From: Actinomycetota bacterium
Lineage (GTDB): Bacteria; Actinomycetota; UBA4738; JACQTL01
Assembly: GCA_036394995.1 (NCBI GenBank)
Contig: DASWED010000111.1
Coordinates: forward strand, 72,330 to 136,329
Length of the DNA stretch: 64,000 nucleotides
Direction of reading: 5' to 3'
Part shown: one piece after another, positions 1-64,000 of the stretch
Position numbering within the stretch: position 1 is the stretch's first letter
Layout: each line of letters begins with the position of its first letter
Program-made: the position numbers and the translations under genes
Notes under the pieces: generated by a model
Told to the model about the DNA's origin: nothing
The model's input: only the letters and a program-made list of their open reading frames with translations
Database searches by the model: none

Positions 1-17118: not shown

Positions 17119-18299
17119 GGGGCCGGAGAGCCCTCCTCGCGAGAGGCGGCCCGGGCCAGGAGCCGGTCCCGGAGCGGGCCCTCCGCCGCGGCGTCGATCG
17201 CGGTCCAGGCCATGGCCACGGCGCCGTCGATCGCGGCGCGGTCCGCCGACGGCGTGGCGCAGGCCGCGGCGAACTCCGGCTGGTGGTTCACCGCGCCGGC
17301 CGCGTCCACCGCCAGGGCCGGGTGGATCGACGGGACCACGTGCGAGACGTTCCCCATGTCGGTGGAGACCGTGGCCCGCTGCAGGATCTCGCCGAGGTCG
17401 GGGAACACCCGCCCCACCGTCTCCGCGTTGCGCCGGTACGCCTCCACCAGGCCGGGGTCGTGGCGCATCTCCGCGTACGGGGGGTACCGCGTGACGTCGA
17501 GGGTGGCGCCGGTGGCCAGGGCCCCGGCTTCGAAGCACCGCAGCACCCTCGGCAGGAGGTCCTCGAGCTCCCTCAACGTCGTGGCCCGGGCCATCCACCT
17601 GCCGGCGGTGTCGGCGGGGACCACGTTCTCCGCGTCGCCGCCCTTCGTCACGATCCCGTGGATCCGGTCCGTCGACCGGATGTGCTGGCGGAGGAGCCCG
17701 ATCGCGGTCTGGGCGATGACCAGCGCGTCGGCGGCGTTCACGCCGAGCTCCGGGAACGCGGACGCGTGCGCCTCCTTCCCCGTGTAGCGGAGGTCGAACG
17801 ACGTGGCCGCGATGATCGGGAACTGGGGCGCCTCGAACGGCGTGGGGTGGATCATCATCGCCGCGTGCGCGCCGTCGAACACGCCGTGCTCCAGCAGGAC
17901 GATCTTCCCTCCGCCCCCCTCCTCGGCCGGGGTCCCGATCACGGTCACGGTGAGGCCGGCATCGTCGGCCACCCCGGCCAGCGCGGCTCCTGCGCCGACG
18001 GCGGCCGCGGCGATCACGTTGTGGCCGCACGCGTGGCCGATCCCCGCCAGCGCGTCGTACTCGGCGCAGATCGCCACGTGCAGGGGCCCGGATCCGGCCC
18101 GGGCCGCGAACGCCGTGGACAGCCCGGCCACGCCGCGCTCCACCTCCAACCCGGCCTCGTCGAGGGCCTCGCACAACCACGCGGCGGCCCGCTCCTCCTG
18201 GTACCCGAGCTCGGGGTTCGCATGGATCCGGTGCGACAGATCGAGCAGGGAGTCGCGGGCCGCCTCCACCCGCTCCCGCGCGGCCTCCTTCAGGGTCAC
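17115..18299 (-). CDS. M20-family amidohydrolase/peptidase (M20D, aminoacylase/hippurate-hydrolase-like)
   Basis: 394 aa. LSHRIHANPELGYQE, AICAEYDALAGIGHACGHN and GTPAEEGGGGK are the metal-binding signatures of M20D enzymes. Confidence 0.85.
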   Translation of the reverse strand: MTLKEAARERVEAARDSLLDLSHRIHANPELGYQEERAAAWLCEALDEAGLEVERGVAGLSTAFAARAGSGPLHVAICAEYDALAGIGHACGHNVIAAAAVGAGAALAGVADDAGLTVTVIGTPAEEGGGGKIVLLEHGVFDGAHAAMMIHPTPFEAPQFPIIAATSFDLRYTGKEAHASAFPELGVNAADALVIAQTAIGLLRQHIRSTDRIHGIVTKGGDAENVVPADTAGRWMARATTLRELEDLLPRVLRCFEAGALATGATLDVTRYPPYAEMRHDPGLVEAYRRNAETVGRVFPDLGEILQRATVSTDMGNVSHVVPSIHPALAVDAAGAVNHQPEFAAACATPSADRAAIDGAVAMAWTAIDAAAEGPLRDRLLARAASREEGSPAP

Positions 18300-19201
18300 C
18301 GTGCATCCTCGGGGCCGAGCGGGGCGAGGGCCTGGAGGAAGTCCGGGTCGTTCGGGCCGAGGCCCGCCTCAGCGGACCGCCACAGGTAGGCCCCCCACCT
18401 CGGGTTCACGGTCCGGATGCGGTCGAGCTCCTCGCGGGCCTCGAGGGGCCGTCCGTTGGGTGCCAGCATGACGGCGCGGAAGAAGGCGACGAGGTCGTCG
18501 TCGGGGGCGAGCTCCGCCGCGCGATCGAACTCCACGAGGGCCTCCGGGAACGACATCTCCCCGGCCAGGTCCAGTCCGGTGCCCACGTGTTCGAACGCCC
18601 GGGCCAGCACCAGGAGCCGGTCCAGCTCTCCCACGGGGTCCCGGTGGTCCTCGATCCGAAGGTCGAACCGACGCGTCCAGGGGTCGCCCGCGGCGGGCAC
18701 GACCAGGAGCGCGGCGGACTGCCGGCCGCGCATGTCGCCTCCCTCGCCCTCGGCGGCCCTCAGCGCGGCCATCAGCCGGTCGGCCAGATCCCCGGTCGCC
18801 GAGGCGTAGGCCTCCAGCATCGCCCCCCACACGGTGTCCCGTTCCATCATGTTGGCCTGGGCGGAGGCCGCATCGCCGGTGACGCTTCCTGCCGCCCGCA
18901 CGCACCCGTTTCCGGTGTGCACGGCCACGCCGCCCGACGCGTCCACCATGGCCACCTGCCGCATGCGCTCCCCGTCGTCCTCGGCGACGAGCCGGGAAAG
19001 GGCATCCGCCGCGGAGGCGCCGTCCCGCATGAGCGCCAGGCCCTTCGGCCCGTAGCTGATCTCGGCGAACGACTGCGTGGCCACGGCGCCCACGCCCGGC
19101 TCGGCCCACGGGACCACGGACCCGACCCCGAAGTACCGGGTCTGCACGGCCACCCCCAGCTCTCCGGTCTCCCGGTCCCGCGCCACGATCGAATAGGTCA
19201 T
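18296..19201 (-). CDS. DUF1028 (Ntn-hydrolase-like) protein with C-terminal helical repeat extension
   Basis: The MTYSIVARDRETGELGVAVQT N-terminus (Thr2 after Met), AVATQSF and ANMM are typical DUF1028 patterns. The C-terminal ~100 aa is helical and TPR-like. Confidence 0.75.
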   Translation of the reverse strand: MTYSIVARDRETGELGVAVQTRYFGVGSVVPWAEPGVGAVATQSFAEISYGPKGLALMRDGASAADALSRLVAEDDGERMRQVAMVDASGGVAVHTGNGCVRAAGSVTGDAASAQANMMERDTVWGAMLEAYASATGDLADRLMAALRAAEGEGGDMRGRQSAALLVVPAAGDPWTRRFDLRIEDHRDPVGELDRLLVLARAFEHVGTGLDLAGEMSFPEALVEFDRAAELAPDDDLVAFFRAVMLAPNGRPLEAREELDRIRTVNPRWGAYLWRSAEAGLGPNDPDFLQALAPLGPEDAR

Positions 19202-19662
19202 GCCCCGTCCTCCCCGCGGGCGTCGGTGGCCCCTTCGACCAGCTCCACCAGCACGCCGGCGAACCCCCTGGGATGCGCGAACGCCACCGTCGTTCCCCTG
19301 GAGCCCCGCCGTGGATGCTGGTCGGCCAGCTGTACGCCGTGCTCCCGGAGGTGCTCCAGCGCCGCGGCCACGTCGCGAACCCGGTACCCGACGTGGTGCA
19401 GTCCCTGGCCCCGGCGCTCCAGGAACCGGCCCACCGGCGTGTCCGGCCCTGTCGGGGCCAGCAGCTGGACGAACGAGCCGCCCACGGCGAACAGGGCCTC
19501 GTCCACGCCGTCGGACTCGATGGTCTCCCGGTGGACGGGTTCGGCTCCCAGCACCATCCGGTAGTGCGCGATGGCCTCGTCGAGGTCGCGGACGGCGATC
19601 CCGACGTGGTCGATGTCGGTGGCACCGATGCCGAGCCCCGCCAGCGTCTCTCCCCGTCTCAT
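19198..19662 (-). CDS. mce: methylmalonyl-CoA (ethylmalonyl-CoA) epimerase
   Basis: 154 aa from the internal ATG at 19662. IDHVGIAVRDLDEAIAHYRMVLG, VQLLAPTGPDTPVGRFLERRGQGLHHVGYRVRDV and FAHPRGFAGVLVELVE. This is the VOC-fold epimerase pattern. Confidence 0.85.
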   Translation of the reverse strand: MRRGETLAGLGIGATDIDHVGIAVRDLDEAIAHYRMVLGAEPVHRETIESDGVDEALFAVGGSFVQLLAPTGPDTPVGRFLERRGQGLHHVGYRVRDVAAALEHLREHGVQLADQHPRRGSRGTTVAFAHPRGFAGVLVELVEGATDARGEDGA

Positions 19663-20075
19663 GTGCCGTCCTCCATCGGCGGGCTCAGGGCTCCGGGCCG
19701 CCGGCGGCCCCTGGTCGGCTCGGGCTGGAGCCGGGCCACCAGGTCGAGGGCCTCGGTCACGTGGTATGCGGGCAGCGACAGAGCCTGGACCATGGCCGCC
19801 ACGGCCTGGTACCGGAGGGCCTGCCGATCGGTGTCGGCGGGGCTGTCGCGGGCCCGGAACGCGTAGAACTCCACCAGCTCCATGAACTGCTTCAGCGAGG
19901 GGACGAGCCCGCCCCGTTCGTACGCGTAGATGGTCTGCTGGGCAGCCGGACATCCCGGCCGGGCGGCGGCGTCACGCACGGCCCGGTATCCCGCGGCACG
20001 CCGGAGGCCGCGCAGCAACCCGCCGATCGTCTCGGCGGTGGCCCGGTCCACCGGTTCCAGCTTCTTCCTGGCCAA
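19659..20075 (-). CDS. XRE-like HTH transcriptional regulator
   Basis: 138 aa with a TTG start. HTH segment LRRAAGYRAVRDAAARPGCPAAQQTIYAYERGGLVPS. First gene of a chain of genes with 4-nt overlaps. Confidence 0.5.
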   Translation of the reverse strand: MARKKLEPVDRATAETIGGLLRGLRRAAGYRAVRDAAARPGCPAAQQTIYAYERGGLVPSLKQFMELVEFYAFRARDSPADTDRQALRYQAVAAMVQALSLPAYHVTEALDLVARLQPEPTRGRRRPGALSPPMEDGT

Positions 20076-20088
20076 CCCGACGTCCTCG

Positions 20089-20102
20089 CGAGTCGCGACT
20101 CG
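20089..20102. promoter_or_regulatory. perfect 14-bp palindrome CGAGTCGCGACTCG just upstream of the XRE-like gene
   Basis: Read directly from the sequence, 14 nt upstream of the TTG start at 20075. Candidate autoregulatory operator. Chance occurrence in GC-rich DNA is not excluded. Confidence 0.2.
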
Positions 20103-20326
20103 ACAGCCGCTCGGGGCAGCACGATAGCCGGTGGTCCCGACCGCGGCATCGCACCTGCGCGGAGCCTCGACGCGGGATCACCCGCCCGTGGCCGAAGGCA
20201 TCCCCCGGGACGGGGAACCGATCCCCTGGCAGGGGCCGATCGGACCGCCTTTCGCGCCGAATGGCCGATGTTCGGCCGGAGCGTGGTGGGTAGGCTTCTG
20301 CCACCGCGAATGCGAGGGGGGGCGCC

Positions 20327-22180
20327 GTGTCGTCGAAGATTTCCGGGAGGAACGAGAGCTTGACCGCAGCCGACGGCTCGGCCATCCTCCGGGCGGGGCG
20401 GGCCGACGTCGCCAGGGCGCGCCTGCGCACCTGGCGCCGCCGGGTCATCCGCCTGGTGACCCTGTTCGTCCTGGTGGACGGGTACCTGTGGTACCGGTTC
20501 GCGACGAAGGACTGGCTGTCCCCGACGATCCCGTCGTGGGTGGGGGACTACCTCCCGGCGATCATCCTCATCGTGCTCCTCGGGACCAGCACGGTGGTGC
20601 CGTTCCTGCTGCTGTCGCGCTCCCCGCACATCCTCATCCGGCCCCAGGACATCGAGATCGGGCTGGACAAGCTGGTCGGCCTCGACCCCCAGGTCCAGGA
20701 GGTCCAGCACACGCTCGACGTCTTCCTGGGGTATGCCACGTTCCGCGACCAGCTCGGAGGGAACCCCCGCCGGGGCATCCTGTTCGAGGGGCCGCCGGGG
20801 ACCGGCAAGACGTACATGGCCAAGGCCCTGGCCAAGCAGGCGGGGGTGCCATTCCTGTTCGTGTCGTCGCCGGCGTTCCAGTCGCAGTTCTACGGCATGA
20901 CCGGCGTGCGGATCCGGGCCTTCTTCAAGGCCCTCCGCAAGGCCGCTCGCAGGGAAGGTGGGGCGGTCGGGTTCATCGAGGAGATCGACGCGATCGGCGC
21001 GAGCCGGGGCTCCGTGTCCATGGCCCCCGCGCCGCAGCAGCGGGGCGCGCTCAGCGTGTCCCGCTTCTCGAGCGGGAGCGGCGGGACCCTGAACGAGCTG
21101 CTGATCCAGATGCAGTCGTTCGACCAGGCGCCGTTCGGCAAGCGCGTGCGCAACCGGATCATCGAGTGGATCAACGGGTACCTGCCCGAGGGCAAGCGGA
21201 TCAGCACGAAAAAGCTCGAGTACTCGAACATCATGGTCATCGCCGCGACGAACCGGGCCGATGACCTCGACGTCGCGCTGCTCCGCCCGGGTCGGTTCGA
21301 CCGCCGGCTGTACTTCGACCTCCCGACGAAGCAGGGCCGCCGGGACCTCATCGACTTCTTCATGGACCGCAAGTCCCACCACCAGCAGCTCGACAACGAC
21401 GGTGTCCGCGACCGCCTGGCCCACGACACGCTGGGGTACACGCCGGTCATGATCGAGCACCTCTTCGACGAGGCCCTGCTGGTGGCCCTGCGGGGCGGAC
21501 GCCGGGCCATGAACCTGGAGGACGTGTACGAGGCCCGGATCACCGAGGAGGTCGGCCTCCGCCAGCCCGTCACCTACACGGACGAGGAGCGCCGGGCCGT
21601 GGCCACGCACGAGGCCGGCCACGCCACGGTGGCGTACTTCCTCGGGATCGGCCGGCGGCTGGAGGTCCTTTCGATCATCAAGCGGAGCGGGTCGCTGGGG
21701 ATGCTGGCGCACGGCGACACCGAGGAGCGGTTCACGCGATCCCGGAGCGAGCTGGACGCCACGGTGGCCATCGCGCTCGGCGGGCTGGTCTCGGAGGAGA
21801 CCTTCCTTGGCGAGAGCGGGACCGGCCCGGCGAACGACCTGGCCAAGGCCACGGAGGTGGCGGCGAGCATGGTCGGCGCGCTGGGCATGGCCGGCACACT
21901 GGTGTCGTACGAGGCCATGAACGACGGTCCGATCAACGCGTCGAACCTCGTGTCGAAGGTGCTCGGCGACCCCGAGGGAATGCGACGGGTGGAGGACATC
22001 CTGGACCGCCAGAAGGAGCGTGTCGCCGCCCTGCTCGAGGAGAACGCGGACGTGGTCTTCGCGCTCCGCGACGCCCTCATCGCCCGCGACGAGCTGGTCG
22101 GCGAGGCTATCGCCGCGGTCATCGACGGGGCCCTGGCCCGGCGCGCCGGACAGCCCGCCCCCGCGCCGTTCACCCGCTGA
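20327..22180 (+). CDS. divergent FtsH-like membrane AAA+ / M41 zinc metalloprotease
   Basis: Two TM helices with a short loop. Walker A GPPGTGKTYMAKALA, Walker B GFIEEIDAIG, LLRPGRFDRRLYF and zinc site HEAGHATVAY. Carries a ~35-aa insertion in the AAA module relative to canonical FtsH. Confidence 0.85.
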   Translation: MSSKISGRNESLTAADGSAILRAGRADVARARLRTWRRRVIRLVTLFVLVDGYLWYRFATKDWLSPTIPSWVGDYLPAIILIVLLGTSTVVPFLLLSRSPHILIRPQDIEIGLDKLVGLDPQVQEVQHTLDVFLGYATFRDQLGGNPRRGILFEGPPGTGKTYMAKALAKQAGVPFLFVSSPAFQSQFYGMTGVRIRAFFKALRKAARREGGAVGFIEEIDAIGASRGSVSMAPAPQQRGALSVSRFSSGSGGTLNELLIQMQSFDQAPFGKRVRNRIIEWINGYLPEGKRISTKKLEYSNIMVIAATNRADDLDVALLRPGRFDRRLYFDLPTKQGRRDLIDFFMDRKSHHQQLDNDGVRDRLAHDTLGYTPVMIEHLFDEALLVALRGGRRAMNLEDVYEARITEEVGLRQPVTYTDEERRAVATHEAGHATVAYFLGIGRRLEVLSIIKRSGSLGMLAHGDTEERFTRSRSELDATVAIALGGLVSEETFLGESGTGPANDLAKATEVAASMVGALGMAGTLVSYEAMNDGPINASNLVSKVLGDPEGMRRVEDILDRQKERVAALLEENADVVFALRDALIARDELVGEAIAAVIDGALARRAGQPAPAPFTR

Positions 22181-22193
22181 TCCCCTCGGGGCG

Positions 22194-25100
22194 CTACGCC
22201 GGGACCTGCGAGTCGAACGACCCCAGGTACTGATCCCGTTCGGCGGGAGTGAGCTCCCGGGTCACGCGGGCGCCGGCCAGCCCCACGAGGTCCCCGTACG
22301 GGAGGAACGACTCGACCGGCCACACCTTCGCCGTCCCGTCCTCGCTCGTCGTGACCAGCAGGCGGCCGTCGGGGCTGAACGTCGCGTCGTTCAGCCGACC
22401 GTTCTGGCCCCGGAGCACCGTGGACAGCGTTCCGCTCGGGACCTCCCACACCCGGGCGGTCCGGTCCCAGCTGGCGCTCACCAGGAGCCTCCCGTCCGAG
22501 CTGAACACGATCCCGGTCACGAAGTCGGTGTGGCCGCGGAGCGTGGAGAGGAGGTCGCCGTCGGGGACCGACCACAGCCGCACGGTCGGCCCGGATGCCG
22601 TCGCCACCACCGAGCCGTCCGGCGAGAATGCCCCGAGCACGTCGGTGAGGAACTCGTATCGCTTCCCGGCGGGCACCGGGTTGGCCATTCGGGCCACCTC
22701 GTCCCCCGACTCCGCGTCCAGCAGCGCCGCCATCTGGTCGCCCGTGGCCAGGACCAACCGGCCATCTGGGCTGAAGATCGCGCGCCCGTGCCCGAATGGC
22801 TGCCCCGGGACGTCGGTCCGGATGACGCGTTCCGGGAGGTCGCCCGAGCTCCCGTACAGCCGAACGATCTCGACGTCATGCCCCGGGACCTCGGTCACGA
22901 CCCGTCCCCGGGGCCCGGGCTGGGCGCTGATGAGATCGGGGAATTGCCCCGGCGCCCCCGGTCCCAGGGTGCGCAGCCGCCTTCCTGTGCCCGCGTCCCA
23001 CAGGGTGGCGGTGGCGTTCGAACCGGCCAGGAGCAGGTGTCCTTCGGCGTCGAACGCGATGTCGTTGAAGTAGCTGAAGAGCGGCCCCCCCGGCTCCCGG
23101 TGGAAGATCAGGCGGCCGGTGCGGAGGTCCCAGACGTCGGCGAACGCCTCCATGCGACCGAGGGCCGCGCCCACCAGATGCCCGTTCGGGCTCATCGCCA
23201 GGACCTGGGGCCCGACGTGGCAGCACAGGGTCCGTTCGAGATGACCGGTCAGCGCGTCCCATTCGCCGAGGCGCTGGCTTTCCTGGCCGGTACCGGTCAC
23301 GATGAGGCGTCCGTCCGGCGTGAACACTGCCGGGAACACCGGCCCGCCGCCGGACGACAGCGTGAGCCCTCCGGGCGGGGATTCCACGTCCCAGACGCGG
23401 GCCGTGCCGTCGCCGCTCCCGGTGACCACCGAGCGGCCGTCGGGGCCGAATCGCGCGTCGAAGACCCAGTCCGTGTCCCCCCGCAGGACGAAGATCTGCT
23501 TGCCCGTGGCAACCGACCAGACGCGCGCCGTGTGATCGACGCTCGCCGTCACGACCAGCCGGCCGTCGGGGCTGAACCGTGCGGACAGCACCGGCCCGCC
23601 GTGGCCGCGAAGCGTGGCGACCACCCGCCTCGCCCTCACGTCCCAGACGTGGGACAGCCCGTCGTCCTCGGCGGTGACCAGGAGCTTCCCGTCGCGGCTC
23701 CACTCGGCCTCCAGGGGAAAACTCCCGGATGCCCGCAGCGTCGCCAGCAGCTTCCCGTTGGCGACGCTCCACACGGTCACGGTCCGACCCGAGGTCACGG
23801 CGATCCGCTGCCCGTCGGGGCTGAACCGTGCACTGACGGCCGGGTTCGGTGGCAGGACGTTGAGGAGCCGCCCGGTCAGCGCGTCGAAGATTCCCACCCG
23901 GCCCTCAGAGCTCACCAGGATGTGCCGGGCGCCCGACACGAAGAACCCGGGCGACACGGCCACGAGCCGGCCGTCCGGGCTGAACGTCGCGAACTCCGCG
24001 TCGCGTCCTCCCGTGCCGAAGTCCGCGACCCGACGGCCTGACAGCGCATCCCAGACGCCGGACCCCGTGGCCAGCCGCCGGCCGTCGGGGCTGAAGGCGA
24101 ACTCGTACGGGGCGCTCGGCTGGGGGATCGTGGCGATGGCCGCTCCGGTAGCGGCGTCCCACACCCGGACGCCGCTTTCGAGCAGGCCGCCTGCCGTGGC
24201 CACGAGTTTCCCGTCGGGTGAGAACTCGACATCGTTGACCTGCTCGCCCTCGTTCGAAAGGGTTGCGATGACGTCCCCGGTGTTCGGATCCCACAGGCGG
24301 GCGGTGCCGTCCCAGCTCGCCGTGGCCACCTCGGTCCCGTCCGGGCTGAACGTGGCGCGGTCGACGACGTCCGTGTGGGCCCGAAGGACCGCCGACAGAC
24401 TCGACCCGAGCAGCGCCCGGCGGAGGGCGTCCTGGGCCTCCCGGGTGCCGGCGATCTCCCCCGCGGCCCTGGCCAGGAGGAGGGACAGCTCGGGATCGAC
24501 CTGGAGGAGATTGATGGCATCGGCGGCCAGCTCCCCCGACTTCGCCTCCGCGGCACGCTGCTCGGCCACGGCACGCTGGCGCTGCGCCTCCTTCCGCTGC
24601 CGATCGGCCTCCGCCTTCCTGCGCTCGGCGACGGCTTGCTGGTGCTCCGCATTCTTCTGGGCCGCCCGGGCCACCTCCTTCTCGTGGAGGGCCCGGCCCC
24701 GCTGCACGAGCGCGAACGCCGCGAGGATCACCGCCACCACGAGGGCCACGGACACCGCGCCCACGGTGACCCGCTGCCGGCGGGCCGACGCCCGGCGGCT
24801 GGCGTACACGTACTCGGTCTGGAGCTGGGTGGGCCGCGGAGACTTCTCCGCGGAAACGGCCAGGCTCCGCTCGGCGTCGTCCAGGTCGCTTCCCCGCAGG
24901 AGGAAGCTCCGGTCCCGGCGCCGCCGATCCCATTCCGTGGCCCGGACCTGCAGCCGGGTGTGCGTTCGGACCCACTCCAGGTCGGTCTCGAGGGCCTCGG
25001 TCAGCCGACGGAACGCCTCGTCGAAGTCGTCCTGCTCCCGGAACGAGATCCAGTTGTGGGCGGCCACGGCATCGGGAAGGGACTCCGGCGCGACCTCCTC

Positions 25101-25370
25101 CCGGAGCAGCGGGACCAGCCGGGTGTTCGTATCCAGGGCGACGCGGAGCTCCTCCGCGCACACCCTGGAGGCAACGGACGCCGGGCTGACGACGAACAGG
25201 AACCCGTCGGCCTCCACGATGGCCCGGCGGATCTCCTCCATCCACTGGGCGGTCGGCGGGATCCCCACCCAGTCCACCCAGGCGTCTCGCCCTCCCGCCT
25301 CCAGCGCCGCGTGGAGACGCCGGACGAACGGCTGGTCCTCTCGGGCGTAGGAGATGAAGACGTCCGGCAT
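22194..25370 (-). CDS. TIR domain - single TM - coiled coil - multi-blade WD40 repeat protein
   Basis: 1058 aa from the ATG at 25370. TIR: MPDVFISYAREDQPFVRRLHAAL...FLFVVSPASVASRVCAEEL. Stop-transfer SRRASARRQR plus TM VTVGAVSVALVVAVILAAFALV (24705..24770). A Lys/Arg/Glu/Ala coiled coil follows, then ~15 WD40 units (FSPDG...ASWDGTARLWD type). The upstream 77 codons of ORF 22194..25601 are Arg/Pro junk. Confidence 0.9.
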   Translation of the reverse strand: MPDVFISYAREDQPFVRRLHAALEAGGRDAWVDWVGIPPTAQWMEEIRRAIVEADGFLFVVSPASVASRVCAEELRVALDTNTRLVPLLREEVAPESLPDAVAAHNWISFREQDDFDEAFRRLTEALETDLEWVRTHTRLQVRATEWDRRRRDRSFLLRGSDLDDAERSLAVSAEKSPRPTQLQTEYVYASRRASARRQRVTVGAVSVALVVAVILAAFALVQRGRALHEKEVARAAQKNAEHQQAVAERRKAEADRQRKEAQRQRAVAEQRAAEAKSGELAADAINLLQVDPELSLLLARAAGEIAGTREAQDALRRALLGSSLSAVLRAHTDVVDRATFSPDGTEVATASWDGTARLWDPNTGDVIATLSNEGEQVNDVEFSPDGKLVATAGGLLESGVRVWDAATGAAIATIPQPSAPYEFAFSPDGRRLATGSGVWDALSGRRVADFGTGGRDAEFATFSPDGRLVAVSPGFFVSGARHILVSSEGRVGIFDALTGRLLNVLPPNPAVSARFSPDGQRIAVTSGRTVTVWSVANGKLLATLRASGSFPLEAEWSRDGKLLVTAEDDGLSHVWDVRARRVVATLRGHGGPVLSARFSPDGRLVVTASVDHTARVWSVATGKQIFVLRGDTDWVFDARFGPDGRSVVTGSGDGTARVWDVESPPGGLTLSSGGGPVFPAVFTPDGRLIVTGTGQESQRLGEWDALTGHLERTLCCHVGPQVLAMSPNGHLVGAALGRMEAFADVWDLRTGRLIFHREPGGPLFSYFNDIAFDAEGHLLLAGSNATATLWDAGTGRRLRTLGPGAPGQFPDLISAQPGPRGRVVTEVPGHDVEIVRLYGSSGDLPERVIRTDVPGQPFGHGRAIFSPDGRLVLATGDQMAALLDAESGDEVARMANPVPAGKRYEFLTDVLGAFSPDGSVVATASGPTVRLWSVPDGDLLSTLRGHTDFVTGIVFSSDGRLLVSASWDRTARVWEVPSGTLSTVLRGQNGRLNDATFSPDGRLLVTTSEDGTAKVWPVESFLPYGDLVGLAGARVTRELTPAERDQYLGSFDSQVPA

Positions 25371-25383
25371 GCTCCGCCCCGCT

Positions 25384-26316
25384 TCAGGTTCCCCGGGAGG
25401 CCCTCCACAGGGTGTGCTCCCGGGAGATGGCCTCCTCGGCGTGTTCGACGAACCGTGCCCACTCGCTCTCGGTCCGGGGCTCGTCGGCCAGAGCCTCGAT
25501 GTCGGAGATCTCCCTGGCCGTGACCGAGTACGCGGACGCCAGGGCCCCGTGGTCCTTCGTCTGGATCCAGGCCGCGATCGCCCCCGCCGCCGCCGCGGCA
25601 ACCCCCACGAAGTCGTACCGGGTGTGGGTCGTGAGACGGACGACCGCGGCGGCCACCCCGGCCACCTCGAAGGCCAGCATCGCCGCTCCCCACAGCTCCG
25701 CTCGCCGGGCGTTCCACCGGGCCTTCGTCACGTACCACACCCGCTGGTCCTCCAGCCGGCCCTCGACGTACGCGGTCCGGCGGTCCTCGAGGGACCGGGA
25801 CCGGAGCGCCTCCATCGCATCGGTGATCTGCTGCGATCGTTCGACCGACGGGATCAGTGTGACTTCGCGCAGGGGTCTGACGAGCTCGGACAGGCGGGCG
25901 ATGAGGAGCTTGCCCGCGGCCGGCCCCGGTTCGCCGTCGGCGTGGAATGGCGAACCGCCAACCGCGTAGCGCCAGGCCAGGGTCTTCGCCGACTCGGCGG
26001 CGGCACGGCCCTCGTACCACGTCCGATCGGGTTTGGTCCCCAGCAGGTGGGTCTTCAGGACGGCCGCCGAGAACAGCGCGATGACGGCCAGGACCTGGGG
26101 CCATTTGGGCGGAGTCGGCGTGGCCCCGGCCAGGGCCGCTCCACCCAGCAGCGCGAGCTGAGCGGCCGACGAGCGCACGAATCTACGCTGCGCGGTCGCG
26201 GAGGCCCGGTCGGCGGCCCTGAAGAGCTCCGGGAGGTCGAGGTCCCTCAACGTCGCGGCCGCACCCGGGCCGCGGTCCTCTCCGGCGGCCACTCCGCCCG
26301 CTCCCTCCCCCGTCAT
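25384..26316 (-). CDS. tandem 2TM DUF4231/SLATT-like membrane protein
   Basis: 310 aa from the internal ATG at 26316. Two TM hairpins, each followed by SLATT-type helices (WYEGRAAAESAKTLAWRY; RLEDQRVWYVTKARWNARRAE...YSVTAREISDIE...EWARFVEHAEEAISREHTLW). Ends 13 nt before the TIR gene start. The family call is by motif memory, not by HMM. Confidence 0.65.
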   Translation of the reverse strand: MTGEGAGGVAAGEDRGPGAAATLRDLDLPELFRAADRASATAQRRFVRSSAAQLALLGGAALAGATPTPPKWPQVLAVIALFSAAVLKTHLLGTKPDRTWYEGRAAAESAKTLAWRYAVGGSPFHADGEPGPAAGKLLIARLSELVRPLREVTLIPSVERSQQITDAMEALRSRSLEDRRTAYVEGRLEDQRVWYVTKARWNARRAELWGAAMLAFEVAGVAAAVVRLTTHTRYDFVGVAAAAAGAIAAWIQTKDHGALASAYSVTAREISDIEALADEPRTESEWARFVEHAEEAISREHTLWRASRGT

Positions 26317-26529
26317 GGAGTCGAAGCGTCGCCCCCACGTGGTGGCGGTGTCAATGCCGTCCCGCACGGGCGCTCGATCGGCAGGCGGAGAAGCCCGGGC
26401 CCCGGCCGTGTGGGTGGGCGTCCCGAGGGGACGGTGGCCAGCATCCGCGGCGTGCCCGTCAGGCGCCGTTCGGCGGTGAGTTCCGCCGGCTCGTAGACTG
26501 GGTGGAACCGATCGCAGGGAGAATCCGCC

Positions 26530-27726
26530 ATGGCCACATCCACCCGTTCCGTCATCGTCTCCGGGGCCCGCACGCCCATCGGGCGCTTCGCCGGAGGGTT
26601 CACCGACCTGGCCGCCGTGGACCTGGGGGGCGTGGCCATCCGTGAGGCCCTGTCCCGGTCCGGGGTGCCGGGAGAGACCGTGGACTACGTGATCATGGGC
26701 CAGGTCCTCCAGGCCGGGGCCGGCCAGATCACCGCCCGCCAGGCCGCGATCAAGGCCGGCGTGCCCAAGGAGGTCCCGGCCATCACCATCAACAAGGTGT
26801 GCCTGTCGGGCCTGAACGCGATCGCGCTGGCGGACCAGCTCATCCGGGCCGGGGAGATCTCCGTTGCCGTGGCCGGGGGGATGGAATCCATGACGAACGC
26901 CCCCTACGTCCTGCCCTCCGCCCGGTTCGGAGCCCGCATGGGCAACACCGAGATGGTGGACTCCATGGTCTACGACGGGCTGTGGTCGACCTTCACCGAC
27001 CAGCACATGGGGCAGTCCTCCGACGAGGTGAACGCGGAGCTGAAGATCTCCCGCGACGACCAGGACGCCTGGGCCGCCCGTTCCCACCAGCGCGCCGCGG
27101 AGGCATGGGCCTCGGGGCGGTTCGCCGAGGAGGTCGTGCCCGTCGAGGTCCCCCAGCGCAAGGGGGACCCCGTCGTGGTGGAACGGGACGAAGGGATCCG
27201 GGAGGGGACCTCAGCGGAGTCACTGGCCAGGCTGAAGCCGGCGTTCGTCCCCGACGGGACCATCACCGCCGGGAACGCCTCCCAGATCTCCGACGGGGCC
27301 GCCGCGGTCGTGGTGATGTCCGCGGCCAAGGCCGAGGAGCTCGGCCTGAAGCCCCTGGCCGAGATCGTGGCCCACGGGATGTGCGCGGAGCGCTACGCCT
27401 GGCTGCACACCGTCCCCGCCATCGCGATGCAGAACGCCCTGAAGAAGGCCGGCAAGGACGTCCACGACCTGGGCGTGGTGGAGATCAACGAGGCCTTTGC
27501 CTCCGTGGCCCTGAACGCCACCCGGATGCTCGGTGTGGACGAGGCCATCGTGAACCCGAACGGCGGGGCGGTGGCCCTCGGTCACCCCATCGGCGCGAGC
27601 GGAGCGAGGCTCGTGTTCACCCTGGCGAACGAGATGCGCCGGCGCGGCGTGGAGTTCGGCGGCGCGGCGCTGTGCGGAGGCGGCGGCCAGGGCGACGCCC
27701 TCATCATCAGGAACCCGGCGGCCTGA
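26530..27726 (+). CDS. acetyl-CoA C-acetyltransferase (thiolase II)
   Basis: 398 aa. INKVCLSGLNAIA (active-site Cys), NASQISDGAAAVV, NPNGGAVALGHPIGASGAR and LCGGGGQG. Confidence 0.93.
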   Translation: MATSTRSVIVSGARTPIGRFAGGFTDLAAVDLGGVAIREALSRSGVPGETVDYVIMGQVLQAGAGQITARQAAIKAGVPKEVPAITINKVCLSGLNAIALADQLIRAGEISVAVAGGMESMTNAPYVLPSARFGARMGNTEMVDSMVYDGLWSTFTDQHMGQSSDEVNAELKISRDDQDAWAARSHQRAAEAWASGRFAEEVVPVEVPQRKGDPVVVERDEGIREGTSAESLARLKPAFVPDGTITAGNASQISDGAAAVVVMSAAKAEELGLKPLAEIVAHGMCAERYAWLHTVPAIAMQNALKKAGKDVHDLGVVEINEAFASVALNATRMLGVDEAIVNPNGGAVALGHPIGASGARLVFTLANEMRRRGVEFGGAALCGGGGQGDALIIRNPAA

Positions 27727-27837
27727 TCCGGCCCACCGGGCCGCTTCCGCCCGGCCGGGGAATCGAGGGTTAGCCGGCCCCCGCGCGGGGCACGTTCCTC
27801 CCCCGGAATGCCCGTTTCCGAGAAGGGGGAATGATCC

Positions 27838-29298
27838 ATGCCCGCATTCCTTTCCGTTCGCCGGCTCGTGTTGCTCGTGACCGGCGTCGTCGTGCTGATC
27901 TCCGCCCTGGTGGTAGCCGGCGGCGCGGGAGGCTCGAACGCCCGCGCCGCCACCGCCGTCGGGTTCGTGCGGCACGCGTACCACCCCGGCACGGCCACCA
28001 CGCGGAGCAAGGAGATCTCCGGGTACTCCGGACCTCGCTTGTCGCTGCAGGTCGCGAAGGTCGGGGCTCCCGGGATGGAGCCCACCATCGGCGTGGCCGC
28101 CGACGGCACCGCGTACTACGGAGCCGCCCACATCGTGGCCGACACCCCCTACGCGTGGGGCGGGGCCCGCACCGACACCCGCATGTCCACCGACGGCGGG
28201 AAGACGTGGAAGTCCATCCAGCTGGGCGGCGGGGACGTCGGGGTTCCGCCCGCGAACGCCGACCCCATGATCTACGTCGATCAGACCACCGGCCGGGTGT
28301 TCAACTTCGACCTCGAGGGGGCCTGCAACTTCCTCAACTACTCGGACGACAAGGGCCAGTCCTGGTCCACGAACCCGGCGGCCTGCGGGAACCTGGTCGT
28401 GGACCATCAGACCATCGTCACGGCCAAGCCGAGGGAGGGCCTCACCACCAGCGGGTACCCGAACGTCGTGTACTGGTGCTCGAACCGGGTGGCGGACGCC
28501 ACGTGTGGCCGGAGCCTGGACGGCGGGACGACCTGGGGACCCACGGGTGACGCCGCCTACATGGGCTATGACGAGGCCGCCGGTGGACTGTGCGGTGGTC
28601 TCGCCGGACACCTCGCTGCGGACCCCGACGGGCGGATCTTCCTGCCGAAGGGCCACTGCGAGCACCCGTGGGTGTCCATCTCGCAGGACGGCGGGGCCAC
28701 CTGGAAGCGGGTCCAGGTCAGCACGATCAGCGCCTCGGACACGCACCTGTCGCTCGCGTCGGACAACGCCGGGAACCTCTACTACGGGTGGTGGGGCGGG
28801 AAGCACGACCTGCCCTATCTGTCGATCTCGCGCGACCACGGCATGACGTGGAGCGCGCCGATGATGATCGCGCCGCCCGGCGTGTTCGCGGCCAACCTGG
28901 TGACGGTCTCGGCCGCGGCGCCAGGCCGCGTGGCCGTCACGTTCCTCTCCACGACCGATCCGAAGGAGGACGGCCACCGGCCCATGGACCAGACCGTGGT
29001 GGTGTCCACGAACGCCCTGTCGGCCAACCCGACGTTCGTCTCGTCCACGGCGAACCCGGCCGGCGACCCGATCCACCGGGGCAACGACTGCACCGCGGGC
29101 CGGTGCGGCGGGATCTGGGACTTCATCGACATCCACATCTCGAAGGCCGGCCAGGCGTGGGCCAGCATGTCCGACGACTGCGTGGCCACCTGTGTGACGA
29201 GGGACGAGCGCACCGCGCTGCACGCGGGCGTGGGCTACGCGATCCGGGAGATCGCGGGCCCCAACCTGGGCGTGCCGTTCCAGTTCGCCTCTCCGTAG
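27838..29298 (+). CDS. secreted or membrane-anchored Asp-box (BNR) beta-propeller protein
   Basis: N-terminal hydrophobic segment LVLLVTGVVVLISALVVAGGAGG. Asp-boxes STDGGKTW, SDDKGQSW, SLDGGTTW, SQDGGATW and SRDHGMTW. Confidence 0.75.
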   Translation: MPAFLSVRRLVLLVTGVVVLISALVVAGGAGGSNARAATAVGFVRHAYHPGTATTRSKEISGYSGPRLSLQVAKVGAPGMEPTIGVAADGTAYYGAAHIVADTPYAWGGARTDTRMSTDGGKTWKSIQLGGGDVGVPPANADPMIYVDQTTGRVFNFDLEGACNFLNYSDDKGQSWSTNPAACGNLVVDHQTIVTAKPREGLTTSGYPNVVYWCSNRVADATCGRSLDGGTTWGPTGDAAYMGYDEAAGGLCGGLAGHLAADPDGRIFLPKGHCEHPWVSISQDGGATWKRVQVSTISASDTHLSLASDNAGNLYYGWWGGKHDLPYLSISRDHGMTWSAPMMIAPPGVFAANLVTVSAAAPGRVAVTFLSTTDPKEDGHRPMDQTVVVSTNALSANPTFVSSTANPAGDPIHRGNDCTAGRCGGIWDFIDIHISKAGQAWASMSDDCVATCVTRDERTALHAGVGYAIREIAGPNLGVPFQFASP

Positions 29299-29304
29299 GA
29301 GATG

Positions 29305-29340
29305 AGGGGCGGCGCCCACCACGGGCGCCGCCCCTTTCCT
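29305..29340 (+). terminator. candidate intrinsic terminator after the Asp-box gene
   Basis: Perfect 13-bp stem AGGGGCGGCGCCC / GGGCGCCGCCCCT with loop ACCAC (29305..29335), followed by TTTCCT. It starts 7 nt after the stop codon. Confidence 0.55.
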
Positions 29341-29367
29341 ACACTCCACGGGAGGAGGGAGCGAGAC

Positions 29368-30528
29368 ATGACCGAGCGCCTGTTCGACCTGCCCGAGGAG
29401 ATCGAGGAGTTCCGCAAGCTGGTTCGGAAGATCGCCGAGGAGCGCATCGCGCCCCGCGCGGCCGAGGTGGACGACACCGACGAGTGGCCCAAGGACCTCT
29501 GGGAGGTCATGGTCGAACACGGCCTGATGGGCGTGGGGTACCCGGAGGAGTTCGGCGGCGGGGGCGGAGGGTCGCTCACGTTCGCGGTGATGACCGAGGA
29601 GATGTCGCGGGTGTCGGCCGGCGTGACGCTGACCCCGCTGGTGGCCCGGCTCGGCGCGATCCCGGTCATGCTGGCGGGCTCCGACGAACAGAAGAAGGAG
29701 CTGTTCGGGGGCATCGCCGAGGGCCGGCACCTCATGTCCTACTGCCTGACGGAGCCGGGGAGCGGCAGCGACGCCGTCGCGATGAAGACCCGCTACACGG
29801 CCGTGGACGACGGCTACCGGCTGACCGGGACCAAGCGGTTCATCACAGGGGCCGGCGTGTCCGACGCGTACACCGTGTTCGCCACGAAGGACCCGGCGCT
29901 CCGGGGCGAAGGCATCTCGTGCTTCCTGGTGTACCGCGACGACCCGGGGGTCTCGTTCGGCAAGGAGGAGCACAAGATGGGGATCCACGGGTCCCCCACC
30001 CGCGAGGTGTACATGGAGGACACCGTCGTTCCGGCCGACCGCATGATCGGGGCCGACGGCGAGGGGTTCAAGATCGCCATGCGAACCCTCGACTACTCGC
30101 GGCCGACCATCGGCGCGCAGGCTCTGGGGATCGCCCAGGGCGCGTTCGACTTCGCCGCCCGGTACATGACCGAACGCGAGCAGTTCGGTAAGAAGATCGC
30201 CGAGTTCCAGGGGCTCCAGTTCATGCTGGCCGACATGGCCATGGAGATCGAGGCCGCCCGCGCGCTCGTCTACAAGGCCGCCGCGCTGGTCGATGCGCGT
30301 GACCCCCGCATGACCCTGTTCGCCTCGATCGCGAAGTGCTACGCGAGCGACGCGGCCATGAAGGTCACCACCGACGCCGTCCAGATCCTGGGCGGCTACG
30401 GCTACATGCGCGAGTACCCCGTCGAGCGCTACATGCGCGACGCCAAGATCACCCAGATCTACGAGGGCACCAACCAGATCCAGCGCGTGGTCATCGCCAG
30501 GAACATCCTGAAGTCGCTGGGCGGGTAG
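29368..30528 (+). CDS. acyl-CoA dehydrogenase (short/medium-chain, butyryl-CoA dehydrogenase-like)
   Basis: 386 aa from the ATG at 29368. CLTEPGSGSDAVAMKT, ITGAG, RPTIGAQALGIAQGAFD, QFGKKIAEFQGLQFMLADM and the catalytic-base region YEGTNQIQRVVIAR. Confidence 0.92.
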   Translation: MTERLFDLPEEIEEFRKLVRKIAEERIAPRAAEVDDTDEWPKDLWEVMVEHGLMGVGYPEEFGGGGGGSLTFAVMTEEMSRVSAGVTLTPLVARLGAIPVMLAGSDEQKKELFGGIAEGRHLMSYCLTEPGSGSDAVAMKTRYTAVDDGYRLTGTKRFITGAGVSDAYTVFATKDPALRGEGISCFLVYRDDPGVSFGKEEHKMGIHGSPTREVYMEDTVVPADRMIGADGEGFKIAMRTLDYSRPTIGAQALGIAQGAFDFAARYMTEREQFGKKIAEFQGLQFMLADMAMEIEAARALVYKAAALVDARDPRMTLFASIAKCYASDAAMKVTTDAVQILGGYGYMREYPVERYMRDAKITQIYEGTNQIQRVVIARNILKSLGG

Positions 30529-30573
30529 GGAGCCGGCTCTCTCGACCCAGCCGGGCCCCGGATTCCCGCCTCC

Positions 30574-30813
30574 CTACGGCGGCGCCCGACTACCTCCTTC
30601 GATCACCGTCCCGTCCGGCCGGGAGAACACCGGGGAGCCGTCGACCATCTCCACCCGGAACCCGTGGTGGTGGATCTTGCGGTGGTGGCGCCGGCACAGC
30701 AGCACCAGGTTGGACAGGTCCGTCGGTCCCCCGTCGGGCCAGTGTGCAAACCGGGCATGTCGGGATTCGCGAAGAAGATTCCTCAACTCTCCCGCCGTCT
30801 GCACGAATCGCAT
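30574..30813 (-). pseudogene. C-terminal relic of a DUF222-type HNH endonuclease
   Basis: HARFAHWPDGGPTDLSNLVLLCRRHHRKIHHHGFRVEMVDGSPVFSRPDGTVI is the C-terminal HNH signature of actinobacterial 13E12/DUF222 HNH endonucleases, which are normally 400-500 aa. Only ~79 codons remain, and the upstream part of the ORF is antisense to another gene. Confidence 0.6.
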
Positions 30814-30921
30814 GGGTCGGTCGGACCGTGAACTCCCACGGTCAGCGCGAGGTGGGACGGCGTTTTCCGATCGCGAACGTTCGGGAACGTTTGAAGGGAC
30901 ACGTCGACGTGCCCCGAGGAG

Positions 30922-31269
30922 GTGAGGCTCGTGCCGAGGAGCGAGTGGACCGACGAGCAGGAACGCAAGTACGAGCACATCAAGGAGAGCACCAGATCGC
31001 GCGGGGCGTCCACCAAGCGGGCCAAGGAGATCGCGGCCCGGACGGTGAACAAGGAGCGGGCCCAGCGAGGCCAGAGCGAGACGGCCTCCAGGTCCTCCGT
31101 GCGCGATATGCCGTCGTCCAAGCGAGGCGGCCAGCGGTCCGGCACCAGCGGGCCGCGGGGGCGGACCCGTGAGCAGCTCTACAACGAAGCCCGGCAGATG
31201 GGCATCGAGGGCCGTTCGAAGATGAACAAGGCCCAACTCCAACGCGCGGTCGACCGCAAGAAGCGGTAG
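30922..31269 (+). CDS. small basic protein with C-terminal Rho_N/SAP-like helix-extended-helix motif
   Basis: 115 aa. SEWTDEQERKYEHIKESTRSRGASTKRAKEIAARTVNKERA, then a Ser/Arg/Gly linker and TREQLYNEARQMGIEGRSKMNKAQLQRAV. The exact start (GTG at 30922 or a downstream GTG) is uncertain. Confidence 0.6.
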   Translation: MRLVPRSEWTDEQERKYEHIKESTRSRGASTKRAKEIAARTVNKERAQRGQSETASRSSVRDMPSSKRGGQRSGTSGPRGRTREQLYNEARQMGIEGRSKMNKAQLQRAVDRKKR

Positions 31270-31408
31270 CCACCCATCCGCTCACGCCTTCTCTCCCGGC
31301 GCCGATCGGCGCGCCACTGGCCAGCGGTGCGAGAATCCGCAGGACGGGCCACCTGGGGGACATGTTGACTCCCCGACCGGCCGATCGCCAGGGCCCCCGA
31401 GTGTTGGA

Positions 31409-31437
31409 TTGACAGGTTCCCCGCCCGGTGAGAGAGT
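31409..31437 (+). promoter_or_regulatory. candidate sigma-70-type promoter upstream of the giant gene pair
   Basis: Perfect TTGACA (31409..31414), a 17-nt spacer, then GAGAGT (31432..31437). Notable in ~70% GC DNA, but not validated. Confidence 0.25.
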
Positions 31438-31584
31438 CCGCGCCGTCCACCCATCCATGGGGGAGCGCCCACGACCGTAGACGATCGACCCGAGGGCCTC
31501 GACGGCGCGCCGCAGTCGCCCGATTCGGACCCCCCGGAGGCGCCCCCGGTCGATCCGCGGCAGGACGAACCGACCCATGGCGGC

Positions 31585-31671
31585 CGGTTCCTCATCACCC
31601 GCCGGGACTTCCTGAAGTACTCCGGCGCCGCCACGGTCGTGGTGGGCGCCGGACCGGCTCGAGCCCTGGCA
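31585..31671 (+). other. twin-arginine (Tat) signal peptide coding segment, in frame with giant ORF 1
   Basis: Translates to RFLITRRDFLKYSGAATVVVGAGPARALA with AxA followed by GSE. This matches the consensus S/T-R-R-x-F-L-K, an h-region and an AxA cleavage site. It lies upstream of the first canonical in-frame start (GTG at 31639). Confidence 0.7.
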
Positions 31672-34600
31672 GGCTCCGAGGCCCGGTTCGGCCGGGCCTC
31701 CAACCCCTTCCCCACCTTCAACCTGGTCCGGGCCCGGGACATGCTGGCCCTGTCGTTCGAGGTCCACAACCTCGAGCTGAAGAGGAAGGGCCAGGCCGGC
31801 CCGGGGGACACCCAGACGGCCCGTCTCGTCCGCACCGTTCCCGACCGCCCCGCGTACATCGTGGTGGTGTTCGAGCCCCAGCACCTGGCAGAGCACGCGT
31901 TCTTCGAGGTGAACGACCCGATGATCCCGGGCGATCCCGGCCCCGAGACCCTGATGTCGCCCCCCGTGCCCTCCAGCCTGGCCGGCCCCAGCCGGCTGGC
32001 GTTCAGGGTCCCTGCGAACGTGGCCGCGGTTCCGTTCGAACTCGACACGCTGCTGACGTGGGGCGACTGGGAGCGCAGCCTGGCCCCCCTGGCCCAGGAC
32101 CCCCCTCGCAGTGGGGCCGGCTTCCGGGACCCCACGGTCTTCACCACGGACACCGCGCTCGAGGTGCCGTGGCGGCTGTACCTCTCGCCCGGCCCCAGCT
32201 CGCTGTGGTTCCACTCGCACGACCCGGTCACCCACACCGACCCCAAGGACTCCCGTCCGCGGACCGAGCTGTGGCACTCGAGGATGGGCGTCCACATCGG
32301 CTCCGCGTCCACCGAAGGCGGCCGCATCGCCAACCCCCACAACGAGGAGGGCGGGCCGCTCCGCGCCATCTGGACGCCGGGGTTCTCCACGGACCAGGAC
32401 CCCCCCGACCCGAACGGGCTCGGCCCGAACCCGCCCGAGCGGACGTCGCTGAAGCCGAACGACCGGTGGCAGATCGTCCGGCTCACCGCCGAACGCGACC
32501 TCCAGCTGTTCAACCAGGACACCGCCTACGTCCCGCAGCCGGTGGACTCCGACCGGTTCGCGCTCTCGGCCCTCGGGGTGTTCATGGACACCAAGGGGGC
32601 CTGGCCGAAGGTCACCACCCAGGGTGGGGTCGACCACCCGTGGGTCTCGGACCTCGTCAAGTGGGATCACCGGGCCGCGATTGGCCGAGACAACTACGTC
32701 CGGGTCATCCACTCCGGGTACCTGCTCCCGTTCGGGCACGCCGCCGTGGTGGTCACGGTCACCGAACGGAAGATGCAGCCGGCGGAGTCGGGGCCGCTGG
32801 CCGGCCAGCTGGGCGGCTACCTCCGCCAGCACGCGTTCATCATCCCCCGCAGGTTCACGCTGGGCTACCCGGCGGCGTCGAACCAGCCGAACGGCGCCCG
32901 GGACTTCCCGTTCACGAACATCAAGCTGAAGACGCTGGTCACGCCGAACCTCGAGCCCTACGACGGCGCGACCCCCGTCACCCAGACGCAGGTGCTGAAG
33001 ACGAACAGCCAGCCGTACGGCTCCACGGCCTTCTGGCCCATGATCCCCAGCTCCGGCGGCACACCCGTCGACTTCGAGTTCGTGTACGAGGCCACGGACC
33101 GGGATGGGAACTCCATCCAGTTCACCGCGCCCCAGATCTTCGTCTCGTCGACGCTCGCCGACGACAAGACGAAACAGGACGACATCGAACAGATCATCCA
33201 CGAGTACGGCAAGGCCACGCCGAGCAGCCGACACACCCGCTCCTTCAACGGCCAGAAGGTGGCGTTCGCCACGTTCCCCGGCGGTGAGGAGGGGGCCACC
33301 GCCTACGAGGTCGACACCATGACCTTCAGCGCGGCGCCCCCCGTGAACACGAACGCGGAGCCCACCGACATCCCGAGGTTCTTCCCGAACCTGCTGAAGG
33401 CCGACGTCCGGCTCCAGGCCGCCGAGCGGATCGCCGGGAAGTCCCTGGCCAAGAAGCCGACCATCGTCTACCACGACACCTACGTCGCGAACGGCCAGAA
33501 CAACTCGAAGGTCTTCGCCATGCTGGTGGACTCCTCCACCGTGAAGCCCCCCCAGCCGGGCAAGGCGAAGACCGCGCCGACGCCCGAACCGCTCGACATG
33601 GTGCTGGGGGCCGACACCTCCGGCGGTGTGCTCACGCCGAACATGGCCATCACCGGCCTGTCGGCGGCGCTGGGGCCGATGGGCGGCGACCTGTCGAGCG
33701 GCCTCCCGTCCGACTTCGATCCGCTGGAGTTCTTCGGGAACCCGGCGTCGCTGCCCAAGATCCTGGGCGGCCTGGACCTCTGGGACATCATCCACGCGGT
33801 CACCGGGTTCTCCGACCTGGACAAGATCCCCAAGACCATCGAGAGCCCCCTCCCGGACCAGATCGTGGTCTCGCTCGAATGGAATCCCGAGCCGGTGCAC
33901 GATCCCCTGAACGTGTTCGTCCCGGGAGGGAACTGCTCGATTTCCATCTCCGCGGTGTCCACGACGGAGATCAACGACAACGGCACCCCGGGAGAGTCCA
34001 CGTTCGAGATCACGGGCATCATCGAGGACTTCCAGGCCCAGCTGGTGGGCGACGCCTTCAAGGCCATCGTGATCACGTTCGACCACCTGAGTTTCTCCTC
34101 GGTCAGCGGCCAGAAGCCGAACGTGGACCCGGCCATCACCGACGTCACGTTCGTGGGGGTCCTGGAGTTCGTGCAGAAGCTCCAGGAATTCCTGTCCTCG
34201 ATCGGGTTCGGGAACGGCGGGCTGTCACCGGGGCCGGCCACGCGGAACGGCGCGCTCGTGTCACGCAAGGCCCAGGCGGCCGACGCGCCCGAGGACGACG
34301 GCTCGGGCCCGTCGATCACCGTCGACGAGACCGGGATCAACGCCTCGCTGGGAGTGAGCCTCCCGGCCATCCAGGTCGGCGTGTTCAGCCTCGAGGGGAT
34401 CTCGTTCGGGGCCAAGCTGAACATCCCGTTCGTGGACGGGCCGGCCCGGGTCCGGTTCAACTTCGCCTCGCAGGACGCGCCGTTCCTGATCACGGTCTCG
34501 CTGTTCGGCGGGGGCGGTTCCGTGGAGGTGGGGCTGGGGCTCGACGGGTTCGAGTCGCTCACGCTGACCCTGGAGTTCGGGGCCAAGATCGCGATCGACC

Positions 34601-35046
34601 TCGGTGTGGCCTCCGGCGGCATCAGCGTGATGGGCGGCATCTACATCAACATCGAGGACAACAACGGGAACCAGGACACCACCCTGACGGGCTTCGTGAA
34701 GATGACCGGGGAGCTCGACGTCCTGGGGCTGATCACCGCGTCGGTGGAGTTCGACCTCTCGCTCACGTACGAGGACTCCGGCGGCGTGAAGCGGTGCTAC
34801 GGGCAGGCCGAGATCACGGTCGAGGTCAGCGTGGCGTTCTTCTCGGCCAGCGTGACCCTGGGGCCGGTCGAGGAGGAGTTCGCCGGCGGGGGAGGGAGCG
34901 CCCCCGCCCCGCTCCCCGGGGCGAGCTCGAACGGATCCCGGGCCCGGGCAGCCTCCGTCGACGACAACCACATCACGTTCGCGCAGCTGATGAGCCAGGA
35001 CGACTGGGCCGTCTACGCGGCGTCCTACGCCCCCGGAGCATTCTGA
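31639..35046 (+). CDS. giant hypothetical protein 1 (at least 1135 aa; probably Tat-exported, true N-terminus upstream near 31577)
   Basis: Uninterrupted 3.4-kb ORF with protein-like composition throughout. I recognised no catalytic or family motif. The C-terminal ~190 aa is Gly-rich with alternating-polarity beta-strand patterns. The conservative start is given; see the findings for the Tat-motif extension. Confidence 0.85.
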   Translation: MVGAGPARALAGSEARFGRASNPFPTFNLVRARDMLALSFEVHNLELKRKGQAGPGDTQTARLVRTVPDRPAYIVVVFEPQHLAEHAFFEVNDPMIPGDPGPETLMSPPVPSSLAGPSRLAFRVPANVAAVPFELDTLLTWGDWERSLAPLAQDPPRSGAGFRDPTVFTTDTALEVPWRLYLSPGPSSLWFHSHDPVTHTDPKDSRPRTELWHSRMGVHIGSASTEGGRIANPHNEEGGPLRAIWTPGFSTDQDPPDPNGLGPNPPERTSLKPNDRWQIVRLTAERDLQLFNQDTAYVPQPVDSDRFALSALGVFMDTKGAWPKVTTQGGVDHPWVSDLVKWDHRAAIGRDNYVRVIHSGYLLPFGHAAVVVTVTERKMQPAESGPLAGQLGGYLRQHAFIIPRRFTLGYPAASNQPNGARDFPFTNIKLKTLVTPNLEPYDGATPVTQTQVLKTNSQPYGSTAFWPMIPSSGGTPVDFEFVYEATDRDGNSIQFTAPQIFVSSTLADDKTKQDDIEQIIHEYGKATPSSRHTRSFNGQKVAFATFPGGEEGATAYEVDTMTFSAAPPVNTNAEPTDIPRFFPNLLKADVRLQAAERIAGKSLAKKPTIVYHDTYVANGQNNSKVFAMLVDSSTVKPPQPGKAKTAPTPEPLDMVLGADTSGGVLTPNMAITGLSAALGPMGGDLSSGLPSDFDPLEFFGNPASLPKILGGLDLWDIIHAVTGFSDLDKIPKTIESPLPDQIVVSLEWNPEPVHDPLNVFVPGGNCSISISAVSTTEINDNGTPGESTFEITGIIEDFQAQLVGDAFKAIVITFDHLSFSSVSGQKPNVDPAITDVTFVGVLEFVQKLQEFLSSIGFGNGGLSPGPATRNGALVSRKAQAADAPEDDGSGPSITVDETGINASLGVSLPAIQVGVFSLEGISFGAKLNIPFVDGPARVRFNFASQDAPFLITVSLFGGGGSVEVGLGLDGFESLTLTLEFGAKIAIDLGVASGGISVMGGIYINIEDNNGNQDTTLTGFVKMTGELDVLGLITASVEFDLSLTYEDSGGVKRCYGQAEITVEVSVAFFSASVTLGPVEEEFAGGGGSAPAPLPGASSNGSRARAASVDDNHITFAQLMSQDDWAVYAASYAPGAF

Positions 35047-38000
35047 TGGCGAGCTACACGCAGCAGGTGATCTGGACGGCAATCCCGAACGGGGTCACCG
35101 GGCCCTCCGGGAGCCAGGTGCTGCACGTCACGGCGTACGTCTCGCCCCGCCTGATGAGCGACCAGGCTCCCATGCAGGACCTGAGCAACTGGCCGCTGTG
35201 GACGGACTGGCCGTCGGAGGTGGCGAACAACCTGACGCTGTTCGTCCAGCTCGGGAGCGGGTCGCAGATCGAGGCCACCCGGGACCCCGCGATCCCGCTC
35301 GACTCCGACGCCTGGCAGAAGCTGTTCCCGCCGGACTCGCCGGTCCGCCCCTACGACTTCGACGACCGGTTCAAGGGCCTGGACACCCGGCGGATCCGGT
35401 CGATCCCGCTGTCGGCCATCCAGGACTTCGTGAAGACGCACTACACGGACATCGCGGTGGACCCCAAGACCGCATCGGGCTTCCCCTCGGCGAACGACCT
35501 GGTGTCGGTGTTCGGCCCCCTGTCGTTCGCGTCGAGCCGCACGGAGAACATCGCCAAGCAGCACATCGAGGACCTGCTGGACGAGGCCAAGGCGATCGGG
35601 GCGCTGGGGACCGCCCAGCTGAACTTCCTGCAGGCGAAGATGTACCACACGGTCTACGACAAGGTCCGGCTCCCCCACGACAAGCTCCAGCCCACCGTGG
35701 AGGCGGTGGACTTCCACCAGGCCCTGAGCTCGCTGAACGACCATCCGACGCTGCTCCGCCGCCTGGGCCTCGTCATCGATCTCCGGGTCCCCATCCCCCG
35801 AACGTTCTCGTCGCCGACCACGGTGAAGGTCATCCCGACCATCGCCCGGAGCGGGATGGTGTCGCCGGCCACGAACGCGCTGCTGGCCCCGCCCATGTTC
35901 CAGCCCGCGCCCCGCTCGAGCGGGCCGGATCTCAGCCGCGGGCTCCTGCGACTGGGCGACCCCGCGTACCACCTCCTGGAGATCGACACCGACGGGACCG
36001 CGCTCCGCCTGCGCCACTTCGCCGACAACCTGAACTCCGCGCACGGCCAGTACCACGCGCCGGACACGCCGGGCCGGTCCTCGGTCCCGGCCCTCCGGTC
36101 CGGGGGCCTCGCCGTGTTCCGCGACCAGTTCGCGCTCCACTTCCACCACCAGCTGCAGAACATCAAGGGGCTGCAGACCGCGCTGGGCGGCGGGACCCCC
36201 ACGTTCCATGCCGAGGACCTCCTGCAGGGCTACCGGTGGGACGTGTTCGACGCGACGTCGGGCCGGTGGTTCTCGCTCTGCCTCCGCCACGGGGAGTACA
36301 CGCTGGGAGACCCGAACGACTCGCCGGTGATGCTGTCGATCGACGACGAGGGCCTGGTGTCCACGGCGGTGAAGCAGGACCAGGACACGGCGGCCACCGA
36401 CACGACAGCCGATCTGTTCCTCCAGGAGACCCTGGGGCGGTTCACGGGAGGGAGCCTGGTGGCGCCGAGGCCGGGGAACCAGCTGTCCACCGACCCCGCG
36501 GCCCCGCCCATCCCGCCCCCCACCGACCAGCACGAGGACTTCAAGATCACGCCGGTGTTCACGCCGCGGGCCGGCTCGCTGCCGCCGCTCCGGTTCGGCC
36601 GGTCCTACCGGATGCGGGCCCGGGCGGCGTACCTCGGGGGAACGGGCCTCGGCCTCAACGGGCCGAACCCGAACGATTTCACCCACGCCACCGACGAGAC
36701 CGTGTACGGCCGGTTCGAACCGGTGCCGCCGCCGGGCATCCTGATGCGGGCTCCGAAGACCGAGGGCGAGCTGGTGGACCGCCCGGTGATCCGGAGCAAC
36801 TTCGACACCCCGCCGCCCCCTACGAAGGCGGTCGAACGGTGGATCGTTCCGCCGAAGACCTCGCAGCTCATGGCGGAGCAGCACGGGATGTTTGACACGC
36901 CGAGCGGGGTCGACGGCACGAGCAGCCTGTACGAGCTGATCGCGGCCCGGGAGAGCGGCTCGTTCCTGCCGGAGACCCTCCCCGACCCCGACAGCGGAGC
37001 CCAGCCGGACCCGAACGCGTACAACCAGCCCTACTACCCCGACGCCACGCTGCACTTCACGGTGGAGAACGGAAACCAGGCCGCCGTCCCGTACCTCCCC
37101 GACCCGCTCCCCAGGGCCGCGGCGTTCGTGGGGCTCCCCGGCGCGGCTGCCGGGTCGGTCTTCCAGGTGACGTTCGGCCAGCAGACGTGGCCCGGCACCG
37201 AGCCCATCAGGCTCCGGCTGATCGAGGGGACGGGCGCCCCGAGCTTCTCGGGCGGCGTGCTCACGGTGCACATGCCCAAGGCCACCATCGCCCCGGTGCT
37301 GCTCTCGTCGGCGCTGCGGGTGGCCGACCTCGACAAGCTCGGGATCTGGCAGTGGATCCTGGAGCGGGCCGCGGTGGACCCCAACGTGGCGAACAAGCTC
37401 TCGGTGCTGAAGGGTCTGGCGGTGCGGGGGCGGCTGTGGATGATGACCCCGTTCCACCGGATGGTGCTGGTGCACGCGGTGCGCCAGCCCCTGAAGGCCC
37501 CCCAGTTCTCGGCGAGCGCGAAGTCCACCAAGGCCAAGGTCGGGGACACGTTCGCCACGCTCACGGACACCGTGGCGATCAGCCGGCGGAGCACGAACCA
37601 GCTGGACGTGCTGGCCCGGTGGACCGACCCCATCGACCAGTCCGCGGCGCTCCCCAAGCAGCCGGTGGCGCACGCCGAGCACGTGGGGCAGGTCATGGTC
37701 CCGTCGGGCAGCCCGGACGGCTCGTTCGACCTCTCGATCCGCCACGAGATCAAGGACACGAAGTTCCACCGCGTGAAGTACTCGCTGGTGGCGAAGACGA
37801 GGTTCGCCGAGTACTTCATCCAGCACCGGACGATCCACCTGGTGGGAACGACCCCCGTGGTGGTCGCCGCCAAGGGGATCGTCGAGGGTTCGGACATCGT
37901 GACCGCTCCGGACGGATCGAAGAAGTACGCGCGGCACACCGACACCGTCGCCGGCGACTACACGATCGACTACGACACCGGGGAGGTCGCCCGCACGGCG

Positions 38001-39020
38001 GGGAGCACGATCCCGAACGACTCCGACGTGAGCGTGCAGTACCTGGCCAAGCCGATCACGCGGAGGTCCACCGAGCCCGGGGTCCCACCGACCGCAGCCC
38101 TCATCGTGAAGAACTCGGCCCGGCCGGACCCGCCGAAGGTGCTGTACGCCGTGCCGCTGTTCGAGTGGCAGGAGCACAAGACGGCGCAGGGGGTGGCCAG
38201 CAGGCGGGTCGGCCGGAGCCTGCGGGTGTTCATGGACCGGACGTGGTGGTCGTCGGGGGCCGAGGAGAAGCTCGGGGTCGTGTTCCACGTCTCGCCGAAC
38301 GCCGTGCTCCAGGAATGGGTCACGCGGATCGGCTTCGACCCCGTGTACAGGAGCTTCGTCTCCAGGTTCAAGATGACGACCGACCTGTTCCCGCTGGCCA
38401 CGGTGTTCGGGGCGAACCTGCCGCTGGCGGAGGTGGCGGGGGCGAAGGTCCAGGTGGCCGGGCACGAGGTGGACTTCGACCACCAGAAGGGGATGTGGTT
38501 CGCGGACGTCAAGGTGGACATCCCGCCGTCCTACTGGCCGTTCATCCGCATGGCCGTGGCGCGGTACCAGCCGTTCTCGATCGCCGGTGCGGAGCTGTCG
38601 CGGATGGTCCTGGCCGACTTCGTGCGGCTGGCCCCCGACCGGACGGCCACGGTCCTGCTGACCGACGGCGGGTTCGCCATGGACGTGTCGGTGGTGGGGA
38701 TCTCGTACCAGTCGGTCCGGAGCCTCCACAACTTCATCGGGGACACGGCGCTGACGAAGGCCGGGCCGGGGCGGATGGTGGTGATCCCGGAGACCCGCGA
38801 CCCCGGGATCCCGGATCCGGACCTGGGATGGAAGCCGCTGCAGGATCCCGTGGAGCTCTCCCCGCATCAGCTCCAGGATGGGCTGACCAGGTGGGGGCCC
38901 CGGTCGATGAAGTTCGGGTTCAAGGTGGGGACGAAGCCTCTGCGGCTGGTGTTCCGGGAGCGTGAGGACTTCGGGTCCGGGCGCTCGCGCCTGGTGTACG
39001 TCGACGTCGTGACGCCGTAG
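35046..39020 (+). CDS. giant hypothetical protein 2 (1324 aa), translationally coupled to giant protein 1
   Basis: The ATG at 35046 overlaps the upstream TGA (cTGATGg). The protein begins MASYTQQVIWTAIPNGV and has no signal peptide or TM helix that I can see. No recognisable family motif. The part of ORF 33879.. upstream of 35046 is shadow sequence of gene 1. Confidence 0.85.
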   Translation: MASYTQQVIWTAIPNGVTGPSGSQVLHVTAYVSPRLMSDQAPMQDLSNWPLWTDWPSEVANNLTLFVQLGSGSQIEATRDPAIPLDSDAWQKLFPPDSPVRPYDFDDRFKGLDTRRIRSIPLSAIQDFVKTHYTDIAVDPKTASGFPSANDLVSVFGPLSFASSRTENIAKQHIEDLLDEAKAIGALGTAQLNFLQAKMYHTVYDKVRLPHDKLQPTVEAVDFHQALSSLNDHPTLLRRLGLVIDLRVPIPRTFSSPTTVKVIPTIARSGMVSPATNALLAPPMFQPAPRSSGPDLSRGLLRLGDPAYHLLEIDTDGTALRLRHFADNLNSAHGQYHAPDTPGRSSVPALRSGGLAVFRDQFALHFHHQLQNIKGLQTALGGGTPTFHAEDLLQGYRWDVFDATSGRWFSLCLRHGEYTLGDPNDSPVMLSIDDEGLVSTAVKQDQDTAATDTTADLFLQETLGRFTGGSLVAPRPGNQLSTDPAAPPIPPPTDQHEDFKITPVFTPRAGSLPPLRFGRSYRMRARAAYLGGTGLGLNGPNPNDFTHATDETVYGRFEPVPPPGILMRAPKTEGELVDRPVIRSNFDTPPPPTKAVERWIVPPKTSQLMAEQHGMFDTPSGVDGTSSLYELIAARESGSFLPETLPDPDSGAQPDPNAYNQPYYPDATLHFTVENGNQAAVPYLPDPLPRAAAFVGLPGAAAGSVFQVTFGQQTWPGTEPIRLRLIEGTGAPSFSGGVLTVHMPKATIAPVLLSSALRVADLDKLGIWQWILERAAVDPNVANKLSVLKGLAVRGRLWMMTPFHRMVLVHAVRQPLKAPQFSASAKSTKAKVGDTFATLTDTVAISRRSTNQLDVLARWTDPIDQSAALPKQPVAHAEHVGQVMVPSGSPDGSFDLSIRHEIKDTKFHRVKYSLVAKTRFAEYFIQHRTIHLVGTTPVVVAAKGIVEGSDIVTAPDGSKKYARHTDTVAGDYTIDYDTGEVARTAGSTIPNDSDVSVQYLAKPITRRSTEPGVPPTAALIVKNSARPDPPKVLYAVPLFEWQEHKTAQGVASRRVGRSLRVFMDRTWWSSGAEEKLGVVFHVSPNAVLQEWVTRIGFDPVYRSFVSRFKMTTDLFPLATVFGANLPLAEVAGAKVQVAGHEVDFDHQKGMWFADVKVDIPPSYWPFIRMAVARYQPFSIAGAELSRMVLADFVRLAPDRTATVLLTDGGFAMDVSVVGISYQSVRSLHNFIGDTALTKAGPGRMVVIPETRDPGIPDPDLGWKPLQDPVELSPHQLQDGLTRWGPRSMKFGFKVGTKPLRLVFREREDFGSGRSRLVYVDVVTP

Positions 39021-39029
39021 CGCCCGCGG

Positions 39030-39665
39030 TCAGCGGTGGTCGCGGTGGCGGTCGGCCACCCGGATCACCAGCTTCAGTGCCGAGTGGGTCGCCGAGAAGC
39101 TCACCACCTTCACGTCGACCAGGCCGGCGGCGAGGGCGGCGTCGCGGACGTCGTTCTCGTTCACGTCCGGCGAACCCTTCCTCCACACCACCCAGACGGC
39201 GCCGTTCGCGACGATGAAGCTCCGCAGGGTCCGGATCCGCCGGAGGTCGGTGCGGTCCCCGACGCCGAGGACGATGAGGTCGCACCCCACCCGCCGGGAC
39301 TGGATGTGCGCGTTCGGCGTTCGGGCGGTCAGCTGGCTCAGGAACTCGGGGTCGTCGACGTTCAGCACGGAGACCCTGGAGCCGGGCTTCACGCCGAGCT
39401 TGTCGACGAGCGAGGGGGGGTTGCGGATCTTCTCCGCCCATCGCTTGGCCTCCGGTCCCAGCTCGAACACGGCCGTGGCGCCGGCGTGCTCGAGGGTCAG
39501 CCGTGCGCCGCTCGCGTGGACGGCCGTGACCTTGGCGAACGGGATCCGCAGCCGGACCTCGGACGCCCGGAACAGCAGCTCCGTGGACTCGAGCTCGGCG
39601 ACCCCCTCGTGGCGAGCGCCGTCGATCCTGGCGCTGCACTCGACCTTGCGCCCCACGCTCCCCAT
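39030..39665 (-). CDS. DUF3052-like protein
   Basis: 211 aa from the internal ATG at 39665. The C-terminal half LGVKPGSRVSVLNVDDPEFL...NGAVWVVWRKGSPDVNENDVRDAALAAGLVDVKVVSFSATHSALKLVIR recalls the DUF3052 family. The N-terminal ~80 aa is beta-rich. Confidence 0.6.
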   Translation of the reverse strand: MGSVGRKVECSARIDGARHEGVAELESTELLFRASEVRLRIPFAKVTAVHASGARLTLEHAGATAVFELGPEAKRWAEKIRNPPSLVDKLGVKPGSRVSVLNVDDPEFLSQLTARTPNAHIQSRRVGCDLIVLGVGDRTDLRRIRTLRSFIVANGAVWVVWRKGSPDVNENDVRDAALAAGLVDVKVVSFSATHSALKLVIRVADRHRDHR

Positions 39666-39752
39666 GCTCGCCCTGGTGAGGGCGTCTGACAACCCCCAGG
39701 TTTTCGGTGGCGGTGTACGCGGGGGGATGGCCTCGGGCGTATACACGGCGGT

Positions 39753-40310
39753 GTGGACGATGCGCCGACCACGCGCGAGGACGATCGGACGAACACAGGG
39801 GCCGGAGCCGGCGACTTCGAGGACTTCTTCCGGTCCCGGTTCGCCGAGGTGGCCCGGGCCATGATGCTGGCCGCCCACGACCGCGACCTCGGCGAGCAGA
39901 TCGCCGCCGAGTCCTTCACGAGGCTGTTCGAACGGTGGGCCTCGTTCGAGACCGAGGACCATGCGCTGCGGTTCGCCTACCGCACGGCGCTGAACCTGGC
40001 GACGTCCCACCACCGCAGCGAACGCCGGTGGAGCCTACTGCGGTCATCCCGCGGCCAAGAGCTGGGGCAGGATCCGGCGCCCGGCCCGGAGGAGGCCACG
40101 GCGAACCGGGCGGCGGTCTTCCAGGCCCTCCGGACGCTCAGCCCGATGCAACGCGCGTGCGCGGTGCTGGTGGACTACGCGGACTTCGACCCCGACGAGG
40201 CGGCCGTGATCCTCGGCATCGCCGCGTCCACCGTCAGGGTCCATCTGACCAGGGCGCGGCGGTCCCTCCGCGCCGCCCTGGGCGCCCCGGACGAGGAGCT
40301 TGAACCATGA
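39753..40310 (+). CDS. ECF (group 4) sigma-70 factor
   Basis: Region 2 (GEQIAAESFTRLFERWASF, RFAYRTALNLATSHHRSERRW) and region 4 (LSPMQRACAVLVDYADFDPDEAAVILGIAASTVRVHLTRARRSL). The exact start is uncertain. Confidence 0.8.
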   Translation: MDDAPTTREDDRTNTGAGAGDFEDFFRSRFAEVARAMMLAAHDRDLGEQIAAESFTRLFERWASFETEDHALRFAYRTALNLATSHHRSERRWSLLRSSRGQELGQDPAPGPEEATANRAAVFQALRTLSPMQRACAVLVDYADFDPDEAAVILGIAASTVRVHLTRARRSLRAALGAPDEELEP

Positions 40311-42481
40311 CCGCCGACCCCTTCGTCCGCGAACGACTCTCCGAGGCAGTGGATCACGAACCCGTGGACGTCGATTCGCACCTGCGGATGGCCATGACCC
40401 ATGGGCCGACCGTTCGATCTCCCCGCCGCTGGCCGATCGCGGCAGCCGCCCTGCTCGCCACCGGCGCGGCGGTCGCGTTCGTCGCGTGGACCTTCTTCGC
40501 GCACGATGCCGGCCCCGGGCACCGTCGCACCCCGGCGCCGGTCACGTCGGCACCCGGGTCGCCGATGCCATCGCCGGCGCCATCGCCGGCGCCCGGCACC
40601 TCGAAGATCTCCCTGCCCGATGGCGCGTCCGGGTACCGCCCGCTGGCGTATGGATTCGGGTCGCTATGGGTGGCGTCGTCGTCCGGCCATTCGGTGACCA
40701 GGGTGGACGCCGGCACGAACGACGCGACGACCATCCCCGTCGAGAGCGCGAACTCCCTGGCGGTTGGAGAGGGATCGGTGTGGGTGCTCGGGGATTCGAG
40801 CGTCTTCCGGATCGACCCCGGGACGGATCGCGTGGTCGCGACGATCGATGTCGGCCGGGGTGCACGGTCCATCGCCGTGGGAAGCGGCGCCGTGTGGGTC
40901 CTCGATTCGAAGCCTGGAGGATCCGTGATGCACCGGATCGACCCGAGCACCGGCCACGAGGTCGCGAGCGCGCGCGTGAGCGACTATTCCGTCGAGGTCG
41001 CGGCCGGCGACGAGGGTGTGTGGCTGCTCGTGGACGTCGACGCGGTGGTCAGATTCGACCCGGAGGCGAACCGGGTGGTGGGGGACCTCGTCCCCATCGG
41101 GGATCGGGACGACCTCGCGGTGGGCATGGGCGCCGTGTGGGTGGCGAGCCAGTCGTCCGGGGAGCTGACCAAGCTCGACCCCTCGAGCGGCCGGATCCTG
41201 GGCACGATCCCACTGTGTGGGGAGAACGTGGCCTCGGGCGGGGGCTGCGACGTCTGGCTCGGCGATGGGCGGGTGTGGGTGATGGCCACGCCCTGCTGCG
41301 ACAGGTTCCCGCGGCTCTGGAGCGTCGATCCGATGAGCGACGAGGTGACCAGGGTTCCCGTGCCGAGGGTCCCGATCACGCTGTGGGCCGTGGGAGGCGA
41401 GTCCCTGTGGTTCACGACCTCGGGGTCCTACCTGTTCCGAACGCTGGTCGCGCCCTCGACGCAGACGCCCGGTCCCCCTGCCTCGCCCTCGTCCCCGGCG
41501 CAGGCCGGCGTCCCCTCGCTCGCCGCGGTCGACTTCGTCGACGAGCAGCATGGATGGGTCGGGGGCGACGGTGTGGTCCTCGGGACGTCGGATGGCGGCG
41601 CGACCTGGAGTCGGGAGTACGAGGGTTCGGCGAACATCGACTCCATCCAGTTCGTCGATGCCTCGCACGGGTGGGCCCTCGGTGACCACCAGCTGCTCGT
41701 CACGTCCGACGGCGGGGCGCGCTGGACGGCCGCATCCGAGCCCGGCGATGGCCTCGCGCAGGTGCAGTTCGTCTCCGCGGCCGTGGGGTGGGGCATCTCG
41801 GGCGGCCTGGGGGCCCAGGGGAGTCCGGTCGTCCACACGCTGGACGGCGGCCGGACCTGGGAGGCCGTGAGCAGCGCTCCCCTCGCCGACTGGGTCTGCT
41901 TCGGGACGGCCTCCGACGGGTGGGTGGCCGCGGGGAAGGACGCGTACCGGACGAGCGACGGCGGTGCGACATGGACCCGCGCGTTCACCGCCCCCGTCCG
42001 GGGATCGGGATGGACCTCATCGATCGGTTGCGCCGGGCCTGCGGAGGCGTGGCTTCTCACCCGCGGCGGGGCTGCGATGAGCCAGGAGGCGTACGCGCTG
42101 TTCCGAACCGCGGACGCCGGGCAGTCATGGGCCCCGGTGGCGGCGGAGGCGTATTTCCCGGCCTATCCGAGCATCCATCTGCCGGTGTCGAACACGATCG
42201 ACTGCTACGCGGGGCCGTTCGAGATCGTGGGGCCCGGTCGCGGGGCGTTCGTGGGGGTGTGTGACCCGATGGACGTCCCGACCTCGGTATCGAGCTCCTT
42301 CGACGGAGGTCGGACCTGGACCCACGTCCGGATCCCCGGCATCGCCGACTATCCCTGGGCCGCGATCGGGTTCGCCGATGCGACGCACGGATGGCTCGCC
42401 GGATCGAACGACGGCCGCGGGGTGCTCTTCGCCACCGACGACGGCGGCCGGACCTGGCGAAGGGTCGACATCCGGCTCTGA
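40307..42481 (+). CDS. single-pass membrane protein with YVTN-like and Asp-box (Ycf48/BNR-like) beta-propellers; putative ECF partner
   Basis: ATGA overlap with the sigma stop. Short N-terminus, TM WPIAAAALLATGAAVAFVAW and a Pro/Ser linker. YVTN-like repeats follow (SVTRVDAGTNDATTIPV, VFRIDPGTDRVVATIDVG), then Asp-boxes TSDGGATW, TSDGGARW, TLDGGRTW, TSDGGATW, TADAGQSW, SFDGGRTW and TDDGGRTW. Confidence 0.8.
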   Translation: MTADPFVRERLSEAVDHEPVDVDSHLRMAMTHGPTVRSPRRWPIAAAALLATGAAVAFVAWTFFAHDAGPGHRRTPAPVTSAPGSPMPSPAPSPAPGTSKISLPDGASGYRPLAYGFGSLWVASSSGHSVTRVDAGTNDATTIPVESANSLAVGEGSVWVLGDSSVFRIDPGTDRVVATIDVGRGARSIAVGSGAVWVLDSKPGGSVMHRIDPSTGHEVASARVSDYSVEVAAGDEGVWLLVDVDAVVRFDPEANRVVGDLVPIGDRDDLAVGMGAVWVASQSSGELTKLDPSSGRILGTIPLCGENVASGGGCDVWLGDGRVWVMATPCCDRFPRLWSVDPMSDEVTRVPVPRVPITLWAVGGESLWFTTSGSYLFRTLVAPSTQTPGPPASPSSPAQAGVPSLAAVDFVDEQHGWVGGDGVVLGTSDGGATWSREYEGSANIDSIQFVDASHGWALGDHQLLVTSDGGARWTAASEPGDGLAQVQFVSAAVGWGISGGLGAQGSPVVHTLDGGRTWEAVSSAPLADWVCFGTASDGWVAAGKDAYRTSDGGATWTRAFTAPVRGSGWTSSIGCAGPAEAWLLTRGGAAMSQEAYALFRTADAGQSWAPVAAEAYFPAYPSIHLPVSNTIDCYAGPFEIVGPGRGAFVGVCDPMDVPTSVSSSFDGGRTWTHVRIPGIADYPWAAIGFADATHGWLAGSNDGRGVLFATDDGGRTWRRVDIRL

Positions 42482-42529
42482 TCGGGCCGCTCCCGGGTCG
42501 TGTCGGCCGGCCGGGGTAGGCTTCGGCCG

Positions 42530-43489
42530 ATGCTGAAGCTGCGCGCCGATCCGTGGATGCCGGACTTCGGCATGGGGTTCCAGGCGGCGGTGGAGGACGA
42601 GTCGTCGGCCCAGGCCAGCCCGTTCGTCGAGCGTGAGGACTGGTCGGAGGCGCTGTCGGCCGAACCCCCCGAGGTGCCCGGCGCCGTGTGGTTCGTCGAC
42701 GGGGTCCGCCGGGTCGAGGTCCGGGTGATCGCCGATGCCGACGGCCGCCGGGTGGCGGGGCTGTTCGGGTCGCACGCGGTCGGCTCGGTGTGCTCCGATG
42801 GGAAGGCCACGTTCGGGGAGCACCGGGTGGGGCGGGTGCTGGTCACGGGCGGGGGCGTGCAGCCCGACCCGGTCACGATCGACGTGGGCACGGCGACCCT
42901 CGCGTTCCAACCGGTGTGCGAACCGGGCGACAAGCCCGAGGCCCCCCTGTTCCGGTTGCAGCAGGAGATGCGACGGGCGGAGGCCGGCATGGCCGCGAGC
43001 CTGGCAGCGGAGTCGGGGCGGATGGTGCTCGTCGACGGGCCGCTCGGTCTGGTGGACCCCACCGAGTGCCCGGTGGTGGGCGTGGTGAAGCGGTATCAGC
43101 ACCAGTACCTGGGGCCGGAGGAGGAGTCCCTGATCGCGCGCCTGGAGCCCGGGCAGCGAACGCCGCTGTTCGGCCTGGGCCTGCCCGACGGGCCCGTCGT
43201 GCGGTACTCGTGGTACACGCGGCTGGTGCCGTGGCGGGCGCCCTGGCACGACCACGCCGGGGTGGTGCGGTGCGAGGTGCCGGCCGGGCTGGGGCTGGCG
43301 CAGGCCGTCGAGGTGGCGAGCCGGGTTTCGGCGCTGCTCCCGCGGTATGCCGGGCGGCCGAGCGATCCACGGGCCCCGCAGAACCTGGCGCCGGTGGGGG
43401 GCCTGGAGGCGTGGCTCCGGCACCGGCTGGGGCACGCGGGGATCATCCGGCGGGCCCTGATGGAGCGTCTCTCCGAGGAGGCGGCGTGA
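42530..43489 (+). CDS. nurA: NurA-like nuclease partner of HerA
   Basis: About 320 aa. Acidic DG motifs VWFVDGVRRVE and MVLVDGPLG are spaced as in NurA. Its stop overlaps the GTG start of the HerA-like ATPase (GTGA). Called mainly from this coupling plus the motifs. Start set at the ATG at 42530, preceded by GGGGTAGG. Confidence 0.55.
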   Translation: MLKLRADPWMPDFGMGFQAAVEDESSAQASPFVEREDWSEALSAEPPEVPGAVWFVDGVRRVEVRVIADADGRRVAGLFGSHAVGSVCSDGKATFGEHRVGRVLVTGGGVQPDPVTIDVGTATLAFQPVCEPGDKPEAPLFRLQQEMRRAEAGMAASLAAESGRMVLVDGPLGLVDPTECPVVGVVKRYQHQYLGPEEESLIARLEPGQRTPLFGLGLPDGPVVRYSWYTRLVPWRAPWHDHAGVVRCEVPAGLGLAQAVEVASRVSALLPRYAGRPSDPRAPQNLAPVGGLEAWLRHRLGHAGIIRRALMERLSEEAA

Positions 43490-45183
43490 GCGTCGAGGAG
43501 GTCAGCGAGCGGGTCGGGATGGTCCTCGGGACCGAGGACGCCACGCCACTCGAGTTCTGGGTGGGGATCGAGCCGGGCTCGTACCTCCAGCTGGACGACG
43601 CGGTGATCGTGGACACCGAGGTCCCCGGCCGCGGCCCGCTGCGGATCGCCGGGATCGTCCAGGACGTGCGCGCCCGTCACGAGGGGGCGCAGTTCGACAC
43701 CGACGTGTTCCTGGTGGACAAGGGCGTGCTGCCGGTGGACACCGCGGTGGCGGCGCAGGTGGTGGCCACGCGGTTCGAACCGGAGATCTTCGTTCCGCCG
43801 ATGCCGGGGCTCGCCGCGTTCCGGGCCCGGGGGAAGGACCGCGACGAGGCGCTCTACTTCGACCAGATGGCTCGCCGGCTGCCCGCGGGGCTCTCCCGGG
43901 ACGGCGAGCCGATCTTCCTCGACCTCGACTTCCTCGACGGCTCCCGCGGCGCACACGTGAACATCAGCGGGATCAGCGGCGTGGCCACGAAGACCACCTA
44001 CGCGTTGTTCCTGCTGTACGCGCTGTTCCATTCCGACGTGCTCGGGCCCGCGCGGGTGAACACGAAGGCGATCGTGTTCAACGTGAAGGGCGAGGACCTG
44101 CTGTGGCTGGACCGGGCCAACGCGCGGCTCACCGAACAGGACCGCGAGGACTACGCGCGGCTGGGGCTCCCGGCGGGTGCGTTCGAGTCGGTCGGGCTGT
44201 GGGCGCCGCCCCGAGGCGGCGCCGGGGGCTCGGCTGTGCCCCAGGTGGAGGGCCGGGCCGACGGCGTGCGGGCCTACTACTGGACCGTGCGGGAGTTCGT
44301 CCGGGAGAAGTTCCTGCGGTTCATGTTCGCGGAGGCCGAGGACGAGCGGTCCCAGATCGCCGACCTGGTCGCGAGGGTGGAGTCGTACCTCGACCGCGAG
44401 TGCGAGGACGACCCCGAGCACGACGCCACCGTCGTCCACGCCGGCCACGCCATCCGCTCGTTCGACGAGTTGTGCGAGGTCATCGAGGCGAACGTCGAGG
44501 ACGATGCGTCGGCGTGGCGGGGACGGCTCTCCGACGCCACCGTGGCCGCGTTCATCCGGCGGCTCCAGGCCGCGCGGTTCCGGCTGAACCAGAACCACCT
44601 GATCTGGGGGCGCGAGGCCGAGCATCCCGAGCGCCACCGCATCGACTGGGAGTCCACCCAGGTCACGGTGGTGGACATCCACAACCTCCACGACCGGGCC
44701 AAGCGGTTCGTGACCGGCGTGGTGATCAAGCGGCTGTTCGAACACAAGGAGCGGATGGGCCACCGCGAGCCGCTGCACTTCCTGGTGCTCGACGAGCTGA
44801 ACCGCTACGCGCCCCGCGAGGGATGGTCCCCGATCAAGGAGGTCCTGCTGGACGTGGCCGAGCGGGGGAGGTCGCTGGGGATGATCCTCATCGGCGCCGA
44901 GCAGACGGCCAGCGAGGTCGAACGCCGGGTCATCGCGAACTCAGCGTTCCGGGTGGTGGGCCGCCTGGACACCGCGGAGGCCCAGCGCAGCGAGTACGGC
45001 TTCCTCCCGGCGGTGACCCGCGCCCGCGCCTCCATCCTCAAGCCCGGGAGCATGATCCTCCAGCAGCCCCACATCCCGATCCCCATCCAGGTCCGCTTCC
45101 CGTTCCCCTCGTGGGCCACCCGAGCCGACGAAGCCACGAGCGAAGCATCGGGCGATCCCTTCGCCGCGTTCCGCGACGAGTGA
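43486..45183 (+). CDS. herA: HerA-like (DUF87/FtsK-HerA superfamily) ATPase
   Basis: 565 aa. N-terminal barrel segment GMVLGTEDATPLEFWVGIEPGSYLQLDDAVIV, P-loop region HVNISGISGVATKTTYALFLL (deviant, Thr before the Lys), Walker B HFLVLDELNRYAP and RSLGMILIGAEQTASEV. Confidence 0.8.
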   Translation: MSVEEVSERVGMVLGTEDATPLEFWVGIEPGSYLQLDDAVIVDTEVPGRGPLRIAGIVQDVRARHEGAQFDTDVFLVDKGVLPVDTAVAAQVVATRFEPEIFVPPMPGLAAFRARGKDRDEALYFDQMARRLPAGLSRDGEPIFLDLDFLDGSRGAHVNISGISGVATKTTYALFLLYALFHSDVLGPARVNTKAIVFNVKGEDLLWLDRANARLTEQDREDYARLGLPAGAFESVGLWAPPRGGAGGSAVPQVEGRADGVRAYYWTVREFVREKFLRFMFAEAEDERSQIADLVARVESYLDRECEDDPEHDATVVHAGHAIRSFDELCEVIEANVEDDASAWRGRLSDATVAAFIRRLQAARFRLNQNHLIWGREAEHPERHRIDWESTQVTVVDIHNLHDRAKRFVTGVVIKRLFEHKERMGHREPLHFLVLDELNRYAPREGWSPIKEVLLDVAERGRSLGMILIGAEQTASEVERRVIANSAFRVVGRLDTAEAQRSEYGFLPAVTRARASILKPGSMILQQPHIPIPIQVRFPFPSWATRADEATSEASGDPFAAFRDE

Positions 45184-45425
45184 AGGTCAGCACAAGCGGG
45201 CTTCCGTCCGTGAAGGAAGAACGGAGCTCAGTGCTGCAGACGCCTTGTTGCGTGCTGCGCCTCGACGGCCAGGGCCATTGCCTCATCCTCGGGCATGGGA
45301 TCTCTCGCCCAGAGCCGCTCGAGCAGCTCGAGTTCCCGGCCGCCCGAGATCGGCTCTTCGGTGCTTTGGCCCTTGGAGTCGCATTCGTCCTGCATCGCCG
45401 ACATCATCTCAACGAATCGCAGGGG

Positions 45426-47392
45426 CTACGGCTGGATGCGGGCGACCGTGGCATCGCCCTTCGTGATCCAGACCGACTGCGCACCGGACGCGGCTCCGGC
45501 CGGGCCGATCCCGACCGGGACGATCGCCACGACGCGGTTCGTGAGCGGGTCGATCCGAGCCACCGTTCCGTCGACGAGCTGGGTCACCCACAACGAGCCG
45601 GCCGAGAATGTCATCCCGAACGGAGCCGGGCCGACGTCGATCGCCGCGACGATTCGCCTTGTGACCGGGTCGATGCGGGTCACCACCCCGTGCCGTTCGC
45701 CGCCGTTCGCCACCCACAGTGCCCCGCCGCCGAAGGCCACCGCCACCGCGCCGGCGGGCACCGGGATGGTCGTCGGGCGGCGGAACGAGAGCGGATCGAT
45801 CCTGGAGACCGAATCGTCGGCGACGTTCGCCACCCACACGGCCCCGCCGCCGGACGTGATGGCCACGGGGCCGGCTCCCACTCGGAACGTCCGCAGCGCG
45901 CTGAAAGTGCCTCGTTCGATGTCGGAGACGGTGTTGCTGGCGGCGTTCGCGACCCACGCCTCCGACTTGGTCAAGACCACGCCCTCGGGGGCCCGTCCGA
46001 ATTCGATGGACCCGATCACTCGGTTTGTCGCGGTGTCGATCTTCGACACGGTCCCGTCGCCGGCATTCGCGACCCACACGCGGCTGGCTGTGGCCGCGAC
46101 CGACTGCGGGTTCGACCCGACCTGGATCGTCGCAACGACGCTGTTCGTGGCGGGATCGATCCGGCTCACCGTGCCGTCGACGGAGTTGACGACCCACAGC
46201 GAACCGGCCCCGAACGTCGCCGCGACGGGGCGCTGGCCGACCGGGATCGTGGCGATGACCGTATTCGGTGCGGCCGCGTGTCGGCCACCGTGTCGTGACG
46301 AGACGAACGCGAGGGCCGCCGCACCGAGAACCGCGATCGCGGTCACCAGGGCGAGGGCGGTTCGAACGCGTCTCCTTCGGGGACGGACCTGGTGCGTCTC
46401 GGAAGGCTCCGTTCGCGGCGGGGGCGGGAGGACCCGCAGAGGCGGTGGCTCGGCGATCTTCGTCCGCGCGAGCGGCGCCTGATCCACCCGTTCGGTCGGT
46501 GCCGTGGACGAGACAGGCTCCTCGCCGGAGGCCTGGATCCCCGACGGCATGAGCGCCTGCTTGGTCGCCTCCAGCAGCTCGGCGCACGTGGCGAACCGCT
46601 GCTCAGGGTCTTTGGCCATGGCCCGCGCCACCACGACGTCGAGTCCGGTCGGGAGCTCGGGCCGCACCGACGTGACGGGCGGGGGTTCGTTCTGGAGGTG
46701 GCCGTACATCACCCCAGCGTCGGTGGTCTCCGGGAACGGGACCGAGCCCGTGAGGCATTTGAACAGGACACAGCCCAGGGAGTAGATGTCGGCGCGGCCA
46801 TCGAGCTCCTCGCCGCGGAACACCTCGGGCGCCGTGTAGTCGAGGGTCCCCACCAGGTGGCCGGTCCGGGTGAGCTTCGTGGGGGTCAGGAGCCGCTTCA
46901 CTAGGCCGAAGTCGGTCAGGAACGCGCGCTCCCGGCCGCCGGCCGTCCGGGAGGGTTCGATCATGACGTTGCCGGGCTTCACGTCCCGGTGCAGGAGCCC
47001 GTGGGCGTGGGCGAAATCGAGAGCCCGGCCCACGGCGGCCATCACCCGGAAGGTTCGGGCCGGGCTCAGCTTGCCCTCGAGGTCGATGAGCGCGCCCAGG
47101 TCGGTTCCCCGGACGTAGCGCATCGCGCTGTAGAGGACGCCGTCGGCCTCCCCGGCGTCTAGACCGGAATGATGTTCGGATGCTCCAGGGAGCCGGCCAG
47201 GTCGGACTCCCGGATAAACCGCTCCCGGAACTCGGGGTCCTCGGCGAGCTCCGAGGAGAGCACCTTCAGGGCGGCCTTGCGGGTCGCCATCCGGACGTGC
47301 TGCGCGAGGTAGACCGTCCCCATCCCACCGCGCCCGATCAGCCAGTCCACCCGGTAATTCCCCAGGACGGCGCCAGCCCGAAGCTCGGCCAT
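45426..47392 (-). pseudogene. Hanks-type Ser/Thr protein kinase - TM - YVTN beta-propeller, split by a 1-nt frame break at 47160..47161
   Basis: The N-lobe (YRVDWLIGRGGMGTVYLA, AALKVL, HPNIIPV) ends at a TAG at 47159..47161. One frame over, the sequence continues DAGEADGVLYSAMRYVRGTDL...HRDVKPGNVMI...DFGLV...GTLDYTAPE, then a TM helix and ~7 YVTN repeats. Restoring one base in the ta(Y) codon gives an intact ~655-aa kinase. Confidence 0.8.
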
Positions 47393-47504
47393 GTCACGCG
47401 GGTTGTACTGCCGAACGACCTCCCGGCGCAATCCCCGGCGCGCAGTGACAGGAATGACAACGGTGTGACTTGGGTCACGGCGTGGGGGTAGGCTCGCCGG
47501 TGGG

Positions 47505-48659
47505 ATGAAGTTCCTGCACACGGGGGACTGGCACGTCGGGAAGGCCATCCGGGGCCGGTCGCGGATGGACGAGTTCGAACGGGCCCTGGACCAGGTGGTG
47601 GGCATCGCCGTGGACGAACGGGTCGACGCCGTGCTGGTCGCCGGCGACCTGTACGAGCATCGCAGCGCGGCGCCGGACGCGGATCGCATGGTGTTCGAGT
47701 CGCTGCTCCGGCTGCACTCGAACGGCATCCCGGTGGTGGCCATCCCGGGGAACCACGACTCCGCCCTCCGGTTCGAGGCGTTCGCGGGGTTGCTGAAGGC
47801 GGTGGACGTGGACGTGGCCTCCAGGGTGCTGCCCCCGGAGCAGGGCGGGGTCATCGCGCTCGGCTCCCGCGACGGGACGCAGACGCTCCGCGTGGCGTGC
47901 GTGCCGTTCGTGCCGGAGCGGCGGTTCGGCAGCGCCGTGGAGCTCTTCCAGTCGACCGAGGCGTGGTTCCAGTCCTACGCCGAGGGGATGGGGAACCTCA
48001 TGGACGCCATGGCCGCGGGGTTCGAGCCCGACGCGGTCAACGTGGTCCTGGCGCACCTGTTCGCGGCGGGCGCGAAGCTCGGGGGCGGGGAGCGCGAGGT
48101 CACCGTGGGGCTGGACTACGCGGTGCCGGCCTCCCGGCTGCCGGCGAACGCGTCGTACCTGGCGCTCGGGCACATCCACCGGCCCCAGCGGATCCCGGGG
48201 AGCCGGGCCCCCGCCCGGTACGCGGGATCGCTGATCCAGCTCGACTTCGGCGAGACCGAACAGGACAAGTCGGTGGCCATCGTGGAGGCGGATCCCGGCC
48301 GCCCGGCGAAGGTCCGTGAGGTCTCGGTGACCGCGGGCCGGAGGCTGGTCGACGTCGAGGGCACCCTGGACCAGGTCCACATCCGGGCGGCCGACCTCGG
48401 CGACGCGTTTCTCCGCGTGTTCGTCGACACCGACGGCCCGGTCCCGGGCATCGCCGACCAGGTGAGAGACCTCCTGCCGAACGCCGTGGACGTCCACCTC
48501 CGGTACGAACGGGACGAAGGGGCCGCGGCGGGCCCGCCGCTTTCCAGCCTGAAGCCGCGGGAGCAGTTCGAGGCCTACGTCCGGGCGGAGCACGGCGCCG
48601 ATCCCGACCCGGCGCTCATGGCCGCGTTCGACGAGGTGGCCGAGGCGGAGGAGGGCTGA
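47505..48659 (+). CDS. sbcD: exonuclease SbcD / Mre11-family nuclease
   Basis: MKFLHTGDWHVGK, VLVAGDLYEH, IPGNHDS and LAHLF. These are the calcineurin-like phosphoesterase motifs of SbcD. Confidence 0.9.
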   Translation: MKFLHTGDWHVGKAIRGRSRMDEFERALDQVVGIAVDERVDAVLVAGDLYEHRSAAPDADRMVFESLLRLHSNGIPVVAIPGNHDSALRFEAFAGLLKAVDVDVASRVLPPEQGGVIALGSRDGTQTLRVACVPFVPERRFGSAVELFQSTEAWFQSYAEGMGNLMDAMAAGFEPDAVNVVLAHLFAAGAKLGGGEREVTVGLDYAVPASRLPANASYLALGHIHRPQRIPGSRAPARYAGSLIQLDFGETEQDKSVAIVEADPGRPAKVREVSVTAGRRLVDVEGTLDQVHIRAADLGDAFLRVFVDTDGPVPGIADQVRDLLPNAVDVHLRYERDEGAAAGPPLSSLKPREQFEAYVRAEHGADPDPALMAAFDEVAEAEEG

Positions 48660-48664
48660 AGAGA

Positions 48665-51244
48665 GTGCGCCCGGTGAAGCTCGAGATCAAGGGGTTCACG
48701 TCGTTCCGCGACGAGCAGGTGGTGGACTTCGACGGGCTCGACCTGTTCGCGATCGTCGGGCCCACCGGCTCAGGGAAGTCGAGCGTGCTCGACGCCATGA
48801 CCTACGCGCTGTTCGGCCAGGTGGACCGGGTGGATGGCAGCGAGACCCCCATGCGCGAGATGGTCAGCCAGGGCCAGCCCCGGATGGCGGTGGCGCTGGA
48901 GTTCGAGGTCGGGGCCGACCGGTACAGGGTCACGCGTTCGATGCCGCGCTCGGGCGCCACGAGGATCCTCCTCCAGCGGTGGGAGGGCGGGGAGTGGCGG
49001 CAGGCGGGCGAGGGGGCCGACCGGGTCCGTGACGCGAACCGCAAGCTCCAGGACCTCATCGGCCTGGACTTCGACGGGTTCACCCGCTCGGTGCTCCTGC
49101 CGCAGGGGAAATTCTCCGCGTTCATGTCGGGCGACGCGAAGGAGCGCCGCGACATCCTCACCGACCTCCTCGGGCTGTCGCTGTTCGACCGGATGGGGAA
49201 GCGGGCCAGGCAGGTCGCGAAGGAGTCGAAGGAGAAGGCCGACACCGTCGAGGAGCTGATCGAATCGCAGTTCGCCGGGGCCACGCCCGAGGCCCTGGAC
49301 GGGGCCCGGCGGGCGGCGCAGTCGGTCGCGGAGCGCCGGGACGCCCTGACCGAGGCCGGCGAACGGGTGCGGGGGATCGTCGACCGGTGGCGGGCGGTCG
49401 CCAAGGACGTCGCGGATCTCCGTTCGTGCGCCTCGGAGGCGGCCGGGCTGGCCCGGACGGCGGCCCGGCACGCGGAGACGCTGGAGGCCTTGGCCGCGGC
49501 CGCCGCGAAGGCGGACCGGGGCGTGACGGACGCGGAGACCGCGGCCGCCGCCGCCGGGGAGGCGAGGGACGCGGCCGGGTCGGCGCGCGAGGCCGCCGAG
49601 CGCGAGTGGGGGACCGCGGCCGACCTGGCCAGGGCCCACGCGGAGGCCGTGCGGCTGGCCCTGGCCCGAGGCGAGCTGCGCCGCCGCCGGGGCGTCCTGG
49701 AGCAGGCCGAGCGGGCCGTTCCGGAGTCTGCCGCGGCCGTCGAGGAAGCCGAACGGGCGCTGGACGGAGCGAACGCGGAATCCGAGCGCCTGCGATCAGA
49801 CCACGGTGCCGCGGCTGCAGCCCTCGAGGACGTTCGCCACGCCGACCAGGTGTCGGCGATGGTGTCGAACCTGGCCGTCGGCGACCCCTGCCCGGTGTGC
49901 GGGGAGCCCCTGGCGAAGCTTCCCGATGCTCCCGGCGCGAAGGCCATGAAGGCCGCCGAACGGGGGGAGGCCGGGTCCCGCACGGCCGCGGAAGCCGCGG
50001 CGCGGGCCGCCGGGGAGGCCGAGCGGGCGCTGGACCGGGCCCGGGCCGCGATGCAGGCCGCGGAGCGGGAACGCGATGCGGCGGCCGGGGAGGCCGAACG
50101 ATGCGGCATCGAGGTCGCCGGGCTGGAGGCCGCGATCGGCAGGCTGCTCCCGGAGGCCGTGGACGACCCCGCCGCCGAGCTGGCGTCCCGCTCCGCCCGC
50201 CTGGAGGGGCTGGTTCGGGCCGAACGGGATGCGGAGGCAACCGCGGCCGCCGCCGACCGGGCGGCGCAGGAGGCCCGCGGGGCCCGCGAGCGCATCCGGG
50301 GCGATGCCGGGGCGTCCCGGGCCGGACTGGATGGCATCTCGGTGGCGTCCCTGGCGGAGCGGGCGTCCGCGATCGCCCCGGACCTGGAGGCACCCGCACT
50401 CCCGGACCTTCCCGCGTCCGAGGACATCCCCGCATTGGCCGTCTCGGCTCGCCTCCGGGCGGACGCCCTGGCCAGGTACGGCGGATCCGTGGAGGGGGCC
50501 GCGACCGACCGGGCCGCTTCTGAGGGCGCGTTCGTGGACGAAGCTCGCGGCGCCGTGACCGGGCTGGGGATCGAGCCCGGCGCCCCGGACGGCCTCGACG
50601 GGCTCGCCGCCGACGTGGATCGCGCGGTCCGGGACGCGGTGGCCGAGGCGTCCGCGCGGCAGGGAGATGCCGAGCGGCTCGAGCTCGACCTGGCCAGGGT
50701 GGCCGAGCTCCGCGAACAGGTCCGGACCCTTCGGGCCCGGGCCGCCGTCTTCCGCCAGCTGGCCCAGGAGCTCCAGGCGGACCGGCTCATCGCGTTCCTC
50801 CAGGCCGAGGCCCTCCGCCTCCTGGCGGTGGACGGTGCGCGGCGTTTGTCGGCGCTCTCGAGCGGCCGCTACGCGCTGGAGTACGACCACGACGAGTTCC
50901 TGGTGCTCGACCGGTGGAACGGCGACGAGACCAGGAGCGTCCGGACGCTCTCGGGCGGAGAGACCTTCCTGGCGTCCCTGGCCCTGGCGCTGGCCCTGGC
51001 CGAACAGGTCTCGAGCCTGGCCGTCACCGAGCACGCGTCGCTCGACAGCCTGTTCCTCGACGAGGGGTTCGGCACGCTCGACCCCGAGACCCTGGACGTG
51101 GTGGTGGAGGCTATCGAGCAGCTCGGCGGCGACGGCCGAATGGTCGGCGTGATCACCCACGTCCGGGACCTGGCCGACCGCCTCCCCGCCCGCCTCGAGG
51201 TGACGAAGTCTCCGCGAGGCAGCACGGTCAGCCGCGCCGTCTGA
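48665..51244 (+). CDS. sbcC: SbcC / Rad50-family ATPase
   Basis: Walker A IVGPTGSGKSSVLDAM, a long Ala/Arg/Glu coiled coil with zinc hook CPVCGEPL, signature LSGGETFLASLALALAL and Walker B LFLDEGFGTLD. Confidence 0.9.
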   Translation: MRPVKLEIKGFTSFRDEQVVDFDGLDLFAIVGPTGSGKSSVLDAMTYALFGQVDRVDGSETPMREMVSQGQPRMAVALEFEVGADRYRVTRSMPRSGATRILLQRWEGGEWRQAGEGADRVRDANRKLQDLIGLDFDGFTRSVLLPQGKFSAFMSGDAKERRDILTDLLGLSLFDRMGKRARQVAKESKEKADTVEELIESQFAGATPEALDGARRAAQSVAERRDALTEAGERVRGIVDRWRAVAKDVADLRSCASEAAGLARTAARHAETLEALAAAAAKADRGVTDAETAAAAAGEARDAAGSAREAAEREWGTAADLARAHAEAVRLALARGELRRRRGVLEQAERAVPESAAAVEEAERALDGANAESERLRSDHGAAAAALEDVRHADQVSAMVSNLAVGDPCPVCGEPLAKLPDAPGAKAMKAAERGEAGSRTAAEAAARAAGEAERALDRARAAMQAAERERDAAAGEAERCGIEVAGLEAAIGRLLPEAVDDPAAELASRSARLEGLVRAERDAEATAAAADRAAQEARGARERIRGDAGASRAGLDGISVASLAERASAIAPDLEAPALPDLPASEDIPALAVSARLRADALARYGGSVEGAATDRAASEGAFVDEARGAVTGLGIEPGAPDGLDGLAADVDRAVRDAVAEASARQGDAERLELDLARVAELREQVRTLRARAAVFRQLAQELQADRLIAFLQAEALRLLAVDGARRLSALSSGRYALEYDHDEFLVLDRWNGDETRSVRTLSGGETFLASLALALALAEQVSSLAVTEHASLDSLFLDEGFGTLDPETLDVVVEAIEQLGGDGRMVGVITHVRDLADRLPARLEVTKSPRGSTVSRAV

Positions 51245-51253
51245 CCTCGGGGA

Positions 51254-52687
51254 TCAGGCCACCCGGTCGTTCCTCCGCAGCGCGGCCTCGGCGGCGTAGT
51301 AGCCGCACATGCCGTGGACGCCCGCACCGGGGGGCGTCGATGCCGAGCAGAGGTAGATGCCGTCGGCAGGGGTCGAGTAGGGGTCGAGCGACGGCGCCGG
51401 CCGGGCGAACAACTGGAAGCCGCCGTGGGCGCCGCCGGCGATGTCGCCTCCCACGTAGTTCGGGTTGTACCGCTCGAGGTCGGCCGGCCCCATGGTGTGG
51501 CGGCCGGAGACCAGGGCCCGGAAGCCCGGGGCGAACCGAGCGATCTGGTCCTCGATCCGCTCGGTCATGTCCACGGTCGAGCCGTTCGGCACGTGGCAGT
51601 AGGCCCAGACCGTGTGCCGGCCCTCCGGGGCGCGCGTCCCGTCGAACCGGGTGGCCTGGACGAGGAGCACGAACGGCCGCTCCGGGTGCTCTCCCCGGCC
51701 GACGTCCGACTCGGACGCCGCGATCTCCTCGAGCGTTCCGCCGAGGTGCACGGTCCCCGCCCCCGCGCATTCCGAGGCCCGCCACGGCAGCGGCCCGTCC
51801 AGCGCGAGATCGACCTTGAACACCCCCGGCCCGTGGCGGAACCGCCCGAGCCGGTCGCGGTAGGACGCGGGCAGCCGGTCGCCGGCGATCCCGGCCAGCG
51901 CCGACGGGGTCAGGTCGAACAGGTACTGCCGGGCCGGGGGGAGGTCGCCCATCGACCGCCCCGGGGTCCCGGTTCGCACCTCGCCGCCGAGCGACGTCAG
52001 CAGGCCGGCCAGCGCGTCGGGGAGGCCCTGCGATCCGCCGGCGACCACGGGCCATCCCACCGCGTGCGCCGCCGCGCCGAGCAGCAACCCGAACGCGGCG
52101 GTGAGCCGATCGTCGAGGGGCAGCACGGAATGCGCCGCGAGGCCGGCGAACAGCGCGCGGGCCCGTTCGCCGTCGAACGACCCCTCCGCGACCGCCCGGG
52201 CAGACCGGACACCGTGGAGTCCGAACCGGCCCAGGAGCACCGGGTGGCGCGGCGGCCGGAGCGGACCCATGACCTGTTCGGCCAGGTCGTCGAACCGGTC
52301 GACGAACGGCTCGAACAGCCGCCGCCAGGCCCTCCCGTCGGCGCCCAGCCCCGAGGCCGTCTCCGTCATCGAGCGGTCGAGCACGACCGCCGTCCCGTCG
52401 TCCAGCGGATGCGCCAGGGGCACGTCGGGATGGACGAACTCCAGCCCGTGGTCCGCGAGCGGAAGGCCCCGGAAGAACGGCGACGCCACGGCGAACGGGT
52501 GGACCGACGAGCAGATGTCGTGGACGAACCCGGGGATGGTGAGTGGTCCCGATCGGCTGCCCCCGCCAACGGCGCGCGACCGTTCCAGCACCAGCACCGA
52601 CCGGCCCGACCGGGCCAGGTGCACCGCCGCGGCCAGCCCGTTCGGGCCGGCCCCGACCACCACCGCGTCCAGCTCGTCCGCCGCCAT
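51254..52687 (-). CDS. FAD-dependent oxidoreductase, phytoene-desaturase (CrtI)-like family
   Basis: 477 aa from the ATG at 52687. Dinucleotide fold DAVVVGAGPNGLAAAVHLARSGRSVLVLE and the C-terminal GIYLCSASTPPGAGVHG motif typical of the CrtI/amine-oxidase family. Confidence 0.8.
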   Translation of the reverse strand: MAADELDAVVVGAGPNGLAAAVHLARSGRSVLVLERSRAVGGGSRSGPLTIPGFVHDICSSVHPFAVASPFFRGLPLADHGLEFVHPDVPLAHPLDDGTAVVLDRSMTETASGLGADGRAWRRLFEPFVDRFDDLAEQVMGPLRPPRHPVLLGRFGLHGVRSARAVAEGSFDGERARALFAGLAAHSVLPLDDRLTAAFGLLLGAAAHAVGWPVVAGGSQGLPDALAGLLTSLGGEVRTGTPGRSMGDLPPARQYLFDLTPSALAGIAGDRLPASYRDRLGRFRHGPGVFKVDLALDGPLPWRASECAGAGTVHLGGTLEEIAASESDVGRGEHPERPFVLLVQATRFDGTRAPEGRHTVWAYCHVPNGSTVDMTERIEDQIARFAPGFRALVSGRHTMGPADLERYNPNYVGGDIAGGAHGGFQLFARPAPSLDPYSTPADGIYLCSASTPPGAGVHGMCGYYAAEAALRRNDRVA

Positions 52688-52766
52688 CTCCCTGCCGGAG
52701 GGTATCCGCAACCGCACGCCCGAGGCCGTCCGGACGTCCCCCGCCACTCCGCTACGATCGCGCTCG

Positions 52767-53303
52767 ATGGAACCCGACCTCACGCCGCGGCGGGCCTCCG
52801 ATTCGGAGGTCGAGCTGGTGCAGCTCATGACGATCCTCGATGCGAACAACGTCGGGAACGTGCACGGCGGCTCGATCATGAAGCTGGTCGACACCGCCGC
52901 CGGACTGGCCGCCATCAAGCACTGCGGAGGGCTGGTCGTCACGGCCGCAATGGACGAGATGTCGTTCATCGAGCCGGTCTACGTGGGCGACCTCCTCACG
53001 ATCAAGGCCATGGTGAACGACGCCGGCCGGACGTCGATGGAGGTCGGCGTCCGGGTGGAAGCGGAGAACACGATCTCGGGTCGCAAGGTCCACACGTCGA
53101 GCGCGTACCTGGTGTTCGTGGCGCTCGACCCTGCCGGGAAGCCGCGGGCCGTGCCGCCGGTCCTGGCGGAATCCGAGGAGGAGCGGCAGCGCCAGCACGA
53201 GGCGAAGCTGCGTCGCGAGAACAGGCTGGCCCGGGCCTCGGCCATCAAGGCGGCCAGGGGCAACGAGATCCAGGAGACCAGGGAAGACCACCATCGGGGC
53301 TGA
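52767..53303 (+). CDS. acyl-CoA thioesterase (hotdog fold, YciA/ACOT-like)
   Basis: 178 aa from the ATG at 52767. ANNVGNVHGGSIMKLVDTAAG, VTAAMDEMSFIEPVYVGDLL, AYLVFVALD and a basic helical tail. Confidence 0.85.
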   Translation: MEPDLTPRRASDSEVELVQLMTILDANNVGNVHGGSIMKLVDTAAGLAAIKHCGGLVVTAAMDEMSFIEPVYVGDLLTIKAMVNDAGRTSMEVGVRVEAENTISGRKVHTSSAYLVFVALDPAGKPRAVPPVLAESEEERQRQHEAKLRRENRLARASAIKAARGNEIQETREDHHRG

Positions 53304-53531
53304 GCCCCGAACCGGATCCCGGGCAAGCTCCAGCGGACGGGATCCACTGGAGCGGAACCCCCCGGGTGGTAAACCCCGGCCGGATGACCCCCCTCTGGCA
53401 GACAGCTCTGGACCATCCCGCCGGGGTCCCGCGGGCAACCACCCGGAGTCACTTCGCAGCCCCCGAGGGGTCGGATCACCGGATCCGGCGAAGATTCCGC
53501 CATGCCCGAGGCACCCGCCGGGCGGCGGCGC

Positions 53532-54287
53532 TCAGGCCTGGATCGGGGCCGTGAAGATGATGTCGGTGGTGGGCTGGCCGGTCGGAGATCCTCCGGCCTG
53601 CTCGAGGGTCACGGCCATGGCCGCCGACGACGAGACGTCGGCCGGCACCTGCACCACCACCAGCGAATCGCCGCCCGGCGTGGTGAACGTCGGCATGGGG
53701 ACGGGCTTGCCGCCCGGCGGGACCAGCCACAGCTCGTAGGCCTTGCCCGAGGGCGTCGGGTTCAGCTGGGAGCCGAACACGTAGGCCCGGTCGGTCCCCG
53801 GCCGGTACGCCACGAGGAGGTTGCCCGTGCCCGAGCCCTCGAACGGCACCACGTGGGCGTCGCTGTGGGCCAGGTACGAGGCGAGCTGCTGGGCCTGCGA
53901 CGGGCCGCCCGAGCTCCCCACCAGGATGCCGCCGCCGAACGCGCCGGCCACGAGGACGATCGCCGCGGCCACGGCGGCCACCCACCGGGTCATCCGGGGG
54001 CGCCGGCCGGTGGCGCGCCGCCGCGGCTCGGAGGGCCGTTCGGGCGCCAGGAGAGCTCGCTCCAGGATCTCGTCCGCCATGCCCTCCCGCACCGCGACCG
54101 GCGAGAGCGCGAAGGCCAGTCGCCCGGCGATCTCGTCGAACTCGAGCTCGGCCCGCGCGCAGATCTCGCAGTCCACGCCGTGGTCGGCGCGCATGCGGTC
54201 GAGCTGGGCCACCTCGCGCGGCTCCAGGCCCCCCAGGGCCCGGACCGCCAGCAGCTCCTCGATCCGCTCGTGCTCGCTCGTACTCAT
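53532..54287 (-). CDS. anti-sigma factor, zf-HC2 plus RskA-type extracytoplasmic domain
   Basis: HxxxCxxC-type N-terminus (RADHGVDCEICARA), TM WVAAVAAAIVLVAGAFGGGILV and the C-terminal RskA pattern YELWLVPPGGKPVPMPTF...MAVTLE. The ATG at 54287 overlaps the sigma stop (ATGA). Confidence 0.8.
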   Translation of the reverse strand: MSTSEHERIEELLAVRALGGLEPREVAQLDRMRADHGVDCEICARAELEFDEIAGRLAFALSPVAVREGMADEILERALLAPERPSEPRRRATGRRPRMTRWVAAVAAAIVLVAGAFGGGILVGSSGGPSQAQQLASYLAHSDAHVVPFEGSGTGNLLVAYRPGTDRAYVFGSQLNPTPSGKAYELWLVPPGGKPVPMPTFTTPGGDSLVVVQVPADVSSSAAMAVTLEQAGGSPTGQPTTDIIFTAPIQA

Positions 54288-54919
54288 GACCTCATCCATC
54301 CCAGCGCGGCGCGCATGCGCCGCATCGCGAGCAGGGTCCTCGACTTCACCGTTCCCAGCGGGAGTCCCAGCGACTCGGCGATGCGCGACTGCGACATCCC
54401 CCCGAAGTACATCAGCTCGATGACCTGCCGCTGCTCCGCCGGCAGGTCATCCATGGCCCTGCGAACTGCCTCCCGCTCCTGGGGGAGCCCGATCTCGTCC
54501 ACCACCAGGTCCGCCGGGTCGTCGCCGTCGACGTCCATGTCGCCCACGGCCTCCTCCGCCCGGCGCCGCTGGGCCTCCTCCCGCCGCACCTGGTCGACCG
54601 CCCGGTGGTGCACGGTGGACATCAGCCACGCGCGAACGGACCCCCGGTCGGCGTCGTACCCGCGCGGGTTCCGCCACACCGACAGGAAGGCCTCCTGCAC
54701 CGTCTCCTCGGCCAGGGCCGGCTGCCGGAGGATGCGCTGGGCCACCGCCATCGCCGAAGCCGCGTACCGCCGGAACAGCCGCCGGAACGCCTCGCGGTCC
54801 CCGGACCCGATCCGCTTCATCAGGTCCCGGTCCCTGGCGTCGCCGAGATCCACCGGCTTCAACACCGGCTCCCAGGTGTGCGCGTGGGGGGATTCGGCCA
54901 CTTCCGTGGTGCAGGACAC
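54284..54919 (-). CDS. ECF sigma factor (SigK-like)
   Basis: DRDLMKRIGSGDREAFRRLFRRY, EETVQEAFLSVWRNPRGYD, VRAWLMSTVHHRAVDQVRRE and region 4 LPAEQRQVIELMYFGGMSQSRIAESLGLPLGTVKSR. The true start may be the internal Met (MKRIG). Confidence 0.85.
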   Translation of the reverse strand: MSCTTEVAESPHAHTWEPVLKPVDLGDARDRDLMKRIGSGDREAFRRLFRRYAASAMAVAQRILRQPALAEETVQEAFLSVWRNPRGYDADRGSVRAWLMSTVHHRAVDQVRREEAQRRRAEEAVGDMDVDGDDPADLVVDEIGLPQEREAVRRAMDDLPAEQRQVIELMYFGGMSQSRIAESLGLPLGTVKSRTLLAMRRMRAALGWMRS

Positions 54920-55049
54920 GACGCTCCGATCGAAGGAAGTCCGAACGTGATTCGGAGCGGCCGCCGCCCCGGATCACGGCTCGCGAATGGGAACGGTCGC
55001 ATCGCGCATACCCTAGCGGGAGCAACATCGCGATCCCAGGGGGTTCGGG

Positions 55050-57017
55050 TCAGTTCGATCCGGGGGCCGAGCCCTCGGGAATCCCCGCCCGGATCCCCTC
55101 GATGGCGCTGGGGTTCTCCAGGCTGGAGAGGTCGCCGGGGTCGGTGTGGAGGACCGTGGCCCGGATGGCCCGGCGCAGGATCTTGGCCGAACGGGTCCGG
55201 GGGAGCTCGTCGACGAACACGATCCGGTCCGGCTTGAACGACTTGCCGAGCCGGCCGGCCACGGTCGCCTTCAGCGCCGCGGCCAGCTCGTCGTTCCGCT
55301 CCCAGCCGGGCTTCGTCACGACGAAGCACCACACGGATTCGCCCTTCACGTCGTGGGGGACCCCGATCGCGGCCGACTCCGCCACCGACGGGTGCTCGAT
55401 GAGCGCGCTCTCCACCTCGGCCGGACCGAGGCGCTTGCCGGCGACGTTCATGGTGTCGTCCGAACGGCCGTGCAGGAACCAGAAGCCGTCGTCGTCGATG
55501 GTCGCCCAGTCGCCGTGGACCCACACGTCCGGCCACCGGCTCCAGTAGGTGTCGAGGTACCGCTGGGGGTCGCCCCACACGCCCCGGGTCATCGCCGGCC
55601 AGGGCTTCGTGCACACCAGCTCGCCGACCTCGCCCGGCGCCACCGGCCTCCCGTCCGGCCCCCACACGTCGACGGCCATCCCGAGGGACGGCCCCCGGAG
55701 CGTGGAGGGCTTCAGCGACGTGATCGGCAGGGGCGACAGGAAGCACGCCCCCACCTCCGTGCCGCCGGAGATGTTGATGATCGGACACCGTCCCCCGCCG
55801 ACCTCGTTCAGGAACCACATGTAGGGCTCGGGGTTCCAGGGCTCTCCGGTGGAGCCCAGGACCCGGAGGCACGACAGGTCGTGTGAGCGGACGTGCTCCT
55901 CGCCGGCCGGGATCAGGGCCCGGATCAGCGTGGGGGAGATGCCCAGCGTGCTGATGCGATGGCGCTCCACCATGTCCCAGATCCGGTCCGGTCCCGGGTG
56001 GTTCGGCGCGCCCTCGTACAGGAACACGGTGGCGCCGAGCGCGCCGGCTCCGACGATCTCCCAGGCCCCCATGATCCAGCCGAGGTCGCTCACCCAGAAC
56101 AGCGTCTCGTCCGGATGGAGGTCCGTCTGGTAGGCGACCTCGGCGGAGATCTTCACCAGGAACCCGCCGTGCACGTGGACCGAGCCCTTCGGCCGCCCGG
56201 TGGTCCCGCTGGTGTACGCGATCATGAGCGGGTGCTCGGGGTCGAGCCGCTCCGTCTCGAACCCGGGGAGCTGCCGTTGCAGGAGCTCGTCCCAGTCACG
56301 GTCGCGGGATTCGTCCCATGCGTGCTTCGGCGCCGCCTCACCCAGCCTCCTCCACACGATCCGGTGCTCGACGGACGGCGTCTCCGCGCACGCCTCGGCG
56401 GCGATCGACGCCATGTCCACGGCGGCGCCCCGCCGGAAGAACCCGTCGGCGGTGAACAGCACCTTCGCGCCGGCGTCCTGGAGGCGCTTCGCGACCGCGT
56501 CGGCGCCGAACCCGGAGAAGATCGGGAGGTACGGGGCACCGACCTTGGCGCAGGCCAACGTGGCGGCGACCGTCTCGGGGGCCATCGGCATGAAGATCCC
56601 GACGGTGTCGCCCTGGTTCACGCCCAGCTCCCGGAGCCCGTGCGCCGCGCGGTCGGACATCTCGCGGAGCTCGGCGTAGGTCACGGATCGCGTCGAGCCG
56701 TCCTCGCCCTCCCACAGGACGGCCACCTTGTCCGGGGTCCGTTCGGCCCACCGGTCCACGCAGTTGTGCGCGAGGTTCACCGTGCCCCCCCGGAACCACG
56801 TCGCCCAGGGGATGCCCTCGGAGGTGTCGAGCACCTTGGCGTAGGGCTCGAAGAACTCGATCCCGAGGTCGGTCACCACGGCGTCCCAGAACCACTCGAT
56901 GTCATCCTGGGACCGCCGGACCAGCTCCTCGTACGACCCGATGCCGTGGGCCCGCATGAACCTGGTCACGTTGGCCCGCTCCACGTAGTCGTCAGACGGA
57001 TTCCACACGATGTCCAT
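55050..57017 (-). CDS. AMP-forming acyl-CoA synthetase, acetyl/propionyl-CoA synthetase (Acs)-like
   Basis: WFRGGTVNLAHNCVDRW, SVTYAELRE, AYTSGTTGRPKG, ISGGTEVG, DDGFWFLHGRSDD and SAKILRR. Start set to the ATG at 57017 because the 57071 start would overlap the divergent LCP gene. Confidence 0.88.
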   Translation of the reverse strand: MDIVWNPSDDYVERANVTRFMRAHGIGSYEELVRRSQDDIEWFWDAVVTDLGIEFFEPYAKVLDTSEGIPWATWFRGGTVNLAHNCVDRWAERTPDKVAVLWEGEDGSTRSVTYAELREMSDRAAHGLRELGVNQGDTVGIFMPMAPETVAATLACAKVGAPYLPIFSGFGADAVAKRLQDAGAKVLFTADGFFRRGAAVDMASIAAEACAETPSVEHRIVWRRLGEAAPKHAWDESRDRDWDELLQRQLPGFETERLDPEHPLMIAYTSGTTGRPKGSVHVHGGFLVKISAEVAYQTDLHPDETLFWVSDLGWIMGAWEIVGAGALGATVFLYEGAPNHPGPDRIWDMVERHRISTLGISPTLIRALIPAGEEHVRSHDLSCLRVLGSTGEPWNPEPYMWFLNEVGGGRCPIINISGGTEVGACFLSPLPITSLKPSTLRGPSLGMAVDVWGPDGRPVAPGEVGELVCTKPWPAMTRGVWGDPQRYLDTYWSRWPDVWVHGDWATIDDDGFWFLHGRSDDTMNVAGKRLGPAEVESALIEHPSVAESAAIGVPHDVKGESVWCFVVTKPGWERNDELAAALKATVAGRLGKSFKPDRIVFVDELPRTRSAKILRRAIRATVLHTDPGDLSSLENPSAIEGIRAGIPEGSAPGSN

Positions 57018-57063
57018 GAGTCCGAGCCGATCCTCCAATGGCCGACCGATAGGCTGAACCGAC

Positions 57064-58521
57064 GTGGCCAAGCCTACGCAACCGCGACCCCCGCGGGCGG
57101 ACGACCCCGCCCCGGGACCCGGCGCGTCCGAACGTCACCGGCGCCGCTGGCCCATCTCGGTCTTCCTGGTGTTCACGATGGTGGCGTCCATCACCGTGGC
57201 GGCGGGCTCCGCGTACGGCATCTTCCTGTACGACCGCGCCGAGGGGGCGACCCCCCCGATCCCTGCGCCCACCGACCCCGCCCACAGGGACGACGCCGAC
57301 GCGGTCGTGCGGGAGGACACGGGCCCGTGCGCGAAGGGCGTCTGCAACTACATGATCCTCGGCAGCGACTCCCGCAAGGGACTCTCCCCCGGGGAGCAGT
57401 CGCAGTTCGGGTCCGAGATCACGCAGCCGGGGCGACGGTCGGACACGATCATGGTGGTGCACGTCGATCCGGCCGAGGAGCACGCCACCGTGCTGTCGTT
57501 CCCGCGCGATCTGTGGGTCAAGATCCCGCACCAGGGCTACGGGAGGATCACGTCAGCGTACGAAGCCGGCGAGTACCGGGTGGCGAACGTCATCCACCGC
57601 CTGACCGGCCTCCAGATCAACGGGTTCCTGACGGTCAACCTGGCCGGGTTCGAGGGCGTCGTCCGGGCGCTCGGCTCGGTGCCCATCTGCATCGCCTCGC
57701 CCCTGGTCGACCCCACGGGCTTCTCGGGACTCGATCTCCGCCACGCCGGGTGCTATGAGCTCGATCCCCAGCAGGCGCTGGCCTTCGTTCGCGCCCGGCA
57801 CATCTGCGATGAGGGCGGCTTCCCCGACTTCAACCGCATCGCCCGCCAGCAGCAGTTCCTGCGGGTCGTCCTGGCGAGGACGATGTCGGCCGGCGCGGTC
57901 TTCCACGCCAAGGCCATCATCGACGAGGTGCTCCCGAACATCCGGCGGAGCCCCTCGCTCGACGTCGCGGACATGTACTACCTCGTGGACAAGCTCCGGG
58001 GCCTCACCACGGGAGCCGTGGACTTCCGCGCCGTGCCCACCCAGCCGACCACCGCGGGTGCAGCGCAGGTCCTCGAGCTGCGACCGGAGGCCCGGCAGCT
58101 GTTCGAACGGCTTCGCACCGGAAAGCCGCTGGGAGATCTCGGGAAGGAGCAGCTGCTCACCCCACCGTCCCCCGCGGCCGTTCGCGTTCGCGTGTTGGAC
58201 CAGGGGTCCGGGGGTGCCGCCCGGAAGGTGAGCGAGTACCTGCTCCACTCGGGGTTCGACATCCAACCGCTGGGAACCGCTCCCGCATCCCTGGTCCAGG
58301 CAGGTCCCGGCATCTATTACGCGCCGGGGGCCGACCACGCGGCCGATGTCGTCCGGAAGTTCCTTCCCCCGCTCCATCTCCAGCCGGCGCCGTCCGGGAC
58401 GGTCGGGGAGGTCGACGTGGCGGTCGTGATCGACTCCGCATACAACGGGCCCGGCGTGGTGACGCCGACACCCGAGCCGTCCCCCACGGGGGAAGGCGCT
58501 TCGACTCCGACCTGTCCGTAG
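57064..58521 (+). CDS. LytR-CpsA-Psr (LCP) family cell-wall glycopolymer ligase with LytR_C domain
   Basis: Cytoplasmic Arg-rich N-terminus, TM WPISVFLVFTMVASITVAAG, ILGSDSR, RSDTIMVVHVDP, SFPRDLWV, FLTVNLAGFEGVV, ALAFVRARH and RIARQQQFL. Confidence 0.85.
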   Translation: MAKPTQPRPPRADDPAPGPGASERHRRRWPISVFLVFTMVASITVAAGSAYGIFLYDRAEGATPPIPAPTDPAHRDDADAVVREDTGPCAKGVCNYMILGSDSRKGLSPGEQSQFGSEITQPGRRSDTIMVVHVDPAEEHATVLSFPRDLWVKIPHQGYGRITSAYEAGEYRVANVIHRLTGLQINGFLTVNLAGFEGVVRALGSVPICIASPLVDPTGFSGLDLRHAGCYELDPQQALAFVRARHICDEGGFPDFNRIARQQQFLRVVLARTMSAGAVFHAKAIIDEVLPNIRRSPSLDVADMYYLVDKLRGLTTGAVDFRAVPTQPTTAGAAQVLELRPEARQLFERLRTGKPLGDLGKEQLLTPPSPAAVRVRVLDQGSGGAARKVSEYLLHSGFDIQPLGTAPASLVQAGPGIYYAPGADHAADVVRKFLPPLHLQPAPSGTVGEVDVAVVIDSAYNGPGVVTPTPEPSPTGEGASTPTCP

Positions 58522-58564
58522 CGCCCGGGTGCGATCGGGGTCCGACCTGTACGCTTGCCTCAGT

Positions 58565-60046
58565 TTGGCCACCACCACCGAGCCACGACCACTGCAGGCG
58601 AACGACCCTGCCCCGAGACCGGCCGCGCCCTCCAGACGGCGCCGCCGCTGGCCCATCGCGATCTTCCTCGTCATCACGATGCTGGCCTCGCTCGGCGTGG
58701 CCGCCGGCTCCGCGTACGGGATCTTCCTGTACAAGAAGGCAGACAACACCCTCCGCAGGTGGCAGCAGCCCCGGGATGGGGGGCCGGGCGGCGGGGTCCT
58801 TCCGACGCCGATCCCGACCGGCGTCGTGACCGGCGACTGCGAGGAGACGTGCACCTACATGGTGCTGGGCAGCGACTCCAGGGCGGGCCTGTCGAAGGAG
58901 CAGCAGGAGCTGTGGGGATCGCCGGACGACCCGCGGGTCGCGGGTCGGCGGTCGGACACCATCCTGGTGATGCGACTCGACCCGCGGCAGCAGAAGGCCA
59001 TCGTGCTGTCGTTCCCGCGCGATCTCTGGGTGCGCGTCCCCGGGCACGGAATGGGCAAGATCACGTCGGCGTTCGAGGACGGTCCCTACCGGACCGCGGA
59101 GGTGATCAGGAACCTGACGGGCATCAAGGTCGACCACTTCATCGTGGTGAACCTGGCCGGGTTCCAGCATGTGGTCGAGGCCATCGGCGGGGTCCCCATC
59201 TGCATCGACCGACCGCTGATCGACACCGAGTTCACGGGCCTGAACCTCCCGCGCGCCGGCTGCTACAACCTGGATCCGGTCCAGGCCCTGGCGTTCGTGC
59301 GGGCGCGCCACGTCGAGTGCGAGAGCGGCCCCCCGGATTTCAACCGGATCGCGCGCCAGCAGCAGTTCCTTCGCGCCGTGCTGGTGAGATCCCTCCAGCC
59401 CTCGATGGTCGTGCGCGCCGAGGCGATCATCTCGGCGGTCCTCAGCAACATCTTCGTGGACCCGAAGCTGGCGGACAAGGGCCTCCCGGAGCTCATGTAC
59501 CTGGTGAAGAAGCTCCAGGGGATCAACACCGGCGCCGTGGACTTCCGCTCGGTGCCCGGGAACCCCTTCGCGACGGTCGAGACGCCGGAGGGCACGAAGG
59601 ACGTCGTCACGCTCCTGCCCGAGGCCAAGGAGCTGTTCAAGCGGATCCGGCAGGGAAAGCCGCTGGGCAGCCTGGGTCTCTCCGGGCAGAACTCGCCCCC
59701 CTCACCCGCGGTGGTCAGGGTGGGTGTCGTGGACAGCGCCTCGAACGGGATCGCCCAGCGGGTCTACGACTACCTGAAGGAGTCCGCATTCGACATCCAG
59801 CCGCTGACCACGTCGAACCCGTATGGCGTCTCCGGCCCGACCATCCTCTTCGCGCGATCGCCTCAGGGGAAGGCCGCGGCGGACGTGGTCCACGGGTTCC
59901 TGGGGTCCGTCCCGGAGCAGCCGGCGCCGCCCGGGACGATGAATGGCCTCGACGTCGCGGTCGTCGTCCCCAGCACGTACGGGGGGCAGCCGATCTCGTC
60001 GCCGGCGCCACCGGGGTCCGGGGGCGGGACCTCATCGTGCGGATGA
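58565..60046 (+). CDS. second, tandem LCP family ligase with LytR_C domain
   Basis: Same motif series as the upstream paralog: VLGSDSR, RSDTILVMRLDP, SFPRDLWV, FIVVNLAGFQHVV, ALAFVRARH and RIARQQQFL. Start set at the TTG at 58565, where the N-terminus (LATTTEPRPLQANDPAPRP) aligns with the paralog start (VAKPTQPRPPRADDPAPGP). Confidence 0.85.
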   Translation: MATTTEPRPLQANDPAPRPAAPSRRRRRWPIAIFLVITMLASLGVAAGSAYGIFLYKKADNTLRRWQQPRDGGPGGGVLPTPIPTGVVTGDCEETCTYMVLGSDSRAGLSKEQQELWGSPDDPRVAGRRSDTILVMRLDPRQQKAIVLSFPRDLWVRVPGHGMGKITSAFEDGPYRTAEVIRNLTGIKVDHFIVVNLAGFQHVVEAIGGVPICIDRPLIDTEFTGLNLPRAGCYNLDPVQALAFVRARHVECESGPPDFNRIARQQQFLRAVLVRSLQPSMVVRAEAIISAVLSNIFVDPKLADKGLPELMYLVKKLQGINTGAVDFRSVPGNPFATVETPEGTKDVVTLLPEAKELFKRIRQGKPLGSLGLSGQNSPPSPAVVRVGVVDSASNGIAQRVYDYLKESAFDIQPLTTSNPYGVSGPTILFARSPQGKAAADVVHGFLGSVPEQPAPPGTMNGLDVAVVVPSTYGGQPISSPAPPGSGGGTSSCG

Positions 60047-60058
60047 GCGGATGATCAG

Positions 60059-61117
60059 GTGAAGGCGCTGGTCCTCTCGGGAGGGGAGGGGTCCCGCCTC
60101 CGGCCGATCACCCACACGAACGCGAAGCAGCTCATCCCCATCGCGAACACGCCGATCCTGTTCCACGCCCTGCAGGCCATCGCCGACGCCGGGATTCGGG
60201 AGGTCGGGATCGTGGTGGGGCACACCGCGGAGGAGGTCAGGGGCGCGGTCGGGGACGGTTCGGCCTGGGGGCTGGCCGTCACCTACATCCCGCAGGAGGC
60301 GCCGCTCGGTCTGGCCCACGCCGTCCTCACGGCGGAGGGCTACCTGGGCGACGACCCCTTCGTGATGTACCTGGGGGACAACGTGCTCCTCGAGGGCCTC
60401 AAGGGGTTCGTTGAGGAGTTCGAACGCCACCACCCGGCCGCGCAGATCTTCCTGGCGAAGGTCCCCGAGCCGGAGCGGTTCGGCGTGGCCGTCCTCGACG
60501 GCGACCGCGTCACCAGGCTGGTGGAGAAGCCGCAGGAGCACATCTCGGACCTGGCGCTGGTCGGCGTGTACCTGTTCGACCGTTCGATCGTGGACGCGGC
60601 CAGGACCCTCCAGCCTTCGTGGCGCGGCGAGCTCGAGATCACCGACGCCATCCAGCGCCTCATCGACGACGGACGGCCCGTCCGGGCCGCGATGGTGAAC
60701 GGGTGGTGGAAGGACACCGGACGGCCCGAGGACCTGCTCGAGGCGAACCGGATGATGCTCCAGCAGCTCGAGCCCCGCGTGGACGGCGACGTCGACTCCG
60801 ACTCGAGCCTCACCGGCATCGTGGTGGTGGAGCGGGGCGCGAAGGTCATCCGCTCGGAGATCCGGGGCCCGGCGATCGTCGGGGAGGGCTCGGTGGTGGA
60901 GGACTCCGTGGTCGGTCCCCACGCCTCGATCTCCTACAGCTGTGTCGTGCGCGGGTCGGGGGTGCAGGACTCGATCGTGATGGAGCAGTGCACGATCGTC
61001 GACGTGAGGAGCATGGCGGGCTCCATCCTGGGCAAGGAGGTCGAGGTCCGCCGGGGCTCGGAGGCCGGTGCCCTCCGGCTGATCGTGGGCGACCACGGCC
61101 GGGTCCAGATCACCTGA
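60059..61117 (+). CDS. sugar-1-phosphate nucleotidyltransferase, long-form glucose-1-phosphate thymidylyltransferase-like with C-terminal left-handed beta-helix
   Basis: MKALVLSGGEGSRLRPITHTNAKQLIPIANTPIL, YLGDN, EKPQEH and GVYLF, then hexapeptide-repeat-like C-terminal ~100 aa. Confidence 0.88.
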   Translation: MKALVLSGGEGSRLRPITHTNAKQLIPIANTPILFHALQAIADAGIREVGIVVGHTAEEVRGAVGDGSAWGLAVTYIPQEAPLGLAHAVLTAEGYLGDDPFVMYLGDNVLLEGLKGFVEEFERHHPAAQIFLAKVPEPERFGVAVLDGDRVTRLVEKPQEHISDLALVGVYLFDRSIVDAARTLQPSWRGELEITDAIQRLIDDGRPVRAAMVNGWWKDTGRPEDLLEANRMMLQQLEPRVDGDVDSDSSLTGIVVVERGAKVIRSEIRGPAIVGEGSVVEDSVVGPHASISYSCVVRGSGVQDSIVMEQCTIVDVRSMAGSILGKEVEVRRGSEAGALRLIVGDHGRVQIT

Positions 61118-61168
61118 GCCGCCAACACCCTTCCCCGCGGCGCCCGCCGGCCGTATCCTCGAACCGAG

Positions 61169-61858
61169 GTGTTCGAGCGCTTCACGGAACGGGCCCGCAG
61201 GGTCGTGGTCCTCGCCCAGACCGAGGCGAGGGTGCTCAACCACACGTACATCGGGACGGAGCACCTCCTGCTCGGCCTCATCCACGACGGCGAGGGGGTG
61301 GCGGCGAACGCCCTCGAGTCGCTGGGCGTGGAGCTGGTCGCCGTGCGGGAGATGGTCCTGGAGATGGTGGGACAGGGCGACAACCCCCCGACCGGCCACA
61401 TCCCGTTCACGCCGCACGCCAAGAAGGTGCTCGAGATGTCGCTGCGGGAGGCGCTCGAGATGGGCCACCGCTACATCGGGACCGAACACATCCTCCTGGG
61501 CCTGGTCCGGGAGGGGGAGGGCGTCGCCGCGCAGGTGCTCCGCAAGCAGGGGGTGGGCCTGAAGCCGGTTCGCGCCAAGGTCGCCGAGCTCCTCGCGGCC
61601 GGCCAGGGCGACCCGGAGGGAGAGCCGCACGTTCGCCTGCGCCCGGAACGGCTCGCCGCGGCGGCTCGGCCGTCGCCCGATGTCCCCGAGCTGCCCCCCA
61701 CCTGCCCGACGTGCCGCGCGGACCTCACGGTGTCGGCCCGGTCCCGGTTCGGCACGGTCGCCGAACAGGGCGGCGAGCGGACGGCCGAGGTGATCTGGCT
61801 GTTCTGCGGGGCCTGCGGCCGGCTGCTCGCGGCGAAGCTCCCGGACGAGAAGGCCTGA
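61169..61858 (+). CDS. stand-alone ClpC-type N-terminal (double Clp_N repeat) domain fused to a C-terminal CxxC...CxxC zinc-ribbon
   Basis: MFERFTERARRVVVLAQTEARVLNHTYIGTEHLLLGLI and FTPHAKKVLEMSLREALEMGHRYIGTEHILLGLV are the two Clp_N repeats. No AAA+ module follows. The tail has CPTCRADL...CGACGRLL. Confidence 0.8.
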   Translation: MFERFTERARRVVVLAQTEARVLNHTYIGTEHLLLGLIHDGEGVAANALESLGVELVAVREMVLEMVGQGDNPPTGHIPFTPHAKKVLEMSLREALEMGHRYIGTEHILLGLVREGEGVAAQVLRKQGVGLKPVRAKVAELLAAGQGDPEGEPHVRLRPERLAAAARPSPDVPELPPTCPTCRADLTVSARSRFGTVAEQGGERTAEVIWLFCGACGRLLAAKLPDEKA

Positions 61859-61871
61859 GGAGACTCCGGGG

Positions 61872-64000
61872 TCAGCGCACGGCCAGCACCGCGCACAGCA
61901 CGCCGGTGGCGGCGGGGGCCTCCTCGCCGTAGGAGAGCAGGCCCATGGCCCGGGGATCGTTCACCTTCGTCCAGCCCTCGGGGGTCAGGCGGAACGTCTC
62001 CTGTTCGAGGATCCGGAAGGGGCTTCGCCGGATCAGCTCCTCCCACGAGTCGGCGTCGTACTGGAACATCCAGCCCCGCTCCTCGCGCCGCCCGAACGGA
62101 ACCGAGATCAACACCCGGCCCGAGGGGGCCAGGACCCGGGCCATCTCCTCCAGGGACCGCGCGGCGGCGCCGGGGTCCTTCTGCTGGAACGGCAGCCCGT
62201 ACCGGGTGTTGTCGAACCCCACGTGCTCCAGGGTGGACAGGCAGCACACCAGGTCGAACGAGCCGCTCCGGTACGGGAGGTCCCGGATGTCGGCCCGCAC
62301 GCGCTGCATGCCGGGGACCGAGAGGACGGCGATGTCGAGGCCGTGGAGCGAGGGGATCCCCAGCTCGAGCAGGGCCGTGAGGTACACGCCGGACGCGAAC
62401 GCGTAGCCCAGGTCCAGGACCCGGCGCTCGCCCTCGTACCGCGAGACCATCCATGGGATCTCCACCACCCGCTCGGTGGTGTTCGGTGCGGAGAGGGTCT
62501 CGCCGGGGGGGATCGTGAAGGGGTGGGGGGAGTGGGCCCGTTCCCGCAGCACCTGCTCGAGGGTCAGGACCTCCTGGAACTCCCGGCTGGTGAGCAGGCG
62601 CCGGACCAGCCCGGCCCGGGTGAGCTTGCCGCCGAACGCCAGCTCGGCGTGGGCGTGCCGGAGGGCCTCGGGCTCCGCCGGCCGCCGCAGGATCATCCGG
62701 TACAGGAGGTCCACGTAGGCCGTGACGCCGTCCTGGCCCAGCGTGGCCCCGGCCAGGTCGTCGATGCGGGGGCGCTGCCGGGCGTGCAGGGACTGCTGTT
62801 CGGCCCAGGTCAGGGGCCGACCGGGACGGTGCTCCTCCGGCAGGATCATGGTCGCGGGGTTCTCCTGGCCGCCGACCTCGCGGGCGAACGAGATGTACAG
62901 GTCCCGGCACCGGTTCGGGTCCAGGAACTCGTGAGCGTAGGCCCGGGCATGCTCCTCGACCCCCGCCCGGAACACGGGGTCGCGGGCCAGGTGCAGCAGG
63001 TGCTGACCGACCTGTTCGTCCTGCGGACCATCGATCTCCACCTTGAGCGCGACGTCGGGTGGGAGCTCCGCCCACGAGGCGTAGTTGTTCACGATCACTG
63101 CTCGGCCCTCGGCGAGCGACCGGGCCAGCGTACCGGAGGTCTCACCGGCCGTCGGGTACCGCAGGTTGATGATCGCGTCGCAGGCCCGCATCGCGATGTA
63201 GAACTTCTCGAGGTCGACGTAGCCGGCCATCCGAACGGAGTCGCGGAGTCCCACCTGGTCCACCAGCCGGCCCAGGGCCCCGCCCGTGTGGTCGGCCCCC
63301 ACCATCATCAGCACGGCGTCCGGGAACTCCTGGTGCAGGGCCCAGAAGCCGCGGACCACCGCCCCCGGCTGCTTGGGCCGGGTGATGAACCCGAAGTGGC
63401 CCACCACGAACGCCTCCGGCGGGAGCTTCAGCCGCCGCCGGGCCTCCTCCCGGTCGATCCCCTCCACGGCCCCGGGGGGCTCGCCTGCATGGTGGGGGAT
63501 GACCACCAGCGGCACGTTCGGCGCCGCCTCGCGCATGCGGTCCGCAGCGTCCTGGCTGTGCACCACGATGCCCCGGGCCTTCTGGGCCACGTGCGCCGTG
63601 AGCGGGAACAGGAACTTCTCGTAGTCGGTGGCGATGGCGTTCCGGCGGAGGTTGGCCAGCCGGGTTCCCCGTTCGCCGTACTCGCCGTGGAGGATGCCCT
63701 CGTACCGGGCATCGTCCCCGCCGGCCTCGATCGTGACGTGCGCGATGAGGTGGTGGAGCACCGCGTCGTGGAACACCGCGATCTCGGGGTTCTTGCGGGC
63801 CAGTGTGTAGATGTACTCGTGGTACGGGTTGTTCCCCAGGTGGTAGTAGACGGCGTCGTATGCCTCCCGGTAGAAGACGACCGGGTCCCGGAGCTTCGCT
63901 CCCTCCGGCACGTGGGGCTTGCGGAACGCGCCGGGCCGGGGGCACACCACGTCGATCTCCACCTTCTGGGCCAGGTACGGGACGATCTCGGTGGTGTAGT
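61872..64000 (-). CDS. GT4-type glycosyltransferase fused to a C-terminal class I SAM-methyltransferase domain (5' end beyond the window)
   Basis: GT-B C-terminal pattern: LMMVGAD, GYVDLEKFYIAMRACDAIINLRYPTAGETSGTLARSLAEGRAVIV. About 150 aa of linker follows, then MTase motifs RVLDLGYAFASG, DIRDLPYRSGSFDLVCCLSTLEHVG and LAPSGRVLISVP. The frame stays open to the window edge (YTTEIVPYLAQKVEIDVV). Confidence 0.8.
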   Translation of the reverse strand, partial: YTTEIVPYLAQKVEIDVVCPRPGAFRKPHVPEGAKLRDPVVFYREAYDAVYYHLGNNPYHEYIYTLARKNPEIAVFHDAVLHHLIAHVTIEAGGDDARYEGILHGEYGERGTRLANLRRNAIATDYEKFLFPLTAHVAQKARGIVVHSQDAADRMREAAPNVPLVVIPHHAGEPPGAVEGIDREEARRRLKLPPEAFVVGHFGFITRPKQPGAVVRGFWALHQEFPDAVLMMVGADHTGGALGRLVDQVGLRDSVRMAGYVDLEKFYIAMRACDAIINLRYPTAGETSGTLARSLAEGRAVIVNNYASWAELPPDVALKVEIDGPQDEQVGQHLLHLARDPVFRAGVEEHARAYAHEFLDPNRCRDLYISFAREVGGQENPATMILPEEHRPGRPLTWAEQQSLHARQRPRIDDLAGATLGQDGVTAYVDLLYRMILRRPAEPEALRHAHAELAFGGKLTRAGLVRRLLTSREFQEVLTLEQVLRERAHSPHPFTIPPGETLSAPNTTERVVEIPWMVSRYEGERRVLDLGYAFASGVYLTALLELGIPSLHGLDIAVLSVPGMQRVRADIRDLPYRSGSFDLVCCLSTLEHVGFDNTRYGLPFQQKDPGAAARSLEEMARVLAPSGRVLISVPFGRREERGWMFQYDADSWEELIRRSPFRILEQETFRLTPEGWTKVNDPRAMGLLSYGEEAPAATGVLCAVLAVR

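Follow-up and report, generated by a model that had tools for sequence, protein, structure and literature searches.

Gene pair and genomic context

The window analyzed here is a stretch of 64,000 nucleotides from an Actinomycetota bacterium (GCA_036394995.1, contig DASWED010000111.1, positions 72,330-136,329 of the forward strand), numbered so that position 1 is the window start. It carries two adjacent genes on the reverse strand, the first encoding a 310-aa SLATT protein and the second a 1058-aa TIR-TM-WD40 protein (Table 1). The SLATT gene stops with TGA at 25386-25384, followed directly by the spacer agcggggcggagc and the ATG of the TIR gene at 25370. A spacer of this length leaves no room for a terminator, and a site scan found no terminator-like or sigma-70-like sites in 21900-26700. 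The two genes thus have co-transcription geometry, as an earlier note on this DNA had claimed from the same coordinates and from a gap in which it saw no hairpin. The identical locus is present on four JGI soil-metagenome contigs, whose independent gene calls gave the same 310-aa and 1058-aa models. The pair is presumed to have its promoter region in the divergent intergenic stretch that separates the SLATT start from a thiolase gene, where the failure to find a sigma-70 consensus is uninformative because the genome has a G+C content of 72%. No recognizable defense island was found around the pair; the neighbors are metabolic genes and PADLOC gave only generic AAA similarity.

Table 1. Features of the gene pair and its flank (window coordinates)
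Feature	Position	Strand	Basis or remark
SLATT CDS, 310 aa	25384..26316	-	First gene of pair; translation, Pfam/NCBIfam, AF2
SLATT_3 module, aa 29-180, first 2TM hairpin and cytoplasmic helices	25777..26232	-	Pfam PF18184, full model
SLATT_1 module, aa 183-304, second 2TM hairpin and cytoplasmic helices	25405..25770	-	Pfam PF18181, full model
Intergenic spacer, 13 nt, purine-rich	25371..25383	-	Sequence read
TIR-TM-WD40 CDS, 1058 aa	22194..25370	-	Second gene of pair; translation, Pfam, full-length homologs
TIR domain, aa 4-123	25002..25361	-	Pfam TIR_2 9e-28
Glu74 codon, predicted catalytic Glu of TIR NADase site	25149..25151	-	Invariance and SARM1/TIR-1 alignment
Juxtamembrane helical region, aa 129-200	24771..24986	-	Conservation, AF2 helices 131-149 and 160-175
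Single TM helix, aa 201-222, probable signal-anchor	24705..24770	-	Hydropathy, flank charges, AF2
Charged helical stalk, aa 223-287	24510..24704	-	Alignment A3, AF2
WD40 region, about aa 331-1035 (propeller matches about aa 340-1040)	22266..24380	-	Pfam WD40 9.2e-78, blade count
Divergent intergenic region, 213 nt, SLATT start to thiolase gene	26317..26529	.	Sequence read
Thiolase gene	26530-27726	+	Divergent neighbor of SLATT gene

The tandem SLATT protein

The product of the first gene is a tandem SLATT protein (SLATT_3 plus SLATT_1) with four TM helices in two hairpins, which bears out the earlier view of it as SLATT/DUF4231-like and makes it a putative membrane effector of the pore type. 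It matches Pfam SLATT_3 (7.6e-41), SLATT_1 (1.3e-33) and DUF4231 (2e-15) and the NCBIfam models of SLATT_3 (4.5e-47) and SLATT_1 (1.9e-34), with Pfam and NCBIfam scores that far exceed the curated cut-offs. The AlphaFold2 (AF2) model is all-helical (pLDDT 87.6, pTM 0.83), and its long helices span the four hydrophobic segments; they are H30-65, H72-94, H96-119 and H131-149 in the SLATT_3 module and H176-230, H236-275 and H283-309 in the SLATT_1 module. There is no solved SLATT structure with which to compare it. From the alignment and the model, the conserved SLATT residues lie mostly in the cytoplasmic helices and not in the TM segments, and those that are invariant in the SLATT_3 module (W100, R104, E108, S109, K111, W115, and R116) are on the helix that follows TM2.

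The TIR-TM-WD40 protein

The N-terminal TIR domain carries the conserved Glu that had been picked out earlier in the sequence SRVCAEEL. This residue, E74, is invariant together with S7 and Y8 in 28 SLATT-adjacent TIR domains (alignment A2), and is also invariant in alignments A4 and A5. Its counterpart in the TIR-1/SARM1 PDB chains is the Glu of ‘WVHKEL’, which in human SARM1 is the catalytic E642. A profile of the 28 SLATT-adjacent TIRs matches SARM1, TIR-1, Cat1, and AbTIR in the PDB, and the best Foldseek matches of the AF2 model of the TIR are the SPARTA TIR-APAZ and the SARM1 TIR (E about 1e-6). From profile, fold and Glu conservation, we infer that the TIR is of the NAD-cleaving type.

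Between the TIR and the membrane lies a region that has no significant match to a Pfam family (aa 129-200) and contains the motif ‘TDLEWVRTHTRL..RAxEW..DRSFLLRGSDLDxAE..PRPTxLQxxY..SRRA..QR’, with H137, W147, L158, G160, and L163 invariant in alignment A4. The TIR and this juxtamembrane region together are 50-52% identical to those of the full-length homologs L086 (37% identity overall, E 4e-171) and L087 (32%), both of which adjoin SLATT homologs, and a protein of 1032 aa (P0322) shares 64% identity with the window protein across aa 1-300. The TIR-juxtamembrane-TM module defines a large family, with 4033 clusters (50% identity) at E≤1e-30, in which WD40, CHASE2, dCache-like, fn3, and GDPD domains are fused after the TM. 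Many relatives have from three to seven tandem TIR domains in one chain.

The 1058-aa protein has one strongly hydrophobic segment (aa 203-221, Kyte-Doolittle 2.82 over 19 aa), and in the AF2 model one continuous helix (aa 182-287) runs through it and on into the stalk, where the pLDDT is >90. The coiled coil of about 50 residues that had been claimed after the TM is present as a charged helical stalk, but roughly 40 aa of it are an insertion specific to the window protein that is missing from L086 and L087 (alignment A3). Beyond the stalk, Pfam matches WD40 in nine stretches and many other beta-propeller families, and 13 ‘FSPDG’-type blade anchors plus two or three degenerate ones put the number of blades at about 15-16, which would suffice for two propellers and is close to the earlier count of about 15.

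WD40 propellers are usually cytoplasmic. Of 27 proteins of this family, 26 have more K+R residues in the N-terminal than in the C-terminal flank of the TM (4.7 versus 2.2 on average); in the window protein alone the bias is weak (5 versus 4), and the segment after its TM is highly charged. The same juxtamembrane motif precedes the TM, with the same juxtamembrane-TM junction, in relatives that carry CHASE2 (3.7e-53) or dCache-like domains after it, and SLATT-adjacent paralogs have fn3, GDPD, or a Thr/Pro linker and a Cys-rich domain at this position. The flanking charges and the post-TM domains of the relatives indicate that the TIR is probably inside and the WD40 region outside of the membrane, so that the proposal of a membrane-spanning segment with a cytoplasmic TIR is supported computationally.

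Recurrence of the TIR-SLATT pairing

The SLATT-side census comprised 80 genomic loci, each carrying a homolog of the tandem SLATT gene, drawn from the Actinomycetota, Acidobacteriota, Chloroflexota, and Proteobacteria. A TIR gene lies within 700 nt in 37 of them and within 5 kb in a further 23, which amounts to 60 of 80, or 60 of the 72 loci that have enough flank. The TIR gene may be downstream, upstream, convergent, or divergent relative to the SLATT gene. All of the closest SLATT homologs (52-60% identity) have TIR neighbors, two of which are full-length TIR-TM-WD40 homologs, and tandem SLATT homologs also pair with soluble TIRs of 130-175 aa that have no TM. The pairing is hence more than chance, and the adjacency noted earlier is not random. 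One close relative locus adjoins a phage-type integrase, which suggests mobility.

These data bear on the possibility that the two proteins work by direct contact, such that the 4-TM SLATT protein is gated within a stoichiometric complex by the TM helix or juxtamembrane region of its partner, with the TIR as a scaffold and no diffusible messenger. The TIRs of metazoan Toll-like receptors are scaffolds, both gene products here are membrane proteins, the juxtamembrane region is conserved as strongly as the TIR, and a gap of 13 nt points to translational coupling with matched amounts of the two products. However, the catalytic Glu is invariant in 28/28 SLATT-adjacent TIRs, homologous tandem SLATTs pair with the short soluble TIRs, and the convergent, divergent, and spaced gene arrangements speak against obligatory co-translational assembly. 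We regard such a complex as very unlikely.

The reverse census gave a different view. Among 33 informative TIR-TM-WD40 loci, a SLATT-type neighbor is found in only 11, SLATT or TPR-S in 15, and neither in 18. Seen from this side, SLATT is an optional partner. Close TIR-TM-WD40 relatives adjoin interchangeable partners, namely SLATT_1-long, SLOG(LSDAT)-SLATT fusions, and TPR-S proteins, which are predicted to be nucleotide-responsive, with SLOG-SLATT and TPR-S domains predicted to bind ADPR derivatives. Some neighbors are of the peptidoglycan/cell-wall type (C39_2+SH3_3, PG_binding_1).

Relationship to type VII Thoeris

A TIR+SLATT gene neighborhood was noted earlier by Aravind’s group, and the claim that no system of this composition has been characterized is out of date. 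Type VII Thoeris is a validated TIR plus SLATT system (ThsB and ThsH) in which canonical cADPR is the signal and toxicity is SLATT-dependent (bioRxiv 10.64898/2025.12.03.692087, December 2025). The validated systems differ from the window pair in having a ThsH that is a single SLATT_1 of 150 aa and a ThsB that is a short soluble TIR, rather than a tandem SLATT and a TM-WD40 TIR. The window SLATT_1 module and ThsH belong to one Pfam family, and ThsH-type genes in two of our loci (L081 and L082) encode proteins of 150-151 aa with PF18181 and PF14015. In L082, a close relative of the validated B. licheniformis system (98% TIR identity), the SLATT_1 gene overlaps the TIR gene and the order, SLATT then TIR, is that of the window.

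The TIRs directly upstream of three tandem SLATT homologs (L008, L002, and L003) match the type VII ThsB of Bacillus sp. PvP124 (E 1e-47 to 1e-49), which is listed in Table S1 of the preprint and scored non-defensive in its Table S2 (bioRxiv 10.64898/2025.12.03.692087). The window TIR itself has no match to the six type VII ThsB TIRs, its only match among nine Table S1 TIRs being a type III TIR (7.8e-7), and a direct comparison of the window SLATT with a ThsH-type protein gave marginal similarity, with a BLASTP E of 0.008 and an hhalign probability of 30%. The pair looks like a receptor-style variant of type VII Thoeris.

With only 15 of 33 loci having SLATT or TPR-S, the TIR may also act alone as a stand-alone NADase. 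In its strict form, the TIR-TM-WD40 protein would be self-contained and deplete NAD+ in the manner of SARM1 or SPARTA, and the SLATT protein would be independent or accessory and not a signal receiver. Its closest structure and profile matches are indeed these NAD+-depleting TIRs, more than half of the reverse-census loci have neither partner, and the tandem TIRs of many relatives could be built-in catalytic oligomers. Against this stand the TIR neighbors of 60 of 80 SLATT loci in shuffled order, the pairing of the same SLATT family with short soluble TIRs that match type VII ThsB, the predicted ADPR-derivative binding of the alternative neighbors, and the response of SLATT to cADPR in validated type VII systems (bioRxiv 10.64898/2025.12.03.692087). 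A self-contained TIR is, in our view, unlikely.

Proposed mechanism

We consider it probable that the pair is a two-gene, type VII-like Thoeris module for cell suicide or growth arrest in a soil actinomycete, in which a TIR-made signal acts on SLATT. The second gene would encode a ThsB-analogous, type-II single-pass membrane protein with its TIR and juxtamembrane helices facing the cytoplasm, one long helix that crosses the membrane and extends as the charged stalk, and the two propellers outside as the sensor. We propose that a cue from the cell envelope clusters or re-orients the WD40 ectodomains and that this change is passed along the trans-membrane helix, whereupon the cytoplasmic TIRs would assemble into an active form that cleaves or cyclizes NAD+ via Glu74. 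The NAD-derived product, which by analogy may be canonical cADPR or an isomer, would bind to the conserved Arg/Trp/Tyr-rich cytoplasmic helices of the SLATT protein, and the 4-TM SLATT_3-SLATT_1 protein would then oligomerize or open, breaching the membrane potential.

The role of such a module may be anti-phage, in some other conflict, or in programmed death. A receptor for envelope stress or development is also conceivable, in which an outside cue leads to a TIR-made nucleotide and the reversible modulation of a SLATT ion channel. The locus lies amid metabolic genes, relatives bear the environmental sensor domains CHASE2 and dCache, some neighbors are of the cell-wall type, and Aravind’s group ties such systems to multicellular bacteria (PMC7159879). 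Nevertheless, all TIR+SLATT pairs experimentally tested so far are anti-phage, SLATT is also an effector in the CBASS and DRT defense systems, and the integrase beside one close relative suggests mobility; to a non-immune role we give the least credence. What is new in the proposed suicide or growth-arrest module is the receptor-like TIR partner of SLATT.

Results

The gene pair and its surroundings

The two genes lie on the same strand in a window whose G+C content is about 72% (see table), the stop codon of the tandem SLATT gene being separated from the ATG of the TIR-TM-WD40 gene by a 13-nt spacer, agcggggcggagc, and a scan of positions 21900-26700 found neither a terminator-like nor a sigma-70-like site. 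At least four JGI soil metagenomes yielded, in independent assemblies, an identical locus with the same pair of gene models; the 310-aa product is listed in one database source as 'DUF4231 domain-containing protein [Actinomycetota bacterium]'. Besides the FtsH-like and thiolase genes, the neighbors of the pair are BNR, acyl-CoA dehydrogenase, DUF1028, glyoxalase, and APH genes. Defense-like genes are absent among them, at what is a single locus, enrichment across the family being a separate matter, and PADLOC applied to ten flanking proteins matched nothing but the FtsH-like gene, through a generic AAA resemblance. This gene, whose product has one clear hydrophobic segment only, at the N-terminus, was rejected as a third component on the basis of that generic match and of the lack of a homolog in all 160 related loci, and a connection with the pair is improbable. 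No TPR-S, C39-SH3, or SLOG-SLATT partner of the kind present in related cassettes was found within the window. Since the neighbors are not defense-like and no related locus has a counterpart of the FtsH-like gene, we take the unit to consist of two genes only. Two other long ORFs of the window, of 1135 and 502 aa, have a strong coding-type GC3 (0.95) and no Pfam match, and the 1135-aa product has neither a PADLOC match nor a predicted TM segment.

Coordinates of features in the window and in related genomic or metagenome loci (L numbers)
Sequence	Feature	Position	Strand	Product (aa)	Remark
Window	Tandem SLATT gene	25384-26316	-	310	Translated; stop codon TGA
Window	TIR-TM-WD40 gene	22194-25370	-	1058	Translated; ATG 13 nt after SLATT stop
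Window	Charged post-TM helix of the TIR-TM-WD40 protein	24510-24704	-		Contains insertion of ~40 aa
Window	FtsH-like AAA + Peptidase_M41 gene	20327-22180	+	617	Converges on TIR gene, 14-nt gap
Window	Thiolase gene	26530-27726			Divergent from SLATT gene
Window	Long ORF without Pfam match	31639-35046	+	1135
Window	Long ORF without Pfam match	13889-15397	-	502
L006	Triad example	2124-3407; 3635-6007	-
L039	Triad example	8417-10720; 10812-12023	+
L084	SLATT, ThsB_TIR, and TIR_2-TPR cluster	273-5288
L085	SLATT, ThsB_TIR, and TIR_2-TPR cluster	208-5223
L061	Four TIR genes around one tandem SLATT	1378-13264			Actinomycete MAG
L135	Cassette example	4482-5855	+
L156	Cassette example	10291-12714	+
L129	Cassette example	1562-3043	+
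L095	LSDAT_prok-SLATT_3-SLATT_1 fusion	1632-3500	+	623

The tandem SLATT protein

The earlier note had recognized the 310-aa protein as SLATT/DUF4231-like, and the curated models agree. Pfam places SLATT_3 at aa 29-180 (7.6e-41, 140.4 bits) and SLATT_1 at aa 183-304 (1.3e-33, 116.1 bits), each with a cut-off of 26.3, and DUF4231 scores 57.5 bits (cut-off 24.7), while the NCBIfam models give 160.2 bits for SLATT_3 (cut-off 45) and 118.5 bits for SLATT_1 (cut-off 41). All of these gathering scores are exceeded and the protein is a member of the SLATT superfamily; the PADLOC RTasSLATT model also matches it, weakly (E 0.0047). The AlphaFold2 model, built from 25 homologs, is all-helical (pLDDT 87.6, pTM 0.83) and contains the two TM hairpins that had been described from the sequence, formed by helices 30-65 and 72-94 and by helices 176-230 and 236-275, each followed by soluble helices (96-119, 131-149, and 283-309). 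Hydropathy peaks at residues 75-93, 208-226, and 235-251 coincide with this picture, the first TM being weaker and Ala/Gly-rich. A Foldseek search of the PDB with the model returned chance helical-bundle matches only (best E 0.09); no solved structure resembles it, and none of a SLATT protein was found.

Of 33 residues invariant in the SLATT family alignment, most are on the membrane-adjacent helices rather than within the TM segments, among them W100, R104, E108, K111, W115, R116, R172, R179, Y183, R187, W194, Y195, Y263, E269, W286, E294, R299, E300, and W304, and we infer that this Trp/Tyr/Arg-rich set would suit a nucleotide-binding face. A rival reading of the same protein is that SLATT is gated directly within the membrane. 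In the mechanism that we favor, the tandem SLATT would instead be addressed from the cytoplasm by a nucleotide.

The TIR-TM-WD40 protein

The reported TIR domain with its conserved Glu and the single TM segment were both recovered: TIR_2 matches aa 4-123 (Pfam, 9e-28) and the only strongly hydrophobic segment is at aa 201-222. WD40/propeller models cover approximately aa 340-1040, where 13 clear and two to three degenerate blade anchors give about 15-16 blades, in line with the original count of some 15. The helical region between the TIR and the TM matches no Pfam family but is conserved as highly as the TIR itself, identity to homologs being 50-52% over aa 1-330. In the AlphaFold2 model, which covers aa 1-330 only and was built from database homologs (pLDDT 91.8), a TIR fold is followed by two juxtamembrane helices and by a continuous helix (aa 182-287) that runs through the TM. 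The charged coiled coil that had been described after the TM is modeled as a helix, and about 40 aa of it, EKEVARAAQKNAEHQQAVAERRKAEADRQRKEAQRQRAVAEQRAAEAK, are an insertion peculiar to the window protein and not present in the full-length TIR-TM-WD40 homologs of loci L086 and L087; the insertion would extend the predicted stalk that joins the propellers to the membrane.

Foldseek places the modeled TIR nearest to the SPARTA TIR-APAZ and SARM1 TIR domains (E ~1e-6, target-normalized TM-score ~0.7). By phmmer, the 200 aa of the TIR and juxtamembrane region found nothing in the PDB at E≤0.01, and a profile of 28 SLATT-partner TIRs was needed to reach PDB TIR chains. S7, Y8, and E74 are the only residues invariant among these 28 SLATT-adjacent TIR domains, and E74 is also invariant in two further alignments, A4 and A5. 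In the profile alignment, E74 coincides with the 'WVHKEL' Glu of the TIR-1/SARM1 chains, the catalytic residue. From sequence and model, the window TIR has a TIR fold and the conserved, predicted catalytic Glu of NADase and signal-generating TIRs.

Pairing of SLATT and TIR genes

One genome per species was scanned with the SLATT alignment, giving 317 relatives, and at the best 80 of these loci TIR genes were sought using an iterated TIR profile together with ThsB-type queries. A TIR gene lies within 700 nt of the SLATT gene at 37 of the 80 best loci and beyond 700 nt but within 5 kb at another 23; none was found near SLATT at 20, eight of which are on truncated contigs. The TIR gene may be downstream, upstream, convergent, or divergent, and the loci span several phyla, including Actinomycetota, Acidobacteriota, Chloroflexota, and Proteobacteria. 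The closest SLATT homologs (52-60% identity) had TIR neighbors in four of four look-ups. Two loci contain full-length TIR-TM-WD40 homologs next to close SLATT homologs, in L086 as a convergent gene whose product has 37% identity to the 1058-aa protein (E 4e-171) and in L087 as a TIR-WD40 gene that precedes the SLATT gene and overlaps it by 4 nt. The pairing on which the earlier note relied therefore recurs in relatives, and adjacency by chance is excluded. We conclude that the two window genes very probably form one functional TIR-SLATT conflict module.

Other arrangements were seen among the related loci. The tandem SLATT of Sphaerisporangium, Streptosporangium, Microbispora, Actinomadura, and related genera belongs to a conserved triad whose other two products are a radical-SAM protein (~770-820 aa) and a TIR_2 protein (~400-430 aa), exemplified by L006 and L039, with similar triads in L007, L011, L023, L025, L041, L049, L050, L058, L059, L067, L072, L073, L076, and L078. 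At L084 and L085 a close homolog of the window SLATT (52% identity) is flanked by a gene for a ThsB_TIR protein of 137-147 aa and by a convergent gene for an 824-aa TIR_2-TPR protein, and the phage-type integrase directly alongside suggests that this cluster is mobile. The L061 locus has TIR genes encoding 347, 997, 1102, and 704 aa.

A family of TIR-juxtamembrane-TM proteins

In actinomycetes, most SLATT-adjacent TIR proteins consist of a TIR, ~100 aa, one TM, and a variable C-terminal domain, which can be WD40, GDPD, fn3, unknown, or a Thr/Pro-rich linker that leads to a Cys-rich domain. K+R residues are more numerous on the N-terminal than on the C-terminal flank of the TM in 26 of 27 such proteins (means 4.7 and 2.2). 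Homologs retrieved with the N-terminal 330 aa of the window protein were mostly short fragments, and an exhaustive search of representatives was more informative, aa 1-300 yielding 4033 clusters (50% identity) at E≤1e-30. Many of the top matches have three to seven tandem TIR-plus-juxtamembrane units, then a 'PxPTxLQxxYIxxSR' junction and a TM, after which come CHASE2 (3.7e-53), dCache/PDC-like (near the cut-off), or WD40 repeats. Such arrays of three to seven TIRs with one TM occur in P0303, P0343, P0347, P0358, P0330, and other proteins, and P0303 has seven TIR_2 domains in a single polypeptide of 2023 aa.

CHASE2 and Cache belong to the classic sensor domains of the extracytoplasmic side (Zhulin et al. 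2003, as cited in PMC8195603). [quoted passage not shown] The charge bias of the window protein itself is weak, with five K+R on the N-terminal flank of the TM and four on the other, so its topology is graded as likely and not as proven: by comparison with its relatives, its WD40 region is likely extracytoplasmic. M. tuberculosis PknD, an actinobacterial receptor kinase with an extracellular beta-propeller, is a precedent for a propeller outside the membrane. Neighboring SH3_3 or C39_2-SH3_3 proteins were considered as a sign of an extracellular site and dropped, as the C39-SH3 protein has neither a signal peptide nor a TM.

A reverse census, in which metagenome contigs were scanned with the N-terminal 330 aa, recovered at least 484 relatives, nearly every one of which has a TM ~200 aa past the TIR start, and partners were counted over the 33 loci informative on both sides. 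A SLATT-type neighbor is present in 11 of the 33, either a 'SLATT_1-long' protein of 458-482 aa encoded immediately downstream of the TIR gene or an LSDAT(SLOG)-SLATT_3-SLATT_1 fusion, a TPR-S protein in 10, and an upstream C39_2+SH3_3 protein in 6. The exchangeable partners SLATT, SLOG, and TPR-S, whose domains are predicted to read ADPR-type ligands, are compatible with a signal-plus-effector design. SLATT or TPR-S is found in 15 of the 33 loci and neither in 18, and in view of these orphan loci the TIR receptor may in some cases work by itself or with unlinked partners. The rival explanation to which they lend weight is a stand-alone NADase, in which the TIR receptor may act without SLATT, for example by NAD+ depletion; the 15 linked loci sit beside them, and for the window pair we retain the TIR-SLATT module.

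Close TIR-TM-WD40 relatives also recur in a four-gene cassette (L106, L116, L135, L152, and L156) with the order Peptidase_C39_2+SH3_3, TIR-TM-WD40, a SLATT_1 protein of 458-482 aa whose N-terminal half is unannotated, and a TPR-S protein of ~800 aa. In L095, and also in L099, a TIR-TM-TPR gene lies beside a gene for the 623-aa fusion of LSDAT_prok (SLOG, 6.7e-51), SLATT_3, and SLATT_1, which combines a predicted ADPR-type ligand sensor and a tandem SLATT in one protein.

Discussion

Aravind's group had earlier noted the TIR-SLATT neighborhood (PMC9503650; PMC7159879), with SLATT genes beside nucleotide-generating effectors such as TIR and PNPase (PMC7159879; PMC8195603), and in December 2025 the TIR plus SLATT combination was validated as type VII Thoeris, in which ThsB makes canonical cADPR on infection and ThsH is toxic (bioRxiv 10.64898/2025.12.03.692087). 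The view that no characterized system has such a composition is overtaken by that work, and because the composition is already known the pair is not categorically new. Both are two-gene TIR and SLATT systems, and the window shares with the B. licheniformis-type loci L081 and L082 the SLATT to TIR order and the near-overlap; as in type VII, a TIR gene with the predicted catalytic Glu is adjacent to a SLATT gene, in the window at a distance of 13 nt. In addition, the ThsB of Bacillus sp. PvP124 (Table S1), which gave no defense in the assay of the preprint (bioRxiv 10.64898/2025.12.03.692087), matches TIR genes in L008, L002, and L003 (E 1e-47 to 1e-49) that are immediately upstream of tandem-SLATT homologs, indicating that the SLATT family of the window is used by a ThsB-type TIR of the type VII set.

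The proteins differ, however. ThsH of the B. licheniformis-type system, where the genes are in the order SLATT to TIR and overlap, is a protein of 150 aa with a single SLATT_1, in contrast to the 310-aa SLATT_3 plus SLATT_1 effector of the window, and while both match Pfam SLATT_1, their direct similarity is marginal (BLASTP E 0.008 over 23 aa, hhalign probability 30%). The ThsB-type proteins P0121 and P0122 are short soluble TIRs (~134 aa, PF08937), whereas the window TIR is a TIR_2 domain at the N-terminus of a membrane protein. By phmmer, none of six type VII ThsB TIR domains (Table S1) matched the window protein, and of the nine Table S1 TIRs compared the only one that did is a type III TIR (7.8e-7). 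Both proteins differ in architecture, and the window TIR falls outside the 'ThsB cluster' of short stand-alone TIRs. We consider that the window pair shares the composition of type VII, as judged from domain content, and probably its logic. The preprint selected type VII by a defense score above 0.4, whereas the window locus is outside any recognizable defense island, and a rival reading to be weighed at this point is envelope signaling with a non-immune role. The reading we prefer remains a conflict module.

Reportedly, SLATT was defined through comparative genomics by Burroughs et al. in 2015, with SLATT effectors in CBASS/reverse-transcriptase-type systems. The window effector resembles these in its 2TM SLATT module and flanking cytoplasmic helices, and killing through disruption of the membrane after a nucleotide-type signal has been predicted or shown for them (DRT10 preprint; PADLOC RTasSLATT). 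Their partner is a CD-NTase/SMODS, SLOG, or reverse transcriptase and not a TIR, and they lack the two hairpins in one chain of the tandem SLATT_3-SLATT_1. Metazoan Toll-like/IL-1 receptors are likewise single-pass proteins in which the ectodomain is rich in repeats and the TIR cytoplasmic, as is predicted for the window protein, and ligand-induced TIR association would be a further likeness. In the window protein the polarity is reversed (N-terminal TIR, predicted type II anchor), the predicted ectodomain is WD40 and not LRR or Ig, and the NADase Glu is retained in the TIR, which probably produces or uses up a nucleotide in place of adaptor recruitment. The resemblance is one of layout and not orthology. 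With CHASE2/dCache transmembrane receptors the family probably shares a cytoplasmic output, one TM, and an extracytoplasmic sensor, but its output is a TIR, often in three to seven tandem copies in relatives, and not a kinase, cyclase, or GGDEF domain.

Caspase-TM-CHASE2 'apoptotic' fusions, as described by Kaur et al. 2021 (PMC8195603) and Kaur et al. 2020 (PMC7159879), also join a death-type effector via TM helices to an extracellular sensor and are enriched in actinomycetes and cyanobacteria; the systems described there center on NTPases (GAP1, vWA-MoxR, STAND), unlike the window pair, which has no NTPase. The searched text of these two papers contained no description of a TIR-juxtamembrane-TM family, and in the literature searched we found none of a TIR as receptor output domain, of membrane-anchored bacterial TIR receptors, of multi-TIR receptor arrays, or of TIR-CHASE2 fusions or TIR-TM-WD40 proteins. 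What is new, as read from the sequences, is the sensor architecture and a family-wide pattern of a predicted TIR cytoplasmic output with swappable ectodomains and effectors.

We now put forward a mechanism that we hold to be reasonably probable as a whole, its functional claims drawing on sequence, structure prediction, and gene context. We propose that an envelope cue would reach the WD40 ectodomain and be relayed inward by the long TM helix and juxtamembrane module, so that the TIRs would associate and act on NAD+ via Glu74. A cADPR-type product would then bind the tandem SLATT on its cytoplasmic side, and the SLATT would permeabilize the membrane and lead to arrest or death. That the messenger is canonical cADPR itself, by analogy with type VII, is a tentative suggestion. 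Equally provisional is the wider reading that the TIR may be an unrecognized output domain of bacterial transmembrane receptors, a family of at least 4000 clusters in which WD40, CHASE2, dCache, fn3, or GDPD sensors, one TM, a conserved juxtamembrane module, and TIRs that are single or in sets of three to seven might convert a cue outside into an NAD-derived messenger for SLATT pores or SLOG/TPR-S effectors.

If this is true, bacteria would have an outside-in 'Toll-like' pathway of which the window pair is the minimal two-gene form, and a clean two-gene example of the swappable TIR-receptor pattern. With this pair, the recently defined type VII Thoeris would also gain an actinomycete form whose sensor is built differently. 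In the literature surveyed, the TIR proteins of described Thoeris systems are short and soluble and respond once phage has infected. If the sensor is outside, some bacteria could start NAD-derived immune or death signaling from their surface, before an invader enters or even if none does, by the same logic as animal Toll-like receptors except that the TIR would be enzymatic. A large modular family with exchangeable ectodomains and predicted nucleotide-responsive effectors offers a test bed for three questions: which ligands the ectodomains bind, how the TM helix activates the TIR, and whether the tandem SLATT reads cADPR.

Follow-up and report, generated by a model that had tools for sequence, protein, structure and literature searches.

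What do two adjoining, very long open reading frames of an Actinomycetota bacterium encode, and where would their products act? Here, we discuss a 64,000-nt window of contig DASWED010000111.1, in which a first-pass annotation had placed two large ORFs and had proposed an exported or cell-surface pair of an undescribed family. Both ORFs were found at the coordinates given there and are called A and B below.

31594..35046 or 31639..35046, plus strand: gene A, 1150 aa if read from ATC 31594 and 1135 aa if read from GTG 31639.
35046..39020, plus strand: gene B, 1324 aa, 144.6 kDa, starting at ATG 35046, without a signal peptide.
35044..35048, plus strand: overlap TGATG of the A stop and the B start, the junction reading TTC TGA TGG.

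The open frame of A extends from 31432 to its stop (TGA, 35044..35046), and one base is common to the A stop and the B start, as previously noted; this overlap indicates translational coupling. At 70% GC, the length of an ORF is no proof of coding: the shadow ORF on the antisense strand (35025..38867) itself reaches 1280 aa. The GC contents of codon positions 1/2/3 set A (0.63/0.48/0.96) and B (0.65/0.48/0.97) apart from the Arg-rich shadow (0.97/0.48/0.65). Homologues with 27–63% identity occur in hundreds of genomes. A and B are real genes and not chance ORFs.

Searches against Pfam (2025 copy), NCBIfam (2026), PADLOC, and PHROGs returned no matching family for either protein, and PDB sequences gave no match to profiles built from the A and B family alignments. 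No nucleotide-binding domain, nuclease domain, or catalytic motif or fold was identified in either. Among the names seen in public records, all were "hypothetical protein" except for "Tat signal domain-containing" in the case of A. Together with Foldseek matches to generic beta-folds only, these results bear out the earlier view that the proteins lack recognizable domains and belong to an undescribed family: neither a described family nor a solved structure matches the pair, which is an unannotated module.

Relatives of B were present in at least 593 species genomes from many phyla, and the A family comprised 6767 clusters at 50% identity. Sequence conservation extends over the full length across phyla (mean identity approximately 36%). 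The distribution of the pair is sporadic and includes megaplasmids, such as those of the Bacillus cereus group (B. bombysepticus included). Conservation as a two-gene unit elsewhere, which had been named as a test of the idea, was found: in all 78 loci with upstream DNA to assess, A was the immediate upstream neighbor of B, in the same orientation. The spacing in 69 loci had a median of 12 nt (10 overlaps and 47 gaps of 0–30 nt), and the A and B distance matrices were correlated (r = 0.87, Mantel p = 0.001). A and B thus co-evolve. Neither an A–B fusion protein nor a third conserved gene at the pair loci was found.

The pair had also been regarded as a two-gene insert. The self-contained module stood, whereas the recent insertion did not: a relative with 62% identity (L092) keeps the order acyl-CoA dehydrogenase, small ORF, A, B, NurA as in the window, and this shared synteny means that the pair is not a recent insertion in the window's lineage. 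Regarding the proposed flanks, the downstream gene (39030..40013) is indeed convergent with the pair, but the HNH relic (minus strand, 30577..31242; partial, sub-threshold, E 4e-4) and the Rho_N-like protein (E 7e-4) are weak matches. The window also contains TIR-WD40 and NurA genes.

The sequence ahead of A bears on the location of its product.

31594..31671, plus strand: (I/M)TRRDFLKYSGAATVVVGAGPARALA, the Tat signal peptide of A; cleavage is predicted after ALA, and the first codon is a non-canonical ATC.
31459..31465, plus strand: Shine-Dalgarno-like GGGGGAG, from a DNA alignment of the upstream regions of the window and L092.

The consensus Tat signal reported at first pass was recovered: ITRRDFLKYSGAATVVVGAGPARALA, followed by cleavage before G, scored 24.5 bits against TIGR01409 (cutoff 16.7) and matched PF10518 (E 2.8e-4). 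The NCBI annotation (HEX9377377.1) gives 1150 aa beginning MTRRDFLK..., which places the start at ATC 31594. No ATG, GTG, or TTG occurs in frame between 31432 and 31638, so that no canonical start precedes the Tat motif, as the former size of at least 1135 aa had implied. The first canonical start, GTG 31639, falls within the hydrophobic region of the signal; if translation began there, A would lack the RR motif and be cytoplasmic. Only two SNPs were present among five independent assemblies in the 430 nt upstream of A, and the lack of a canonical start is therefore not an assembly error. In L092, GGGAGGG occupies the site equivalent to GGGGGAG and is followed 7 nt on by an in-frame GTG, whereas no canonical start follows in the window.

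One possible, though rather doubtful, reading is that A and B form a cytoplasmic complex, which might serve as a scaffold, in storage or sensing, or as an unrecognized defence module, with Tat signals being lineage-specific additions, the window's signal a decaying remnant, and A translated from GTG 31639. The RR motif without a canonical start ahead of it in all five assemblies, as well as a GC3 of 0.83 upstream of GTG 31639 versus 0.96 in the A gene body, are in favor of this. Conversely, nothing is missing from the Tat motif, hydrophobic region, or AxA site, their score exceeds the curated cutoff, and the frame upstream of the signal is open for 54 codons. The sporadic spread and the megaplasmids are typical of accessory or defence modules, and the TIR-WD40 and NurA genes lie in the same window; against a defence role, PADLOC was blank for A and B, the 148 flanking proteins contained no recurrent family and few defence matches, and nucleotide-binding and nuclease domains are absent.

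The wider family divides in a similar manner. A Tat motif with a hydrophobic region was found in 29 of the 67 A homologues (~43%), including those of Actinomycetota, Dehalococcoidales, Aminicenantes, Symbiobacteriaceae, and Kapaibacteria. The other 38 had no Tat call, which is again as expected for cytoplasmic proteins, but four or more of these calls are doubtful, and in some cases the N-terminus is lost at a contig end. Additional A homologues from a protein search carried Tat motifs, which in P0138 and P0189 (Myxococcales) were followed by a lipobox; the N-termini of A homologues that were inspected showed no signal of the Sec type. Signals were absent from members with LysM or DUF346 fusions and from the Bacillus plasmid copies. 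Approximately 10 gain or loss events of the Tat signal across several phyla, together with its repeated occurrence, imply that export works in those lineages that carry the signal, which argues against the cytoplasmic reading. B never carries a signal, a point in favor of that reading: the conserved Trp lies 6–13 residues after the start in 55 of 56 homologues, and B thus begins at its conserved core with no room for a signal peptide, consistent with its first description. The exclusive use of Tat fits a need to export pre-folded or pre-assembled cargo.

The AlphaFold models are confident (A: pLDDT 80.8, pTM 0.72; B: pLDDT 87.7, pTM 0.71) and almost all-beta, and neither protein has a TM helix (top Kyte-Doolittle 19-residue window, 1.54). 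Mature A is approximately 120 kDa with a pI of 4.8 and contains two Cys, whereas B contains one. Two elements of A stand out.

34312..34881, plus strand: C-terminal beta-meander of A (residues 907–1096), from AlphaFold secondary structure and Foldseek searches of PDB and BFVD.
34966..35043, plus strand: conserved C-terminal tail of A, with the family consensus W..Y..AFA at the extreme end; A of the window ends in ...WAVYAASYAPGAF.

The meander, anticipated from the sequence as a C-terminal beta module, has approximately 14 antiparallel strands, of which the final seven span 14–18 residues each, and is Gly-rich (FGGGG, GVASG) and strongly amphipathic. The C-terminal third of A resembles outer-membrane beta-barrels such as porins, FimD/PapC ushers, and autotransporter beta-domains in Foldseek (probability up to 0.93), although with TM scores of at most 0.3, with a Tat and not a Sec signal, and with no OMP Pfam match. 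Unlike such barrels, the meander is found in the monoderm Actinomycetota and Bacillota as well, and in proteins that lack a signal; a disordered linker and ~50 residues of helical tail come after it, whereas barrels end in a C-terminal beta-signal. The conserved end of A after the linker, predicted to be helical with low confidence, could serve as a docking element for B.

The porin-like strands could alternatively belong to a large binary toxin against bacteria, fungi, nematodes, or insects, in which B and lectin-type modules bind glycans, the meander of A rearranges or oligomerizes into a membrane pore, and release occurs via Tat in some lineages and via lysis in those without a signal. Giant toxins without signals that are freed by lysis do exist, for example Cry and Tc, and the sporadic, accessory spread and the copies on B. 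cereus-group megaplasmids align with this. We nevertheless regard it as unlikely: the top 50 Foldseek matches contained no aerolysin, MACPF/CDC, anthrax PA, Tc, or RHS protein, Pfam and NCBIfam gave no toxin match, no conserved small immunity-like gene lies beside the pair, and full-length conservation across phyla is unusual for fast-evolving toxins.

In B, beta-sandwich domains arranged as a chain come after a short helical region. Its top Foldseek matches were C3, C4, the alpha2-macroglobulins of Salmonella and E. coli, and A2ML1 (E 5.7e-7 to 1e-5, probability up to 0.94), which share consecutive beta-sandwich domains and a size of ~1300 aa with B. It is nonetheless very improbable that B is a divergent protease trap of this type without a thioester, guarding the envelope with A as its partner. 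The TM scores were ~0.1 and the identities 7–10%, and FN3 arrays, mastigonemes, and C5a peptidase scored alike, so that the match reflects generic beta-sandwich chains. With its single Cys, B lacks the CxEQ thioester motif, and the helical thioester domain (~300 aa), an A2M Pfam match, and a signal or lipobox are also missing. In bacteria, the partners of alpha2-macroglobulin genes are pbpC or mag genes, a partnership different from that of B.

Accessory domains were observed in relatives, in a few cases among thousands of family members. One A homologue is fused to three LysM domains and another to DUF346 repeats (repeat function not assigned), and an Rv2525c-like hydrolase-like domain is carried by a homologue of A; among B homologues, Laminin_G_3 was present, along with a match to DUF5074 that is weak and below threshold (E 7e-4). 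On a B. bombysepticus plasmid, the second gene upstream of A is a separate one annotated in the record as DUF1906, the former name of the Rv2525c-like family. Both Rv2525c and Cg0955 are Tat substrates and putative hydrolases of peptidoglycan (10.1101/2025.07.02.662783), and their Tat link in Actinomycetota resembles that of A; the domain is absent from A and B of the window, and the connection runs through the fusion and the one neighboring gene in relatives only. What these domains suggest is a link to cell-wall glycans and not to any specific toxin family, and LysM, the Rv2525c-like domain, and Laminin_G_3, as cell-wall or carbohydrate-binding types, plus the DUF346 repeats also speak against the cytoplasmic reading.

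If A is exported, does B follow? Many Tat substrates are served by cytoplasmic chaperones of their own, and signal-less B could be a folding or assembly factor or gatekeeper that stays behind while A alone leaves the cell. This seems improbable, as known chaperones (TorD, DmsD, NapD) are ~10–25 kDa versus 145 kDa for B, the beta-sandwich domains of B and the lectin-type insertions of its relatives (Laminin_G_3) fit extracytoplasmic binding, and B is conserved equally in signal-less lineages. Size is in favor of it: A and B together (~265 kDa) are approximately twice PaoABC (135 kDa), described as one of the largest known Tat cargos, for which class an upper limit is not established (PMC4273604).

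Hitch-hiking of B on A is plausible. In MelC1/MelC2 of Streptomyces, HybO/HybC of E. coli, and PaoABC, one subunit carries the signal and its signal-less partner adjoins it in the operon, as in A–B (PMC2758597, PMC4273604). [quoted passage not shown] However, these pairs are cofactor enzymes of up to 135 kDa without sequence or fold kinship to A and B, which are giant, all-beta, and devoid of a recognizable cofactor motif; here, co-export is deduced, and the window's signal has no canonical start.

We therefore favor, tentatively and with a probability of approximately 35%, an exported two-subunit extracytoplasmic complex in which B hitch-hikes on the Tat signal of A; the absence of a signal from more than half of the A family, the non-canonical start in the window, and the combined size of A and B count against export, and the lack of an A–B fusion protein and of a catalytic motif or fold also tells against this reading. 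Since only A carries a signal in the window's lineage, the complex would most likely be assembled in the cytoplasm and exported folded. A and B, made from one translationally coupled operon that is inherited and transferred as a unit, would be the subunits of an almost all-beta complex passing through the Tat translocase, with B riding on the signal of A as MelC2 tyrosinase does on MelC1. We infer their physical association, their co-export, and the cell wall as their target. Once outside the membrane, it would have the cell envelope as its site of action, with peptidoglycan-type cell-wall glycans as the likeliest target; the beta-sandwich chain of B may supply reach or binding, and the porin-like meander of A is a candidate contact surface for a membrane or another hydrophobic partner.

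The gene pair studied here consists of two large plus-strand frames:

Frame A: open from 31432 to TGA 35044..35046, plus strand, from translation; 1150 aa from ATC 31594 or 1135 aa from GTG 31639
Gene B: ATG 35046 to 39020, plus strand, from translation; 1324 aa

The G+C content of the window is approximately 71%, at which long ORFs are cheap, and ORF length alone is therefore weak proof of a gene. On the antisense strand runs an ORF of 1280 aa (35025..38867) that is an Arg/Val/Gly/Pro-rich shadow. G+C by codon position sets the real genes A (0.63/0.48/0.96) and B (0.65/0.48/0.97) apart from this shadow ORF (0.97/0.48/0.65). At the A/B junction, TTC TGA TGG, the stop of A and the start of B have one base in common (TGATG overlap). 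The first-pass annotation had described a large coupled ORF pair, and this observation was confirmed by the coordinates, the TGATG overlap and the coding-type codon-position G+C. Mature A has a mass of approximately 120 kDa and B of 144.6 kDa (A+B, ~265 kDa), for which each genome sets aside about 7.4 kb of coding capacity. Cysteine is rare (two in A; one in B, within SLCLRHG), and neither protein contains a TM helix. Many positions of Arg, Asp, Glu, His and Trp are invariant or nearly so along the full length of both A and B, a spread that suits a defined machine or enzyme better than a repetitive adhesin, and no active site was identified in either protein.

We investigated the distribution of the pair among other genomes. 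Full-length homologues of A and B were found at 27–63% identity, all of them unnamed or annotated as 'hypothetical' and devoid of Pfam domains. Relatives of B occurred in at least 593 species genomes, a lower bound from a scan of one genome per species; the matches listed include Actinomycetota, Chloroflexota, Bacillota, Pseudomonadota, Acidobacteriota, Verrucomicrobiota, Planctomycetota and Armatimonadota, among others, and hosts range from Streptomyces and Mycolicibacterium to the Bacillus cereus group, Cupriavidus, Geobacter and Bradyrhizobium. Searching 1.84 billion representatives with the A-family profile gave 6767 clusters (50% identity), of which 3686 had E <= 1e-30. An A homologue lay directly upstream of B on the same strand in 78 of the 78 loci with DNA upstream of B, so that the co-occurrence and synteny check proposed in the first-pass annotation found the pair conserved elsewhere. 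A stop and B start lay a median of 12 nt apart; at 10 loci they overlapped, and at 47 the gap was 0–30 nt. Pairwise distance matrices of A and B were correlated (Pearson 0.87, Mantel p = 0.001), indicating that the two are inherited and transferred together. A and B are not paralogues (hhalign probability 0.6%), nor were A–B fusion proteins found; four apparent fusions all have a stop after ...AFA. A third conserved gene was likewise rejected, the other recurrent 'families' being antisense shadow ORFs within A and B.

The surroundings of the pair varied. Of the 148 proteins scanned next to the pair at about 45 loci, at most five shared a Pfam family, the commonest being MFS_1 (5 of 148); in Paralcaligenes, Streptomyces tsukubensis, Mycolicibacterium boenickei and Methylobacter, the pair lay among unrelated housekeeping genes. 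The pair was also found on sixteen (mega)plasmids, including those of the Bacillus cereus group, Streptomyces, Rhizobium and Diaphorobacter and the chromid of Cupriavidus metallidurans CH34, where the A and B genes, if annotated, are named 'hypothetical protein'. It was absent from 50,697 phage records. At locus L094 (ENA ERZ870110 contig), an IS110-family transposase and a phage-type integrase stand directly upstream of the pair (3600..6030), which hints at mobility of at least that copy. The neighbours in the window itself were as follows:

20294..22180, plus strand: FtsH-like protein, 628 aa, AAA + Peptidase_M41; PADLOC IetA models E 2e-19
22194..25727, minus strand: TIR-WD40 protein, 1177 aa; N-terminal TIR_2 (E 1e-27) and two WD40 beta-propeller regions
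27838..29298 and 40307..42481, both plus strand: BNR/Asp-box proteins, sialidase- or Ycf48-like beta-propellers, one on each side of A–B
Within 30577..31242, minus strand: 'HNH relic', a partial, sub-threshold HNH match (E 4e-4)
30922..31269, plus strand: small Rho_N-like ORF (E 7e-4), overlapping the minus-strand HNH ORF
42500..43489, plus strand: NurA-domain gene, followed by a 731-aa ORF without a Pfam match (44103..46298, plus strand)

The TIR-WD40 protein has an NLR/STAND-like domain order, typical of candidate immune or cell-death proteins, and its gene adjoins that of the FtsH-like protein. The NurA gene and the 731-aa ORF may form a NurA/HerA-like pair. In L092, a syntenic A–B locus with 62% identity, a NurA gene follows B immediately (region 10365..12385 of L092); in the window, B and the NurA gene are separated by the second BNR-repeat gene (40307..42481) and, ahead of it, by a convergent gene for a 327-aa protein of unknown function (39030..40013). 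No BNR/Asp-box gene recurred beside the pair in other genomes. The upstream flank had been described as an HNH relic and a small Rho_N-like protein; both matches were seen, but neither is strong, and their ORFs overlap.

Apart from the Tat signal of A, no family was assigned to A or B by Pfam, NCBIfam, PADLOC or PHROGs; the tail_tube_6XGR match in B reached 17.5 bits against a cutoff of 60. When the alignments of the two families were run as profiles against PDB sequences, nothing matched at E <= 1. Membership of the toxin complexes, RHS/YD, RTX, contractile injection systems or phage tails was not supported, as neither their Pfam, NCBIfam or PHROGs domains nor conserved neighbouring genes were found, and the sole eCIS Foldseek match of the B model had a probability of 0.15. 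Homology to baseplate or toxin-complex proteins, which the first-pass annotation had named as a finding that would refute its proposal, was thus not found in Pfam, NCBIfam or PHROGs. Membership of known anti-phage defence systems was not supported either, since PADLOC matched neither A nor B; only a handful of the 148 flanking proteins matched defence models, none recurring in more than three. The proposal of an undescribed family is supported by the lack of a match in any library searched and by the generic nature of the Foldseek matches. By both sequence and fold, A and B are far from every family tested.

The structure of A was predicted with AlphaFold2 from the family alignment (pLDDT 80.8, pTM 0.72). 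The model is almost all beta, and residues 41–870 mostly have pLDDT >90. A helix and a disordered linker precede a predicted meander of about 14 strands at residues 907–1096, the last seven strands being 14–18 residues long; a disordered stretch and then helices follow to residue 1150, and the short helical C-terminal tail is conserved, ending ...AFA in most homologues. Foldseek returned no significant match for the N-terminal 830 residues. Against the PDB, the matches of A were large beta-barrels only (FimD, SlpA, SprA, LptD, porins; TM <=0.3), along with faint matches to lipid-binding folds, and against BFVD they were similarly weak autotransporter/OMP barrels and tail fibres; probabilities of the barrel matches were 0.57–0.93 at TM <=0.3 in both. 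Outer-membrane barrels and autotransporters differ from A in carrying a Sec signal, whereas the signal of A is Tat or absent. Moreover, their barrel lies at the extreme C-terminus and ends in an aromatic beta-signal, whereas the meander of A ends at 1096 and is followed by linker and helices. The porin-like C-terminal module is a candidate membrane-contacting element. A binary pore-forming toxin is another reading of the pair, which we consider unlikely. Used alone as a query, the module retrieved only fragments of the A family and no other architectures; a single 'stand-alone' copy was checked and turned out to come from an assembly with a frameshift.

The B model (residues 125–1324; pLDDT 87.7, pTM 0.71) shows a short helical region and then a series of beta-sandwich domains. 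Its best Foldseek matches in the PDB were complement C3/C4 and bacterial and human alpha2-macroglobulins (best E 5.7e-7, probability 0.94), at a TM of ~0.1 (0.09) and 7–10% identity; FN3 receptor arrays, mastigonemes and C5a peptidase also matched, the FN3 arrays with similar scores. The thioester motif CxEQ is absent from B, which has a single Cys, and the model of residues 125–1324 contains short helical stretches only and no helical thioester domain. Some bacterial alpha2-macroglobulin/C3-type proteins lack the thioester, and absence of the motif alone does not exclude membership. In addition, the A2M/MG families gave no Pfam or NCBIfam match, and no PDB sequence matched the B family profile. 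We read the predicted B fold as a generic beta-sandwich chain rather than a member of the alpha2-macroglobulin/C3 family, and an alpha2-macroglobulin-like protease trap, to which the top structural matches would point, is extremely unlikely.

The n-region of A contains the Tat motif S/T-R-R-x-F-L-K (I-T-R-R-D-F-L-K at 31594..31617), followed by a moderately hydrophobic h-region and an AxA site, YSGAATVVVGAGPARALA|G, as read from the translation. A scored 24.5 bits against TIGR01409 of NCBIfam (cutoff 16.7) and 21.1 bits against Pfam TAT_signal, just under the cutoff of 22.7. As residues, ITRRDFLK, the hydrophobic stretch and ALA|G make a textbook Tat signal. No in-frame ATG, GTG or TTG stands upstream of the RR motif, and the first canonical start after the stop at 31429..31431 is GTG 31639, inside the hydrophobic region of the signal; the remaining options are the non-canonical ATC 31594 or other near-cognate codons. 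The same protein in NCBI (HEX9377377.1, Actinomycetota MAG) is begun at the ATC codon and named 'twin-arginine translocation signal domain-containing protein'. An assembly error was rejected, as five independently assembled contigs agree, with 430 nt upstream of A identical except for two SNPs; this indicates that the missing canonical start is a real property of the organism. In L092, an in-frame GTG lies 34 codons before the RR motif with GGGAGGG ahead of it; the window keeps a Shine-Dalgarno-like counterpart, GGGGGAG at 31459..31465, with no canonical start after it, and both have an upstream TTGACA hexamer. ATG 31457 is one base out of frame, at a G5 run (ATGGGGGAG), and the GC3 of 31432..31638 (0.83) is intermediate between coding and intergenic values. 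Possible solutions are an ATC or ACG start, a 1-nt slippage at the G5 run after ATG 31457, loss of the GTG start present in L092, or a signal in the course of being lost. Lacking a canonical start codon ahead of the RR motif, export of the window's copy of A is uncertain.

Among the homologues, a Tat signal (RR motif plus a following hydrophobic stretch) was present in 29 of 67 A proteins, in lineages including Actinomycetota, Dehalococcoidales, Aminicenantes, Symbiobacteriaceae, Kapaibacteria and WS1. Protein searches added further A homologues with Tat motifs, two of them (P0138 and P0189, the latter from Myxococcales) with a lipobox after the motif, and no Sec-type signal was seen among the A N-termini read. 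Placed on a tree built by neighbour joining, A switches its Tat state about ten times, an approximate figure because some 'negative' loci are truncated contigs. The start of B lies 6–13 residues ahead of a conserved Trp in 55 of 56 homologues; B thus begins at its conserved core and never has a signal of its own. A signal that is invariably Tat and sits on only one member of a strict pair is what hitch-hiker export looks like, in which a signal-less partner is exported folded via the Tat signal of the other subunit. A stable A–B complex is a candidate on the indirect basis of co-evolution (r = 0.87) and of the C-terminal tail conserved in A. A signal-less B would also be accommodated if A alone were exported and B served as a factor in the cytoplasm, a reading that we consider very unlikely. 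The closest analogue of A–B is melC1–melC2 of Streptomyces, in which the upstream gene product bears the Tat signal and tyrosinase rides along, and in the paralogous melD1–melD2 operon MelD1 has no Tat signal and MelD2 is intracellular (PMC2758597). Size is a difficulty for hitch-hiker export: PaoABC, at 135 kDa, has been counted among the largest Tat cargos known, even if no maximum size has been established (PMC4273604), and A+B (~265 kDa) would be about twice as large.

Accessory domains provided further hints. Three LysM domains are fused to one A homologue, DUF346 repeats (function unknown) are N-terminal in another (P0219), and an Rv2525c-like domain is fused to the A homologue of L094. 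When a further 12 A homologues that carry insertions or extensions were searched with Pfam, this was the only Rv2525c-like domain, next to one weak coiled-coil-type match. Two genes upstream of A on a plasmid of Bacillus bombysepticus lies a separate gene whose annotation reads DUF1906 domain-containing, DUF1906 being the former name of the Rv2525c-like family. In B homologues, Laminin_G_3 occurs as an insertion, and DUF5074 matched weakly, below threshold (E 7e-4). Tat exports Rv2525c and Cg0955, two putative peptidoglycan hydrolases (10.1101/2025.07.02.662783). These domains, few cases among thousands of members, point towards cell-wall glycans as a putative target. Several accessory-domain variants lack a signal peptide, as would be expected if they were released by lysis or worked inside the cell, and this keeps alive the reading of A and B as a complex of the cytoplasm with a Tat signal in decay in the window organism; set against the recurrent Tat signals, we regard this as somewhat unlikely.

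Many A homologues have an extra N-terminal domain of ~400 aa without a Pfam match, with a conserved C.PALL....APL motif just before the core (loci L003, L004, L016, L023, L030, L036, L038, L039, L042, L054, L063, L070–L073, L079 and L090). When these have a Tat signal, it stands ahead of the ~400-aa domain.

Our preferred reading, held tentatively at a probability of roughly 0.35, is that A and B would join as a two-subunit extracytoplasmic complex, that the folded complex would pass through Tat with B riding on the signal of A, and that outside it would act on the cell envelope or wall, the porin-like C-terminal module of A being the candidate membrane contact. In its strongest version, which is unlikely, the ~265-kDa heterodimer with new folds would be exported intact by Tat and represent a new kind of machine directed at the cell wall or envelope, in hundreds of species from more than ten phyla and with repeatedly switched export; it might, for example, lyse bacteria or remodel walls and touch the membrane through its porin-like module. 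With 6767 A clusters and B in at least 593 species genomes, the family has yet no annotation, structural relative or literature. An answer for A–B would bear on the size limit of folded Tat cargo and hence on how the Tat pore is modelled. Since A has gained and lost its Tat signal repeatedly, natural exported and non-exported variants can be compared, and culturable hosts exist for both: Amycolatopsis nalaikhensis, Microlunatus parietis and Lentzea fradiae are Tat-positive, and Cupriavidus metallidurans CH34, Bacillus tropicus EMB20 and Streptomyces tsukubensis are Tat-negative. The role of the conserved pair at the envelope becomes testable; it could be a toxin, a structure of the cell surface or an enzyme complex, new in kind, that acts on the wall.
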